IMG/VR virus record: IMGVR_UViG_3300031787_011371
Span: 9,367-73,366 of that record
DNA length: 64,000 bases
Origin: a virus
Direction: 5' to 3' (one strand)
Both the position numbers and the translations under genes were made by a program. Under the pieces are notes generated by a model that saw nothing but the letters and a program-made list of their open reading frames with translations, was not told where the DNA came from and searched no databases. Shown piece after piece: positions 1 to 64,000 of the stretch. Each line of letters starts with the position of its first letter. Position 1 is the stretch's first letter.

Positions 1-1611
1 AGTATCTACAATTGGTTTTATTTCTTTGTAATCTAAACCTAAAATGTTAGTTGCAACTTTTTGTAGTGGTATTGTATTACAAAGTTCTGGTTCTAAATTA
101 GAATCATAAAAACAGCCAACTTTATACATTGCATACAAATTTTCGACAACATCTCCTGGATTTATAAATTCTAATTCTTTATAAGAGCCTTTAAATAAAT
201 CATTTAAAAATGTAGAAACAACAACTTTACAATTGTGTTTCTTTCTAAATTCTTCAACATATGGAATCCAAGCAAGATTATCTCCAATAGAAGACGAATC
301 AATTGCTATATAAACTTTTTTATTATTTAAATCTATTTTTTTATCATAAACAATGTTTCCTTCTGTAGAAACCTTTATATGCCAATCGGTATAATATTGT
401 TTATTTGGCTTACACCATTGACCAACTCCTATTTCTGTTGAAAATACTAATTCGTTATTAATAGAATCGAAAAACTCTACTTTATATTTTCTATTACTAA
501 TACCTTTTAATTCTACTTTTGCACCCATAACAAGATTTATATCTATACCAATCTTTTCTATAGGTTCTCTATATACTTCACCTTTTCTTTTCTTGCTTGA
601 ATTGTATACATTTTTATATAATTCTTTAGTTTCTTTTGAATTATATTCTTTTTTAATGTTTATAATTGATTTATATGAGTCTATCAATCTATTAACTATT
701 TTAGACCAATCGAAATTCTGCCTATCATCGTTACATTTATCAAGATAGCTAGGGTAATTTAATACAACTTTATTAATACCCTTAACAATAGATTCTGTAT
801 TTCTTGTCGTATTAACAAATGCTTTAATTTCTAAACTGCCATCATAAACTCCAACGACTGGCATAAGACAAGAAATTGCCTCTAGTATCGTTAAATTAGG
901 ATGTCCCGCCTCTAATTCTGATGGATGTATAAATATAGAGTGACTTCTATATATTTCTAACAGCTCATCTTCAGATACGTTTCTTGTAATTAAATTCAAC
1001 CCTTCATATTCCAATAAATCCTTATTGTTTTTAAAAAAGTTTAGATTATTTTCAGGTCCAACAATAGTAATTGGTAATCCCAACTCTTTAGCTGCCTCTA
1101 TTGCATATCTAAAACCTTTTCTATCATAAGAATTGTCATCAGAATATCCGTTATTTGCAACACAAAGTAATTTAATATCCTGTTTGAACTTATCTTCATT
1201 TGAAGGGGTGAAATAAGTAATATCAACACCATGACTAATATAGAACAGCTTATCTGTATTTTCAAAAAAGTCTACAAGAAATTCTGCATGGCAAAATGAA
1301 ACAATAGAACCTTTAATGGCTTCTAAATTTTGTTTATATAATTCAGAATCTTTTCCATATCTATAAACATGATGGTCATGCAAAGAAAAAATATATGGAA
1401 TTCCCATTTCTTTTGCTTCTAATGCTAAATTCGCAACATGAATATGTACTATATCGTATTCATTTTGTTTTATCTCATTTAAATATTTTATATCACATAT
1501 ATAACCTTTTGATTCAAAATTTAATTTATAATTCCAAATCACTTTTTCAATTGCCCCCCATCCATTAGGTGGTATTGTTATTATTCCTGGTGTTATTTGT
1601 GTTATTCTCAT
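1..1611 (-). CDS. GT4-family glycosyltransferase fused to an Aah/TibC-like (autotransporter strand-loop-strand O-heptosyltransferase-type) domain; runs off the window
   Basis: Not in the ORF track. ATG at 1611 overlaps the TGA of the upstream gene and the frame is open to position 1. N-term IPPNGWGAIEKVIW...HPSELEAGHPNLTILEA (GT-B); C-term GAKVELKG...WCKPNKQYYTDWHIKV...IDSSSIGDNLAWIPYVEEFRKKHNCKVVVSTF matches the TibC/Aah pattern. Confidence 0.75.
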   Translation of the reverse strand, partial: MRITQITPGIITIPPNGWGAIEKVIWNYKLNFESKGYICDIKYLNEIKQNEYDIVHIHVANLALEAKEMGIPYIFSLHDHHVYRYGKDSELYKQNLEAIKGSIVSFCHAEFLVDFFENTDKLFYISHGVDITYFTPSNEDKFKQDIKLLCVANNGYSDDNSYDRKGFRYAIEAAKELGLPITIVGPENNLNFFKNNKDLLEYEGLNLITRNVSEDELLEIYRSHSIFIHPSELEAGHPNLTILEAISCLMPVVGVYDGSLEIKAFVNTTRNTESIVKGINKVVLNYPSYLDKCNDDRQNFDWSKIVNRLIDSYKSIINIKKEYNSKETKELYKNVYNSSKKRKGEVYREPIEKIGIDINLVMGAKVELKGISNRKYKVEFFDSINNELVFSTEIGVGQWCKPNKQYYTDWHIKVSTEGNIVYDKKIDLNNKKVYIAIDSSSIGDNLAWIPYVEEFRKKHNCKVVVSTFLNDLFKGSYKELEFINPGDVVENLYAMYKVGCFYDSNLEPELCNTIPLQKVATNILGLDYKEIKPIVDT

Positions 1612-3359
1612 CTTAAAACAATATATGAATTTATGTCTTTATTTTCTTTTGCAAATATAAGATTTTCTTTTTCAAAAATCTCTATTTTTTTTGTGTTATT
1701 AGGCAATAAATTATAAGACCAAGTATTTTTGCCGTATAAAATATGCTCTATTTTCAATTCTTCTCCATTATCGTCATTGTACTTTATTACTCTATTTACG
1801 TCTGAATCTCTGTAATTATAGCTTAAAACTGCTATTCCATCAATTGGATTCATATTTATATCAAAAACTTTATAAAACTCAGTTGTACATCCATTATATT
1901 TACTGTTTAAGCTACTTTCAGAAGTTACTGTATTCCATTTTGTTTCTCCAAAATCTGTAATCATGTCAGAGTTAGTTCTAATTATTAAATCATCAACAAC
2001 AGAATTAAGGTTAAGTCTAACATATTGTTCTACTATTTTAAAAACTCTTGGCTCAAAATTTCTTTCAAGATATTGAATATAATCATCTTCTGAATAAATG
2101 TTTTTTACGTTTTTAACAAAAAAATCAATTTCACAAAAGAAATAATGAAATGAAATATCATCTTCATTAAAATAAAACAAACCTTTTTTATTATAATTAT
2201 CACATAAGTTTGGAATGTTTTTCATAAAATTAAATCCTTCTTCTCCTATAATTGCGTCAACTTCTATTCTTTGAAAATATTTATAACCTAAACTTGAAGC
2301 TATATTTAAAGCTCTAAATAAATTTATCATTACAGATAATCCATGCTTCTGTAAACCATTATTTATTATTTCATATATATCTATTGTATCATTTCTTTTC
2401 CATAAAACAAATGGTTCAGTATCAAATTTTTCTTCAGAAAATAATTTATTATTTTTATCATAGAAATAAAAATCTACTAAATCTATTATTTCTTTTTTAA
2501 TTGTTGTATTTGAAATTAATAATACATCATTATTATTTTCTTTTAATGATTTTACACATTCAAAAAGTCTATTTTCTATTTCTTCAGAATGTACATAACA
2601 ATCTATTATTGTAATTGGTTTAAGTTTTAAATTCATACTATTTTTATGTCTTTCTTTTAATAAATTCTTCATTGATTCATGAGTTTTTTCTTTTTCATCA
2701 CTATTAAGAGAAGTTAGTACTCCTCCAAAATGTTCTCTATAAACTCCACCATACCAATCATCATTTTTAATTAATCCATGTAAAGACAATTCATAATTTA
2801 ATGCGTAATCAAGATAAGGTAATTTATCCATATAATCTTTATATATGCCTTTTATGTTTCTAAATACTCTTCCGAAACCAACATAATTGTTATCAAAAAG
2901 TTGTTCAGTTTTTACCGTTTCAAATAAAGACCAAAATGTAGAAACTCCATCTCCTGGTATATATTCATTTTCACCCCTTAATATACAATATCCAGTTCCA
3001 TACATAACATAATCTTTATTTTCATCAAGAAAATCAACTTGTTTTTGAAGTTTATATGGGTCTACATAATAGTCATCTCCATCCAAATATGCTACATATT
3101 CTCCTTTGGCTTGCTCAAGTAAAAATCTAATATTTTTATGAACTCCCCAATTTTCTGTAGCTTCATGAACTATTAAATTTGGAAAATAATTTTTTAATCT
3201 TAATAATATTTTATCAGAACCATCTTTAGAAAAATCATCTCTAACTATAACTTCATAGTCAAAATTAGTTTTTTGATTAAGAACAGTCAATAAATTTACT
3301 TCTAAAAATTTAGCAAATTTATAAGCTGGTATTATTACGCTTAATTTTATGGTCTCCAT
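1608..3359 (-). CDS. GT2 glycosyltransferase with an additional C-terminal domain
   Basis: LSVIIPAY, EVIVRDDFSKDGS, GEYVAYLDGDDYY..PYKLQKQVDFL GT-A motifs. Confidence 0.85.
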   Translation of the reverse strand: METIKLSVIIPAYKFAKFLEVNLLTVLNQKTNFDYEVIVRDDFSKDGSDKILLRLKNYFPNLIVHEATENWGVHKNIRFLLEQAKGEYVAYLDGDDYYVDPYKLQKQVDFLDENKDYVMYGTGYCILRGENEYIPGDGVSTFWSLFETVKTEQLFDNNYVGFGRVFRNIKGIYKDYMDKLPYLDYALNYELSLHGLIKNDDWYGGVYREHFGGVLTSLNSDEKEKTHESMKNLLKERHKNSMNLKLKPITIIDCYVHSEEIENRLFECVKSLKENNNDVLLISNTTIKKEIIDLVDFYFYDKNNKLFSEEKFDTEPFVLWKRNDTIDIYEIINNGLQKHGLSVMINLFRALNIASSLGYKYFQRIEVDAIIGEEGFNFMKNIPNLCDNYNKKGLFYFNEDDISFHYFFCEIDFFVKNVKNIYSEDDYIQYLERNFEPRVFKIVEQYVRLNLNSVVDDLIIRTNSDMITDFGETKWNTVTSESSLNSKYNGCTTEFYKVFDINMNPIDGIAVLSYNYRDSDVNRVIKYNDDNGEELKIEHILYGKNTWSYNLLPNNTKKIEIFEKENLIFAKENKDINSYIVLR

Positions 3360-3982
3360 ATTCCTATGCCTCCAAATCCCTGTGAGTGTACACCGTTTAA
3401 CTTAACCTTTCCAGACGATTTTGTACAAACTAAATTTGTTTTTGTGCCTTCATTTAAATCTTCCCAAAACTTATATACTTGTCCAGCATAACTATCTGCA
3501 AATATATGATTTGGGTCTATATCGTGAAATGCTATTACACCTCTTGGAGATAGTAATTTTTTGTAAATTTCAAAATCTCTTCTTACTCCATCATATGTAT
3601 GGTCTCCATCAATAAAAATAAAATCAAATTGTGGGCAAAAATCTTTTACTTTATTAAACATTTCTTCAGTTTGAGAATTGCCTTGAAAAAATTTCCATTC
3701 TTCACCATACATAAAATGATGTATTATAGCCTCTCTTGGCTCTATGTCTATTGATACTTTTTTTCCTGTGGACAATTTTGACATAATCCAAAAGGTTGAA
3801 CCCATAGTTCCAATCTCAAGAATGTTATGAGGCTTAAATCCTTTCATCCAATATGATAAATTTAATATTTCTTCATATACCTGCATAAATATGCATCTAT
3901 CCATTAATTCTGCATTTAAACAGTAGTCAACCAATTTTTTTGGGTCTAATAGCAATTTGTCTTTTTCTTTTTCTTCATTCAT
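3347..3982 (-). CDS. Class I SAM methyltransferase (Methyltransf_24-like)
   Basis: ILEIGT, FDFIFIDGDHTYDGVRRDF, GVIAFHDI; ATG at 3982 preferred over TTG at 4012. Confidence 0.85.
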   Translation of the reverse strand: MNEEKEKDKLLLDPKKLVDYCLNAELMDRCIFMQVYEEILNLSYWMKGFKPHNILEIGTMGSTFWIMSKLSTGKKVSIDIEPREAIIHHFMYGEEWKFFQGNSQTEEMFNKVKDFCPQFDFIFIDGDHTYDGVRRDFEIYKKLLSPRGVIAFHDIDPNHIFADSYAGQVYKFWEDLNEGTKTNLVCTKSSGKVKLNGVHSQGFGGIGIWRP

Positions 3983-4017
3983 TTTTATTAATTTTAATAT
4001 TTTATAAATCAATTTTA

Positions 4018-4827
4018 TTAATTACAATTATTTAGAGTATAAGAACTTTGGCTTTCGTCCCAAGCCAAATTTATTACCATAAATTTTTCGTGACAATATG
4101 TTTTCCATTTTTTAGACCATCTTATTGCAAATTCAAGTTCTGTCCTCATATTGTTTATGTCATAACTTGTAGAAAACTCTCCAATTGACAAAAGTTTGTT
4201 TACATCATGAATACCAGGCCTTAAAGAAAAATGTGGCCAATTTATATACATCATCCAAAAATTATCTCCATTAAGAGCTTGTATTGCAGAAGATTCGTCT
4301 TTGAATAAATGCATATTTAATGGTAATTCTGGCTTATAAATCCATTCCCAAAAACAAATATTATTAACACGGAAAGTTTTAGGTTTATATTCATTTGGGA
4401 ATTTTTTGTATGATTGAAAATAACTTACATAACCACAATCATCATTAAAATTTAAAACTCTAATACCAGTTTCTATATCAAAAAAATCAACAAACAAATA
4501 ATCGTCTTCAAGATGAAAACAAAAATCTGTATTTGTTTCATCCAAAACTTCTCTCCATCTATTTAATATTCTTGAATGTCTATAAGAATCTGGGAATGTG
4601 TCTTGATAAAAATGTTCTATTATTAAGTTTTTTTCTGGAAATAGTTCTTTTAATAATTTTTCCATTTCTAATTTATCTTCTTCTTTTGAAGAATCATCAA
4701 AAAATATTACATTGTCTATCTCATCTAAATCTCTACAAAAAACAACGAAAGACTTAAGCACTCTTTTAAGTAGAGGTAATCTTTTACATGAAGTTATTGA
4801 AAGTGATACTGTTTTATTTAGAATCAT
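4018..4827 (-). CDS. GT-A (GT2-like) glycosyltransferase
   Basis: SITSCKR..LL, IFFDDSS, FCFHLEDDYLF, WPHFSLRPG. Confidence 0.7.
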   Translation of the reverse strand: MILNKTVSLSITSCKRLPLLKRVLKSFVVFCRDLDEIDNVIFFDDSSKEEDKLEMEKLLKELFPEKNLIIEHFYQDTFPDSYRHSRILNRWREVLDETNTDFCFHLEDDYLFVDFFDIETGIRVLNFNDDCGYVSYFQSYKKFPNEYKPKTFRVNNICFWEWIYKPELPLNMHLFKDESSAIQALNGDNFWMMYINWPHFSLRPGIHDVNKLLSIGEFSTSYDINNMRTELEFAIRWSKKWKTYCHEKFMVINLAWDESQSSYTLNNCN

Positions 4828-4833
4828 AATTAT

Positions 4834-5418
4834 TTATTTTATTTTTGCTGGCACACCTACGTAAATTCCTGATTTAATAGCATCTTTAACTAAGCATGCT
4901 AAAGCTCCTACTGTTATATTATCTTTAATTGAAACTTTTTCTTTTATGACTGAATTTGAGCCTAAATATACATAATTGCCAATTTCAACATTCCCAGAAA
5001 CTATTGACCCTGGCATGGCGCTAAAAAAATCTCCTATTTTAGAGTCATGACCTATTTGAACTCCTCTGTTCAATATTGCATGTTTACCTATGTTTACATT
5101 ACAAGTTATCATACTGTTAGCTCCAATGAAACTTCCTTCTCCTACCTTAAAATCTTGTCCAAATATTTGTGCGCTTGGATGTATAAAAGTAAAAAATTTA
5201 GTTTCTTTTGGTAGTTTGTCAAAAATTTTTTTTCTATCTTCTGAATCTCCAACAGCTATCATTATTGTATATTTATTTGGGTCAAATTCAGACAATGGTT
5301 TAACGTTTGAATCCGAATTATCCCAATATTCATCATCAACAAATCTAATCATTGTTTTTAAGTTCATCTGAGCTATAACTTCTCTAGCATGACCTCCGTT
5401 TCCTATTAATGCTTTCAT
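4834..5418 (-). CDS. Sugar N/O-acetyltransferase, NeuD/PglD/PerB family (left-handed beta helix)
   Basis: LIGNGGHAREV, IAVGD, IHPSA, hexapeptide repeats, C-term YVGVPAK. Confidence 0.9.
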   Translation of the reverse strand: MKALIGNGGHAREVIAQMNLKTMIRFVDDEYWDNSDSNVKPLSEFDPNKYTIMIAVGDSEDRKKIFDKLPKETKFFTFIHPSAQIFGQDFKVGEGSFIGANSMITCNVNIGKHAILNRGVQIGHDSKIGDFFSAMPGSIVSGNVEIGNYVYLGSNSVIKEKVSIKDNITVGALACLVKDAIKSGIYVGVPAKIK

Positions 5419-6044
5419 TGTTTATAAATTTCATATTTTGATAAATCTGGATATGGCAATTCTAAGTCTTCCATTTGTTTTTTTGAACCGTCTAAATTAT
5501 AAAATTGAGGCATCATATGTAGACCTCTTGCGGCCAACTCTGGAATCATGTAAAAGTTCCATCCTAGCATATCAAAATAATCATCATGATAAGAACACTC
5601 CCTTCTACCGCTAAACCTTGCTCTTTTGAACCATAGATATGCTTCATAGTCATCTGTTAGTATTGCACCTCCTTTTGATAATTTTAAATGCTTATATGGA
5701 CCTGTAAAAGATATACACATATGAGTTCCTTTTATGTACATGTCTGCAGTAAATCTAAGTGCAGAATCCCAAACTTTTGTTGGCTTAAGTTGATAAGCTC
5801 CTTTTATTGTTTTTTTATTTGTTTTTATAAATTTTACTTTTCCTCCTGCATGTATTATTTCGCAAGGAACAGAAGGGTATGTTCTTGATGGTATTTCAAT
5901 TTCTTGGTCTTTTATCTTCTCGTAATAAAGTGCCAAAAATAATGCGTTACTCATATTATCAAGAGCGATAACATAAGGTGCTCCAGTATAATCGCTTAAA
6001 GCTTTTTCGAATTCTTCTGTTATTTTATGTACTCCGTTTGCCAT
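5415..6044 (-). CDS. DegT/DnrJ/EryC1/StrS-family PLP aminotransferase, short form
   Basis: FEKALSDYTGAPY, TYPSVP..I..AGG, SFTGPYKHLKLSKGGAILTDD (PLP lysine), GWNFYM. Confidence 0.8.
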   Translation of the reverse strand: MANGVHKITEEFEKALSDYTGAPYVIALDNMSNALFLALYYEKIKDQEIEIPSRTYPSVPCEIIHAGGKVKFIKTNKKTIKGAYQLKPTKVWDSALRFTADMYIKGTHMCISFTGPYKHLKLSKGGAILTDDYEAYLWFKRARFSGRRECSYHDDYFDMLGWNFYMIPELAARGLHMMPQFYNLDGSKKQMEDLELPYPDLSKYEIYKQ

Positions 6045-6068
6045 AATATTAAAAATTGTTAAATATTT

Positions 6069-7346
6069 TTAATTCTTACAAAAAATTAAATTATCTATAG
6101 TTTTATGAAGTAATTTAAAATTCATATCTTTTAGGTATGAAATAATTTGTAACTCAGTATTTTCATCTATGAATTCAATACAAATTAATTTAACATTAAA
6201 TTTTATTAAATCTATTTGTTTTAAAACTATAAAATCATAACCTTCACAATCAATATTTATAAAATCAAAATTATATTCTTCTAAATTTTCTTTTTTTATA
6301 AAATCACTAAAAGTATAGAAGTCACAAAAAACTTCAGTCCAATTCATGCCTGTAAATCTATTCCTTTCATCAGAAATTAGAGTTGATAGAATTGATGCTG
6401 GAGCTTCACTGTTAACCCAGTCTCCGCTTTCGTAAAATTTTAATTTACCTGTTATATCAGATATTCCATAATTACACAGTAATATTTTTTCATTATTAAT
6501 GTAATTGTCTTTTAGTTTATTAAATGCTTTAACGCTAGGTTCAAGGCAGACTCCAGACCAACCATTTAGTGACAAACTGTATGTATTACTAAAAGAAATT
6601 CCATCATTAGCTCCAATGTCTAAAAATCTTAATTTAGATGAGTCTTGATTTTCAAAATATTTTTCTATTATTTCTTGTTCTTCATTTTGAGAATAAATTA
6701 TTTTTTCGGTAGACTTTATATAATAATTGTCGCCCCAAGAACCTCCATTAACAACAAACCAATATTCTTTGTGGAATCCAAATTCTTTTAAATAATCACT
6801 AATTTCTTGTTCTGTAGGATTTCCCACATACATTTCTCCAAAATTTATTTCAACCTTAATAACTTTTAAATTTTGACTTTTTAATAAATCGCCCATACCA
6901 TTTAAAATTTTCAAATCGGCACCTTGACAATCTAAAACAAGCATATCTATTTCATTCCAATAAAAATCATTTTGCTTTTTTATATATTCATCAAACCTTT
7001 TTGCTATAGAAAACATTTTATCGGTAACACATATTTCTGGATATGATTCAATGCATTTTTTGCCAATATCCATAAAAGAAGAACTTTCTTCATTATTTGT
7101 AATATTAAAAACTACTAATTGGTCATTTGAATCAGAAAGAACTAAAGGTATATAAACATTTTCAAAATTAAATTTTGAAGTATTTTTAATAAGTCTATTT
7201 AATAAATTATAGTTTCCCTCAACCCACACAACTTTCTCAACACCCAAAGTATCATATGAACTAGATTCTTGTCCAATACAAGCTCCTATATGACAAACAT
7301 TTTTAATGTTATAATTTATAATTATATCTTTTTCTATCTGCTCCAT
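6069..7346 (-). CDS. Tandem double FkbM-family methyltransferase
   Basis: Two units: HIGACIGQE...LDCQGADLKILNG and FLDIGANDG..SNT...INIDCEGYDF. Confidence 0.85.
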   Translation of the reverse strand: MEQIEKDIIINYNIKNVCHIGACIGQESSSYDTLGVEKVVWVEGNYNLLNRLIKNTSKFNFENVYIPLVLSDSNDQLVVFNITNNEESSSFMDIGKKCIESYPEICVTDKMFSIAKRFDEYIKKQNDFYWNEIDMLVLDCQGADLKILNGMGDLLKSQNLKVIKVEINFGEMYVGNPTEQEISDYLKEFGFHKEYWFVVNGGSWGDNYYIKSTEKIIYSQNEEQEIIEKYFENQDSSKLRFLDIGANDGISFSNTYSLSLNGWSGVCLEPSVKAFNKLKDNYINNEKILLCNYGISDITGKLKFYESGDWVNSEAPASILSTLISDERNRFTGMNWTEVFCDFYTFSDFIKKENLEEYNFDFINIDCEGYDFIVLKQIDLIKFNVKLICIEFIDENTELQIISYLKDMNFKLLHKTIDNLIFCKN

Positions 7347-9283
7347 TATTTTTTTCTTTTTGTAACAAGAACTCCGTGTTCACAATTAATATCAACTTTT
7401 AATTTATTTGCCATATCTAATTTATAGAATTCACATTCAAAACCATAAGATTCAAGCTTATCTACCATATCTCTAAGTTGACCTTTGTTTTGGTGGAATT
7501 CTATTAAAAATTTATCAATAATATTCATATGTTCAGGAGTTAAGGATTTAATTAAATCATATTCCCCTCCTTCAATATCACATTTAAATAATGATATTCT
7601 TTCAATATTGTTTTCTGCTACAATTTCATTCATTGTAACTGTTTCAAGTTCCATTGTTGAGTCTAATTCTTCATAGCCACTTACACTAGAATCCATCACT
7701 ATTGTGCCTATTGTTGAATTTGAACTTGAATAATTGAAATTTACAATTTTCTTTTCCTCAAACAGCGGAGCTAAATATACAGGAGACCTCTCTAAATCTG
7801 AACCCATAACAGTCTCTATACTCTTCTTTATGAGTGGATTTGCTTCTACTAATATAACTTTCTTTGCATTTTTGCTGTACATATACTTTGCAAATAAACC
7901 GATATTTGCCCCAATATCCAACACTAAATCTAAATCATTAAGATTGAAACCACCGTAAATATCATCCGCAAAAAACTCTATATAATTTCTATAGCTACAA
8001 TCAAATGGCATAAAACTTATAGGAGCAAGTCTTGGTAGTATATCGTTTACAACAATTGTCTCCGAGTGCTTTAGATTATTGTTTTCATCATAGAAATCAA
8101 GTAAAAAACCTCTAAAGTTTGGGTTTTGATAAAATTTAAAGATGTGAGCTGGGATTGGGATAATAAACCAACCAGTATCTTTTGAAGCTTGAAATTCGAA
8201 CCAATACATCGGTGCTCCAGAAGTCATACATTTCACAGAAACATTCAATTTTATTGGAGTTTCTCCATGATAGTTTATTGTTATTTTATTTTCATCTCGC
8301 TCGTAAGCAGTACTAAATAAGCCATTCATATTTTCTAATTTAAATAATTTAATAATTTTTTGTGCATCCTCATCTAAGTCACCACTTAAGAACGTTATAT
8401 TTTCATAGTTATCATATTTGCCACAATAGACATCAAGATTAAACATCATCATTGGCATATTATATTCTAGAGCCTCTTTTATAGCTATAGGGTTTAATTC
8501 TTTATTATTTTTATCTCCTCTTGAAGTAAATAAAAATAAATCACTAGCTTCTAAAAAGTCATTTACATCTGACCTTTCACCCCAAACAATACAATTTTCT
8601 GGTTTATTTGTCATTAACGGCTTCCAATAATCTGCAAAATTATCAGCTTGATTTCCTATAAAATGAAATTTAATTTTAAAGTCTTCTAACTTTTTAGCTA
8701 ACTCAAAAATATATTTTTGGTTTTTTCTTGGAGTAAACAATCCAACATTTACAACATGCTTCCAGCTTTTATCAAATGACAACTTATCTTTAGCATAAGG
8801 ATTTTTGTTTCTAAAATTTACAGGATATTCAATTATATTATATGGAATATCAAAATTTAAATATCTAAGAGCGTTAAAAATAGAAACAAAGATAAAACTA
8901 TCAGGAAGCCATCTTTTATGTTCAGGATTAAAAGAAGAATCATGAGTTGTTTCGTATATTACATATTTCCTATCATTTTTGTAAATTTTTTCAGTTAATG
9001 AGTCATTCATGAAAAATTCAGGAAACTCTTCCATGGATATTATGTCTGGTTGGAAATCTTCTATAATATCAATCAAATCAAATTTATTTTCTCCTAAAGA
9101 TATAAATTTATTTCCTAATATAGATGAAATTTTATTTCTTTGTACAACGAATTCAGGAGCAACGAAATCATGCTCAATACACATAATTTCATATTCGTCT
9201 CTAAGCATTTCTATTTTACTTAAAGTAAATTGTGGAGCTCCGCCAGTAGATAAATGTGGTGTTATGAATAATATTTTTTTCAT
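7346..9283 (-). CDS. GT4 glycosyltransferase - FkbM methyltransferase fusion
   Basis: TPHLSTGGAPQ, VGLFTPRKNQ, ELNPIAIKEA (GT-B); C-term LDIGANIGLF, KCDIEGGEY, IEFH (FkbM). Confidence 0.85.
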   Translation of the reverse strand: MKKILFITPHLSTGGAPQFTLSKIEMLRDEYEIMCIEHDFVAPEFVVQRNKISSILGNKFISLGENKFDLIDIIEDFQPDIISMEEFPEFFMNDSLTEKIYKNDRKYVIYETTHDSSFNPEHKRWLPDSFIFVSIFNALRYLNFDIPYNIIEYPVNFRNKNPYAKDKLSFDKSWKHVVNVGLFTPRKNQKYIFELAKKLEDFKIKFHFIGNQADNFADYWKPLMTNKPENCIVWGERSDVNDFLEASDLFLFTSRGDKNNKELNPIAIKEALEYNMPMMMFNLDVYCGKYDNYENITFLSGDLDEDAQKIIKLFKLENMNGLFSTAYERDENKITINYHGETPIKLNVSVKCMTSGAPMYWFEFQASKDTGWFIIPIPAHIFKFYQNPNFRGFLLDFYDENNNLKHSETIVVNDILPRLAPISFMPFDCSYRNYIEFFADDIYGGFNLNDLDLVLDIGANIGLFAKYMYSKNAKKVILVEANPLIKKSIETVMGSDLERSPVYLAPLFEEKKIVNFNYSSSNSTIGTIVMDSSVSGYEELDSTMELETVTMNEIVAENNIERISLFKCDIEGGEYDLIKSLTPEHMNIIDKFLIEFHQNKGQLRDMVDKLESYGFECEFYKLDMANKLKVDINCEHGVLVTKRKK

Positions 9284-9287
9284 ATAA

Positions 9288-9318
9288 CAAATATACGAAA
9301 AAAATATATGTTTTCAAA
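9288..9318 (-). promoter_or_regulatory. Bacteroidota sigma-A-type promoter for glycan cluster I
   Basis: Minus strand TTTG-N19-TATATTTG just upstream of the ATG at 9283; matches the -33/-7 consensus TTTG-N19-21-TAnnTTTG. Confidence 0.7.
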
Positions 9319-9332
9319 TGTTTATAAAGAAT

Positions 9333-10214
9333 TTAACCAGGTATACCTTGAGTTATTGAATCAAAATTTTGATTATTATTAATTGTATTCCTTTTTTCTC
9401 TTATATCTATACTTCCTTGACTAAATTGTTTTTTTCTTGTATATAAATTATATTGTCTATAAACATTATTATTTTCGTCAAAATAAGTTAATATTCCAGT
9501 CTCATTATCTCTTGTTGTATTTCCATATAGAGCATAAGAAAGGGTTTTTATATCATGTTCTACCATTTCTACTTCTATATGAACTGGGTCAAAGTAAGTG
9601 TTAGTCATTAATATGTTTTGTCCAGCATATCCTATATCTGGAATACCTTCACCAGACACTAAACTTCCTTCATCTGGAGTTACTGTTAAAAATAAATTAC
9701 TTCCTGTAGAGTCAAGAACATATGTAGTCGCCCCTCTATTTACAGTTGTTGTATTTACAGCTGGACTTACAAGGTCACTACTAGTAACTATTCTGTTTAG
9801 ATTTTTTACCTTTAAACCATCTCTATCAAAATACTCAATTGACCATCCAACTAAAGAATTTGTACCTCTAAATTGAGCTGCTGGTATTATTATACCTTTT
9901 TTAGAAAGTTGTACACCATTTTCATCTTCAGTTACAACATAAGAACAGTCTCTAATTGTTACTTGAAAAGTTTTAGGCTTTATAAGAACTGAATAAAAAC
10001 CAATTTGATTAAAAGTATTTGCTGGTAATCTTAATTTATACATGCCATCAGCTCCAAGCATTTTTAATAAATCGGCTTCTGAAATTGAATTAAAAAGAGG
10101 CTTAAATGTAACTTCTCCCAAATCCTCTCTACTTGGACTATACGCATATAGAACATCAACATCTGATGCTGTAACGTCTGCTAATTTTTTAGTACCATAT
10201 ATACCAACACTCAT
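9333..10214 (-). CDS. Putative virion (baseplate/tail-associated) structural protein
   Basis: Beta-rich; last gene of the baseplate block; upstream TATTTATA motif. Confidence 0.5.
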   Translation of the reverse strand: MSVGIYGTKKLADVTASDVDVLYAYSPSREDLGEVTFKPLFNSISEADLLKMLGADGMYKLRLPANTFNQIGFYSVLIKPKTFQVTIRDCSYVVTEDENGVQLSKKGIIIPAAQFRGTNSLVGWSIEYFDRDGLKVKNLNRIVTSSDLVSPAVNTTTVNRGATTYVLDSTGSNLFLTVTPDEGSLVSGEGIPDIGYAGQNILMTNTYFDPVHIEVEMVEHDIKTLSYALYGNTTRDNETGILTYFDENNNVYRQYNLYTRKKQFSQGSIDIREKRNTINNNQNFDSITQGIPG

Positions 10215-10232
10215 AATTCTTTTTTATTTAAT

Positions 10233-10240
10233 TATAAATA
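10233..10240 (-). promoter_or_regulatory. Putative late promoter TATTTATA
   Basis: Recurrent motif upstream of structural genes; 18 nt before the ATG at 10214. Confidence 0.5.
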
Positions 10241-10259
10241 TAATCAATTAAAATTATTT

Positions 10260-10892
10260 TTAAACAATTAATCTATTGTTGTTCCAAAATTCAAATGGGT
10301 TTGTTTTTTTGTTTAAATTTACAAATAAATTTTTTAATGTTATTCCATTTTCATTTGTGTCTTTTATGTATTTAGAATAATCTTCAACATCAATTTGTTT
10401 TTGATTTGATTCTATTTTAAAATTTATATAATAATTTTGATTATTATCCTCGTCAACAACCTCTATTAAATCTGTTATATTTATATAATCTCTTCTATTT
10501 CCTTCAATTAAATTAAAATTGTTGTCAGTAAAATCTATTCTAGAAGTATTTTCTAATGCGTCTCCTATTAAAATTGGATTTGGCTCAGAATTAAATCTTA
10601 TAACTTCATTATAAAAATCATTTAATATAGGAGCGACTTTATTTGGTTTATAATAAATTTCATTAAACTCAACACTATCAGTAAAGGCGCTTAAATAATC
10701 TTTGAATCTGGAAACAACTGATTGATTGTTTGGGTTATTTAAAAATTCAACAACATTATTTTCATTAACAAGAGAATTTGTTTCTATTATAGAATTATTG
10801 TAAACTAAATAATTATTAAAATTTAACAATCTACTTTCTACATTTTGTGCAGCAGCAAAAGAAGGCTTTAAAACTATTTTAAATTTTAACAT
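10260..10892 (-). CDS. Hypothetical Asn-rich protein in baseplate module
   Basis: Full ORF in operon context, no motif recognised. Confidence 0.55.
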   Translation of the reverse strand: MLKFKIVLKPSFAAAQNVESRLLNFNNYLVYNNSIIETNSLVNENNVVEFLNNPNNQSVVSRFKDYLSAFTDSVEFNEIYYKPNKVAPILNDFYNEVIRFNSEPNPILIGDALENTSRIDFTDNNFNLIEGNRRDYINITDLIEVVDEDNNQNYYINFKIESNQKQIDVEDYSKYIKDTNENGITLKNLFVNLNKKTNPFEFWNNNRLIV

Positions 10893-10894
10893 TT

Positions 10895-11215
10895 TTATCT
10901 ATTAATTGTTATTCCATATTTTTCTGCCTTTTCTTGAACAGAATTATTATTATTAGAGTTTTGTGATAAAACTGAATCTATATCTTCAAAAAAACCAAGC
11001 TCAATAAAGTATGGGTTTATAAATTGTCTTTCAACAACTAATCTTAATGGGTCAACATCAACATTAACATAGCCTTCAACTTTATTTTTCTTAAATATAG
11101 AAACTGTTATATAAAAATCTTTATCATAAGTATTTGCAATTACACCGTCACTTCTTACTATAGAACTTTCTCCTATTTTATTTAATCTTATTTGATATTT
11201 TTTAACATCTTCCAT
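10895..11215 (-). CDS. Hypothetical protein in baseplate module
   Basis: ORF with TATTTATA motif at 11220-11227 immediately upstream. Confidence 0.55.
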   Translation of the reverse strand: MEDVKKYQIRLNKIGESSIVRSDGVIANTYDKDFYITVSIFKKNKVEGYVNVDVDPLRLVVERQFINPYFIELGFFEDIDSVLSQNSNNNNSVQEKAEKYGITINR

Positions 11216-11238
11216 ATTATATAAATATATTACACAAA

Positions 11239-13446
11239 TTATAATGGTTCAACTGGCGGCAATATTGGATTTAATGAATTATTAATATCACAATATGTAT
11301 AAGTTACTGGTTCTGATTCAAATTTTGATTCTATTATTTGAGTTGTGTTATTGCTAAAATTAGAAGATAATAATGACAAAAATTGATTTGCTTGATAGTT
11401 TTGTAGCTGCCTGTATCCATTATTAAATAATAACAAACCATTAAACTTAAACGATAAAGTATTATTGCCCAAGTTGTTATTACACAAATAAAGTGGTGAC
11501 TCACTATTTTCTTCTTGATAATCATTATTTATAGTCAATCTAGTAAAGGCGTTACTCAAATTTGTAACTAGATAATATTTATTCTCTCCAATAATATCAG
11601 AAGACGGTAGAGATTGTATGTTTAAATTAAAGTCATCTACAATACTGCTTGAAAAATTTTGTAAATAATTATTATCTGAAGATAAAGTGTTTTCTATTTC
11701 TGAAAATATTATTTCATATTTTGTGTTCTGGTATCTCTTATTTAATGAATCAAAATTGTCATTAGAAGGCAAATCTATATAAAAAGGAGTGTATCCATTT
11801 TCAAATTCTTTTTCTAAAACTATTCCATTAAAACCTACTAACTTATCTTCATAAATTATATTAACTCCTTTATTTATTATTTTTATATTATACTTAAAAT
11901 TTGAAGTTATATAATATGGGCTTGGTGGGTTTGAAGAATTTATTGATTCTTGATTGTATCCAAAATTTATAGGTATGCTAGATGTAGCAGCAACATCTAG
12001 TCTAAAAATACCTTGACCTTTCTGTTCATTATTGTCTATTATATAAGTAGAATATTTTGGAATCATACTGTCTTGTATGTTTAAAATAAACTTATTTTTT
12101 ATTTCATCTATTTTAAAGTTTTGACTTGGATTTTCTAAGTAAAAAATTGCAGTTTTTTCAAACTCATAATCAAAATCGTCAAATATTTGTATATCAAAAC
12201 TAGCTATGCTTGAACCTTGAGTAAATGATATTGTCTTTCTAAATTCTGGCTGTTCATCTGTACCAGTATTCTCTAAATCTTTACCTAATATTGCAGTACT
12301 TAAGTTATTATCAAAAACAACGTCAACTGTTTGATTTGGAACATTCATTGCTTTTTCTAATTCTAAATATACCGATATAGTAGTTGCACTTTCTGTTAAT
12401 GTTTTTATTGGATTTAAAAAACCACCAACTATTGGAACATCTAGCTCATTAATATTTACTAAAAAATTATTGTTTGTTTCAGATTTTTCACAAAACTCTA
12501 AATTTCTAATACCAAAAGTAATAGTTTCTGCGCTTTCAACGAATAAATCATCTAAAAGTTCAAGTGAAATTGTTTTAAATTGTTCACCCTTTTCCCACTT
12601 CAATATTTGAGGCTCAAAATTATAGTCTTTATTTGGATTTTCTACTGTTCCATCTGATTCTATATAAACTTCAGCAGATTCTTTACCATATGAACTAGGG
12701 TAATCAAGACTAACCATAAAATCAATATTTCCAGATTCTTCTTCTACAGTAACATTATTAACATTTTCTTCCAAGTTTCTTCTGAATGATAAAAATCTTG
12801 GTCTATCAACATTTAATTCTCTTTTAATCCAATGTGTATCATATAGAAACGGATAATCATTTTCAATTCCTTGTTCATTTCCATCTAAATCAAAATCTAT
12901 TGTATCAGTACCATAAGGAATTTTATTTCCGTTTGAATCGTAAAATAAAAAAGGTATTTCTATTTCTGAGTATATTTTTTTTACAGAGTCATTTATATTT
13001 AAAATTAACGATTTTGTTTCTCCTTGATTATTAAAAAAAGGACTTAATTCAAATATAAAATAAAATGAAGATTTATTTTTTTTAAATATATTTTTACTTA
13101 AATTATTATTTTTAGATAATGGTATTGTTTTTATTTTATGAACTGTATTTCTAATAGCATTTCTTTCTATTCTTGGTGTAATTAATATATCATCATGATT
13201 TGTTTTTATTTCTATTTCAACATTATCAGCATCTGAGTATATTGAATTTAATGTACCATATAAACAAAATTTTAGAGACTGTTCTCTTTCTGTATTAAAC
13301 TGTTGAGTTAAATTAAAATTATTATCTATAATACCTTTTGTTAATTCATCAGAAGACATTGAAAGTTCTACATTCAAAAAAATATCATTATTTTCTTGAG
13401 GTAAAACATCTTTAATTCCAAGTACTATTTTTCTTTTATCCTTCAT
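11239..13446 (-). CDS. Virion structural protein with two Calx-beta-like domains
   Basis: LKWEKGEQFKTISLELLDDLFVESAETITF and ISFTQGSSIASFDIQIFDDFDYEFEKTAIFYLENP are Calx-beta signatures. Confidence 0.65.
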   Translation of the reverse strand: MKDKRKIVLGIKDVLPQENNDIFLNVELSMSSDELTKGIIDNNFNLTQQFNTEREQSLKFCLYGTLNSIYSDADNVEIEIKTNHDDILITPRIERNAIRNTVHKIKTIPLSKNNNLSKNIFKKNKSSFYFIFELSPFFNNQGETKSLILNINDSVKKIYSEIEIPFLFYDSNGNKIPYGTDTIDFDLDGNEQGIENDYPFLYDTHWIKRELNVDRPRFLSFRRNLEENVNNVTVEEESGNIDFMVSLDYPSSYGKESAEVYIESDGTVENPNKDYNFEPQILKWEKGEQFKTISLELLDDLFVESAETITFGIRNLEFCEKSETNNNFLVNINELDVPIVGGFLNPIKTLTESATTISVYLELEKAMNVPNQTVDVVFDNNLSTAILGKDLENTGTDEQPEFRKTISFTQGSSIASFDIQIFDDFDYEFEKTAIFYLENPSQNFKIDEIKNKFILNIQDSMIPKYSTYIIDNNEQKGQGIFRLDVAATSSIPINFGYNQESINSSNPPSPYYITSNFKYNIKIINKGVNIIYEDKLVGFNGIVLEKEFENGYTPFYIDLPSNDNFDSLNKRYQNTKYEIIFSEIENTLSSDNNYLQNFSSSIVDDFNLNIQSLPSSDIIGENKYYLVTNLSNAFTRLTINNDYQEENSESPLYLCNNNLGNNTLSFKFNGLLLFNNGYRQLQNYQANQFLSLLSSNFSNNTTQIIESKFESEPVTYTYCDINNSLNPILPPVEPL

Positions 13447-13451
13447 AATTA

Positions 13452-16418
13452 TTAACTAAGTCTAAAAATGCTAAATCCACCTTTAGAAGAATCAGTTCCT
13501 TTAGGTGATGCGTCAAAATATAACAACCAATTATCAGTTCTTGTTGCCTTTTCTAATATTAAACCATTTACTTCATAAGTTCCTTCTTTTCCAAAAGAGT
13601 CTTTTTCCGTTTTTTCACCATCTTTTATTTTAATGTTACCATCAGCAGTCCATACTCTAGTTATGGCATAATATACAGTTGGACTATTAGAAGCACCTGC
13701 TTGCTTGTTAAAAGTTATAAATTCTTGTTTAACTTCACCAGCGTTTTCTATTTCAGATGTCTTAAAGGCAAAAGTATAATTACAATTAGCATAATAGTTT
13801 TCATCTAAATTTAAATTAGAATTTGATTCTAACAATATAGAAGAATTACTAAAAATAGAAAATTCTTTAGTTTCTGCTGGCTTTAACATTTGTTTAACAC
13901 CATTTACAGTAACGTTACTATTTAATGAACCATTATTTCTTATTTCTATTATTACAGCTGCAGCAGGCTTCATCTCGTCCTTTTCACTTCCATATTTAAG
14001 CTTTAATTGTTGATTAACCTTTTTGTTGTTAACTAGAACATAGTTGAATTTTATTTCAGAGAATCTTTTCTTTAAAGGTGGCCTTCTTTCAGATACATCT
14101 TTTGGAGTATCATGTATTATTCTGTAAATATCTAAAGAACCTTTTTGTAGCCACTTAGGAGTTATTGAAGTGTCTAATTTCAAAGTTAAATCTTCACCCT
14201 GTCTACTCATGGCTTGGATATAAGTTGGTGGTATTAAATTTTGAGGAGCAGAAAATGCACTATTTATATCACTACTTAACATGAAATCTCCCCATCCTTG
14301 TGCATTAATTCTTCCCCATCCTTCTGGTTTAAGCCAATACATGAATCCAGCTTCTACTCTTTGATATTTTTCTCCATTTAATACATTGAATGATTTTCCT
14401 GGGAAAAGTCCTGAATGTTGTGATTTTCTAAAGCCGTTAGAATATTCTTCGTGCCAAGAAACATCATTTTCATATTTATATATTGTTTTGTTAGTTACTG
14501 CTTGAGCAAATTTATTATATATTATTTCTCCATCTTCCAAGGCCTGCATTGCACCATAGCCAGTCGATATATCTTGACCATAATAGAATCCAGCTGAATC
14601 TCCATCAAAATATCTAGGCTCTACTATATTTGAAAAATTTTTACTTTCATTTGCTTGAAAAGGTCTTGATGGTATTTGATATGGCTCTGGATAATTTATT
14701 GTCCAAGGTTTTTCGTATGGAAATTTACCTATAGAAGAGTCTTCTGGCAATCCGCTAACAGAGTCTGGTCCAAATCCTAAATTTCTATTTAAATCAAAAT
14801 GATTAGAACTCTTAGCATTATCATTTAATGAGCTTCTAACGAAACCTGTTGACCTAAAAACAGAAAAGGCGTCATTGTAGAAAAATTTAAATTCGTAAGA
14901 GCAAAGCCAAACTCCATTTGATGACCTTATTTGACTTCTTTCGCTATTTTTTGAAGCATTACCATTTGGGTCATATAGATTTGCTGGAACTTTGAAGGCT
15001 TGGAATTGATTGTTTCTAAATTCTATCTTTGGCTTTCTTGTTTTAAATTCATTAAACCATTCCAATCTCTGAGTTTGAACTCTATCAAAAACATCACTAA
15101 TTTCAACAATTTCAGATGCCAAAGGATATCCTTGTCTTGTCATATCTCTAGCTAATATTGTTAAAGGGTCGAATCTACCTGTCTCAAATAATTCTTCTAT
15201 ATTTTTCCCACCAAAAGAAATTGGAGACACAAAAAATGTTGACCACTTTCTCATGTCAAGATTGGCAGTAATATTTACTTCTGTATATCCAGTTTGAAAA
15301 TCACCCCAAGAAGAAGTAATTCCTATTGGTATTTGTCTAAAATAAAAGTGTGGTATTTTATCTACATTTGGTTCTTCTTCGGTTGCATAAGGATAAAAAT
15401 TTAAAGAAACTTCATCTTTAGTCATTCCTTGCTTTAGTAAATCTACTTCAAACATTAATATTTGATTACCTATTGGTATATCGTGTATAATAAATTCTCC
15501 TTTTTCATTAGTTATTGTTGAGTATTTATACTGTTCTGGTATATTTAATGTATTATAACTTTTTAATAAAGGTTGAAAATTTTCATAATTTAAGTCTAAA
15601 TTATTTTCACCAATTTCTTTTTTGGCATTTTCTTTTCCGACATCAAGAACATAAGATGCTATGTCAGCATAGTCTTCTGGCTTTGAGTTTTGTATTAAAT
15701 TTAACGTAACTCTATCACCAATTTCATCTACAGATGAAACGTTTGGAAAAGTATCTGAAGGGTTAAAAATTACTATTGGAACATTTGAAAGTGGAATTAA
15801 AACTCTTTCTCCGTTTTCATCTTTTACTATTTGTTTAGCATACAGAGTACCAGTAACAATACCAGTGCTTGATTCTTGATTTGGAAATTCTGATAAAGGA
15901 TTGTTTTTTACACTTAAAGTATCTAAAGTGTCAATAGTTCTATGTATGCAAATATCAACATTATAATCTTCTTGACTCTTTGTATTAAAAAATACTTTTG
16001 CAACAGCAGAATTTCCAGAGTAAGCTTTTGCTTCTAATAAAAATCTATTTTGATTAAAATTTTTTACATTATCTGGTATAATAGTTCTTCCGTTATTTTT
16101 TATTAAAAAGCCTTCTACAACATTTTCTACTTCATTATCATTTAAGAAAATAAATTGAGAAGAATATCCATCTCTTCTATAGAAAGAGTTATCTATCTTA
16201 TCTATTAATTCTACTACATTTCCGTCTTCACCTTTTAAAGCATATGCTTTTTTTCCATTTCTTTTAATAGTTTTCCAAATAGAAGTAAAGGTGCTTCTTT
16301 CTATGCCTTTTTCATCTAAAACAGCAACCATTTGACTAGTATCGGCATCAACATTTGTAAAATAAATTGACTCTTCTACAGTTCTACCAGATTTTATTTT
16401 TATTACTTCTTCTATCAT
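13452..16418 (-). CDS. Large baseplate/tail structural protein with carboxypeptidase-regulatory-like (Ig-type) domain
   Basis: GIVTGTL...PLSNVPIVIF...STITNEKGEFIIHDIPIGNQIL; 988 aa, beta-rich, in baseplate block. Confidence 0.6.
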   Translation of the reverse strand: MIEEVIKIKSGRTVEESIYFTNVDADTSQMVAVLDEKGIERSTFTSIWKTIKRNGKKAYALKGEDGNVVELIDKIDNSFYRRDGYSSQFIFLNDNEVENVVEGFLIKNNGRTIIPDNVKNFNQNRFLLEAKAYSGNSAVAKVFFNTKSQEDYNVDICIHRTIDTLDTLSVKNNPLSEFPNQESSTGIVTGTLYAKQIVKDENGERVLIPLSNVPIVIFNPSDTFPNVSSVDEIGDRVTLNLIQNSKPEDYADIASYVLDVGKENAKKEIGENNLDLNYENFQPLLKSYNTLNIPEQYKYSTITNEKGEFIIHDIPIGNQILMFEVDLLKQGMTKDEVSLNFYPYATEEEPNVDKIPHFYFRQIPIGITSSWGDFQTGYTEVNITANLDMRKWSTFFVSPISFGGKNIEELFETGRFDPLTILARDMTRQGYPLASEIVEISDVFDRVQTQRLEWFNEFKTRKPKIEFRNNQFQAFKVPANLYDPNGNASKNSERSQIRSSNGVWLCSYEFKFFYNDAFSVFRSTGFVRSSLNDNAKSSNHFDLNRNLGFGPDSVSGLPEDSSIGKFPYEKPWTINYPEPYQIPSRPFQANESKNFSNIVEPRYFDGDSAGFYYGQDISTGYGAMQALEDGEIIYNKFAQAVTNKTIYKYENDVSWHEEYSNGFRKSQHSGLFPGKSFNVLNGEKYQRVEAGFMYWLKPEGWGRINAQGWGDFMLSSDINSAFSAPQNLIPPTYIQAMSRQGEDLTLKLDTSITPKWLQKGSLDIYRIIHDTPKDVSERRPPLKKRFSEIKFNYVLVNNKKVNQQLKLKYGSEKDEMKPAAAVIIEIRNNGSLNSNVTVNGVKQMLKPAETKEFSIFSNSSILLESNSNLNLDENYYANCNYTFAFKTSEIENAGEVKQEFITFNKQAGASNSPTVYYAITRVWTADGNIKIKDGEKTEKDSFGKEGTYEVNGLILEKATRTDNWLLYFDASPKGTDSSKGGFSIFRLS

Positions 16419-16477
16419 TATTTATTTGGTTGCTCAATTAATATATTAAAACCATTAAAAAAGTCAATATTTTATTA

Positions 16478-17884
16478 TTAACTTTCAACTCTAAAATAAA
16501 TTAATTCATCAATTATTTTTTTTGTTCCCAATTCATTAATTCTTAATTCAATTTTATAATTTTGATTATCAAGTAACCAACTTGTATCTAAATCAATATA
16601 TTCTTTATTGCAATTATTTAAAACTATAGTATTGAAAGCTGTCCATGGAACTATTTCAGTTACTTCATTTTGTATCAATCTATATTCTAAACCATAATAT
16701 TCAGTTGGAGCCTTTGTACTATAAGCGACTCTTGTGTCTGCATATATTCTTATCAATTCTCCTTTTTTTAGTATTTCATTATTAGATAATCCATATAGAC
16801 TAACTGCATATTCATTTGTTTCTGTTGGAAAATTTGTATAGTAATTACCTAAAATCTGGAGCTGCTGTTCGAAGTTTTGTTGGTCAATTCCTGGATTAAA
16901 TGTAACTCCCTGCCAAACATCTTTATATTTTTGATTCTTTGTACCTCCAGTCATTAAAATGTCAACATAATAAATTCCTTTTGTTAAATGTTGTGGAGTC
17001 AATCCAGTTATAACATCTATATTAGAAATTGTTTTTATTGATACAGTTCCTGCGGAAAAATAGTTTACTGAAGTATTTCCGCTAAAAACATTTAAAAGAA
17101 GTCTTGAAGTTCTATTATTTGCCACTCTCAACCTATCATCTCTAACTATTTGATTATCATATATAACTTCTATATAAGGTTTGAAAGATGTGTTTGTTTT
17201 TTCCGTATAAAATCTCGACAAATATCTTGTTGAACCAGTATTTGACTCAAAATCAGAAGAGTATGCTATTGCTAGACCATTGTTCATGGAACCTCCACTT
17301 AACCAATCATTAACTATGTCAGTTATGTCCATATCAATATCTTCATCTCCTTTGTCAAAATGTTGAGTAGAATAATGTGTTACTGCAGTTGTACCAGTTG
17401 GGTTTGAAAATATTCCAGGCTCATCCCATAAAACTGTACTTGTTGCATAATTCCAATTAGAATAACCAGTTAAATTGGTGTCACAAAATTGAGAAATTTT
17501 TACATATTGAGTTCCCATTAAATCATATCCTCTTCCTTGGTCCCATTCTTTGTTTATTGGAAAAGTAATTAAATCAAAAGAAGATGCAATTTTATTTTCT
17601 CTTTTACTGAATTCAAAATCTGATTCTAACAATTCATCATCTGGTACAACGTTTTTTAATTTTAATCTATAAGAAGATATAAAATCAGAATTTATCTCTT
17701 TAGAATTTAATTTTTGCTGCAATTCTGCTAAATCAAATTTCAACAAATATCTAGAAATACTATTTCTTGTATTTTCTCCTCCATACCACAATAAAGCTGC
17801 TGGATTAAAGCCAGAATTAAAGTTTTCATAAAACCCAGATGCAATAGTATTGCTTTTTTCAGGATATATTCTAAATCTTCCCAT
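16478..17884 (-). CDS. DNRLRE-like-domain virion/baseplate protein
   Basis: SRYLLKFDL, WDQGRG, W..PG, MDITDIVNDWLSG..NNGLAI..RFYT...PYIEV pattern. Confidence 0.6.
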   Translation of the reverse strand: MGRFRIYPEKSNTIASGFYENFNSGFNPAALLWYGGENTRNSISRYLLKFDLAELQQKLNSKEINSDFISSYRLKLKNVVPDDELLESDFEFSKRENKIASSFDLITFPINKEWDQGRGYDLMGTQYVKISQFCDTNLTGYSNWNYATSTVLWDEPGIFSNPTGTTAVTHYSTQHFDKGDEDIDMDITDIVNDWLSGGSMNNGLAIAYSSDFESNTGSTRYLSRFYTEKTNTSFKPYIEVIYDNQIVRDDRLRVANNRTSRLLLNVFSGNTSVNYFSAGTVSIKTISNIDVITGLTPQHLTKGIYYVDILMTGGTKNQKYKDVWQGVTFNPGIDQQNFEQQLQILGNYYTNFPTETNEYAVSLYGLSNNEILKKGELIRIYADTRVAYSTKAPTEYYGLEYRLIQNEVTEIVPWTAFNTIVLNNCNKEYIDLDTSWLLDNQNYKIELRINELGTKKIIDELIYFRVES

Positions 17885-17941
17885 CTTTTATAGTTTATTT
17901 TTATTTTAAATTATATATATTATTTCATATTTATTATATAT

Positions 17942-17990
17942 GTAAATAGTTAACGAAAAAAGTCTTTATTTTTTTGATAACACTATTTAT
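17942..17990. promoter_or_regulatory. Back-to-back divergent late-promoter motifs (ACTATTTAC minus, ACTATTTAT plus)
   Basis: gtaaatagt at 17942-17950 and actatttat at 17982-17990 between divergent genes 17884(-) and 18009(+). Confidence 0.55.
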
Positions 17991-18008
17991 TTAATATTAA
18001 AAAGAAAT

Positions 18009-18407
18009 ATGGCTAAGGGTGTTAATATAAGATTTCCTTTTAAAGAAACTAATACAGGTGGTGTTTTTGATACATTAAAAACAACAGATAGCGCATTGCG
18101 TTCTGATTTAATTTCTTTACTAACAACAAGAAGAGGTCAAAGGCCTATGAGAAGCACATTATATTCACCAATATATGATTATATTATGGAGCCTTTAGAT
18201 GAATATACAAAACAAGAATTAAGTAAAGAAATAGAAGAAAAAGTTAGTGAATTTATACCTCAAATAACAATAACTAATATGTATTTTACTGAAAGAGAAG
18301 AAGAAAATTTATTAACAATAGAAATAGTCTTTAGAATTGATAGCTTTTTTGGGATTGAAGATTCTATAATACTTAATATACCAAGAGAACATGATGCCGC
18401 TTCATAA
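18009..18407 (+). CDS. Baseplate wedge protein, T4 gp25/GPW-like
   Basis: NIRFPF, SDLISLLTTRRGQRPM...IYDYIMEP...FIPQITI; next to gp6-like gene. Confidence 0.85.
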   Translation: MAKGVNIRFPFKETNTGGVFDTLKTTDSALRSDLISLLTTRRGQRPMRSTLYSPIYDYIMEPLDEYTKQELSKEIEEKVSEFIPQITITNMYFTEREEENLLTIEIVFRIDSFFGIEDSIILNIPREHDAAS

Positions 18408-18437
18408 TGAGGTAATTTAATACAACCATAATAAGAT

Positions 18438-20300
18438 ATGCCACAAATAAAAAAACAAGATTATTTAAAAAGAGATTTTGAGACAATAAGAAAAGACATT
18501 GAAAGTGTTTTAAAAGTTTATTTCCCAAATGAATGGCAAGACTTTAACGTGGCCAGTGCTGGTATGGCGTTGATAGACCTTCTTGCGTATGTTTCTGATT
18601 TATTATCATATTACACAGATAAAAGATTCAATGAATTATTTTTAGATGGAGTAAGCGAAAGGGAATCGGCAATTAGAATAGCAAAAACTTTAGGTTACAA
18701 AGTTCCAGGAGTTAGAGGTTCTTCTACATTAGTTGACATTACAATAACAGTTCCAGCCATTTCGACTGGACCTGACACTCAATATTTGCCAATATTTAGG
18801 CCAGGAGTTAGGTTTAAGGCTAACAATCAAACTTTTGAGACATTTAATCAAATTAATTTTGCTGATGACTTCTCTGAAACTGGTGCGGCTAACAGAATAA
18901 TTAATCCTATTTTTGACGCTTCTCAAAACATATTAGGATACAATATAACAAAAAGAGAATTTTGTGTAGCTGGGCAAACTACTATATATAAAAAAGTAAT
19001 TACCGAAGAAGAAGCTAATACTCCTTTTTTAGAAATATTTTTACCAGAAACAAATATTTTAGAAATTTTAGATATTATAGCAATACCTGGTACTAATATT
19101 ACTGTGCCTCCAACATATACTGATTATAAAAATCCTAATTATAAATTTTATGAAGTAGACCATTTAGCAGAAGATGAAATATTTTTAGAAGATACTGGTT
19201 CTTCTCCAAATAGTTATGCTTACGGTAGTTGGACTAAAGTAAATAAAAGATTTACAAAAGACTTCATGTCTGATGGTTCTTGTAAAATAACCTTTGGTTC
19301 TGGTACACCTGACTATGATGCTTATCAAGAATATTTAAATAATTTATCAGTAACTAATTCTGGTGAAATAAATTATCAAAAAATATTTGACAATACTTCT
19401 TTGGGAGAAAAATTGCCAGCGAATTCAACTTTGTATATAAAATATAGAGTAGGAGGAGGAGAGTCTTCAAATTTAGGGTCTAATGTTTTAAATAGTATTT
19501 CAAATATAAGTGCAGTTATAAATGGTATAGATGCAACTAAAAACGATGAAGTTTTAGCATCATCCAGAGGAACAAATATAGTTCCAGCATTAGGAGGTAA
19601 AGGTCTTCCTACTGTTGATGAAATAAGATATGCAGCATCAAGCAATTTTGCAGCACAAGAAAGATGTGTAACTTTAGAAGATTATATAGCTAGAGCAAAA
19701 CAATTGCCAGGCAAATTTGGTGCGCCATTTAGAATAAATGGAAGAGTAAATGATAATAAGGTACAACTATACGTCCTTTCAAAGGATGGAAATGGAAAGC
19801 TTACTTCTGATGCTTCTGGTTTAGTTAAAGATAATCTAGCAGAATACTTATCTAAATTTAGAATGATTAATGACTTTATAGAAATTAATAATGCTAAGTT
19901 TGTCAATTTAATGTTTGAAGTTGATTTATTTACAGATAAAAGCTTCAATTCAAATGAAATAAAATTAACAGCCTTAAATCAATTAAAAGATTTCTTTAAT
20001 ATTGATAATTGGGATATGGGTCAACATATTTACATATCTCAAATAGTTGATGTCCTAAGAGAAATACCAGGAGTTATAAATGTTACAGACATAAGAGCTT
20101 TTAATTTAGATGGAGGAAATTATTCTTCAACATTAATTTCTCAGGCAGACGGTCTTACTGAATTCTTAAGTGCTGATTCTGTAAATACTGGTACAAGAAG
20201 AACTGCAATAACATATTTAGACAATACAATATACTCTACTCCACTTTCAATGTTTGAAGTTAGATATCCAGAAGTTGATATAAGAGTTAGAACTAATTAA
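18438..20300 (+). CDS. Baseplate wedge protein, T4 gp6/baseplate J-like
   Basis: YLKRDFETIR, DFNVASAGMALIDLLAYVSDLLSYYTD, IAKTLGYK, YRVGGG..SN, AQERCVTLEDY. Confidence 0.85.
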   Translation: MPQIKKQDYLKRDFETIRKDIESVLKVYFPNEWQDFNVASAGMALIDLLAYVSDLLSYYTDKRFNELFLDGVSERESAIRIAKTLGYKVPGVRGSSTLVDITITVPAISTGPDTQYLPIFRPGVRFKANNQTFETFNQINFADDFSETGAANRIINPIFDASQNILGYNITKREFCVAGQTTIYKKVITEEEANTPFLEIFLPETNILEILDIIAIPGTNITVPPTYTDYKNPNYKFYEVDHLAEDEIFLEDTGSSPNSYAYGSWTKVNKRFTKDFMSDGSCKITFGSGTPDYDAYQEYLNNLSVTNSGEINYQKIFDNTSLGEKLPANSTLYIKYRVGGGESSNLGSNVLNSISNISAVINGIDATKNDEVLASSRGTNIVPALGGKGLPTVDEIRYAASSNFAAQERCVTLEDYIARAKQLPGKFGAPFRINGRVNDNKVQLYVLSKDGNGKLTSDASGLVKDNLAEYLSKFRMINDFIEINNAKFVNLMFEVDLFTDKSFNSNEIKLTALNQLKDFFNIDNWDMGQHIYISQIVDVLREIPGVINVTDIRAFNLDGGNYSSTLISQADGLTEFLSADSVNTGTRRTAITYLDNTIYSTPLSMFEVRYPEVDIRVRTN

Positions 20301-21340
20301 CTTGTTCTAACGTTTTTAGATAATATTTCTGTTATTTTAGCATTAACATCTTCTGCTGAACTTAAATTATCACTTGAGTTACTAACGCCTAAATATTCTT
20401 TTAAAATATTTATTTCTTCTGTTGTCCCATAAGGTTTATCTTGTGGTGTATGTTTATGATTTAAACAAAATCTTATCATAACCTTTAGAAGTTTAACTAA
20501 TTCATCTCCTAATACTAATGGATGTAATTGCTTTGCTGTATCGCCATAAGTGTTTAAGTCTGGATTTGTATTATATTCTATATTTGATGGATTTATATTT
20601 CCATTTTCATCTAATGCTCTAAACTTTCTGGAAGATGTGTTTGATGATATTAGGTTTATATTTGAACCAACTATGTTAACTTGTGAAAATGCTGGTCTTT
20701 CTAATTGGCCATTTTCGGAAACAATTTCTAAATTATCTTTTAATTGTATAAAACATTCAGTTGATGTATTTTTGGTATAAGTTTTATTATTGTAATATCC
20801 TGCAGTTATTAAAACTTCTCTTGATTTTAATGTTACATCAGCATCATTTTTTCCTCTTAAACAAATAAAATCATTGTTTGCATTATTTCTTTTGTCATCC
20901 AGATTTATATTTGTTGCATCTGATGCCCTATAACTATTTTCATTAAAAAGATTGTTAGCGGAAGCTGTACTCTCTTCTTCTGAAAAACTTCTTTTTACAC
21001 TTCTTATTGGTCCAATATAAAAACGTCTTGATGATTGGTCTTTTGGATTCTCTAATATTATATAAACCAATTCTCCTATTCTTGGCATTAGATTAACAAA
21101 ATGAGGAAATAAAGGATATGCAATTTTTGGAAGAACATCATTTCTATCTTTTCCAGGTTGCTCTTCTCCATTTTTATCATTGAAATCTATTATGGAAGCT
21201 GTTATTCTACCCATATTAGACCTATCATCATTAGATTCAACTCTCGCTAAATAAATTATTTTACCACGAGTAGTTCCATTACTGTGAAAAGAGCCTTGAC
21301 CGCCCATTATATTTAAACTATTAGCTAAATCGTTTATCAT
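20297..21340 (-). CDS. Baseplate hub/central spike protein (gp5/GpV-like OB-fold N-terminus)
   Basis: ARVESNDD..NMGRITA, PLFP...MPRIGELVYI (OB fold); PLVLGD.L and HKH metal-binding apex motif near the C-term. Confidence 0.65.
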   Translation of the reverse strand: MINDLANSLNIMGGQGSFHSNGTTRGKIIYLARVESNDDRSNMGRITASIIDFNDKNGEEQPGKDRNDVLPKIAYPLFPHFVNLMPRIGELVYIILENPKDQSSRRFYIGPIRSVKRSFSEEESTASANNLFNENSYRASDATNINLDDKRNNANNDFICLRGKNDADVTLKSREVLITAGYYNNKTYTKNTSTECFIQLKDNLEIVSENGQLERPAFSQVNIVGSNINLISSNTSSRKFRALDENGNINPSNIEYNTNPDLNTYGDTAKQLHPLVLGDELVKLLKVMIRFCLNHKHTPQDKPYGTTEEINILKEYLGVSNSSDNLSSAEDVNAKITEILSKNVRTS

Positions 21341-21505
21341 TTAATTTCCTTTTATTTCATTTCTTAATATATGATACTTTTTTGCTAGTTCATCGATTTC
21401 ATCTAGAACTGTATCTACTAATTTTTTCTTTTCGTAAAATTTATCAACAACATCTTGTAATTCTCTGAGTAATTGAGTTTTACTTTTCTTTTTTATTTCT
21501 TCCAT
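21341..21505 (-). CDS. Small coiled-coil hypothetical protein (54 aa)
   Basis: Not in the track; MEEIKKKSKTQLLRELQDVVDKFYEKKKLVDTVLDEIDELAKKYHILRNEIKGN fills the gap between 21340 and 21516. Confidence 0.6.
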   Translation of the reverse strand: MEEIKKKSKTQLLRELQDVVDKFYEKKKLVDTVLDEIDELAKKYHILRNEIKGN

Positions 21506-21515
21506 AACTTTTTTT

Positions 21516-21932
21516 TTAACTTGCTAAACCAGCTCCAGAATGTGGAGTTATATTGCTACCAGTTGTAACCACTGGACCACCAGCGTTTCCTCCTGTAGCC
21601 GTTACTATCATGCCAGTATCAACTGCAACATCTACTCTCATATCATTTTGTATTGCAGAAACTATTTCATCCATCATTACCTTTGTATATTCTTCCATTA
21701 CATTTGGCTTTCCATTTTCAAGAGGGCCAGAAGGTATTCCTATTTTATCAAATTTTGAAATAACTTCAGAACTTATAGAATCGCTATCTAATCCTGGCCT
21801 TAACTTTGCTAATAATATTTCAAAAAGACTAAAGTTAGGAAGTTTCATTTTATTTTCTTGAAACAAAAATAATATAAAATTAGACAAACCGTCTGATATT
21901 TGTAGTTTTTCATCAACTTTTATACATCCCAT
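21516..21932 (-). CDS. Small baseplate-associated protein (possible spike-tip component)
   Basis: Gly/Thr-rich beta C-terminus (VTATGGNAGGPVVTTG...GAG), just upstream of the spike-like gene. Confidence 0.45.
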   Translation of the reverse strand: MGCIKVDEKLQISDGLSNFILFLFQENKMKLPNFSLFEILLAKLRPGLDSDSISSEVISKFDKIGIPSGPLENGKPNVMEEYTKVMMDEIVSAIQNDMRVDVAVDTGMIVTATGGNAGGPVVTTGSNITPHSGAGLAS

Positions 21933-21937
21933 AACTA

Positions 21938-24532
21938 TTATTTTTCTTTATTTTTTTTAACATATTCAAAAACGCCTTTTATACCACTATTTTTAAATGC
22001 TTCTCTATATTGTTCGATTTTATTGGTTGCGTTTTGAATTTTTTGCAAAGATTCAAATTGTCTTTTACGCCTCTTTAATAACTTTAAAATCTTTTCTTTT
22101 GCTTTTTCTTGTATCAATTTTCTAATTTGCACTTTTGCTTCGGCTATTAATTTTTGTATTAACATAGATAAAACCAAAGAATAAAGTGAATTTATTATAC
22201 TTCTTGAAAAAGCTGACTTTTTCTCGAAATCTTCTTTGTTTCCAGAGCCACATGCTTGTGTTATTTGGCAAGGACTAGACAACAATTCCTTTGGATTTAA
22301 AGGGCTCTGTCCAGTCTTGTCTAGTTCAGTATTTATAAAATCGAATACTTGACCTATTTCTGGACTATATGCAAATGCAACACTTATATATTGCATAATT
22401 TTGTCTATCAAAATTTGGAAAAAACTTTTACTAACAGCATTTGCATCTTCTTCATTTCTTTGTCTTTGCATTTCTGTTGTTACATAATTTTGCAACAATA
22501 TAAATGAATTGGCTGGATTAGGTCTATTTTCTTCTGGGATGCCCAATTCCTCAGAACTGATTAAATCAAATTCAGACTCAAAGTTTTCTGGTAATTTTAT
22601 TTCAACTTTTTGACAAGAAATTGTTAATTCAATTTTCCCAGATTCTAACTGTTTTTTAAGTTGAACTCTATTAAATTCTAGTTCAGATTCTGTTATACTT
22701 GGATTATTGGTTACTGAAAACATTTTCTCTCCACAAGCAGCAGAGTTTAATAGAACTTCAGCATCTTGTTCGTTGTTACTCATTATTTCTTTTGGACCAA
22801 AAATCATTTTAATTATTTGTGCAGCCAAAATACGTTTACCAACATTTAAAGATGGTCTTAAATATTTTTCTAAATATTCTTTATTTGACAATCCAACATC
22901 TTCTGGATTAAACCCAAAAGATAAAACATTATCAAACTCTCCACTTTCATTAAATTTAAAAGACGTATCTCCTGAAGTTTGACCACTTTCACTTATTGTG
23001 CCTACAACTGTAGTTCCTGAATCTAAATTTACATCAATTTGGTTAGGTAAAAATTCTATTGAAGTAGTAGTATTACCAGATGAGTCAGTTAAGTTATTAA
23101 TTACAAATTTTGAACCTTGTGGAGGATATTCTATTCCATCTATATTTCTTGTACTTGGAAATTCGTTTGTTGTTAATAATTCTTCAGCCTCCAATAAAGA
23201 ATCAACTGAAACAGTTTTTAAATACTCTGGTAAATTTGCATTGTTTTTTATTGTAAAAACATAATTAGGACTTACAAATGGATATCTTGTATTTCCAGAA
23301 GCACTAGAAATTATTTTTCCATTATCAATTAAATCTTGTTTCCAAGAATTATAGTTATTTATTATTTCATTATAAGTCTCATTACTATTATCAATTTGCT
23401 CTTCAAATAAAATAGGTTGTAAATCAATATTATTTTCTACATTAGACCTAATTCCAATAAAATCAGATGTTGCGTTTGTTGGTAAATTTTGTTCATTAAA
23501 AATATATTGAACTGGCTGCCCTATTAATTCATAACTATAAATTATCTCATTGTAATTATTTATATTATTTTGTGTATCTCCAGTTGAGTAAATTGTATTT
23601 CCAATGTAATTTATTTGTAATTTTAATTCGTTTCTGGTATTATAATTTACTTTTACGTCTTTTACTATTTTTTCCTCATAAGCATCAGAATCGTGATAAA
23701 TTTTTACGTCGTAATTTTTAGCTTCTATATTTTTAAATTCGTATTTACCATTTATGTCAACAACAATTTTTAATTTAGAATCTGAATTTAATAATTCTAC
23801 CTTTGCGCCAGGTATTGTAACACCAGTTTCATCAACAACTTCTCCATATAGGTCTCCTATTAAAATTTCTACATCATCAACCTTTGTTCCAGTAACTGGA
23901 TATTTTATTCCATTTTCAAAGAACCCTTCATTGTTTGCTGTTATTTTTAAATCTGTAAGAATAACGTTTTTATCACTATTCTCATCCAGCAAATAAGTTT
24001 TTTGAAACTCTGGGAGTCTGTCTGGAATGTTTGTTGATATATCTACTATTAAAGTGGCGCCACTTATATTTTCTTCTCTTGAAATAAAAGAATATTCTAC
24101 AACTTCAAATTGTGAAAAAGATTTATTTGAAGTTTCACCTGTTAATTCTGCGTTTTCAACATTTGAAGTAGTGGCAGATAGATTGTTTTCGGTAGTTGCT
24201 GTTTTTGGTTGTGGCGCTAACTTTATATTATTAGCATCTAAAGTGTCTGCTAAACCTTTTATTATAATGTCTTCTAATAAAAAATTGTCTGGGCCGACAG
24301 TGGCAAATATTTTATTTAAAAATTGTGTCATTACACCTTCAGATGTCCCAGGACCAACTAATGAATCTAAAAATTTAACAGATAAATCAAAAGAGCTTAT
24401 TTGTTGTTCTTTTGATAAATTTTGAAATTTATTTTGAGGCAAAGTTGTATACGTTCTAAGCGAATTTAATTTCGATAGAGCCTGCTTTTGCACATCAGTT
24501 AGTGCTGAATTTATTGGTGCTTTGAATGACAT
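21938..24532 (-). CDS. Large structural protein with internal carboxypeptidase-regulatory-like domain and helical ends
   Basis: GDLYGEVVDETGVTIPGAKVELLN...VDINGKYEFKNI..KNYDVKI. Confidence 0.55.
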   Translation of the reverse strand: MSFKAPINSALTDVQKQALSKLNSLRTYTTLPQNKFQNLSKEQQISSFDLSVKFLDSLVGPGTSEGVMTQFLNKIFATVGPDNFLLEDIIIKGLADTLDANNIKLAPQPKTATTENNLSATTSNVENAELTGETSNKSFSQFEVVEYSFISREENISGATLIVDISTNIPDRLPEFQKTYLLDENSDKNVILTDLKITANNEGFFENGIKYPVTGTKVDDVEILIGDLYGEVVDETGVTIPGAKVELLNSDSKLKIVVDINGKYEFKNIEAKNYDVKIYHDSDAYEEKIVKDVKVNYNTRNELKLQINYIGNTIYSTGDTQNNINNYNEIIYSYELIGQPVQYIFNEQNLPTNATSDFIGIRSNVENNIDLQPILFEEQIDNSNETYNEIINNYNSWKQDLIDNGKIISSASGNTRYPFVSPNYVFTIKNNANLPEYLKTVSVDSLLEAEELLTTNEFPSTRNIDGIEYPPQGSKFVINNLTDSSGNTTTSIEFLPNQIDVNLDSGTTVVGTISESGQTSGDTSFKFNESGEFDNVLSFGFNPEDVGLSNKEYLEKYLRPSLNVGKRILAAQIIKMIFGPKEIMSNNEQDAEVLLNSAACGEKMFSVTNNPSITESELEFNRVQLKKQLESGKIELTISCQKVEIKLPENFESEFDLISSEELGIPEENRPNPANSFILLQNYVTTEMQRQRNEEDANAVSKSFFQILIDKIMQYISVAFAYSPEIGQVFDFINTELDKTGQSPLNPKELLSSPCQITQACGSGNKEDFEKKSAFSRSIINSLYSLVLSMLIQKLIAEAKVQIRKLIQEKAKEKILKLLKRRKRQFESLQKIQNATNKIEQYREAFKNSGIKGVFEYVKKNKEK

Positions 24533-24534
24533 CT

Positions 24535-24891
24535 TTAACTATCACCTTTATTTTTGCCTGTTTGTAGATATTTGAATATTTCTTTTTTAAAGTTATCATT
24601 TAAGCCTCCAGGCATATTATTGCTATTATCACCAGAGCCATCTTTATAGATTATATCTTTTAACATTTTTGCCACTCCAATCATTGCGTTTGAACGTTCT
24701 GCTGCTACCTTTAAGTAATCAACTGCAAACTTTCCTTGCAATACAAAATCTTCAGGACCAAGAATTGTTTCATCTTGTCTCCTATATCTTTCAAGAGACA
24801 AGTCTCTTTCTTCTTCCATGTTTTTAAGAGATTTATTTAATAATTCTCTAAACATAGATTCTAAATCTTTATTTTCAGGTGAATCTCCCAT
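24535..24891 (-). CDS. Hypothetical helical protein
   Basis: Full ORF; TATTTATA motif at 24904-24911 upstream. Confidence 0.55.
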   Translation of the reverse strand: MGDSPENKDLESMFRELLNKSLKNMEEERDLSLERYRRQDETILGPEDFVLQGKFAVDYLKVAAERSNAMIGVAKMLKDIIYKDGSGDNSNNMPGGLNDNFKKEIFKYLQTGKNKGDS

Positions 24892-24928
24892 ATGTCAATT
24901 TATTATAAATATAATTAACAAAAAAATG

Positions 24929-25834
24929 TTAATCTAAATCTTTTAAAAAATTTTCTTTAAAAACTTTATACATATTTCTTATTCTTGTTAATGAATATGT
25001 TATGTCTTTAGTCTGTAAATCAGTCTTTTCTTTAATTAAGTGATATAAAAGATTTTTATTGTATATATTTAGGACTTCGTGACTTTTAAATATGTAAATT
25101 ATAGCTTCCATCACTTTTTTGTCATTAGGAAGAATTTTAGGATTATCTAATTCTCTTTCTAATTTAATTACTGTTTCTCTAAAAACAACACTATTAATTT
25201 TTTCAGATTCTACATCAACTTTTCTTTCTTCATCTTCTTCTTCCAGACTAGTTTCGGCATTAGATTCTTCTATATTTATGTTTATTTGCATATTTTTATA
25301 AGATACTTTCTTTTCTCCCATTAAATAATGCTTGGCTATTGTTCCTAAAAATGCGAATGCTCTAGTTCCTTTTGATGGGTCATATCTATCTATTTTAGTT
25401 ATAAGAAAAGACATGCAATCCTCTTGAAGTTCTCTAATTTCTACATCAGTTCTAAATAGTTTATATGTAAAAATTATATTTTCAATTAATTTTTTTAGAG
25501 GTTTGTATAATTTTTTTCTAAATATTCTATTTCTTACGTTTTGGTCAGTTTCACTTGCATATTCAACTATAGCCCTTTCTTGTTCGACGGTCCAATAAAC
25601 AGATTTTTTTTCATATTTTTCGTCTATTTCTTCTTCGTTTACAAGTCTAGAATATTCTTCTCTTAAAAATTCTAAAGTTATTTCTTCTTCTTCAAACTCA
25701 TTTTCTTCATTATCAGAATCTTCTTCTGATAACATTGGATTGTCCTCTAAAACTATTTTATGTAGATATATAAATTCTTCACCTAAAGAATCAAATTTTA
25801 ATTCCTTTAAAGGTTTTAATTTTTTGTTTGCCAT
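24929..25834 (-). CDS. Phage sigma factor-like protein (gp55/sigma70 region 2-like), probable late sigma
   Basis: ELQEDCMSFLITKIDRYDPSKGTRAFAFLGTIAKHYL resembles sigma region 2.2-2.4 (FDPSRG.F.TY); acidic N-terminal extension. Confidence 0.6.
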   Translation of the reverse strand: MANKKLKPLKELKFDSLGEEFIYLHKIVLEDNPMLSEEDSDNEENEFEEEEITLEFLREEYSRLVNEEEIDEKYEKKSVYWTVEQERAIVEYASETDQNVRNRIFRKKLYKPLKKLIENIIFTYKLFRTDVEIRELQEDCMSFLITKIDRYDPSKGTRAFAFLGTIAKHYLMGEKKVSYKNMQININIEESNAETSLEEEDEERKVDVESEKINSVVFRETVIKLERELDNPKILPNDKKVMEAIIYIFKSHEVLNIYNKNLLYHLIKEKTDLQTKDITYSLTRIRNMYKVFKENFLKDLD

Positions 25835-25848
25835 TATTCATAATATTA

Positions 25849-25880
25849 TTTGGTTTTTTTAATGGCATTTATTATATTTG
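25849..25880 (+). promoter_or_regulatory. Bacteroidota-type promoter with its -7 box inside an 8-bp inverted repeat
   Basis: TTTG(25849-52)-N20-TATATTTG(25873-80); GGCATTTA-N9-TAAATGCC at 25864-25888. Confidence 0.5.
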
Positions 25881-25885
25881 TAAAT

Positions 25886-25970
25886 GCCCTACAATTATCG
25901 TCTCTATTTGTTGGGGGTATTTTGATAAGTAAAAATAGCAGACCTCTGCAAAGGTCTGCTATTTGTTTTT
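25886..25970 (+). ncRNA. Candidate small RNA (5' hairpin plus terminator hairpin)
   Basis: Lies between the consensus promoter and a 13-bp hairpin followed by TGTTTTTT; 5' stem CCCUACAA/UUGUUGGGG. Confidence 0.35.
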
Positions 25971-25971
25971 T
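25931..25971. terminator. Bidirectional rho-independent terminator
   Basis: AAATAGCAGACCT-ctgcaa-AGGTCTGCTATTT with A/T runs on both sides. Confidence 0.8.
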
Positions 25972-26920
25972 AAGCAACTGGTGCTTCGTATTCGATTTCT
26001 CTATCTTCAGACATGAAATATTCACTTTTAGCTTGTTCCATCCAAAATCCTATCTCATGAGATGTCATTCCTCCATTTTCTTTTGATAAAGTAGTAATAT
26101 TTGAAGGTACTTTTGATGATAATTTATCAAAAGATAAACTGTTTACATCCCTTCTCATTTGATAACCATATCTCGGAATTGTATAAGCTTTTAAATCCTC
26201 ATAAATCATTCTTAAAAAGAATTCATAAGAAGAAGCTATATTCATATTCTCTTTGAAAGGATAATACTTTCCATCTCTCTCTTCACTATATTCCTTAACA
26301 TCTTCAACTCTAAACATACATCCAGAAGGAGAAAGACAATTCCAAGTCATAAGTAATTGTAAATCTGCATGTCCAGCAACTTCTGCTCTACCTTCAAGCC
26401 ATGTAGCCTCATTTAGATGACCAGTCATATTTCCAGCAGTTACTTGTCTAACTAATGGTAAAAAAATTGAAACTTCTTCTTTTTCTGCAGAATATCGCTT
26501 AAAATTATGAATCCAATTTCCTTCTACTATATCATCACTTTCAACTAAAGCAAACCACTTGTAGCCATTTTCTAAAGCTAAATTAAAGCCATAATTAAAT
26601 GCTTCACTATATTGTTTTGCATTAACTTTTTCGATTGCATAATTAAGAGTTTTTTCTGAATCAACCATATTAACAACAGGAGTTCCGTCTTCATTTTTTT
26701 CGAAAACTCTTTTCTGTGGTTTCTCTGCAATTCTATCTAATTCTTTTAAACTTTCTTCGCTATTATCTTCAGAAACAAGCAAGACAACGTCTGCCCCTTC
26801 TGTTTGCATAGCTAATGCATAAAGAGATTCATTTAATATTTCTCTATCAATTTTATTGATTGGTAAAACGACTAATAAATTTTTATTGTCTAATGTTTTC
26901 AAGTTCTTTAATTCTTTCAT
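25970..26920 (-). CDS. GT-A (GT2-like) glycosyltransferase
   Basis: LLVVLPI, FNYG, WFALVESDDIV, YEFFLRM..., YTIPRYGY. Confidence 0.65.
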   Translation of the reverse strand: MKELKNLKTLDNKNLLVVLPINKIDREILNESLYALAMQTEGADVVLLVSEDNSEESLKELDRIAEKPQKRVFEKNEDGTPVVNMVDSEKTLNYAIEKVNAKQYSEAFNYGFNLALENGYKWFALVESDDIVEGNWIHNFKRYSAEKEEVSIFLPLVRQVTAGNMTGHLNEATWLEGRAEVAGHADLQLLMTWNCLSPSGCMFRVEDVKEYSEERDGKYYPFKENMNIASSYEFFLRMIYEDLKAYTIPRYGYQMRRDVNSLSFDKLSSKVPSNITTLSKENGGMTSHEIGFWMEQAKSEYFMSEDREIEYEAPVA

Positions 26921-28097
26921 CTTCTATTTGTTTATAAATGTGTAAAATTGTTTCTGTTTCTTTTTGTTTTGTATAATTTGATAATGTTTTCTCGTATTCA
27001 TTGATAACTTCTTCACTATCAAGCATACCAGAAAAATATCTGTCTAATGCCATTCCAATTAGTTCAGCTAATTGAAATACGTCTCCATTAACTGCCCAGA
27101 ATCCATTTTTTTCATTAATATATTCTTTACTTCCAAATGGTGTCCAACCGATTAAGTGAGTACCGCAAGCCATAGCTTCTAATGGTAAAGTACCAAAGCC
27201 AGCAATTTCATCAGTATATAATGCAAATGCAGAATTTTTAAGCTGTTTTGCAAAATCTTCTTTTGTCAAACCTTGCAGCGGAGCAAAACGAATCCATCTA
27301 TAGTGCGGATAAAATTCATAAAAAGTTCTAATAACTGCATTTGTTTTCATTTGAGACTCTGGACCTCTTCCAGGCATATATGAAATCATAGGGGCTTTGT
27401 CTGATAATTTTTCTGGGATATTGAACAATTCTCTATCAATTCCTTGCTTATAATTTCTAATTGTCAACCCAGGCATTACTGCATTTAAATATTCAGATAT
27501 TCCATCTGAAACAGAAATTACATCTTTAATTCCAAAATGTTGCCATTTTTGGCCAACTTTCATACCAGACAATATATAGTACCAACTTTGAGCAAGCACT
27601 ACTCTTTTACAAGAAAGATTTGCTGTATTTTCCATTATATTTGGAAATCCTTCTGGAATAACCATTATGTCTTCTGGATTCATTAAAAGACTTTCAAACT
27701 TTTCAGTTGTTCCATCAGAATAAGTTAGTTCTCCTTCGGCAAGACATCTCATATTGACTTCGTCTTTTAAGTCTCCTAGCCAAGATGGGTTGAACTTATC
27801 AAAAATAACGACTGGCTGTTTTGCGCCTTTTAATCTAGCTTTGTTAGTAGCTTCCAATGAAGCTCTACTATTTTGTTGCGGTTCATAAATAACCGTAACA
27901 TTATATCCAGCATCTTTTAATGTTTTTGCGTGTTCAAATAAAACAGAAATACCACCACTAGGCGTACTCATGGCTGGACAATACATGTAAATACTATAAT
28001 CCTTTTTTTCTAATTTAGAAATTACACCATTTATAATTTCTTCTCTTTGTTTTTTTGCTTCTTCTTGAGAAACTTCTTGAGAAACCATTTCTTCCAT
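26883..28097 (-). CDS. GT4-like glycosyltransferase
   Basis: PSGGISVLFEHAKTL, VIPEGFP, AGFGTLPLEAMACG. Confidence 0.8.
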   Translation of the reverse strand: MEEMVSQEVSQEEAKKQREEIINGVISKLEKKDYSIYMYCPAMSTPSGGISVLFEHAKTLKDAGYNVTVIYEPQQNSRASLEATNKARLKGAKQPVVIFDKFNPSWLGDLKDEVNMRCLAEGELTYSDGTTEKFESLLMNPEDIMVIPEGFPNIMENTANLSCKRVVLAQSWYYILSGMKVGQKWQHFGIKDVISVSDGISEYLNAVMPGLTIRNYKQGIDRELFNIPEKLSDKAPMISYMPGRGPESQMKTNAVIRTFYEFYPHYRWIRFAPLQGLTKEDFAKQLKNSAFALYTDEIAGFGTLPLEAMACGTHLIGWTPFGSKEYINEKNGFWAVNGDVFQLAELIGMALDRYFSGMLDSEEVINEYEKTLSNYTKQKETETILHIYKQIEDERIKELENIRQ

Positions 28098-28153
28098 ATT
28101 AAATTATTTTTTTATTTAAAAATAATAATGTTTTTCAAAAAGTAAATGATAAC

Positions 28154-28185
28154 AAAAAAAAAGCCCCTAAATTTTAGAGGCTTTT
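28154..28185 (-). terminator. Rho-independent terminator
   Basis: A-run + AAGCCCCTAA-attt-TAGAGGCTTTT downstream of 28201. Confidence 0.6.
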
Positions 28186-28200
28186 AGAAAAAAAATTAAA

Positions 28201-28878
28201 TTAAATAAATAGTTCTCTTATGAACTTTTCATTTTTAATCTCATTTAAAGAATTAAATGAGTAATCAGCTTCTGAATATTCATTGTAAAGATGGTTAATT
28301 TTTATTGATTTTTGTTTATCTTTTTTTGTCTCAAAAACTTCTGGACAATCAGATATTACAACATCGGCAAAATCCCAAACTTCTTCATATTCTTTTATAA
28401 ATTTAATGTTTCTTATTTTACAAGCATGTTTTGCTAGAAAATGATATGTAGAAACAATTGAACTGTCTTTACATTTTGCAAAAAGAACAACATCAAAAAG
28501 ATTTGTTGAATCTCCAAAAATTTGTAAAAAGTTTACTGAATCCATTGTTTTTGGAAATGCACTTGCTGATGCAAAAATTTGAAAAGAATAATCGTTATAT
28601 AAAAAACTTTCTAATTCTTCTCTGTTTTCAAATTGGTAATGATTTAATAAATCAAAAGTATCTAAAGGTAAATTTATTTTTTCATCAATAATTTTTTGTA
28701 TTGCAAAAAAATCATCCTCAGTTTCTTCTGGACTTTCTAGATAATTAAAATTTTCATCCATTTGAACTAGTGAATCATTTTTAATAAATGCTTTTCTGTA
28801 CCAAGTGTCAAATTGAGAATATAAATCTCTAATTACACCATCAATACTTATTGCTAAAACTTTTTTTGATTTTGACAT
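28201..28878 (-). CDS. HAD-superfamily 5'(3')-deoxyribonucleotidase-like protein with degenerate catalytic motifs
   Basis: LAISIDGVIRD (motif I DxD reads SxD), DVVISDCP (motif IV DD reads SD), KINHLYN C-term. Confidence 0.55.
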   Translation of the reverse strand: MSKSKKVLAISIDGVIRDLYSQFDTWYRKAFIKNDSLVQMDENFNYLESPEETEDDFFAIQKIIDEKINLPLDTFDLLNHYQFENREELESFLYNDYSFQIFASASAFPKTMDSVNFLQIFGDSTNLFDVVLFAKCKDSSIVSTYHFLAKHACKIRNIKFIKEYEEVWDFADVVISDCPEVFETKKDKQKSIKINHLYNEYSEADYSFNSLNEIKNEKFIRELFI

Positions 28879-28922
28879 AATTTTATTTTTGTATATAATT
28901 TATATAATAAAAATAAAATGTA

Positions 28923-28955
28923 AATAAAAAAGCCTCTTTTCAGAGGCTTTTTATT
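28923..28955 (-). terminator. Rho-independent terminator
   Basis: AAAAAAGCCTCT-tttc-AGAGGCTTTTT. Confidence 0.75.
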
Positions 28956-29451
28956 AATTTACAGCAACGTTTTCTTCTTCTTCATCATATTCGAAAGCAG
29001 AATCTTCTTTTAGAATAAGATTAAAACCATAAAGTTCATAATCATCTTGAACTGTTTGTGATTTTACAGAACCTTTTCCTTTTGGAACAACAGAATAAGT
29101 ATCTAAAACAGAATCGTTTTTGTAAATTTCTTCTGTTAGATTATTGCAATATTCTGGTAATTTAAATTTCACTGTCGCATAAAGAACATTGTCATCTATT
29201 CTAAGATTAGAAACTACACCGCAACTTAGAGAGCTAACAATGAACTCATTTAAAACATCTCTTTCAATCACTTCTCCATTTTCATCAATTTCATCAATTG
29301 CATATTCCAATTCAAACAAATTGTTTTCATTGTTTTTTTCCATTTCAAGCCAACTGTTTACTACAGAAAATGGATAAGTTCTGTGATTTTTGTTCTTTTT
29401 TCCTACTTCAAGGATTTTGAATTCTTTTTCTATAACTTTTAATTCAGACAT
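28954..29451 (-). CDS. Catalytically inactive paralogue of the gp21-type prohead protease
   Basis: Aligns with 58883-59518: KNKNHRTYP/ENRNGRVYP; FELEYA/GELDHP; VVPKGKGSVK/ISSRGVGSVK; VQDDYELYGFNLI/VQEDFELIAFDFV. Confidence 0.7.
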   Translation of the reverse strand: MSELKVIEKEFKILEVGKKNKNHRTYPFSVVNSWLEMEKNNENNLFELEYAIDEIDENGEVIERDVLNEFIVSSLSCGVVSNLRIDDNVLYATVKFKLPEYCNNLTEEIYKNDSVLDTYSVVPKGKGSVKSQTVQDDYELYGFNLILKEDSAFEYDEEEENVAVN

Positions 29452-29472
29452 AATGTTTTGTTTTTAATAATA

Positions 29473-29503
29473 CAAATGTATAACTATTTTTAATAATTTC
29501 AAA
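29473..29503 (-). promoter_or_regulatory. Bacteroidota sigma-A-type promoter
   Basis: Minus strand TTTG-N19-TACATTTG upstream of the ATG at 29451. Confidence 0.7.
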
Positions 29504-29516
29504 AAAAAAATTAATT

Positions 29517-30812
29517 TTATGGGAGTTTTGGTAAATCTTCTATGTTTATTTCATAAGATTGCAAAACTTGACAGATTTCTTCTGGGGCCTCGCATTCATA
29601 TTCTTCATTAATACAACTATCTTCATATTCTTTTTCTACAATATTATCTTCTTCTTGTTGAATTATATTTTCAGCATTACGCCTCATAGCAATAAAAACA
29701 TCTCTTACATCTCTTAAAGTTTCATTATCCTCAGCTAAAACTTCAGTCGCTTCTACGCCAAACCTTCGGTCTTCAACTGGAATTGGGATTGGAAAATCTA
29801 GACCCTCTTCTTCCATTAAAATCATTGGATATTTTTCTGAATTTATGATAAATTCTATTTTTTCATTTTTGTCAAAAAATATTTTTCCATAAATCTTTTT
29901 AATTATTTCATCAGACAATACAAAATAATTTTCTTTGGTATTTTTTATTGATAAAATAATTTCGTCTAAAGATTTATTAATATAATTTTTGAAATTATTT
30001 AATTCTTCTTCTATCTCTTTTATGTTCATTCTTTTATTTTTGTCAAACTTATATGTGTTTGTATTTGAGTATTCTTTCAAAAATATAAAAGAACTAAATT
30101 CTTTATTTTCAGAATCAAATATAGAAGTTGAATATTTTGTAGGAAAAATTGAGTTTATTGTTGGCAAATTATTAAAGTTACTTCTGTTTATTGAGTATAA
30201 ATTTTGAAGATTACTATTTTTTATTTTTTGATAAAATTCTTTATCTTCATATTTTTTAAAAAACTCATTTATATATTCCCAACGTTTAAAACTTACTGGC
30301 ATATTCGCTTTTTGATAATGCTGACATAGTGTACCAGCCCTATCAATTTCAATGTGACAAACAGTTTTGTGTTTACTATCTTTTAATGCTATTAAGGCTT
30401 TAATTTTATTTCTTAAAGAATATGACATCTCAGAAACACAATTACTCATTTGAAAAGCCTCAAATCCCAACTCCTTTTCTGTCAAGTTTATAAAATAATG
30501 CCCATCTGAAAATTTATGTAGAATCCTTGAATTTACACTACTTTCATATTCAATATTTTTTTCTGCATATTCTATTGCATCAAAAATATTATTAAATTTT
30601 TCTTTATAGCCTTTAGTTCTTTTGAATAACTCTAAAAGAATTTTTATTTTTTCTTTTGAATTATGTGAATTGATTTTAAAATTGTCTTTTTCAATCCTAT
30701 CAACGAACCAAACTAAATTATCCATTTTTACTCCGCATTCTTTACAGAATTGAATTGTTTGCAAAGACCTTCCGTTATCTATTAAGTGCTGTTCTTTTTT
30801 TGTTAATTTCAT
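29517..30812 (-). CDS. PcfJ-like domain protein with acidic tail
   Basis: LTEKELGFEAFQMSNCV...LIALKD...CHIEI...Q...AN resembles the PcfJ domain. Confidence 0.45.
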   Translation of the reverse strand: MKLTKKEQHLIDNGRSLQTIQFCKECGVKMDNLVWFVDRIEKDNFKINSHNSKEKIKILLELFKRTKGYKEKFNNIFDAIEYAEKNIEYESSVNSRILHKFSDGHYFINLTEKELGFEAFQMSNCVSEMSYSLRNKIKALIALKDSKHKTVCHIEIDRAGTLCQHYQKANMPVSFKRWEYINEFFKKYEDKEFYQKIKNSNLQNLYSINRSNFNNLPTINSIFPTKYSTSIFDSENKEFSSFIFLKEYSNTNTYKFDKNKRMNIKEIEEELNNFKNYINKSLDEIILSIKNTKENYFVLSDEIIKKIYGKIFFDKNEKIEFIINSEKYPMILMEEEGLDFPIPIPVEDRRFGVEATEVLAEDNETLRDVRDVFIAMRRNAENIIQQEEDNIVEKEYEDSCINEEYECEAPEEICQVLQSYEINIEDLPKLP

Positions 30813-30823
30813 ATTTTATAATT

Positions 30824-32488
30824 TTAAAATGTTGTATAACCAATTATTCCTTCTTTATCTTTTATAAAGTTTATGTGTTGTGATTTTGCGTTTTTGTGAA
30901 TTATAACATGAGATTGTAACCAAGAGCTTGGGCCCATATTGTATCCAACTCTTCTATGAGTTGATGTTCCTACAGATAATGCTCCATCCATTCTTCCTGG
31001 AGAATGATAATGTCCAACAACTATCTTTGTGTTTAATGTTCTCATTTGTAACAATGAACCTCTAGTTCCATTTGAGCCAATATCACCATGTTGTCCTAAC
31101 TCCCATCCTAACACTTTATAAGAATCTCTTCTGCCTAAAGTTTTAAAATTAGGAAATCTATTTGTTATTATTTCTGGGATTATGCCTTTTACATCACTTA
31201 GGCTATTTGCGTACTGTCTTAACAACATTGCTGAATACTCCATATAAAGAGGAGAATTTTTTGGTGTGGGCTGTTTTTTCCAATCTTCATTTTTTACCCA
31301 CCTATCTAAAAAGTCATCGTGATTACTTCTGACTATTACTACATTTTTATAATTTTCAAATTCAGAAAGACCTTCAAGCATTTCATCAACCTCTTTTTTC
31401 AAACAATTCATATTGTTTACCTCTTTCGCATATTGCATAAAAGGGTCTTTCATTGTGTGATGAGATATTGAGTAACCATCAAAAACGTCATGCAGCACAA
31501 CGTGTTCTGGTTCTAGCTTTGTTAATAATTCATGTGTTTTACTGATTACTTCTGGGTCATGATGTCCCCAATGTAAATCTCCCAAAACACATGCTTCAAT
31601 ATTATTTAAATTATTAATTTTACAATCACCTTTAAGTTCTAAAGGTTTATAAAATTCTTCATTTTCTGTCTCCCAAGGATATTCATCTTCTCCTATAAAA
31701 TTTACTTCATTATATAAATCACAAAAATCACCATTATCCTCTGCAGAAACTTGTCTGACATAAAAAGTTTCTTCATCTTTTATTTCAACTACAGCAAATC
31801 CTAAAACGTGATGAAATTCTCCTTTTTTACCAGCTTTAGAATCTGTATAATTTTTGACAGTACAAGCTCCAGTTGTTAACATCATTTTTGGTTTATCACC
31901 TTCTAATACTGGTATCATTTGTAGTTGCATTTTAGGTGAGCCAAAAATACAAGAATTTACACCTGACATAGAATGCATTCCAGTCATAGGATTAACTGCT
32001 GTTGGATGTATTTTAACGTCAGACATAATAGAAACAAACTTATGAATATCATGTCTATTTGCATCCAAATAAGGAGTAACTATTACAGACCATCTTTCTT
32101 CAGCTTGTTGGTCTATAGTCCAAATTGATGTTGGATTTTTATATCTTCCAGCTATAACGTGTATATCTGCATCAATATGCTTTGCGTATTGTGTTAAATT
32201 ATAAAAGAATTTTCTATGTACTGGAGTATTGTTTTGAGCCCAAGTTATAATGAATCTTTTTTTATTTTCATTAAAAACTCTCTTTTTAGCTTCTTCGTAT
32301 TGTTGTGGTATTTGCTCTTCTTTTTCGCTCAATTCCAATTTTTCAGAAGCCCACTTTCTAACGGTTCTTTCTGATTTGTTGGTTAATTTCATTAAGAGCT
32401 TCATTCTTTCGTCCCAAGAAATTTTTTTGTTTTTATAAATTTGAACAAACTTTTTCTTGTCTTTATCTGACATCTCTTTAAACTTCAT
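30824..32488 (-). CDS. N-terminal HTH + metallophosphoesterase-like protein, phage T5 A1-like
   Basis: KSERTVRKW (HTH), ITWAQNNTPVH, TTGA.T..NY...KAGKKGEFHH, GDLHWG, HDVFDG, SNHD, HGD, GHYHSP. Confidence 0.6.
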   Translation of the reverse strand: MKFKEMSDKDKKKFVQIYKNKKISWDERMKLLMKLTNKSERTVRKWASEKLELSEKEEQIPQQYEEAKKRVFNENKKRFIITWAQNNTPVHRKFFYNLTQYAKHIDADIHVIAGRYKNPTSIWTIDQQAEERWSVIVTPYLDANRHDIHKFVSIMSDVKIHPTAVNPMTGMHSMSGVNSCIFGSPKMQLQMIPVLEGDKPKMMLTTGACTVKNYTDSKAGKKGEFHHVLGFAVVEIKDEETFYVRQVSAEDNGDFCDLYNEVNFIGEDEYPWETENEEFYKPLELKGDCKINNLNNIEACVLGDLHWGHHDPEVISKTHELLTKLEPEHVVLHDVFDGYSISHHTMKDPFMQYAKEVNNMNCLKKEVDEMLEGLSEFENYKNVVIVRSNHDDFLDRWVKNEDWKKQPTPKNSPLYMEYSAMLLRQYANSLSDVKGIIPEIITNRFPNFKTLGRRDSYKVLGWELGQHGDIGSNGTRGSLLQMRTLNTKIVVGHYHSPGRMDGALSVGTSTHRRVGYNMGPSSWLQSHVIIHKNAKSQHINFIKDKEGIIGYTTF

Positions 32489-32563
32489 AAATTTAAAAAT
32501 ATAAATTATTTATGAGCAAATAAAGGTAAAAAGATTTATAAAAACAAGATTTTTTAGATAAAA

Positions 32564-33571
32564 TTATTTTAATGAAGATAAAATTGAATTTACACTATCA
32601 ATAATTGTTCTTTTTGGAGACCAACTCATAACGTCTTTTGCTTTTGATATATCTCCATATATTTTTTGTATATCACCTTCTCTTCTTGGGTAAAACTTAT
32701 AAGGAACTTCGACTCCCAAATCTTTAAAGGCATTAATTATTTCTAGAACAGAATAACCATTTCCAGAACCAACATTAACTACTTGATAATTATTATTTTC
32801 AACTATTGACAAAGCTGAAGTATGAGCGTCAGCCAAATCCATTATGTCTATATAGTCCCTTATTGCTGTTCCATCTGGAGTATCATAATCATTTCCAAAA
32901 ACTCTTAAATGCTCAAATTCTCCTTTTATTGTTTTTAGTATATAAGGCATTAAATTTTCTGGTACTCCTTTTGGTTCATCAGACAACAGTCCACTTTCAT
33001 GTGAACCTATCGGATTAAAATATCTAAGAGAAACCACATTTATACCATCAACTTTTGATGTATTATTTAAAATGTTTTCACAAATTTGTTTAGTTTCACC
33101 ATAAGGAGATTCTGCTTTTTTTGTTGGCATCAATTCATTTACTGGATAACTATTTGGCTCTCCATATACAGTACAAGAAGATGAAAATATAATGTTTTTA
33201 ACTCCAAATTGTTTCATGAATTTCAATAATGAAATTGTATTATTTACATTATTGTCATAATATTTTAATGGATTTTTTACTGATTCATTAACAGATTTAT
33301 GTGCTGCGAAATGAATTACTGCATATATAGGATAGTTTTTCATTATATATGCAACATTATTTTTATCACTTTCGTCTGTTATGTCTCCATAAAAATAAGT
33401 TACTTTTTGACCAGTTATTTTTTCTATGTCTTTAAGTCTACTATAAATACCATTAGAAAGATTGTCTATAATTATAGGTTTATAACCATTTTTAATAAGA
33501 CTAACAATCGTATTGCTTCCTATATAACCAAGACCACCAGTTACTAAAATGTTTTTTACTTTACTATCCAT
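32564..33571 (-). CDS. galE: UDP-glucose 4-epimerase
   Basis: ILVTGGLGYIGS, VIHFAAHKSVNES..NPLKYY.NNV, FSSSCTVYG, YGETK, LRYFNPIGSH, DGTAIRDYI. Confidence 0.93.
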   Translation of the reverse strand: MDSKVKNILVTGGLGYIGSNTIVSLIKNGYKPIIIDNLSNGIYSRLKDIEKITGQKVTYFYGDITDESDKNNVAYIMKNYPIYAVIHFAAHKSVNESVKNPLKYYDNNVNNTISLLKFMKQFGVKNIIFSSSCTVYGEPNSYPVNELMPTKKAESPYGETKQICENILNNTSKVDGINVVSLRYFNPIGSHESGLLSDEPKGVPENLMPYILKTIKGEFEHLRVFGNDYDTPDGTAIRDYIDIMDLADAHTSALSIVENNNYQVVNVGSGNGYSVLEIINAFKDLGVEVPYKFYPRREGDIQKIYGDISKAKDVMSWSPKRTIIDSVNSILSSLK

Positions 33572-33591
33572 TTGTGTAATGTGTGATTTTT

Positions 33592-34080
33592 TTAATCTAA
33601 AACTTCACCATATTCAATTCTTTCTAAATGGTTTAATTCATCTTCCAGATTATCTAATACCATACAAATTTTTTCACATCCTTTATCTAATGAACTCAAT
33701 TCGTTTATCCAACTTTCCCAATTATCACTTACAAGTTTAATAAACCCTTCTGGATTACCTCTTTCTTTGTATCTTTTAATGAATTCTTCTTTTCTGCCTT
33801 TGTCTGGGTAAACTATGTAGAAGAAAATAAAACTTTCAAGCAAAGCGTCTCTAACCTCTTTGTGTGATGAAACAAATATGTATTTATATTTTCCAATATT
33901 TGATTTTATATGTTCTATATAATTTTTAGGGAACTCTGGATTTCTTTCTTTTGTGTTATTGCCAACTTCATCTTTAATCCAACTAAAATTACTTGAATCA
34001 CTATCAAGTGTATCATTTGGAAATTTTTTGTGATAAAAACTTTTTCCAGTACCTGGGAATGCTGATATAATTTTTGTCAT
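33592..34080 (-). CDS. Small P-loop NTPase/kinase-like protein
   Basis: IISAFPGTGKS Walker A, LDSDSS, RYKERG. Confidence 0.6.
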   Translation of the reverse strand: MTKIISAFPGTGKSFYHKKFPNDTLDSDSSNFSWIKDEVGNNTKERNPEFPKNYIEHIKSNIGKYKYIFVSSHKEVRDALLESFIFFYIVYPDKGRKEEFIKRYKERGNPEGFIKLVSDNWESWINELSSLDKGCEKICMVLDNLEDELNHLERIEYGEVLD

Positions 34081-34086
34081 AATATT

Positions 34087-34686
34087 TTATTTATTTTCTT
34101 TTAAAAATTCATTAATCATTTCTTCAGTTACATTAAAATTGTTTTTTCCAAATTTTTCATAATATGCTTCTTGTAAATCAATCGGTATAGCTTTACTATT
34201 CATTTTCATATTTAACAAACCTTCCTCATTTCCTTCTTCTTTTGTCATATAAAAAACCATTCCATATTTTGGTTCAGAGTCCATGTCAACATCATAGGTA
34301 TTATTGTTTTTAATTTCTCCATTTATTTCCCATGATTCGAATAAGCCTCTTACTATAACTCCTTGTTCAGAATTTTGAATAGAATATAAGTAACATCTAT
34401 CTTTAAATTTTAAACCTTCTTGTAAAAATAAAGTTAAAACCTGTAAAGGACTTCCTTCTTTATCTTCAAGTAAAGGTCTAGATACAATAAAAATTTCACA
34501 ATCCTCAAACTCTTCACATTCTTTAATTTTTGACAAATTTGTTCTAATCAAACTATGATTCATTATATTTTCTCTATAATTAAAATCAAAATTACTTGAT
34601 GAATTTAATATGTTTATTAAATTTTCCTCTTTATTTGATGGAGCTTTATATGGAGCTATTACATCTAACAATTCTTTAATTTTCAT
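34087..34686 (-). CDS. Hypothetical protein
   Basis: Full ORF in operon, no motif recognised. Confidence 0.55.
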   Translation of the reverse strand: MKIKELLDVIAPYKAPSNKEENLINILNSSSNFDFNYRENIMNHSLIRTNLSKIKECEEFEDCEIFIVSRPLLEDKEGSPLQVLTLFLQEGLKFKDRCYLYSIQNSEQGVIVRGLFESWEINGEIKNNNTYDVDMDSEPKYGMVFYMTKEEGNEEGLLNMKMNSKAIPIDLQEAYYEKFGKNNFNVTEEMINEFLKENK

Positions 34687-34693
34687 AATTTAT

Positions 34694-35638
34694 TTATTTT
34701 CTAGCTGTTTTATAATTTTCAATAAACCAATCAATAGTTTTATTTATACCATCTTCTAATGGCGTAAAAACAAATTCTTTTGGAATATCGCTTTTTGCTG
34801 GTTTTCTAAATTGGCCTTTAGGTTTTGTTATGTCATATTTTATTCTGTCTTCAGAAATATTAAATCTTCTTGCAATAATATCGACAATTTCTTTGATTGA
34901 ATGTTCAGTTTCGTTCACTGCCATAAAAGGCATATCACTTTTCCAATTATCTATTGCCCATAATATAACTTTTGCTAAATCTTCTGAATATATAAATTGT
35001 CTTAAAGGTGTTCCGTCTCCCCAAACTTCAAAATCTTTACCTGACAAACTTGCCTCATATCCTTTCCTAATTAAAGCTGGCACTAAATGACTATCTTCTA
35101 AATTAAAATTATCATTTGGACCATAAATATTAGTTGGAATAATTGAAATCCAATTGGAATCTGGAATCATCTTTCCATATATTTTAGTTTGATAACCTAG
35201 TAATCTTTTAGCATAAGAATAACCATAATTAGAATTATGAGGAGGTCCTTGGTCTATTTTATCTGCAGTTAATGGATAATCTATTTTATCTGGAAATACA
35301 CATGTAGACAATATAGAAACAAAATTTTTATATTTTGCTCTGTAAGCAACTTCTAATAAATTATTGTTAATTTCTAAATTTTCATTAAAAAACAATTCAT
35401 TATTATCCATGTTGGCTTTTACTCCACCAACTTTTGCTGCACAATGTATTATTGTGTTATATTCATTTTCTATACCATCTTCAAAACACCTCCGTACAGA
35501 ATTTATATTTAAAAGATTACAATCTCTACTTGACAAAAACTCATGACTATTATCATTATTTAGTTGTCTTTTTATTGCAGAGCCCAATAACCCACTAGCC
35601 CCTGTTACTATTACTTTTTTATTGTTTTGCACTTGCAT
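34694..35638 (-). CDS. fcl: GDP-L-fucose synthase (epimerase/reductase)
   Basis: [45 protein letters not shown]...[19 protein letters not shown]. Confidence 0.92.
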
Positions 35639-36692
35639 AAAATTGATATCCCTTTTTTTCTAATTTTTCTTTGTCGCTTCTAATCATTAGTGCGGCAAGC
35701 TCTTTAAAATCTATTTTTGGTTGCCAATCAAGTTTTTGTTTAGCTTTTGAATAGTCTCCTAGCAAAACTTCTACTTCTGAAGGTCTAAAATATTTTTCAT
35801 CAACCTCAACTAAAAGTTTTCCGCTTAATTTATCATAACCTTTTTCATTAATACCTTCACCCTTCCAGACTATTTCAAAACCAAGATAAGGAACAACTTC
35901 TTCTATAAATTCTCTTACTGAATGTGTTTCATTTGTTGCTAAAACAAAATCTTCTGGCTTGTCTAATTGTAACATTTTCCACATTCCTTCTACATAATCT
36001 CTTGCATGACCCCAGTCTCTTTTTGCGTCAAGATTTCCTATCTTTAAAACATCTCTTTTTCTACAAGCAACTTCAGCAAGGTTTATTGTAATTTTTCTTG
36101 TAACAAAAGTTTCTCCTCTTCTTTCAGATTCATGATTAAACAAAATTCCATTACAAGCAAATAAATTATAAGCCTCTCTATAATTTTTCACAATCCAATA
36201 ACCATAAAGTTTTGCTACTCCATACGGACTTCTTGGATGAAAAGGAGATTCTTCATTGTAACCATTTTCTGGCATGTTATAAGCCATTCCTCCATATAAT
36301 TCTGATGTGGAAGCTTGGTAAAATTTAGCATTAGGACAATGATTCCTCATTGCTTCTAAAATGGCTAACGTACCTAACGCGTCTGTTTGTGCAGTATAAT
36401 AAGGTAATTCAAATGAAACTTTTACGTGTGATTGCGCAGCCAAGCTATATATCTCATCTGGTTGTATTTTAGATATAAGATTTGATATAACAAGAGGGTC
36501 AGTTACATCACCATAATGAAAATGAAATTTTGGATGATTATCTATTAAATGGTCTATTCTTTTTGTGTTGAATGAACTAGAGCGTCTAATCATACCATGT
36601 ACATCGTACCCTTTTTCGAGAAGTAATTCTGCCAAATATGAACCGTCTTGACCGTTAACTCCAGTTATGAATGCTATTTTTGTTTTTGACAT
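35619..36692 (-). CDS. gmd: GDP-mannose 4,6-dehydratase
   Basis: [68 protein letters not shown]. Confidence 0.96.
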
Positions 36693-36708
36693 ATAAAATG
36701 TTTTAAAC

Positions 36709-36738
36709 CAAAAATAACTTTTATTATAAAAAAGTAAA
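36709..36738 (-). promoter_or_regulatory. Bacteroidota-type promoter upstream of gmd
   Basis: Minus strand TTTA-N18-TATTTTTG. Confidence 0.5.
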
Positions 36739-36745
36739 TATTTTA

Positions 36746-37858
36746 TTAAGAATATTTACCATGTAATTTTGCTTCTTTTAATAGTTTTGTTAATTTATCA
36801 ATTTGACTTTCCAGTGAATAGTTCAACAAATAGCGATTAAAACCTTTTAAAGATTTTTCAATATAATATTCATTGTCATTCATTAATTTTAACATTTCTT
36901 TTGAATAACTTTCTATATCATTTCTTTCAAAAACCATTCCTCCATCACCTATAACTTCTACATGCCCATTTGAATTTGCTTTATGACTTATACATGGTTT
37001 TTTGTGAAACATAGCTTCAGTAAAAACTGCACCAAAAGTTTCGCCATCACTTCTTCCGTGAGAAAAAACATCTAAAGTTTCTAAAAATGAATGTATTATT
37101 TCACTATTACCAGTATGTTCTAATTTAATGAAATTTTTTAACTGTAATTGCTTTGCTTGATTTTCGTATTTTTCTTCTCCTCCAAGCAATATAAAACAAG
37201 TGTTATCATTTTCTATTTTTTTATATGCAGACAATGGAACTTCAGAAAATAATCCTTCGGAATTTCTTTGATGAAAACCAAAAACAAATTTATTTCTAAT
37301 ATTAAGATTGTCTCTCATACAAAAAAAAGGAGGATTTGGCATTTCTTGTATAACTGGTATTATGTCTAATTTGCCTGAATCTCCACCAGAATTTACCCAA
37401 ATATTACCGCTTTCTTTTGTTATATGTATGCTTTTAAATACATTTTTTTGATTGTCAACTCCAGCATTTAATGTTAATATATTTATTATTGGAGTTCTTT
37501 TTATTAAATAAAATGGATATTCAGGATGACCAGCTCTACCAGTTATAATTACATCATAATTATCCTCATTAAAAACGTTCCAAAAATTTGTATTCACCCA
37601 ATCATGATTAGCCGTTCTTACATCTTTATATTGTACTTCAAATTTTATTAAATTAACTTTCTTATCTTCTAAATATTTTTTTCTAAAAATATCAGTATCT
37701 GGATGTTTCCAGGTTGAACCTAAATATGGAGCTGCATCACAATAATAAAAATCTACTTGAAATTCTTCTCTAGGTAAATTGGCTGCTATAGTGTGTAAAA
37801 ACCTTTCTGTTCCTCCTGCTGATAATCCTCCAAATTTTATAAATGCCACTTTAATCAT
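36746..37858 (-). CDS. GT4 glycosyltransferase
   Basis: [31 protein letters not shown]. Confidence 0.85.
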
Positions 37859-37859
37859 A

Positions 37860-38711
37860 TTATATATTTTTTAAATTATTAATTTCATCAACGTGCCAAA
37901 TGTTTAAATCTCTAAAATAATCAACACCATATTTTTCAAACCAATTGTTTATTTCCTTGATTCTCCAATTGTTGTTTTTGTAAATTTCATCAATATTAGG
38001 CAATATAACATTTTCATACCATTCAGATGGTGCTTTAGTTGTTTTGCAATTTCCATCATATAAAGTTATGGAATATGTACTATTAATTTCACTTGTTGAT
38101 TTATTGGGGTTTTTAACTCTTTCTAGACAACGATACCATGACTGCTTTATTTGAAAAGCTTCCCAGCAAGAAAATTGAAAATGAAAAACTGCCCCAACAT
38201 TTGAAGGTATTTGCTTTGTTTGATTAACTATAGGCAATCTTGGCTCATGTATCCAGTTTCCAGAATAATTTATTTTACCATCATCACAAATAATAAAATC
38301 TTTATAACTATTAGACCAAGCACTATTATCGTCTCTGTATTCATAAAGACTTCTCCACATTGGAAGCCAATGCATTGTACATCTTTCTCCTGGTTTAATG
38401 CTTGATGTTATTAAATCAAAATTTTTAATTGCATTAGAAGTGAAAGATTCATCAGCATCTAAACTAACAATATGTGTTGCTGAACAATCTCTTGCCAAAT
38501 TAAAAAGATGTCCTCTTTTAGAGCTCCAGCCATCATTGTTTTCTAATTTTACAACTTCTATATTTTTATATTTTTCTAATAATTCTACAGAATTATCAGT
38601 AGAACCATCATCTAAAACAATTATTTTATCACACACTTTACTTACAGAAGAAGCAAAAGAATCTATAAATGGTGATTCATTTTTTATTGGCGTTATTCCT
38701 ATAATTTTCAT
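37860..38711 (-). CDS. GT2 glycosyltransferase
   Basis: ITPIKNE, VLDDGSTDNS, VSLDADE, IHEPRLP. Confidence 0.85.
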   Translation of the reverse strand: MKIIGITPIKNESPFIDSFASSVSKVCDKIIVLDDGSTDNSVELLEKYKNIEVVKLENNDGWSSKRGHLFNLARDCSATHIVSLDADESFTSNAIKNFDLITSSIKPGERCTMHWLPMWRSLYEYRDDNSAWSNSYKDFIICDDGKINYSGNWIHEPRLPIVNQTKQIPSNVGAVFHFQFSCWEAFQIKQSWYRCLERVKNPNKSTSEINSTYSITLYDGNCKTTKAPSEWYENVILPNIDEIYKNNNWRIKEINNWFEKYGVDYFRDLNIWHVDEINNLKNI

Positions 38712-38713
38712 AA

Positions 38714-39325
38714 TTAATTTTTTATTTTAAAGCATCCAAATCCAGATTCATGAGCCCAAGAATCCAAACTATATTTTTCTCCAATCCATTCATCAAAAAA
38801 TTTGCCTTTATCATTTATTTTTATGTCATCAACAAATAATAATGAATTGTTTTTCATTTTATTTTTATAAACATCAAATTCTTTACTTATTTGATGATAA
38901 TGATGAATTGTGTCAGAAAATAAAAAATCTATAGAATTATTTAAAAACATAGATAATACATTAGGATTAGTACAGTTATCGTATACTATATTTACTCTAT
39001 CATCTTCAAAAAATTTTTTAGGTAAAAGCCTTAAATCTTGAACAATGTCTATTGTATAAAATTTTTGTTTTGGTTTTAATGAATCGTAAATTGCCAAAGT
39101 ACTCATACCCTCTCTGTTTCCCAATTCAACAATAATGGCATCTTCTGGCAAATTTTTAATTACATTATGTATCAATGTAAAGTATCCACAAACTTTTCCT
39201 TGAGGAAAAGAAAAATTTGTTAGATATTTTTTATATTCCTCATCAATACCATAAATAAAATCAGAATTATTCCAAATGATTTCTTGATTTTTTTCTGTGT
39301 AATCTATTATTTCTTTTAAATTCAT
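38714..39325 (-). CDS. Class I SAM methyltransferase (Methyltransf_24-like)
   Basis: IVELGNREGMST, IDFLFSDT.H.Y, LFVDDI. Confidence 0.75.
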   Translation of the reverse strand: MNLKEIIDYTEKNQEIIWNNSDFIYGIDEEYKKYLTNFSFPQGKVCGYFTLIHNVIKNLPEDAIIVELGNREGMSTLAIYDSLKPKQKFYTIDIVQDLRLLPKKFFEDDRVNIVYDNCTNPNVLSMFLNNSIDFLFSDTIHHYHQISKEFDVYKNKMKNNSLLFVDDIKINDKGKFFDEWIGEKYSLDSWAHESGFGCFKIKN

Positions 39326-40002
39326 ATTTCATTTTTTGAAAGTCCATCTCTAAACATTTTTATGACTTCACTAGAACCTGGCCCCATAAAATCATTATTA
39401 ATTATATTTAATTCTAATTTATTTTCCCACATAAAATTCAAGTCTCTTATGCTTAAATCTAATTTGGCTATTGAATCAAAAAAATCATCAGCATCCAAAA
39501 AATTTAATTTTGGATAAGCAATAAACTTATTATTTTCTATTTGAAATATCCATCTATGATGAATATAGCCTCTAAAACCTTTGCCGTTTATATTAACTTC
39601 TAATCCTGTTTGTGAAAGTCTTGATAATTCTATAAATTTACTTGGTATAGCAACATATCCAGATTTTGCTATTTTGCTTATTTGTTGACAAACTAATAAT
39701 GGATTTGATAAATCCTCTAATGTATGAGTGCAAATTGCAAAATCAAATTTACCATTTTGTTTTACATAATCAATCAAATCAGACCAAGAATCATGGTCAC
39801 ATATATTAAATTGAAATTGCTTTACTCTATTGTCTTGGCATTTATTTATATCCACTATTGCATCTAATACTGGCCAAGACCATCCGTCATAAGTTCCTCC
39901 AATATCTATAATTTTAAAATTTTTATTATTTTCTTTTATAGATTTTAAATAGTTTAAAATTTCACTTCTGTCACCATTACCATATTTAACGTTACTAATC
40001 AT
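39322..40002 (-). CDS. SAM methyltransferase-like protein
   Basis: IIDIGG, FDFAICTHTLEDL.NP, GYVAIPS, GYIHHRW. Confidence 0.7.
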   Translation of the reverse strand: MISNVKYGNGDRSEILNYLKSIKENNKNFKIIDIGGTYDGWSWPVLDAIVDINKCQDNRVKQFQFNICDHDSWSDLIDYVKQNGKFDFAICTHTLEDLSNPLLVCQQISKIAKSGYVAIPSKFIELSRLSQTGLEVNINGKGFRGYIHHRWIFQIENNKFIAYPKLNFLDADDFFDSIAKLDLSIRDLNFMWENKLELNIINNDFMGPGSSEVIKMFRDGLSKNEI

Positions 40003-40009
40003 ATTAATA

Positions 40010-40813
40010 TTAATTTATAAAATTTTTAAAATTTATCTTTTCTCCAAAATTTGTAATATTTTCTATATCATAATTTAATATATCACATAAAAATTTATTA
40101 CAATCTTCTTTTTCAATCTTATCTTCAATTCCATATCTTTTATAGATGAAAGTCTTCTCTATTCCTTGTAGGTTTCCGCTTGTACTTGCACCCTTTCCTT
40201 CATCTAAGTAAAACCCAGTATTACCTTCAGAAAATTTTATTTTTCCATTGTATGCCAATCTTATCGCAAAATCAAAATCAGCACCAGACCTTAGTTGTTC
40301 ATCAAAATATCCAGCTTTATTACAAATAGATTTTCTGAACATAAAAAAAGGCCCTAAAATCATACCTCTTTTATATTCTGAATCTGGATGTATTGTATGG
40401 TCTATTTGTCTGCCAGATTTTAAGCCAAAAGAATTAACAACCTGATAATTAGAATTTACAATATCAATATCATCATTTTGTTCTAAAATTTTCATTTGAC
40501 TTTCAAGTGAATTTGGTTCTCTCAAATCATCGATATTCCATATTGTTAAATATTCACCAGAAGATTCTTTTATGCACTTATTCATTGATGTGCCAATCGG
40601 TTCTACTGGCCTTGTTATTATATGCTTTATTACTCCATCTGGATATTTGTTAATGTATTCTTTTACTAATTCAACTTCCCAATCTTCTGGGTCATTGTGG
40701 TCTAAAACCAACTCAAAATTTGGGAAAATTGTTTGATTTTCTAATTCTTCTAAAAATTTAGGAAGATATTTTCCCATTTTATAACATGGTGTTATTGTAC
40801 TTATTTTTTTCAT
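40010..40813 (-). CDS. GT2 glycosyltransferase
   Basis: STITPCY, GEYLTIWNIDDLR, GYFDEQLRSGADFDF..RL. Confidence 0.85.
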   Translation of the reverse strand: MKKISTITPCYKMGKYLPKFLEELENQTIFPNFELVLDHNDPEDWEVELVKEYINKYPDGVIKHIITRPVEPIGTSMNKCIKESSGEYLTIWNIDDLREPNSLESQMKILEQNDDIDIVNSNYQVVNSFGLKSGRQIDHTIHPDSEYKRGMILGPFFMFRKSICNKAGYFDEQLRSGADFDFAIRLAYNGKIKFSEGNTGFYLDEGKGASTSGNLQGIEKTFIYKRYGIEDKIEKEDCNKFLCDILNYDIENITNFGEKINFKNFIN

Positions 40814-41454
40814 TTTTTATAAAAAATTAAATCTCTTTGAAATATTTCTCCTTTTTTAAAAATTCCGTCTTCTAGCGGCCAAACATGATTCTCTATTACT
40901 TCATAATTTAAAAAATTGTTTTCTTTCATATTTTTAATAATCTCATCTTCAAGAGGGGCTCCTTCATTATATTCTTTTAATGAAGTTTCTATTATTACAT
41001 ATTTTGCTTTTTCTAAAATGTTTTTTGAACCTTTTAAAATATCAAGTTCAGAACCTTGAGTATCTAATTTTATTAAATCAAATTCATCTAATTTAAATAA
41101 AGAATCAACTGTTTTTGTTATTCTTTTTTCAATTATTAAATTTTCTATTGAATAATGTTTTGTTTTTTCTAAATATAAAGAATTGCCAGTACATATATCA
41201 TTTTCTTTTGTTAAGAAAAAGTCAACCTCTTTATCGTCTACATCAGATAAAACTTCAATAAAATACAAGTTTCCAGTATTTTTTAAATAAATTTCACAAT
41301 TTTTATTAGCTTCAACCATATATAAAATAGAATCTTTCCAAACGTTTTTACATAATTCAGAAAACTCACCAACATTAGCACCTATGTCTAATATCTTATT
41401 TGGAATAAACCCTTTATTTTTTAAAGTTTGTAAATAGTTGTTAATTTTGCTCAT
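40810..41454 (-). CDS. FkbM-family methyltransferase
   Basis: ILDIGANVG, VEAN, IKLDTQGSELDILKG, Q.D..F. Confidence 0.88.
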   Translation of the reverse strand: MSKINNYLQTLKNKGFIPNKILDIGANVGEFSELCKNVWKDSILYMVEANKNCEIYLKNTGNLYFIEVLSDVDDKEVDFFLTKENDICTGNSLYLEKTKHYSIENLIIEKRITKTVDSLFKLDEFDLIKLDTQGSELDILKGSKNILEKAKYVIIETSLKEYNEGAPLEDEIIKNMKENNFLNYEVIENHVWPLEDGIFKKGEIFQRDLIFYKK

Positions 41455-42238
41455 TATTTAAATTTTTAATCATTTTTTTTATACCTTCTTCTAAAGATAT
41501 TTTTGGCTTCCAATTTGGAACATATTCTTTATTTTGTATAATAAGAGACTCTCCTTTTTTATTTCCTTTAATAATAGAACAGTTAGTGTTTTTTTGGATT
41601 ATTTTTGCTATATTATATAAATCTACCCATTCTCCAGTAGATATGTCATAAGTTTTACTTTTATCTTTTATATTAAATGCAGCCAATAAAGCTTCACAAA
41701 CATCATCTATATGAATAAATTGTCTAACCTCACTTCCATCCGTTAAAATTTCAATTTTTTCATTTTTTACTGCTTGAAAAACAAAGTCTGATATTACATG
41801 GCTTCTTTCGCTTACTTCTTCATTATATCCATATATATTCCAAAGTCTAACTGCTATACCTTTTTCTGAGAGTTTTGTCCAAACTTCTCCAATTCTCTTT
41901 TGTGAACCATAAACTGTATCTACATTTTCTGATAATTGACTTGAAATAAAAATGAAAGGCAAATTTATAATTTGTGGAAAAACATTATTCATTATTGCAT
42001 TATTCCATTCCATTTGAAATATTTGACTATCTTTTTTATATAAATATTTTGCGCCACCAACATCCCAAGCTAAAAAGAAAACTCTATCAACACCTTCTAA
42101 TGGCAAACTTTCAAATCTAGCATCTTGTTTTGTGTTGTTTTTTATGTCGAACTCTATAACTTCATCCCCTTTATTCTTAAGAAAATCGCAAAGCCTTTTT
42201 CCTAAAAAGCCGCTTGAACCTATGATTAAACTTTTCAT
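41441..42238 (-). CDS. NAD-dependent epimerase/dehydratase (SDR extended)
   Basis: IIGSSGFLG, YGSQK, RLWNIYG, DGSEVRQFIHIDDV. Confidence 0.85.
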   Translation of the reverse strand: MKSLIIGSSGFLGKRLCDFLKNKGDEVIEFDIKNNTKQDARFESLPLEGVDRVFFLAWDVGGAKYLYKKDSQIFQMEWNNAIMNNVFPQIINLPFIFISSQLSENVDTVYGSQKRIGEVWTKLSEKGIAVRLWNIYGYNEEVSERSHVISDFVFQAVKNEKIEILTDGSEVRQFIHIDDVCEALLAAFNIKDKSKTYDISTGEWVDLYNIAKIIQKNTNCSIIKGNKKGESLIIQNKEYVPNWKPKISLEEGIKKMIKNLNNEQN

Positions 42239-42239
42239 A

Positions 42240-43172
42240 TTATTTACCTAAATAGTTTATATACCAATTAATAGTTTTTTTTAAACCTTCCTCAAAAGAA
42301 TATTTTTTAGTCCATCCTAATTTTTTTAATTTATCAGCAGACATATATTGAAAAGGAATTTCTATAAAATCTTTTTTTACAATTTCACTTCCTCCAGAGT
42401 AATTCATTAAACTAGAGATTGTAGAAACTGTTTCTTCTATTGTATGAAATTCATTATCTCCGATGTTATAAATTTCCCCAGGCTTTCCATTTTCTGAAAG
42501 CAATTTATAAGCATTACACACATCATCAATAAAAACAAACTCTCTTTTAAAGCCTAGAACCCCAGAGTAAATTCTTGGTTTGTTATTTTTATGTATTTGT
42601 ATTATTGTATTTGGTATTATTCTGGAAATATTCATATCTCTAGGCCCATAAATGTTAGCACATCTAATGACATTAACGTTTATTCCATAAGTTTTGTAGT
42701 AAGATTGAGAAATTAGGTCGGCACAGGCTTTTGATGTTGAATATGGGTCATCTGGTTGCAACTTCATATCTTCAGTGTAAGGTAGTACATCGTGAGTCCC
42801 ATATGATTTATCTGAAGAAGCAACTATTATTTTTATGTTTGGATTAATTTTTCTAATGGCATCTAAAATATTTATTGTTCCAATTATATTACTTTTATAA
42901 CAACTTACAGGGTTTTTATTTGCTATTTTAACTATAGACATCGCTGCTATATGATATATTAAATCAATTTCGTAATCAGAAATAATTCTTTCTACTAATT
43001 CCGAATCTAATATGTCTCCATATATTATGGTACATTTATCTAAAATATCTTTTTGAGTTTTTTTATTTTTATCTCTAATTATACCTATAACATTATTTCC
43101 ACTATTTAACTCTTTTTCTGCCAATGATGAACCGACAAACCCATTTATTCCTGTTATTAAAATATTTTTCAT
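42240..43172 (-). CDS. NDP-sugar 4,6-dehydratase/epimerase (RfbG/Gmd-like)
   Basis: LITGINGFVGS, VASSDKSYG, PYSTSKACADL, RCANIYGP.D. Confidence 0.85.
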   Translation of the reverse strand: MKNILITGINGFVGSSLAEKELNSGNNVIGIIRDKNKKTQKDILDKCTIIYGDILDSELVERIISDYEIDLIYHIAAMSIVKIANKNPVSCYKSNIIGTINILDAIRKINPNIKIIVASSDKSYGTHDVLPYTEDMKLQPDDPYSTSKACADLISQSYYKTYGINVNVIRCANIYGPRDMNISRIIPNTIIQIHKNNKPRIYSGVLGFKREFVFIDDVCNAYKLLSENGKPGEIYNIGDNEFHTIEETVSTISSLMNYSGGSEIVKKDFIEIPFQYMSADKLKKLGWTKKYSFEEGLKKTINWYINYLGK

Positions 43173-43175
43173 TTT

Positions 43176-44003
43176 TTATAATTTTATTATTTGTTTTGAC
43201 TGTTTTTCTAAATTTAAATTTTCTAATATATAATTTCTTGGTTTATATGATTCCAAATTTCTAATAAAATGATTCCACTTACTGTAAATTTCTTCTTTTT
43301 CATAAAAATAAATTCCACATAATGAATTAAAATAAGGTATTGATGTTGCTTCTACCTTATATTCTTCACCTCTATCGTTCCAATATTTTACGTCCCAAAC
43401 AATTAGTGGCAAATTACAACTCATCATTTCTTGTATTGCTATTCCTTGACTTTCACAATTATCTATAATAAAACCATATTTACTTTTCGATATTAAATCT
43501 AAAAAATTTGACTCATTATAATGGCCGTATTTTATTACATTATATGTTTGATTTGATTCTTTTAAAAAGTTTTCTACAAATTTTAAATCTTCTTCATTTC
43601 TCCTTTTAAAATATACTAAACAATCAAATTCTTTTTTGTCATTAGATTTGTCGGCAAATAATTCAGTATCAATACCTACTGGCCAAATCTCTATTTTTTC
43701 TTCTGGGAGCCATTTCATATATAATTTTTTTACCCATTCTGATGGAACTAAAATTTTTTTATATTTCTGCTCCATAACATATTTATTGTCTATAGGTAAA
43801 GTGCATATATTTGGGCCTATTATAGAATTTTCTATTTTTAAACTTAACATATTATGACTTTGAAGAAAAACATTTTTTTCATCGTTTTTATTTTCTGATG
43901 AATTAATTGTGTAATTTTCTTTCAAAATTTCCAGTCCACTAATAAAGTTGTCAATAACTTTTTTTGGACCCATATTTCTATATTCAAAATAAATATTAAT
44001 CAT
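43176..44003 (-). CDS. GT4-like glycosyltransferase
   Basis: LVPSEWV, WPVGIDT, ESQGIAIQEMMSCNLP. Confidence 0.75.
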   Translation of the reverse strand: MINIYFEYRNMGPKKVIDNFISGLEILKENYTINSSENKNDEKNVFLQSHNMLSLKIENSIIGPNICTLPIDNKYVMEQKYKKILVPSEWVKKLYMKWLPEEKIEIWPVGIDTELFADKSNDKKEFDCLVYFKRRNEEDLKFVENFLKESNQTYNVIKYGHYNESNFLDLISKSKYGFIIDNCESQGIAIQEMMSCNLPLIVWDVKYWNDRGEEYKVEATSIPYFNSLCGIYFYEKEEIYSKWNHFIRNLESYKPRNYILENLNLEKQSKQIIKL

Positions 44004-44628
44004 TTTTTTTCATATAAAATGCATCACCCCATTGATATTCAGTCATTTTAGTTTCTACCCTTTCAAAACCAAATTTACTTAAATACAAGTCAATTTCTTC
44101 TATTTTTGCACAATCCTTATAAAGATAATCAGTATTAACTTCTGTATAAATATAATCTATATCATTTAAAGAATTCTCCATACCTTTTAAAGCTAAAAGT
44201 TCTGCTCCTTGAATATCTAAATTTAAAAAATTAAAATCACATGGATTAAATTTCTCATCATTAAAGAAAGTGTCAATCTTTTTTGTTTTAACAGTTTTTT
44301 TATTAACAACAGAAATGTGTGGATGATGAATTTTATGTTTATCCATTTCAAGAATAGAAGAAGATTCTCCATTACTTGCAACATGAAAATCTACTTCCTG
44401 TCCATCTATATCAGATGCTGCAAAACAGTAAGATTTATGATTTTTATAGTTACTTATTTTATTTTGCAATTCATTAAATGTATCTGGGTCTGCTTCTACC
44501 CATATAACATTATCAACACCACAAGTTCTATATGATTCAGCTTCTTCTGCGTGATGTGCACCAACATGTAAAATTCCTTTAATGTTGATTTTATATTTAT
44601 TTCTTATATCTCTAAAATTAATTAACAT
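43996..44628 (-). CDS. FkbM-family methyltransferase
   Basis: GILHVGAH.AEE, SSSIL, NLDIQGAELLALKG, YTEVN...LY, WGDAFY. Confidence 0.88.
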   Translation of the reverse strand: MLINFRDIRNKYKINIKGILHVGAHHAEEAESYRTCGVDNVIWVEADPDTFNELQNKISNYKNHKSYCFAASDIDGQEVDFHVASNGESSSILEMDKHKIHHPHISVVNKKTVKTKKIDTFFNDEKFNPCDFNFLNLDIQGAELLALKGMENSLNDIDYIYTEVNTDYLYKDCAKIEEIDLYLSKFGFERVETKMTEYQWGDAFYMKKND

Positions 44629-44630
44629 TT

Positions 44631-45962
44631 TTAATTTTTTATTAGTTTAGTTACTTGATTTTCATGTATTCTATAATAAAGAAGAATGTCTTCACAAATA
44701 TAAAATTTAAAACCTTTTTCAATTGAATCTTGCCAAAGTTTTAAATCTTCCATTGGTATATCTTCCTCATTATATTTATTATTATCCCAAAAGTTTTTAC
44801 TATACGCAACACATGGATGAGCTATAACATTATGACCAACTCTTAGATTTTCTATTATTTCTCCTTTTTTTGTCATTAAAAAATCCTTAACACTTTCATC
44901 TTCATAATTATTTTCTTTTATATGAGAAAAGTTTGATGAAACTATATCATAACCTTCTTTTAATTTTTCAAATTGTCTTTCTATTCTGTTTTCTTGATAA
45001 TAATCATCTACATTAGTATTAAATACAAAATCACACCCATCCTTAAATGCTTCTTCTATAATATAATTCATTGCTTGAGCATGATTATCCATTTCAATTT
45101 TGTAAAATTTACCATTTTCAAAATGGTAATCTCCAAGAAAAGAATAATTATCATCTCCATAATTTAATTCGTAAATAAAATAGTCTTTATATGTTTGACT
45201 TACAATTGAATCAAAAAATTTCAATAACCATCTGTCATTATATATTTTTTTAGCATTTTTATGAAAAATTACTATACCAATTTTATATTTACACAAGTCG
45301 TGTTTTTTTAATAAAAAATTTATATCATATTTTTTTGTATTAAAATTACTTTTATTATGTATTCTATGCAAAACTAGTTGTTTTTTGTCATTTATAAATT
45401 TACAACTTTTTTTCATAAGTTTCAACCAAAAATCATAATCTTCTATTCCAACAATAGACTCATCCCATCCATTAACCTCTTCTGCTATTTCTTTCTTAAA
45501 TATTGCTGAAGTATTTGCCACTTGATTTACACCAGACATTGAAAGTCTTAATATTTCTTCATGTTCTAAAGAAAGATTAGGCTGACCTGTTATTTTTTCC
45601 AATTCATCACAGTAAAATATTCTAGAACCTATTACATCATATAATCCAGTGTTCGCAAGTTCTATTTGTATTTCTAATTTTTTTGGCAACCAAACATCAT
45701 CATCATCTTGTATTGCCAACCATTCTCCTTTAGCTTCTTTTAATAATTTATTTAAAGTTTTAGACTTCCCAGCATCTAAACCATAATCAAAAATTCTAAT
45801 TCTTTCATCGTCAAATTCTTTAACAATTTCTTTGCTATTGTCAATAGTTCCATTAAAACCTATTAATAACTCAAAATCTTTGTATGTTTGATTTAAAACC
45901 GATTCTATAGAACGTCTTAAATATTTTTCACCATTATAAACTGCTAATAATATTGATACCAT
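44631..45962 (-). CDS. Tandem double GT2 glycosyltransferase
   Basis: Unit 1 VSILLAVYNGE..AIQDDDD..EDYDFWL; unit 2 FNTNVDDYY..RIERQ..HP..EDLKLW..YYRIHENQ. Confidence 0.85.
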   Translation of the reverse strand: MVSILLAVYNGEKYLRRSIESVLNQTYKDFELLIGFNGTIDNSKEIVKEFDDERIRIFDYGLDAGKSKTLNKLLKEAKGEWLAIQDDDDVWLPKKLEIQIELANTGLYDVIGSRIFYCDELEKITGQPNLSLEHEEILRLSMSGVNQVANTSAIFKKEIAEEVNGWDESIVGIEDYDFWLKLMKKSCKFINDKKQLVLHRIHNKSNFNTKKYDINFLLKKHDLCKYKIGIVIFHKNAKKIYNDRWLLKFFDSIVSQTYKDYFIYELNYGDDNYSFLGDYHFENGKFYKIEMDNHAQAMNYIIEEAFKDGCDFVFNTNVDDYYQENRIERQFEKLKEGYDIVSSNFSHIKENNYEDESVKDFLMTKKGEIIENLRVGHNVIAHPCVAYSKNFWDNNKYNEEDIPMEDLKLWQDSIEKGFKFYICEDILLYYRIHENQVTKLIKN

Positions 45963-45964
45963 GA

Positions 45965-46555
45965 TTAAATATGTTTTTTTAATTCGTTTTTAACATATAC
46001 TGTATTTCCAATATGAACACTTCCGTCAGACATATGATTTATTAACATTCCATTTTCATCAGCATAATATTGATATATATCTATAAAATTTATATCATTT
46101 TCTTTACATAATTCTTTTAATATAGAATTAGCCTTAATAGTATATCTAGACCTATCTTCGTCTAAACCAAGAAATGGAAAATTTATATTTTCTATATTTC
46201 TATTCTTTTTTGAAGGTGGGGTTATGCTTAAAATTCCAATTTTTTCAAAAAATATTTTTTGACTTTTAATATGATTAACATAATCAATTATTAAACTATT
46301 TATTATTTCATCTTCTGTTAAATCATTTAATTGTATTTGATTAAAAATATGACACCTAATATCTATTTCTCCAAAACAAAAAATAACAAATGAGTTATAT
46401 GATATATCAACATTTCTACTTTTAAAAATATCATAAAAATTAATTTTATCACGTCTAACTTTATGCATAGTCATAGGCGCAATATTGTGTCTATCTTCTA
46501 TAATATTTCTAAACGAAAAATCAGAATGTGAATCTCCTATTGTATAAATTTTCAT
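45965..46555 (-). CDS. SGNH/GDSL-family hydrolase or O-acetyltransferase
   Basis: TIGDSHS (block I), FGEIDIR, DGSVH (DxxH-like). Confidence 0.7.
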   Translation of the reverse strand: MKIYTIGDSHSDFSFRNIIEDRHNIAPMTMHKVRRDKINFYDIFKSRNVDISYNSFVIFCFGEIDIRCHIFNQIQLNDLTEDEIINSLIIDYVNHIKSQKIFFEKIGILSITPPSKKNRNIENINFPFLGLDEDRSRYTIKANSILKELCKENDINFIDIYQYYADENGMLINHMSDGSVHIGNTVYVKNELKKHI

Positions 46556-47088
46556 ATTTTTTTAGCTTGAATATTTAAACTCATTAAAACTCCTTTTTCT
46601 TTTTCCATATGTGGAAGATATGCTTGACTAAAATCATCTATAGAACCATGTTCAACCGTTTTCCAATCCCAAATATGAACGTCTATAAATCCTAAACCTT
46701 CTAAATCTTCTTTTAACATATTAAAATCAAAACCAACATAATGAAAGTTTTCATTATAATTTTGACCTCCATATAAAAATCCCATCAATTGTTTAAGAGT
46801 GTATCTTTTTGTGTAATGTAACTCCGAAACTTTATATAAATCAGGAACTGATATTCTCAATATTCCACCGCTTTTTAAAATTTCATTCCACCTTTTTAAA
46901 ACATCTAGATATGTTTTTCTATTAAAATGTTCAAGAACATGACAAGCATATATCATTTCTGCAGATTCATCTTTAAAGTTTTTTAATGTTGCAACATTAT
47001 CAACAATGTCACATTCTGTTTCTGGTCTTATATCAACATTTACAAAACCATCCAACTTTTTAAAGCCGCATCCTAAATGTAATTTCAT
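46552..47088 (-). CDS. SAM methyltransferase (Methyltransf_11-like)
   Basis: KLHLGCG, VNVDI, YACHVLEHF, LKSGGILRISVPD. Confidence 0.85.
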   Translation of the reverse strand: MKLHLGCGFKKLDGFVNVDIRPETECDIVDNVATLKNFKDESAEMIYACHVLEHFNRKTYLDVLKRWNEILKSGGILRISVPDLYKVSELHYTKRYTLKQLMGFLYGGQNYNENFHYVGFDFNMLKEDLEGLGFIDVHIWDWKTVEHGSIDDFSQAYLPHMEKEKGVLMSLNIQAKKI

Positions 47089-47915
47089 ATTAAAGTTTTT
47101 ATTTTATTAATAAGCCTTTCATTGTAATCAACCCAATTCATAGCCAATCTTCTATTTATCTCTATGACATCTTTTTTGGATTCATAAAACTCAGGAGTTA
47201 GTTCGTTGCACTTTTCAATTGCCTCATTAAAAGAATTTACAATAATAATCCCATTTACATCAAAATATTCTACTATATTAGGACAGCCTATATAAATAGG
47301 AATGGTTTTGCACAGTAAACAATCTATCAATTTTTCCGTAAAGAAATTCTGCTTTGATACGTTTTCTATACATATATGAAACATACTATCAAATAGAGGT
47401 TCTTTTCGCTCTCCTAGTATAGGGTTATTTCCAAAATTTTCAACACCGCCTAATCTACTTAAAAAGAATTTTTTCGGTATGCTTATTTTATTTTGTTTAT
47501 ACCACAACTTTTGTCTTATTTTATGATTCTCCGTAATTGTCTTGTGACCACAAACCGTAGATACAGAAAACTCTTTTGGCTTATTCAAATCATATTCATC
47601 TAAATGAATCCATTTTGTTCCATATTCAAAAAGTACTCCGTTTGGTATAGCATCTAAAACTTCTTGTTCATATGTAAGCACATAATCAAAACGATTCCAA
47701 TTGTCTATAATGCGTTTATTCAAACCCATAATTTCGTTTGGCTCAATTTGAACAAAGAATTTTTTTAAAAGCCTTCTTCCTGCTGAAGCTTCAAACTGTT
47801 CAATCGTTGGATTGTCTAAATTTTGAAAATTATCAACCCAAATATCTATTGGCATTGAACTATCAAAATCATAGTTCAAGGACATGCCAAAATTAGAATT
47901 TACATTTGCTTTCAT
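47085..47915 (-). CDS. GT10 fucosyltransferase-like protein
   Basis: FHICIEN...NFFTEKL.D....TIPIY.G is the GT10 alpha-1,3-FucT motif. Confidence 0.75.
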   Translation of the reverse strand: MKANVNSNFGMSLNYDFDSSMPIDIWVDNFQNLDNPTIEQFEASAGRRLLKKFFVQIEPNEIMGLNKRIIDNWNRFDYVLTYEQEVLDAIPNGVLFEYGTKWIHLDEYDLNKPKEFSVSTVCGHKTITENHKIRQKLWYKQNKISIPKKFFLSRLGGVENFGNNPILGERKEPLFDSMFHICIENVSKQNFFTEKLIDCLLCKTIPIYIGCPNIVEYFDVNGIIIVNSFNEAIEKCNELTPEFYESKKDVIEINRRLAMNWVDYNERLINKIKTLI

Positions 47916-48598
47916 TAACCTCTTATTTCTGAATGATTTTTGTCTAAAGCTAAAAGCTTCTTTTCAAATGGTATTTGCCAAGATTCTGGATAACAATAAC
48001 TTGGATTAAGCTTTTTTGGTGGATTATCAATAAAATATCTATTCATTTGACTTTCATCATGCCAAACAGCAATAATTCCATTTTCTAAATCCTTATCTAC
48101 TCTTTCCTTTATTGTTTTTGACATTTCAAGAAAAGCTTCTGAAGTTCCTCCATTAAATCCACCAGCATAATAACATTCACCTTCTTCTTCTGAAACATAT
48201 GCTGTTGAACTTTTGTTAGTTTCATAACTTCCTCTTCTTCCTCCAAAAAATCCTGGGTGTTCTGTGCCAACAAGTTCAGTTTCTGTATCTGGGAGTATTT
48301 CTTCGTTTACATCTTCAACAAATCTCATATCAGCATCACAATAAAAAAGATAATCCATGTTAGATAGCAATTCTTTATTTTTATCAAAAACATGATAACG
48401 TTTTAATGTGGCGTAAGGCCATCCCAAATGTTCTTGTTCAATTCTAATAATGTCATCATTTTCTGGCACATTACCATCTGTAAAAACAAACATTTTAACT
48501 TCATGATTTTTCATAAAATGTTTTTTTACAGATTTATATAATGGAGGTATAAATTGAGTGTATTTACCTGTTGCAATGACTAATAAGCCTATTTTCAT
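47915..48598 (-). CDS. GT6 (ABO blood-group family) glycosyltransferase
   Basis: IATGKY, FVFTD, WP..TL.RY, YLFYCDADM, YYAGGFNGG, AVWHDESQMNRY, PSYCYPE, ALDKNH. Confidence 0.9.
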   Translation of the reverse strand: MKIGLLVIATGKYTQFIPPLYKSVKKHFMKNHEVKMFVFTDGNVPENDDIIRIEQEHLGWPYATLKRYHVFDKNKELLSNMDYLFYCDADMRFVEDVNEEILPDTETELVGTEHPGFFGGRRGSYETNKSSTAYVSEEEGECYYAGGFNGGTSEAFLEMSKTIKERVDKDLENGIIAVWHDESQMNRYFIDNPPKKLNPSYCYPESWQIPFEKKLLALDKNHSEIRG

Positions 48599-48921
48599 AT
48601 ACTATAATTTTTTTCTATTAACAATATTTGTTTCGACAAAAAAGGCATTCTATCTAAAAGCTGTTCAGTTTCAAAAATTAATTTTTTACTTGATTGTTTT
48701 AATTTCTGTATTACTTTGTCGTTTAATGTAATAATGTTTGGAGATAACATTTCTACTTTAGTTTCTCCTTCTCTTGTTGGAATTACAATTCTATGATAGT
48801 CATTTTCAAGATATATTGTTGATTCCTTTACTGTCTCAACATAAATGGCTACATCTCTTTCATCTAAATTTCCAACGTATATATAAAATACTATTACTGG
48901 TTTTGCCATAACTTTATTCAA
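48595..48921 (-). CDS. Hypothetical protein
   Basis: ORF overlapping both neighbours in operon style. Confidence 0.55.
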   Translation of the reverse strand: MNKVMAKPVIVFYIYVGNLDERDVAIYVETVKESTIYLENDYHRIVIPTREGETKVEMLSPNIITLNDKVIQKLKQSSKKLIFETEQLLDRMPFLSKQILLIEKNYSI

Positions 48922-49714
48922 ATGGTAATTCTAATTCTTGATGACATCCAACAATATTAGAAAAATCTATTTTATTTAACTTAATCTCTCTCCCAGACAA
49001 AAAATTATCATTCAATTCTTGTGCTGAAATCCCATGAAATTCACCTTCTCTGTTTGGAAATACACTTTGAACAACATTAGAAGGAGAATTTACTAATTTA
49101 CTTTGTTTGTAAGACCACATTGTTTTTTTAGGATAGTTTCCAAACATTTGTAATGCCGCCTCAAAAGTATTTGGATTTTGAAACATAACTTTTTTTGAAA
49201 GTTTATGAATTTCTTTTGTTTTAAAAATATGTCCATCAACTGACAGTGGATAGCCAAAATCCATATAATGAACTGACCAGTTCCATTTTATAAATTTATC
49301 ATCCTCATAATCAGGCATTATAACATTGTCACATCTCATAGTGTAACATTTGTTTGTATTTAAACCTAATCTCATAGAAAAACAAAAAGCGTCATTATCT
49401 GTCTCTAATTTTGAAATCATTTCATTTTCATCAACTCTTCCATAAATTATGTCATCATCAGTAAAGAATGATGTATAATTATATATTGAATTTTCTAAAA
49501 TAGCTAAAGTTTGTTCTCTAAAATCTATTTCTTTAATCCATTTTACTTCTGGGAATTGCTCCATCAATTTATTATACCCTTTTTCAAATTCATCATTTGA
49601 ATAAGTATATAAAACATTTAAAGAAAAAACTCCATTAGCATTTTTTTCAACACTATCAAGAAATAGTTTTAATTGTGCTGCTCTATCTTTTGAAAATACT
49701 ATTCCATTAATCAT
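48914..49714 (-). CDS. GT-A-like glycosyltransferase
   Basis: IVFSKDR..QL, SFFTDDDI, FGYPLSVDGHIF, NPN.FE; ATG at 49714 preferred over the track start. Confidence 0.65.
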   Translation of the reverse strand: MINGIVFSKDRAAQLKLFLDSVEKNANGVFSLNVLYTYSNDEFEKGYNKLMEQFPEVKWIKEIDFREQTLAILENSIYNYTSFFTDDDIIYGRVDENEMISKLETDNDAFCFSMRLGLNTNKCYTMRCDNVIMPDYEDDKFIKWNWSVHYMDFGYPLSVDGHIFKTKEIHKLSKKVMFQNPNTFEAALQMFGNYPKKTMWSYKQSKLVNSPSNVVQSVFPNREGEFHGISAQELNDNFLSGREIKLNKIDFSNIVGCHQELELPFE

Positions 49715-50564
49715 TTTTATTTGTTTTATAAGTTTCAATTTTTTGAAAAGGCTTCTTTTTGTTTATTTCTGAATGTATACTCCACTGAAGTTGCTGATTT
49801 ACTTTATCGTCAGAAATAGGATTTTCTCTATTATAAACATAAAGTGGAGTTTCATTATAAAAAACATGCTCTTTCCCAGCCATTTCAAGCATTGGAATAA
49901 ACATTGCAACATCATATGTCATTTGATACCAATTGCCATTAGAATCTTTCATACATGAATAATTTTCATCCTGCTCTGCAATTTTAGCATAAAGACCTGC
50001 CCTAAAAGTTCTTATGTGAGAAACTTTAAATTGAGATTTTCTTAAATCTTTAAAATCATCTTCTGTATATTCTCTCGCACAACATTTCATGCCATTAGTC
50101 CATTTTGAACTGCCATACATCATCCAACATTCTGGATTTTTATTGTAGAAATCGTTTATGTATGATAATACATCCTTTTTAAATAACCAGTCATCTCCAT
50201 CTACTATTACAACAATATCATCTGGGTCTATAGCAAATCTCATTATACCATTATGCAAATTTGGGAGTGCACTCATTCTTTCGCTTGACCTCCAAGCTAA
50301 AATATTTTGACATTTCGTTTTTTCTAATAGAGGATGTTTATATTCAACTATAGGTTCTCCGTTTTCATCTTTTAATAAATCACCATTATCATCTCCTTTA
50401 TATTTTACTGCTGGTATTTTGCTAAATGAACCATCTGTAGAACTGTCATCAATAAAAAGGATTTCGTAATTTTCATAATCTTGAGTCAAAAGAGAATTTA
50501 CACATCTGTCCAAAAATTTTCCAGGATTATAAAATGGAACTATTACTTTAATTTTATTGTTCAT
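49707..50564 (-). CDS. GT2 glycosyltransferase
   Basis: VIVPFYN, IDDSSTDGS, IVDGDDWL, SHIRTF, LYVYN. Confidence 0.85.
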   Translation of the reverse strand: MNNKIKVIVPFYNPGKFLDRCVNSLLTQDYENYEILFIDDSSTDGSFSKIPAVKYKGDDNGDLLKDENGEPIVEYKHPLLEKTKCQNILAWRSSERMSALPNLHNGIMRFAIDPDDIVVIVDGDDWLFKKDVLSYINDFYNKNPECWMMYGSSKWTNGMKCCAREYTEDDFKDLRKSQFKVSHIRTFRAGLYAKIAEQDENYSCMKDSNGNWYQMTYDVAMFIPMLEMAGKEHVFYNETPLYVYNRENPISDDKVNQQLQWSIHSEINKKKPFQKIETYKTNKND

Positions 50565-50581
50565 TTTTTATTTTGTTTTAA

Positions 50582-50612
50582 CAAACATACGATTTTTATT
50601 TAAAAAAATAAA
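50582..50612 (-). promoter_or_regulatory. Bacteroidota-type promoter for glycan cluster II
   Basis: Minus strand TTTA-N19-TATGTTTG upstream of the ATG at 50564. Confidence 0.55.
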
Positions 50613-50639
50613 TGGATAATTTAAAAAAGATTTTTTCAA

Positions 50640-50648
50640 ACTATTTAT
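50640..50648 (+). promoter_or_regulatory. Putative late promoter ACTATTTAT
   Basis: TTTTTTCAAACTATTTAT upstream of 50682. Confidence 0.55.
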
Positions 50649-50681
50649 CTTAAAAATTATAACAATTCTAATAATTTAGAA

Positions 50682-51083
50682 ATGAAAAAAGAAGCAAAAA
50701 AACTAAACAAGTCTAACATTCTTAATCTAATTAAGGAAGAAGCTGAATTTATTCTTAAAAAAGAAGAATATCATGATAAAATAGTTAAACTAAATGATGA
50801 ATTAAAAAATCTTTACGAAAATAGAGATTTTGTTGGAACTTTTGGTTTTGCTGGTGATAACAAAAAAAGTGTTTCTGGATTTAAAGAAACTCCAAACATT
50901 TCTTATATAGCAATGTTAGAAAAAGAATTTAATGCTCAAGATTCATTAAAAGCAAACAAAGAAGAGGCTATTCTTAATGAAGACCAGCTTAATGAAATTG
51001 ACAAATTAAAAGAAGAAAATTCAAGCTTGAAAAAACAAATAGAAGAAATTTCAGCATTCATTTCAGAAATGAAAAAAGGTTGA
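50682..51083 (+). CDS. Putative internal head/core protein (coiled coil)
   Basis: N-term LNKSNILNLIKEE motif; ILNE/QLNE sites; late motif upstream. Confidence 0.5.
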   Translation: MKKEAKKLNKSNILNLIKEEAEFILKKEEYHDKIVKLNDELKNLYENRDFVGTFGFAGDNKKSVSGFKETPNISYIAMLEKEFNAQDSLKANKEEAILNEDQLNEIDKLKEENSSLKKQIEEISAFISEMKKG

Positions 51084-51119
51084 TTCTATAATTATAAAAT
51101 CATTTAAAAATTAAAAAAG

Positions 51120-51854
51120 ATGAAAATTACTAAAGAAGAATTAAAGCAAATCATTAGAGAGGAAGCTTATAAATTTAAAAAGAAATTACAGCTAGAAAGT
51201 GAACTTGCAGAAATAGAATCACAACTTAATGAAGTCGAAGCTGGTAGCCTTTATGATGCTGGAGAATCTGCTGGCAAAAAATATAAAGCAGAATTTGAAC
51301 ATTTAGATAATGAATTTGGTATTCCAGGAGAAACTGAAACTTATATGGAAGAAGTTGAAATGGAAGAAGAGGCATATGAAGATGTTCAAAATGAAGAAGA
51401 TTTGAACTTAGAAGCTATCTTAGCTGAAATTATGTCAGAAGATTCAAATGAAGAAGTTGCTGAAGAGTGTGGTACATATGAAGAGACTTATATGGAAGAA
51501 TCTGATGATAATGATGCAGATGACTTAACTAATGAACTTTATAAAGAAGAAACTCTTTCAGAAGGTGAAATTAAAAAAGCAACTATTTTAATCTCTGAGC
51601 AAGCTAGAATGAAAAGATTGGCTGGTGTAATTTCTGAATCTGAAGAAAAAATGTTACAAGAAATTACTTGGATGCAAGAGTTGATGGGAGATGAAATATT
51701 AACTTTTGGCAAAGGATTAATCGGTATGCTTGGAACACTTTCTTTACCAGGATTACTTTGGTTTTCTCAATGGATAAAAACTAAAAAAGAAAAAGGCGTA
51801 AAAGCTACTAAAGAAGAATTAGACGATGCTTTAAAAACAGCAAAATCAAAATAA
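51120..51854 (+). CDS. Acidic putative internal head protein with RMKRLAG motif and C-terminal hydrophobic helix
   Basis: MKITKEELKQIIREE; ISEQARMKRLAGVISE; GLIGMLGTLSLPGLLWFSQW. Confidence 0.5.
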   Translation: MKITKEELKQIIREEAYKFKKKLQLESELAEIESQLNEVEAGSLYDAGESAGKKYKAEFEHLDNEFGIPGETETYMEEVEMEEEAYEDVQNEEDLNLEAILAEIMSEDSNEEVAEECGTYEETYMEESDDNDADDLTNELYKEETLSEGEIKKATILISEQARMKRLAGVISESEEKMLQEITWMQELMGDEILTFGKGLIGMLGTLSLPGLLWFSQWIKTKKEKGVKATKEELDDALKTAKSK

Positions 51855-51863
51855 TTAAATTAT

Positions 51864-51909
51864 AATCAAAAAAAACCCTCAGCAATTAAGTTGAGGGTTT
51901 TTTTTGATT
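51864..51909. terminator. Bidirectional terminator between convergent genes
   Basis: AATCAAAAAAAACCCTCAGC-aattaa-GTTGAGGGTTTTTTTTGATT. Confidence 0.8.
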
Positions 51910-51921
51910 TAAAAATTAAAA

Positions 51922-52137
51922 TTACAAAACCATTTTTCCTGACATATTACCTTCTGATATTTCAAAAGAATTATGACAACAATTACATGTATATACTTTT
52001 ACATTTTTAGTTTGTTGTATTTGTTGGCCTTGTGAATCTAACAATAAATTACTTCCGTTTTCTATAACGGTTTTTACACTTTCCAAAAAAGTTGCACTAT
52101 CACAACCATGTGGACATTTCATTTTTTGAATTAACAT
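51922..52137 (-). CDS. Small Cys-rich zinc-ribbon protein
   Basis: CPHGC...CNCC; ACTATTTATA motif at 52167-52176. Confidence 0.6.
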   Translation of the reverse strand: MLIQKMKCPHGCDSATFLESVKTVIENGSNLLLDSQGQQIQQTKNVKVYTCNCCHNSFEISEGNMSGKMVL

Positions 52138-52181
52138 AACTTATAATTTTAACTATTAATTATAATTATAAATAGTTTAAA

Positions 52182-52892
52182 TTATTCATTTTTATAAGAT
52201 TCTAATATTTTAGCAATTACTGGATTTCTTACCACATCTGTTTCTTCAAACTTAAAAATTCCAACTTCTGTCATATTTGAAAGTCTTTTTAAAGCATCAT
52301 AAAGTCCAGTTTCAGATGTGTCTCTATACCTGTCTGACTGTTCCAAATCTCCAGAAATTATAAATTTACTTTTCCATCCAATTCTTGTTAACATTGTTTT
52401 CATTTGTCTTTTGGTAGAGTTTTGAAACTCTTCTGCTATTAATATTGAATGGTCAACATTTATACCTCTCATATATGCTAAAGGCATAATTTGTATAATT
52501 TCAGATTCCATTAAATTATGAACTGCTTGTTTTCCTATAATTTTTTCAAATAAATATAGTGTTGAATAAGTGTATGGCGCCATTTTTTCCAAAATATCAC
52601 CAGGCAAAAATCCTAACTTTTCATCAGCTTCTACTGCTGGTGTTGTTATTACTATTTTATAAAATTCATTATTTGGTGATGATAATAATTGTAGAGCTTT
52701 TAACGCTGTTAGATAAGATTTTCCTACTCCTGCTGGACCTGAACATATGATTATTTCTTTGTTTTCAATCAGGTCATAAAATTCTTTTTGTTTTTGATTT
52801 TTTTCTTTAAAATAAATATCTCCTATTACTGTTTTTAAAAATTGTTTTGTGTCGTTTCCTTTTCCTTTTTTAATTGTTTTTTTGTTTGTCAT
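52182..52892 (-). CDS. phoH: PhoH-family ATPase
   Basis: GPAGVGKSYL, PAVEADEKLGFLPGD..EKM.PY, PLAYMRG, EEFQN, LTRIG, SGDLEQSD, DVVRNP. Confidence 0.93.
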   Translation of the reverse strand: MTNKKTIKKGKGNDTKQFLKTVIGDIYFKEKNQKQKEFYDLIENKEIIICSGPAGVGKSYLTALKALQLLSSPNNEFYKIVITTPAVEADEKLGFLPGDILEKMAPYTYSTLYLFEKIIGKQAVHNLMESEIIQIMPLAYMRGINVDHSILIAEEFQNSTKRQMKTMLTRIGWKSKFIISGDLEQSDRYRDTSETGLYDALKRLSNMTEVGIFKFEETDVVRNPVIAKILESYKNE

Positions 52893-52994
52893 ACAGTTAA
52901 AATTTATTTTGTTTATAAATAGTTTGATAATTTATAATATTTATTATTGTCAAGTTAATTTTACTTTATATTTATTTTTAAGAAAAAGAATTTT

Positions 52995-53942
52995 ATGGAA
53001 AAAATTACAACATCACAACTGGAAGAAATGATAAAGAATAAGTTTTTAGAAAAAGGTGTTTCTAAAGACGATATAACAAATGAAATATTAAAAAACATTT
53101 CAGAAAGAATAAAAACTGAAGTCAAGAACTCTTTGCCAACAAATGTAAATAGTGGTGGTGGAGAAATTGTAAATGTTGATATTTCTAAACAAGAAGTACC
53201 TAAAGATATGCCTGGAGAAAAGCCTGAATCTATAACTACATCTGTTGAATCAAATGAAGAATTTCAAGAGATGTATAAAAAAGAAGGAGAATTAGAAGCT
53301 AAAGAAAGAGCTTTACTTGAAAAAGAAGAAGAACTTAGAAGAAAAGAAGAAGAACTTAGAAGCAAAGAAGAAGAATTACAATATAAGCCAGAAGTTCCAG
53401 AAAAACTTGAAAACCTAGGTTGTGAAAAATTATTTGTTTTCAATGAAAACGATTTAAGTGTTGGTGCAGAAAAACTTTCAAATACTTACATGAACTTAGT
53501 TGAAGACCCAGAAAACAAAACAAGCATGAAAGACTTGTGGCTTAAAGATGGAAAAAGAGATGCTGAAGTATTTATTGTAAATTTTGAAAAAATAGGCAGA
53601 ATAGAATTTGACCCATTTGAAGGGATTTCTAATTTTATAAATGAAAAAGAAAATTCAGAATTAGAAGGTCCAACTTCAACAGATGATTATGAAAGTTCTG
53701 AAAATAATTCTAATGGTAATATGATTGACTCTATAGCGCCAGTAAAAGATGTGATTAGACCAATGTCTAATGATATGGGGCTTGATGTGCAAAATAGTAC
53801 AGGAGAATATCAAAATTTAGAAACAGGTGCATCAGTACAAAATGTAGATGAAGAAAGTTTTGAAGAATTATTAAATTCTAAATTAAAAGAAATAATTAAA
53901 AATTATTTGAGTGGTCAAATTGTTTTAGGACAAAAAAAATAA
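52995..53942 (+). CDS. Acidic coiled-coil head-region protein
   Basis: MEKITTSQLEEMIK N-term, KEEELRR repeats, C-term LKEIIKNYL; ATATTTAT at 52968. Confidence 0.5.
   Translation: MEKITTSQLEEMIKNKFLEKGVSKDDITNEILKNISERIKTEVKNSLPTNVNSGGGEIVNVDISKQEVPKDMPGEKPESITTSVESNEEFQEMYKKEGELEAKERALLEKEEELRRKEEELRSKEEELQYKPEVPEKLENLGCEKLFVFNENDLSVGAEKLSNTYMNLVEDPENKTSMKDLWLKDGKRDAEVFIVNFEKIGRIEFDPFEGISNFINEKENSELEGPTSTDDYESSENNSNGNMIDSIAPVKDVIRPMSNDMGLDVQNSTGEYQNLETGASVQNVDEESFEELLNSKLKEIIKNYLSGQIVLGQKK
53321..53378 (+). repeat. 21-bp in-frame tandem repeat (KEEELRR/KEEELRS/KEEEL)
   Basis: aaagaagaagaacttagaa repeated about 2.7 times. Confidence 0.7.
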
Positions 53943-54430
53943 TGATTAAAGAATCTTATAAAAATAGAATCAAAAAATTGGCAGGCTTAATTTCTGAAGA
54001 GGAAGTTAAGCTTTCTGCTAATACTGGTAGAAGTGATGATGGTACTTTGAGTTGGTATTCTGAAAACTATCTTCTTGATTTGGGTTCTAAAATATTAAGT
54101 GAATTAGATAATATTGTTGAAAAAGACAATTCTTTAACTTTAAAATTATTGAAAAGTTCAACTAAAATGAATGCAAATTCACTTTTTATTAGTTTATCTA
54201 TTTCTGGGTATATTGGAGAAAAAGAAATAGATGAAAATTTTGAAATAACATTATCTGTTCAATTCTCAAATGATTCCAACACTGTTTCCTCAGTTAATTA
54301 TAGAGGTGTAACAAATAGGTTTAATTTAAACTCAAAACACTCTTCTGATGACCTAAAAATGTTTGTATCAGAAGTTACTGACAATATAATGAATTCAATT
54401 AAATTGTCAAATTTAAACCCAAAATCTTAA
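53942..54430 (+). CDS. Putative capsid-packaged protein with N-terminal RIKKLAG motif
   Basis: MIKESYKNRIKKLAGLISE mirrors the scaffold C-terminus EISRMKQLAGI. Confidence 0.5.
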   Translation: MIKESYKNRIKKLAGLISEEEVKLSANTGRSDDGTLSWYSENYLLDLGSKILSELDNIVEKDNSLTLKLLKSSTKMNANSLFISLSISGYIGEKEIDENFEITLSVQFSNDSNTVSSVNYRGVTNRFNLNSKHSSDDLKMFVSEVTDNIMNSIKLSNLNPKS

Positions 54431-54454
54431 TTTTTTTTTCTTTTTTATTTATTA

Positions 54455-54485
54455 TTTACTTTATTTAAAAATAAAGGTATATTCG
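54455..54485 (+). promoter_or_regulatory. Near-consensus Bacteroidota-type promoter
   Basis: TTTA-N19-TATATTCG upstream of 54506. Confidence 0.4.
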
Positions 54486-54505
54486 AACATATTTAAAAAA
54501 CAATT

Positions 54506-54838
54506 ATGAATACTTGGAAAATTTTAAACAAATCAAATCAAGAGGTTAAGGTTGCTTGCAAAACAGCTTCTATGGCCTCAAAAGGAATAATTTTACAACC
54601 TAATGAATTTTGTATTTCAGAAGCACAATTAACAGCTTCAATGGATGCACAAGAAAGAAGAGGTTTTATTTCTGTAGACAGAAATTTTGATAATTCTAAA
54701 TTTAATCTAGAATTTGTCAAAGCATATAAAGAATCTGATTTAATTCATATGATTAACAATTTAGAATCAAAAGAACAAACTGATTTTGAAAAGGCTGCAG
54801 AAAATGCAGAAAAATATATGAATAATTCTGATAATTAA
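54506..54838 (+). CDS. Hypothetical protein
   Basis: Full ORF. Confidence 0.55.
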   Translation: MNTWKILNKSNQEVKVACKTASMASKGIILQPNEFCISEAQLTASMDAQERRGFISVDRNFDNSKFNLEFVKAYKESDLIHMINNLESKEQTDFEKAAENAEKYMNNSDN

Positions 54839-54845
54839 TTAAGTT

Positions 54846-55658
54846 ATGCCAGAAGAAAAATTGAATTACAATACAATTAACGAAGGTGTTACTGTTGGAG
54901 CAACTCAAACTGTTAATTCTAATAATTTAATTGTTTATAGTGGAACAAGTTCTGTACACAGTATTATATCTGATAACACAAATATTACTATAGGTAATAC
55001 CGATTTATTCGATAGTAATAGTACTTATGGTTCATTTTCTTTTAGTGGATATTTTAGTTGCTTTAAAATAACTGATAATTTAATTTTAAAAGAGGAAGAA
55101 AGTAATTTTTTAATTATTCCAAAAAATAATTTAGTTATTTCTTGGAGTGATAAAGATAAGACTTTCATTGAAAATGATTTAAATGAATTTATTCATGATT
55201 TAAAAAATGATAATTTTTCTGAAAAAGCTTTTGAAAATAAAACAGATAAATTTAATCAAATTTTTAGTCTATTAATTAAAATGGACGGGAATTTATATAT
55301 TGATTTAAAAGAAAAATCATATTATAGATATTCTTCAAAAAATAAATCTTGGGTTAAAATGTTTGGAGAAATTAAAAGCTTAATTTTTAGTAGAAAAAGT
55401 AATTTAAAATCAGTCAAAGAAAATAAAAATGAAAGATTCTTAATGATTGAAAAACCATTTAAATTTAAATTAAATTTTCACAAAGGAAATTCAACTTTAG
55501 ATTCTGGGTATGTTTATGTGCCATATGTGCCTTTAACATATACAGCAACAAACATTGTTAATGGAACAGATAATTCTATTGTAACAAATACTGCTATAAA
55601 TTCAAGATATTCAACTGTAACAATTAATGGAAATTATTATAATACAATAACTTTATAA
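54846..55658 (+). CDS. Hypothetical protein ending in an MCP-C-terminus-like segment
   Basis: KGNSTLDSGYVYVPYVPL...INSRYS...NGNYYNTI vs MCP KGDTFLEAGYVYAPYIPL...IMTRYA...NNRFYGVI. Confidence 0.6.
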   Translation: MPEEKLNYNTINEGVTVGATQTVNSNNLIVYSGTSSVHSIISDNTNITIGNTDLFDSNSTYGSFSFSGYFSCFKITDNLILKEEESNFLIIPKNNLVISWSDKDKTFIENDLNEFIHDLKNDNFSEKAFENKTDKFNQIFSLLIKMDGNLYIDLKEKSYYRYSSKNKSWVKMFGEIKSLIFSRKSNLKSVKENKNERFLMIEKPFKFKLNFHKGNSTLDSGYVYVPYVPLTYTATNIVNGTDNSIVTNTAINSRYSTVTINGNYYNTITL

Positions 55659-55668
55659 AATAAAATAT

Positions 55669-56901
55669 ATGTCTAAAAAAATTAAAATATTATTTAACCC
55701 TTCAGATTTGGCTGGCGTAGGTCATTTTCGTTCAATATGGCCTGCTCAAGAAATGCAAAAAAAATACAAAGAAGAATTTGATATTAAAATTGATTTGTCT
55801 CCAAATTTTAATGATTTAGAATCTTTAAAAAAATATGATATAATTCATTTCCATAGACAATTTGGACCAATAGAAAGGTTGGATGAAATCTTTGATACTT
55901 TAAAAGCTGCTGGGGTAACCATGATAATGGATATAGATGATTATTGGTCTCCACCAAAAGAACATCCAATGTATTATGTTGCTTTAAAAGAAAAAATAGA
56001 AGAAAAAATAGTTAGTACAATGAAAAAAGCTGACTATGTAACTACTACTACAGAAATTTTTAAAAAAGAAATCTTAAAATATAACAAAAATGTCATAGTA
56101 ATTCCTAATGCTATTGATACAAATCACAAAATGTGGCAACCAGACGATTCTAATAAAATTGATGGAAAATTAAGAATTTCTTGGATTGGAGGTTCTTCTC
56201 ACTTAGAGGATTTAAAGCTTGTAGAAAATTCTATGTCTAAATTAAATTCAAATGAAGAATTAAAAGGGAAATACCAAATTGTGCTTTGTGGTTTTGACAC
56301 AAGAGGTCATATAACAGAGATAAATCAAGCAACTGGTGAACAAAGAACTAGAAAAATAAGACCAGAAGAAACTGTCTGGAATAAATTTGAAAAGATTTTT
56401 ACTACAAATTATAAAATAGTTGATGAGAATTATAAAAAGTTTTTAGATTCTTATAAAAATGAAAAATATTCTGATGATTTATCTAACTTAAACTACGTAA
56501 GAAGATGGACACTTCCTCTTACGCAGTATGGGAAACATTATCAATATTGTGATGTATGTTTAGCACCTTTAGTTGAAAATACTTTTAATAAAGTAAAATC
56601 AGAACTTAAAATAATAGAGGCTGGTTTAACAAAAAAAGTTTTAATTGCTCAAGATTATGGTGTTTACAAAGAATTAATTGAAGATGGAGAAACAGGATTT
56701 TTAGTTGAAAAATCTAGAAATCATAAAGATTGGTATAAAAACATTAAGTACTTAATTGAAAACCCTAAAGAAGTTGAAAGAATTTCTAATAATCTATATA
56801 ATTTTGTGAAAGACAAATATAATCTGGAAAATGTTACAGAAAATAGAGTAGGGTTCTATAAGGAATTATATAAAGAAAAGAGTTTAGTTGATGTGGATTA
56901 A
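55669..56901 (+). CDS. GT-B (GT4-like) glycosyltransferase in the head module
   Basis: GVGHFRSIWP, MDIDDYW, VIPNAID, WIGGSSH..DL, LAPL..N.FN..KSELKIIEAG. Confidence 0.8.
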   Translation: MSKKIKILFNPSDLAGVGHFRSIWPAQEMQKKYKEEFDIKIDLSPNFNDLESLKKYDIIHFHRQFGPIERLDEIFDTLKAAGVTMIMDIDDYWSPPKEHPMYYVALKEKIEEKIVSTMKKADYVTTTTEIFKKEILKYNKNVIVIPNAIDTNHKMWQPDDSNKIDGKLRISWIGGSSHLEDLKLVENSMSKLNSNEELKGKYQIVLCGFDTRGHITEINQATGEQRTRKIRPEETVWNKFEKIFTTNYKIVDENYKKFLDSYKNEKYSDDLSNLNYVRRWTLPLTQYGKHYQYCDVCLAPLVENTFNKVKSELKIIEAGLTKKVLIAQDYGVYKELIEDGETGFLVEKSRNHKDWYKNIKYLIENPKEVERISNNLYNFVKDKYNLENVTENRVGFYKELYKEKSLVDVD

Positions 56902-56936
56902 AATTTTCTTTCATATTTATTCTAAAAAGATTTACA

Positions 56937-57755
56937 ATGAAACAAGTTAGCTTAAATTTTGGCGCAATAAAAGATACGGTTTATAGACTTTCCGCTAAAG
57001 AATTAATGAGTGAATCTAAAGAAATAAAAGAAAACAACTCATTAAAGAAATTTATTAAAAAAATTCAAGAAGAACCTTTATTAAAAGTTCAATATATGAT
57101 TTTTGAAAATTTAACAAAAGGTCATTTTGAAAATGAAAGATTAGCAGAAAGATATATAAATGAAAATTTGTCTTTAGCTGAAAAAATAAATTGGCATAAA
57201 CTTTTAGAGTGCAACAAAAAAGTTAGAAAAGAGATTCTTGATGAAAACTTTGTTCAAGGTACAAAAGAATTTGAAGATTTATATGAAGCAATTCATACAT
57301 TAATAGAATCTAGAAGTAAAATAGGATTTACTGACATAAACAATTCTCACAAATCATTTGAAAAAGTTCTTACTCATTTACAAAGAGAAATTAATGAAAA
57401 TGCAAGAACTGAAGAAGAAAAAAATGATATGCCTAACTTTTTGTCTTGGAGATATATTAATGAACATGCTGTAAGTAATTTCAATAAAAGATATAAGCAT
57501 TTAAATGAATCAGACAAAAAACTGTTTAAAATCTTAGTTTCTTCTGATAGCATAAAAATTAACTATGCAAAAGATTTAAAGAATGAGAGTTTAGAAATGA
57601 TTCAAAACTTATTAGATGATGATGCTGATTCTGGATATTTATTAGAAAATTTTAAAAACAAACTAAATTCTATAGAAAATATAGATAAAAACAATGTTGA
57701 TGAAATTATAATTAATTGTCATGAATTAAATGAAAATCTTTTAAAATTACAATAA
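56937..57755 (+). CDS. Helical head-module hypothetical protein
   Basis: NFG.IK, FNKRYKHLNE.DK pattern; ATATTTAT at 56913. Confidence 0.55.
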   Translation: MKQVSLNFGAIKDTVYRLSAKELMSESKEIKENNSLKKFIKKIQEEPLLKVQYMIFENLTKGHFENERLAERYINENLSLAEKINWHKLLECNKKVRKEILDENFVQGTKEFEDLYEAIHTLIESRSKIGFTDINNSHKSFEKVLTHLQREINENARTEEEKNDMPNFLSWRYINEHAVSNFNKRYKHLNESDKKLFKILVSSDSIKINYAKDLKNESLEMIQNLLDDDADSGYLLENFKNKLNSIENIDKNNVDEIIINCHELNENLLKLQ

Positions 57756-57756
57756 A

Positions 57757-58140
57757 ATGAAACTGGACAAAACAAAATTAAAGCAAATTATTTCTGAGGA
57801 AATTGAAGTATTCAAAAATAAAAAAAGAAGTGAATATATTTTGGAAAATTTAGGTCTTAATGAAGGTAAAAAAAGTGACCCAAAAGCCAAAGTTAGAAAT
57901 AAACCTAATCCAGTTTTTGATGCAAACAATCCAAAAGTAAAAGACAATAAAGACCATTTTCCTTTAGGGGATGAAGACCAAGCTAGAAATGCTCTAGCAA
58001 GAGCAAGTCAATATAAAAAAGTTCCAGATTGGTATGATGGTGATTTGGAAAGTTTAGTAAAAAAAGTTCAATCAGCTGTTAAAAAGGCGTTTCCAAATAT
58101 AGAAACAACTGAAAAGTCTGCTAATCCAGGAAAAGGATAA
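57757..58140 (+). CDS. Putative capsid-packaged small basic protein (DUF6582-like motif)
   Basis: N-term MKLDKTKLKQIISEE, GLNE site, then HFPLGDEDQARNALARASQ. Confidence 0.5.
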   Translation: MKLDKTKLKQIISEEIEVFKNKKRSEYILENLGLNEGKKSDPKAKVRNKPNPVFDANNPKVKDNKDHFPLGDEDQARNALARASQYKKVPDWYDGDLESLVKKVQSAVKKAFPNIETTEKSANPGKG

Positions 58141-58142
58141 TT

Positions 58143-58170
58143 AAAAGGGAGTTTAAAAGTTCCCTTTTTT
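58143..58170. terminator. Bidirectional terminator between convergent genes
   Basis: AAAAGGGA-gtttaaaagt-TCCCTTTTTT. Confidence 0.65.
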
Positions 58171-58171
58171 A

Positions 58172-58738
58172 TTAGTCTTTTTTCCTTTTATGTATAGTAA
58201 AATCTAAATTGCCTTTTAATAAATCTGAATTTGCAATAATTTCACATACTTTTTTTGCTTCATTAAATAATATATTATCTTCTTTATCATTTAATGGATA
58301 TTCTTTTTCACAATTATCCATACAATTTAAAGTGTGTATATTTAATTCAATAGATACAAAACTTCTTTTGTCATTATAATTTATGTTTTCAGGAAAATCA
58401 TAAACAAATATATTTTCTAAATAAAATGGGAATACAAAATTATTTTCCAGAAAATTTTTTAAATCATTTCTATATATTTTTCTTATACCATAAGATAGTT
58501 TTTTAGATAATTCATAATCATAATTAAAAAAGGAATATTTATCATAATAATTTTCTTTATCTTTTACATCTATCCAAAAGCTCGTTTCTATAAAAATAGT
58601 TTCTGGCTTTTCTTTATTAAAAGTAGTACCTATTTTAAAGTTTGCATTGCAATTATTAAAATATTTACCATCAATTTTTATTTCTTTTCCTGTTCTTTTA
58701 TTTGTTATCTCTAATGTGTCATCATTAAATAAATCCAT
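58172..58738 (-). CDS. Hypothetical protein
   Basis: Full ORF opposite the head genes; near-consensus host-type promoter CTTG-N20-TATAATTG upstream. Confidence 0.55.
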   Translation of the reverse strand: MDLFNDDTLEITNKRTGKEIKIDGKYFNNCNANFKIGTTFNKEKPETIFIETSFWIDVKDKENYYDKYSFFNYDYELSKKLSYGIRKIYRNDLKNFLENNFVFPFYLENIFVYDFPENINYNDKRSFVSIELNIHTLNCMDNCEKEYPLNDKEDNILFNEAKKVCEIIANSDLLKGNLDFTIHKRKKD

Positions 58739-58835
58739 TTTATTTTATTAATATTCATTTAATCGCTACATGTTTACAATTATATAATTTTTTTTTAATT
58801 AAAACAAGTTTTTTAATTAAAAAATTAAAACATCA

Positions 58836-58855
58836 TTTTTTTCTAACTATTTATA
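58836..58855 (+). promoter_or_regulatory. Putative late promoter (TTTTTTTCTAACTATTTAT)
   Basis: 19-nt element identical to the one at 59538-59556. Confidence 0.65.
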
Positions 58856-58882
58856 GGTGTTAAATATTTAATAATAAAAAAA

Positions 58883-59518
58883 ATGAGCAATTCAGATAAA
58901 TACGTAATATCCGAATTTTATGCTTTTCAAGCTGATTCAAAATTGATAAAAGAAGCTGAAGAAAAGCATCAGCCTATAGTCATGAAAGGTATTCTTCAAA
59001 AGGCTAATACAGAAAATAGAAATGGTAGAGTTTACCCTTTGGATATATTAAAAAGAGAAGCTAAAAAATACGAAGAAGCTGTAAGAGAAAGAAGAGCCAC
59101 TGGCGAATTGGACCATCCAGATTCTGCTGTAGTAAGTTTATCTAATGTTTCTCATATGGTTACAGAAATGTGGTGGGATGGCGATACTCTTATGGGTAAA
59201 GTTCAAATATTAGAAACTCCTTCTGGTGAAATATTAAAAGGCCTTTTGAAAAGTGGAGTAATGTTAGGTATTTCTTCTAGAGGTGTTGGTTCTGTAAAAA
59301 ATAAAAATGGTCTTGATGTAGTTCAAGAAGATTTCGAGCTAATAGCTTTTGACTTTGTTTCATCACCTTCTACACCTGGGGCTTATTTATTTAAAGAAGG
59401 AAGAAGTTGGGGATTAACTAAATTAGATAAGTCAAGTTCTAAAATTTTAAAGCCAAACGAAATTAATAATTATAACAATTTAAAAGAATTATCCGATAAA
59501 AGTTTTTGGAAAAAATAA
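58883..59518 (+). CDS. Prohead core protease, T4 gp21-like
   Basis: NRNGRVYP, GELDHP (His), GISSRG.GS (Ser), FDFVSSPSTPGA (Asp). Confidence 0.93.
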   Translation: MSNSDKYVISEFYAFQADSKLIKEAEEKHQPIVMKGILQKANTENRNGRVYPLDILKREAKKYEEAVRERRATGELDHPDSAVVSLSNVSHMVTEMWWDGDTLMGKVQILETPSGEILKGLLKSGVMLGISSRGVGSVKNKNGLDVVQEDFELIAFDFVSSPSTPGAYLFKEGRSWGLTKLDKSSSKILKPNEINNYNNLKELSDKSFWKK

Positions 59519-59537
59519 TATAAAAAATAGAATTTAT

Positions 59538-59556
59538 TTTTTTTCTAACTATTTAT
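59538..59556 (+). promoter_or_regulatory. Putative late promoter (TTTTTTTCTAACTATTTAT)
   Basis: Identical copy of the element upstream of the protease. Confidence 0.65.
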
Positions 59557-59592
59557 CGTTAAAACCTTTCATTAAAAGTAAAAATAATAAAA

Positions 59593-61020
59593 ATGTCTGA
59601 AACTAAAAAAACATCTCTAGAGAAAGCAATATTAGAGGCTAGAGAAATAGAAAATGCAGCCATTAACAGTGCAAAGAAAATTGTAGAAGAATCTATTATT
59701 TCTAAAATTGAAGAAACTGTTAAAAGTGCTTTAACTGATTTGGAGAAAAATTCTTTAAATGAAGGAGTGTCAATAGACGTTGGTGGAGCTGACGTTTCTT
59801 TTGATGTTGAAGATGGAATTACATCAATTAAAGTTGATGCTGATGAAGAGGATTTAACAATTACTCCTACTGAAGATGAAAACGAAGATGATGAAAATGA
59901 AGTTGAAAACAACGAAGATGAAAATGACGAAGTTGAAAACGACGAAGACGAAAATGATGAAGACGAAAATGATGAAGATATGGAAGGTGAAGAAGAACAA
60001 TTGTTTGAAATAAATCTTTTCGAAGAAGAATTGCCTGCTGCACCAGAGGCAACTGAAGCTGCGCCAGCAGAAGAAATGCCAGCAGAAGAAATGCCAGCAG
60101 AAGAAGCGGGTGCAACTGGTATGACAGTTGAAGTTCCTACAGCTTCAGCTATTGAAGATTTATCTGCAAAATTAGATGCTATTCTTTCAAAATTAGAAGC
60201 TCCTGCTGAATCAGCTGAAGATATAAATGCTGAGCCAGCTGCTGCTACAGAAGCAGGCGAAGAGGCACCATCAGCTGAAGGTGAAATAGAAATAGTTGAT
60301 GATGAAGCTGTTGTTACAGAAAATAATCTATTAGAAATTGATATAGTAGGAGAAGATGATGATAATGAGTTTTCTTTTGAATTAGATGATTCTGAAGAAA
60401 ATTTTGAAGATGATTCTGAAGAAGATGATGATGAAATAAATGATATTTTAAATACTTTAAATTCTGAAGAAGATTTTGAAGATGAACCATTAGATGAGAT
60501 GAGAGGTGCAAGTCACAGTGTTCAAAGAGCTTTTGGCAACAGAGAACATAGAGCTGATGACGGACACCATTCACCTATATATGTAAACGAAAATAAGGCT
60601 CAAGAGGAGGCTGTAGTGGCTGAGCTAATTAAGGAAAACGAAAGTTTAAGAAAATCCCTAAAAGAGTACAAAGAATCATTCAAAGTACTCAGAAAACAAA
60701 TTAACGAGGTTCAAACTTTTAATGCAAAGTTAGCTTATGTTAACAAGTTGTTCTCAAAGGGAGGTTTAACTAATGACGAAAAAGTACAAATCGCTGAAAG
60801 TTTTGATGAAGTGAACACTGTTGAAGAAGCAAAAACACTTTACAATAAAATTATAAGCGAAAGTAAAACTTTTTCAAATAGTAAAACTGAACAACTAAAA
60901 AGCAAGTTGAAGTCACCAAATCCAAATGTTGCACCTTCTACGAAATCTGAAGCTTTATATGAAAGCAGAGAAATTTCAAGAATGAAACAATTGGCTGGTA
61001 TAGAAACCTTGAAATCTTAA
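59593..61020 (+). CDS. Prohead scaffold protein, gp22-like
   Basis: Between protease and MCP; highly acidic middle; C-term coiled coil NEVQTFNAKLAYVNKLF...FD.V....EAK..Y and RMKQLAGI. Confidence 0.8.
   Translation: MSETKKTSLEKAILEAREIENAAINSAKKIVEESIISKIEETVKSALTDLEKNSLNEGVSIDVGGADVSFDVEDGITSIKVDADEEDLTITPTEDENEDDENEVENNEDENDEVENDEDENDEDENDEDMEGEEEQLFEINLFEEELPAAPEATEAAPAEEMPAEEMPAEEAGATGMTVEVPTASAIEDLSAKLDAILSKLEAPAESAEDINAEPAAATEAGEEAPSAEGEIEIVDDEAVVTENNLLEIDIVGEDDDNEFSFELDDSEENFEDDSEEDDDEINDILNTLNSEEDFEDEPLDEMRGASHSVQRAFGNREHRADDGHHSPIYVNENKAQEEAVVAELIKENESLRKSLKEYKESFKVLRKQINEVQTFNAKLAYVNKLFSKGGLTNDEKVQIAESFDEVNTVEEAKTLYNKIISESKTFSNSKTEQLKSKLKSPNPNVAPSTKSEALYESREISRMKQLAGIETLKS
59872..60105 (+). 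repeat. In-frame low-complexity repeats in scaffold (END/EDE units; 15-bp PAEEM x3)
   Basis: gaagatgaaaa(t/c) units at 59872-59980; ccagcagaagaaatg repeated at 60064-60105. Confidence 0.7.
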
Positions 61021-61049
61021 CAAACAAACAAATTTAAAATTAAAAAAAA

Positions 61050-62615
61050 ATGAGTGAATTATTAAACAGCGGTAATGTTGGTTTGACAACTCTAAGAACT
61101 CTTTCAGAACAAAGAAAAGAGATTGTTGGAAACTGGGAAAGGTCTGGACTTTTAGAAGGTCTTAACGGAGCTAAAAAATCAAACATTGCTCAATTATTAG
61201 AAAACCAAGCGTCTCACATGTTGAACGAAGTAACGCTTGACTCTTCTGCAGGTCGTTTTGATACTGTAGCATTCCCTATGGTTAGAAGAATCTTCTCAAG
61301 ATTGCTTGCTAACGAAATCGTTTCAGTACAGCCACTTGCTCTTCCTTCAGGACTTTTGTTCTATATGGATGCAAGAGTATCTACTAACAAAGTAGCTCCT
61401 GCTAACACTGCAAACGGACAAGGTGGACCTTCATTTGCTAGTACATCTGCTTACGAAAGATTCTATGATAACAGAGGTTATGATGCTTCTTTTGGTACAG
61501 GAGAAACTAAGTATGGTACTCCAATCGCTTATACATCTGGTTCTACTGAATTAGTATCTGGTCTTGTTACTGATACTTTTGCTTTAGGTGCTACTTTTGA
61601 TGTTAACAAGCAGCAATCAAGCTCTTCGCTTAGATTCTCTGCAGTAACTAACGTTGTATATAACAATACAGTTGTTTATACTGCTGGTGATAGCGTTAAG
61701 TTCTACTCTCAAATGCAGACTTGGGGTGAAGACCAATTTGCTTCTCAGCAAGCTAATGTTATTCTTGACATCAGACCTGCTGGAGTTTATGGTTCTGACT
61801 TTGATGATAGCTTAGTTGCTAACTTTACAGTTGTTCCAGCTTATGAAGTATTCAATGACCTTGAAGCTAAATCTGAAATGAGCGAACTTACAATCAGATT
61901 CTCTTCTGTAACTGTAAACACTGTTACAAGAAAAATGAGAGCACACTGGACTCCAGAACTTGCTCAAGACCTTGAAGCATACCACAGCATTGATGCTGAA
62001 GCTGAGCTTACTGCTCTTCTTTCAGAAGAAGTTGCTGCTGAAATCGACAGAGAAATCATCAGAGACCTTATCAATGGTGCTATGTTCGAAACAAGATGGG
62101 ATTATGCAGGTTTAAGAAACAATGCTAACTTCTTCGGAACTCAGAAGGACTGGAACCAAACTCTTATCACAAGAGTGAACGAAATTTCAGCTCAAATCCA
62201 CAAAGCAACTCTTAGAGGTGGTGCTAACTGGATTATCTGTTCTGCTGAAGCTGGTGCAATCTTTGATGACCTTGAGTACTTCCACGTAGATGGTTCAGCA
62301 CAAGCTGAAACTGAGAAGTATAACTTAGGTATCGAGAAGATTGGTAACCTTGGAAACAGATATGTAGTCTACAAAGACCCTTACATGCCTGCAAACATCG
62401 TTCTTCTTGGACACAAAGGAGATACATTCTTAGAAGCTGGTTATGTGTATGCACCGTACATTCCGTTACAACTTACACAAACTATCTATGACCCTAACGA
62501 TTTCACGCCTAGAAAAGGTATCATGACTCGTTACGCTAAGAAGATGGTTAACAACAGATTCTATGGAGTTATCATCATCGATAACATCAATACTTATCAG
62601 CAAGTTTATAGCTAA
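61050..62615 (+). CDS. Major capsid protein, T4 gp23-like
   Basis: LLENQA, FPMVRR, VSVQP...PSGL.FY, RKMRA.WTPELAQDL.A.H.IDAEAEL..L...EIDREI, GY.YAPYIPL, P.KG.MTRY. Confidence 0.96.
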   Translation: MSELLNSGNVGLTTLRTLSEQRKEIVGNWERSGLLEGLNGAKKSNIAQLLENQASHMLNEVTLDSSAGRFDTVAFPMVRRIFSRLLANEIVSVQPLALPSGLLFYMDARVSTNKVAPANTANGQGGPSFASTSAYERFYDNRGYDASFGTGETKYGTPIAYTSGSTELVSGLVTDTFALGATFDVNKQQSSSSLRFSAVTNVVYNNTVVYTAGDSVKFYSQMQTWGEDQFASQQANVILDIRPAGVYGSDFDDSLVANFTVVPAYEVFNDLEAKSEMSELTIRFSSVTVNTVTRKMRAHWTPELAQDLEAYHSIDAEAELTALLSEEVAAEIDREIIRDLINGAMFETRWDYAGLRNNANFFGTQKDWNQTLITRVNEISAQIHKATLRGGANWIICSAEAGAIFDDLEYFHVDGSAQAETEKYNLGIEKIGNLGNRYVVYKDPYMPANIVLLGHKGDTFLEAGYVYAPYIPLQLTQTIYDPNDFTPRKGIMTRYAKKMVNNRFYGVIIIDNINTYQQVYS

Positions 62616-62642
62616 TCAGTTATAAATTGATAGATAGAAATT

Positions 62643-62672
62643 GAGGTCAACATTAGTTGACCTCTTTTTTTT
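62643..62672 (+). terminator. Rho-independent terminator after MCP
   Basis: GAGGTCAAC-atta-GTTGACCTC-TTTTTTTT. Confidence 0.88.
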
Positions 62673-62676
62673 CTAT

Positions 62677-62937
62677 TTAATTTTCTTTTTTAATAAATCC
62701 ACATTCACGTAAAAAACCTTGTCCTACTGGTGAGCCTAACCATTGAATTGTAGAAATAACAATCTTTTTTTCATGTTCAGTAAGTCTATTTGCTGGAAAA
62801 TTTCCATTACTATCTCCCATGCCAAACACTAAAAAATCCATATCATTATGATTGTGAGAATTGTGTTCAATAAATTTATCATGAAACTCTTTCTCTTTAG
62901 GATTACTTTCGTGTCTATAAGTTTTAAAACCTTCCAT
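62677..62937 (-). CDS. Small hypothetical protein
   Basis: Full ORF; ends IQWLGSPVGQGFL. Confidence 0.6.
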   Translation of the reverse strand: MEGFKTYRHESNPKEKEFHDKFIEHNSHNHNDMDFLVFGMGDSNGNFPANRLTEHEKKIVISTIQWLGSPVGQGFLRECGFIKKEN

Positions 62938-62940
62938 AAT

Positions 62941-63168
62941 TTATTTAATAGTACTGAATAAAACAATTATTAATACAAAAGAAACTAAACCAATAATGTT
63001 AAACAAATTAAAATAGATTGCAAATTTTCTTTCATCACCTTCTTTCCCTTTAATAATCAAATCGTCTGAGATTTGTTTAAAACCATAATCATATATTAAT
63101 TCTAAATTTGTCTTAAAGACAATAAAGAAATAAATACACAAAAATACTAGAACAATATTACTAAACAT
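62941..63168 (-). CDS. Small two-helix membrane protein
   Basis: Hydrophobic segments IVLVFLCIYFFIVF and LFNIIGLVSFVLIIVLF. Confidence 0.6.
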   Translation of the reverse strand: MFSNIVLVFLCIYFFIVFKTNLELIYDYGFKQISDDLIIKGKEGDERKFAIYFNLFNIIGLVSFVLIIVLFSTIK

Positions 63169-63190
63169 GATAATAAATTTAAATTAATAA

Positions 63191-63640
63191 TTAAAATGGA
63201 TATTTATTTTCGAAAACTAGTTTTGTTGAATCATTTTCAACTTTAACAGTTATATCAAAAGCTTTTTTTGTTGAGAATTCACTATTTAAATAATGCATTA
63301 CATAAGTATTTTCATCAATTTTATCCATACTTTTAAGACTGGAATTTGACATATTTACAAATTCATTCTCATATTTTTTCTTTAATTCTTCTTTGCCAAA
63401 TTTTTCAATACTTTCTAAAGAAGTAAAACTTATCATCTTATCGTATTGTCCTAATTTTCTTAAAGACTTAAAAAAAGATAAAAAATCTGTTCCGTATATA
63501 ATGGCTGGATTTGAGAATTCAGATTTTTTTATTTCTTCTTTTTTTTCTGATACTTTTACTTCCAAAACTTTTTCCTCTTTCTTTTCGCTACATGATACAA
63601 GAACAAGAGAGGCAATAATTAGTGTCATTATTTTTTTCAT
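63191..63640 (-). CDS. Lipoprotein (SPII signal), NTF2-like body possible
   Basis: MKKIMTLIIASLVLVS|CSEKKEEK lipobox; ATG at 63640 preferred over the track start 63754. Confidence 0.7.
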   Translation of the reverse strand: MKKIMTLIIASLVLVSCSEKKEEKVLEVKVSEKKEEIKKSEFSNPAIIYGTDFLSFFKSLRKLGQYDKMISFTSLESIEKFGKEELKKKYENEFVNMSNSSLKSMDKIDENTYVMHYLNSEFSTKKAFDITVKVENDSTKLVFENKYPF

Positions 63641-63680
63641 ATTTATCTTTTTATAAGAAAACGTTTTTTTTATAAAAATA

Positions 63681-64000
63681 TTACGAATTAATAGATTCTT
63701 TTTTATTAATCTCATCACGAATTTTTGCAGCTTTTTCGTAATCTTCATTTTCAATTGCTTCAGCCAACAATTCTTCTTGCGTTCTTTCTGTAACTTTTAC
63801 TTCCTCAACTTTTTCTGTAAACTCCTTAATCATTTCAACAAATTCTTTAGAATTTTCATGATTTTTTGTTATGTTACCCATAAAATCAAAAGGATTAAGA
63901 TTATCAGTTATGTCTAATAAAACATATCCTAAATCAGATTCTTTTATTTTATTTAACTCATCAGACAAAACTCCTATATCTTCTTTTGAGATGAAATAAA
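63681..64000 (-). CDS. Protein with C-terminal UVR (UvrB/C) coiled-coil motif; start lies outside the window
   Basis: LAEAIENEDYEKAAKIRDEI; frame stays open upstream of 63968 to the window edge. Confidence 0.7.
   Translation of the reverse strand, partial: YFISKEDIGVLSDELNKIKESDLGYVLLDITDNLNPFDFMGNITKNHENSKEFVEMIKEFTEKVEEVKVTERTQEELLAEAIENEDYEKAAKIRDEINKKESINS

Follow-up and report, generated by a model that had tools for sequence, protein, structure and literature searches.

A 270-amino acid (aa) protein of a large uncultured T4-like phage ends in a segment that, judged from sequence comparison, is a true homologue of the end of the phage major capsid protein (MCP). The protein belongs to an undescribed family of 18 that reuses this sub-domain fragment of the capsid protein, a variation on a theme already known from capsid-protein paralogues and head accessory proteins. 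It is encoded at 54846–55658 on the plus strand of the window, i.e. the 64-kb stretch analysed here from a 73-kb record, and is referred to below as the target (P0001). Based on the CheckV completeness of this record (23%) and of the 32.8-kb record that carries a related locus, L003 (10%), the phage genome is probably ∼320 kb. The window carries baseplate wedge genes, PhoH, a sugar-biosynthesis/glycosyltransferase island and a protease–scaffold–MCP module. Its MCP has Flavobacterium phage immuto as the nearest cultured phage (35% identity) and shares ∼34% identity with the MCPs in two records of uncultured phages (484 and 595 kb). Public runs containing DNA of the phage were mostly labelled freshwater or 'fungus' metagenomes. 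Within the structural region, a long run of genes assigned by PHROG to nucleotide-sugar epimerases, methyltransferases and glycosyltransferases occupies ∼30800–50600 on the minus strand. This run resembles the glycosyltransferase-rich hypervariable islands of pelagimyophages (PMC7029224), although the MCPs of the two are not close.

Homology of the tail to the capsid protein

Both the target and a gp23-type MCP (61050–62615, plus strand; 521 aa; Pfam Gp23, E = 2.4e-75) are present as the initial annotation had described them. That annotation, made from the sequence alone, had proposed that the last ∼60 residues of the target resemble the MCP end, and the alignment that we obtained extends further than it had seen. 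BLASTP aligned target residues 193–270 with MCP residues 433–510 (62346–62579, plus strand), with 26 of 81 positions identical (E = 1e-9). An insignificant alignment would have undone the proposal, but the Smith–Waterman score of 112 was reached by none of 1000 whole-protein shuffles (39.0 ± 5.8, maximum 77) and by none of 1000 shuffles of the last 80 aa of the target (33.1 ± 5.1, maximum 60), and hhalign comparison of the family with MCPs gave a probability of 97.5% (E = 7.4e-12). In addition, a profile made from the last 86 columns of 40 MCPs (the MCP-tail profile) scored 47 bits on the target. The Pfam Gp23 model (PF07068) matched target residues 213–260 with E = 1.4e-4 and 21.9 bits, which is under the curated cut-off of 24.4 bits, and the match spans only positions 308–351 of the 376 in the profile.

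From the alignment, hhalign and the MCP-tail profile, the MCP-derived tail was delimited to target residues 198–270 (55437–55655, plus strand). It is made up of five strand segments homologous to MCP 437–510, with a hypervariable loop (aa 231–250) between them. In this segment, 41 MCP columns are conserved at 90% or more, and the target matches 18 of them; the C-terminal P-domain hairpin motif GYxYAPYxP...RY is present. The T4 gp23 and gp24 chains in the PDB align with the MCP of the window, and this stretch corresponds to T4 residues 446–478. T4 residues 455–461 form part of the P-domain sheet and P loop in the map given in PMC9546572; this map and our alignment together suggest that the tail consists of the P-domain hairpin plus the strands before and after it. 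The rest of the protein had been described as lacking capsid similarity. In agreement, the score of target residues 1–192 was matched by 140 of 1000 shuffles, and a profile of MCP residues 1–429 gave −0.6 bits on the target and a maximum of 1.8 bits across the 18 family members.

At the DNA level, the target tail and the MCP gene had no similarity beyond 9-nt words, and tail GC3 was 0.09 compared with 0.41 for the MCP segment. A recent copy of the phage's own MCP gene is therefore ruled out, and the DNA dissimilarity and GC3 gap indicate an old, ameliorated copy rather than a recent duplication. A chance or remnant origin is likewise ruled out, since the tail is kept in 16 of 18 diverged family members and its strands are the best conserved.

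The target belongs to a plus-strand block that sits directly 5′ of the head genes, in a gene order that is the same in L003. These head genes encode a gp21-type prohead serine protease (58883–59518, plus strand; Peptidase_S77, E = 1.1e-32), an acidic scaffold-like protein in the gp22 position (59593–61020, plus strand; assigned by position and composition only, with no family match) and the MCP. Within the block, two co-oriented ORFs of 162 and 110 aa (53942–54838, plus strand) precede the target and are conserved and syntenic in L003, a GT4-type glycosyltransferase gene (55669–56901, plus strand) lies directly 3′, and a terminator-like hairpin of 11 pairs with a T run (58143–58168, plus strand) closes the block. 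The target start codon is 7 nt past the end of the preceding 110-aa ORF, and the simplest reading is co-transcription with the upstream ORFs.

The initial annotation had placed the target behind a near-consensus host-type promoter, which our analysis did not bear out. The sole plus-strand site just upstream (54786–54815; TTGAAA-18-AAAAAT) has 9 of 12 matching positions and is internal to the preceding ORF, an 11/12 site at 54720–54693 lies on the minus strand, and sigma-70-like sites in 52800–62800 occur at chance frequency (56 found, 50.4 ± 6.5 expected). The same annotation had reported that no late motif precedes the gene, and indeed the phage's own recurrent motif, TCTAACTATTTAT, is absent there. 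Exact copies of TCTAACTATTTAT at 58842–58854 and 59544–59556 (plus strand) precede the protease and scaffold genes by 30–45 nt, and one-mismatch copies at 50636–50648 (plus strand) and 52915–52927 (minus strand) lie before two other genes. With up to two mismatches there were 19 sites, compared with 12.0 ± 3.5 expected, and we regard TCTAACTATTTAT as a candidate phage promoter motif. The T4 late-promoter word TATAAATA was uninformative (24 sites, 19.7 ± 4.5 expected), and its copy at 52914 is the phage's own minus-strand motif in reverse. GC3 of the target was 0.10, compared with 0.28 for the MCP, which suggests low expression. Among the matches listed, freshwater metatranscriptome contigs were identical to the window over 59582–62537 (scaffold and MCP), so an RNA library contained this phage or one nearly identical to it, with DNA carry-over possible; no identical contig among those matches covered the target, which has no bearing on its expression.

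Family architecture and divergence

An exhaustive HMMER search of 1.84 billion representatives returned 23 proteins at E ≤ 1e-3. From this search, a profile search and one locus, we assembled the family of 18 (226–301 aa). Full-length HMMER matches extended to E = 5.0e-13 for P0002–P0008, and weaker ones to 4.8e-4. Other searches found few relatives: a word-based protein search returned only the target, and the profile search returned 7 proteins. In the phage GenBank collection, the target, P0007 and P0010 were unmatched by tblastn and a 4.2-kb region was unmatched by blastn, and none of the 7 ORFs tested from the immuto head region matched the family profile (best E = 0.15). In IMG/VR, scans with the target protein alone or with P0023 gave no match, and a scan with an alignment (A1) gave one true family locus, L003. 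A metagenome scan gave 527 relatives, and nearly all of the 80 that were kept were ordinary MCP ends.

The members share an Asn/Ser/Thr-rich N-terminus, a central domain with NFLI..W and DGNxYIDL..YY motifs, an LLxEK junction and the MCP-like tail. The MCP-tail profile matched 16 of the 18 at E ≤ 1e-4, and Pfam Gp23 matched 5 at E ≤ 0.01. No tail was detected in P0011 and P0012, and P0020 and P0027 end shortly past the PYVP strand, i.e. they are without the C-terminal half of the tail. Mean pairwise identity in the family was highest in the tail strands (aa 198–230; 0.45), followed by the central domain (0.30), the N-terminus (0.21) and the tail loop (0.17). The tail strands are therefore the best conserved region, which indicates that selection acts on the capsid-like strands. 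The retained hairpin core consists of L..GYxYAPYxP, RY and Y (kept in the 18 members: G 15, P 16, Y 16, P 15, R 14 and Y 13). Hardly any member retains the MCP residues of the P loop and the AKK patch, and loop length ranges from 5 to 31 residues. On this pattern of conservation, selection acts on the residues that form the hairpin fold but not on those joining capsomers in T4, which argues against a lattice position like that of a capsid subunit.

The target is the most diverged full-length gene of the syntenic block. Compared with L003, identities were 89% for the MCP, 85% for the protease, 78% for the glycosyltransferase and 47–70% for the other block genes, i.e. 47–89% for nine of the ten genes compared, and only 30% for the target family member; the tenth, a 127-aa ORF, aligned over its first 29 residues only (48%). 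A tree of tail columns (58 columns, 61 rows) was poorly resolved and did not separate one origin from several. In it, 39 of 40 MCP tails formed one tight group, the target was not beside its own MCP, and the family tails lay outside the MCP group on branches that were long relative to those of the MCPs. Such fast divergence and long tail branches are typical of exposed or arms-race proteins.

The N-terminal segment (target aa 1–71; 54846–55058, plus strand) spans 36–90 residues across the family. It is acidic (pI 4.05), 43% Asn/Ser/Thr and modelled with low confidence. Motifs of the type x-[TS]-[IVL]-small occurred 12 times in this segment compared with 3.4 ± 1.8 in shuffles, a figure that may be inflated by kinship among sequences that share the motif by descent. 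In contrast to this segment, AlphaFold run with the 18-sequence alignment gave a confident model of a compact alpha/beta domain for aa 72–197 (55059–55436, plus strand), with eight strands and two short helices (10-residue block mean pLDDT 68–92 over residues 71–190). The tail was modelled poorly (block means 40–53 from residue 191). Modelling from the single sequence gave a mean pLDDT of 33, too low for use. The central domain received neither a name nor a fold from Pfam, PHROG, NCBIfam, PDB, BFVD or ESM Atlas. Apart from Gp23, the target had no match in Pfam, PHROG or NCBIfam, and its neighbours matched nothing in NCBIfam. A Foldseek search with the better model gave nothing at E ≤ 0.001 in the PDB or BFVD, neither the family profile nor the tail alone matched a PDB sequence at E ≤ 10, and ESM Atlas provided no lead (best feature score 0.85, TM ≤ 0.31). 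A wide VIA-align search listed 25 chains at Z ≥ 2 and none at Z ≥ 5; several of the weak rows were phage neck proteins, in the noise range, including the best (Z 3.5, neck of phage 812), and no capsid protein was listed.

These models bear on whether the target could be a diverged gp24-like vertex protein with a complete HK97 fold, a possibility that the initial annotation had raised against its own proposal. No spine helix or E-loop region of HK97 type was detectable, either in the model of aa 72–197 or with the MCP 1–429 profile, and none of the structure searches matched a capsid protein. As aa 72–197 are modelled confidently without HK97 features, a full gp24-like protein is unlikely on the model, in which residues 1–71 and the tail are poorly resolved. 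This fold evidence is purely negative, as a fold may be present without yielding a match. T4 gp24 (PF07068; PDB 1YUE) is like the target in its descent from the MCP, its retained C-terminal segment and its place among the head genes. However, gp24 keeps the whole HK97 fold (the MCP of the window aligns with it over residues 274–497), whereas the target keeps only the ∼75 last residues, with an unrelated domain in front.

We also weighed a much reduced gp24 analogue, in which the central domain would be an unrecognisably diverged HK97 remnant, and consider it very improbable. In its favour, gp24 is itself a gp23 paralogue that retains the C-terminal segment. Furthermore, some T4-like phages have no gp24, and what makes up their vertices is under debate (PMC2984593 and PMC4621102), and the 73-kb record has no second full MCP paralogue, although it represents only ∼23% of the genome and a true gp24 may lie elsewhere. 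The MCP 1–429 profile was, however, silent in 18 of 18 members, the confident model of aa 72–197 has no long spine helix, the wide structure search listed no capsid protein and had a neck protein as its best match, and the T4 intercapsomer P-loop residues are not kept, in a loop of 5–31 aa.

Candidate roles at the phage head

The initial annotation had offered three functions for the tail, namely a decoy, an assembly modulator and a tether. By its anatomy the target fits a tether best, because a variable N-terminus is joined to conserved C-terminal strands. The reading that we favour, tentatively and at less than even chances, is that the target is a three-part accessory or decoration protein of the head, with the capsid-derived beta module as its anchor. 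The capsid-derived strands would dock the protein onto the capsid-protein lattice or capsomers via beta-sheet-type contacts, and the variable N-terminal parts would point away from the shell in a Hoc-type layout. The neighbouring glycosyltransferase may modify the Ser/Thr/Asn-rich parts of the target. Several observations are consistent with this: the conserved strands combined with variable N-terminal parts, the head-gene neighbourhood preserved in L003, the fast divergence with long tail branches, and the acidic, Asn/Ser/Thr-rich N-terminus encoded beside a conserved glycosyltransferase gene.

Hoc of T4 provides an established layout for head decoration, with a conserved C-terminal anchor and variable outer parts. 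As described in PMC10385173, it resembles the target in having variable outer parts and a conserved C-terminal part, and in being acidic and fast-diverging. The two differ in the anchor, which in Hoc is a four-stranded sheet with a three-helix bundle that follows Ig-like domains and is unrelated to the capsid protein (PMC10385173). The target has no Ig or Hoc match, and its candidate anchor is a capsid-protein fragment. We found no precedent in the literature for a decoration protein derived from such a fragment. To our knowledge, capsid-protein paralogues have been known only as whole folds, e.g. gp24.

Other observations argue against a decoration protein. The tail was modelled only at block means of 40–53, and in the capsid protein these strands belong to the subunit's own core and form no known interface. 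The low GC3 of the target suggests low expression, two of the 18 members have no detectable tail and two more lack its C-terminal half. Prediction of a complex between the MCP (alignment of 40) and target residues 72–270 (alignment of 18) gave ipSAE 0.00 in both runs, which speaks neither for nor against binding.

A feature that fits less well with decoration lies at the junction of the domain and tail. Of all columns in the alignment of 18 members, only that of Glu202 (codon 55449–55451, plus strand) is invariant, with Lys203 coming close. The glutamate ends a hydrophobic-x-E motif that reads L/I-x-E in 16 of 18 members and M-I-E in the target; in T4, cleavage by gp21 follows Glu in L/I-X-E (PMC9026906). 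These residues would be better explained if the target were a prohead-targeted protein, with the capsid-like tail taking it into or onto the assembling prohead and the gp21-type protease cutting after Glu202 and so freeing the N-terminal 202 residues from the 68-residue tail. We consider this unlikely, though better placed than a reduced vertex protein. A gp21 homologue is encoded 3.2 kb downstream of the target, the MCP keeps an invariant L-N-E at residue 60, and I-S-E-E is found within the first 20 residues of the 127-aa (57757–58140, plus strand) and 162-aa (53942–54430, plus strand) ORFs of the block. The 127-aa ORF, which has only its first 29 residues in common with its L003 counterpart, resembles a capsid-targeting peptide followed by variable cargo.

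The T4 internal proteins and Alt, which have a capsid targeting sequence and are processed by gp21, are like the target family in combining a conserved short element with hypervariable cargo. Against processing of the target, T4 internal proteins are basic, unlike the acidic N-terminus of the target. In addition, the motif is short, the target itself has M-I-E rather than L/I-x-E, and the putative site falls in a strand homologous to one that is not cut in the MCP. The position of the conserved element also differs: in T4 the targeting sequence is a short peptide at the N-terminus and binds the scaffold core (PMC3012670), whereas the conserved element of the family is a C-terminal 70-residue module derived from the capsid protein.

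Free and permuted tails in other loci

The initial annotation had asked whether a profile search would find MCP-tail modules elsewhere. Such modules do recur, both fused, in the family of 18, and as free ORFs of 81–95 aa. The near tail-only proteins are P0014, P0018, P0019, P0021 and P0023 (81–95 aa) and P0017 (124 aa), and they matched the MCP-tail profile with E-values of 2.4e-33 to 2.1e-13. One source marked P0018 as a complete gene, and the small tail proteins are found on contigs of up to 22 kb. Frames bearing the motif numbered 167 in 166 loci. Only 17 were under 380 aa, 11 of them cut by contig ends, and the six complete short frames were the target, two family members, a compact 366-aa MCP and small ORFs in loci L088 and L100.

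In L100 (1515–2619) and L088 (5516–6622), a tail ORF (95 and 83 aa, respectively) is followed immediately by an ORF of 274 or 283 aa. The latter contains the E-loop-end and spine-helix region of the MCP (profile positions 327–398) and then the N-terminal region and N-arm (positions 3–134). Each pair thus consists of permuted capsid pieces without the insertion and A-domain parts. In P0022 (220 aa, on a 1.6-kb contig), a single chain combines a piece like the MCP N-arm, the MCP tail and a piece of the MCP N-terminal region. No paper describing capsid-fragment proteins of such kind was found in our literature search. Both cassettes are preceded by an ORF (234 aa in L100, 298 aa in L088) that by eye is like the N-terminal half of a GIY-YIG ORF in a further locus, L084, where it sits downstream of the MCP. 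L084 also contains a 635-aa ORF (3169–5076) whose two ends resemble, by eye, a gp21-type prohead protease interrupted by an insert of ∼400 residues. The insert starts with Cys after ADHPD and ends with HWTGN before Ser, and by eye it looks like an intein.

The free tail ORFs and permuted pairs occur in non-structural contexts, which is a point in favour of the target being a soluble capsid mimic outside the virion. It would act either as a decoy for a host sensor of the capsid protein or as a modulator or chaperone of capsid-protein folding or assembly that binds whatever the capsid P-domain hairpin binds. This is in our view about as improbable as processing in the prohead. Only a sub-domain fragment of the fold is kept, divergence is fast, and GC3 is low, unlike that of the structural genes. 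In T4, mutations that bypass gp31 fall in the sheet of the P domain and in the spine helix (PMC9546572), suggesting that this element matters for folding. Conversely, the target lies among head genes with no visible promoter of its own, and searches of Pfam, PHROG and NCBIfam gave no defence or anti-defence signature. A fragment that resembles a trigger could also set off a sensor as easily as block it. The link to Lit that the initial annotation had drawn is weak, because the trigger of Lit is in the N-terminal part of T4 gp23, outside the tail segment.

More broadly, it is possible, if doubtful, that the last ∼75 residues of T4-type MCPs are a portable, self-sufficient capsid-recognition module, to which phages fuse cargo and which other elements carry in free or permuted forms. 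The family, together with the free and permuted tails, would demonstrate that pieces of a capsid protein can be used as modules. Were the tail to dock onto capsids, as in the decoration reading that we favour, it would provide a natural, sequence-defined tag for display on T4-like heads, and proteins of this kind would be candidates for the unexplained extra densities on the capsids of T4-like phages without gp24. If the target is instead a soluble mimic, it would represent a new way to interfere with capsid assembly or capsid sensing. Should the tail prove to be a portable module, large T4-like phages would attach variable cargo to it so as to decorate their heads or load them, and other genetic elements would bind or subvert T4-like capsid proteins with mini-proteins or permuted pairs.
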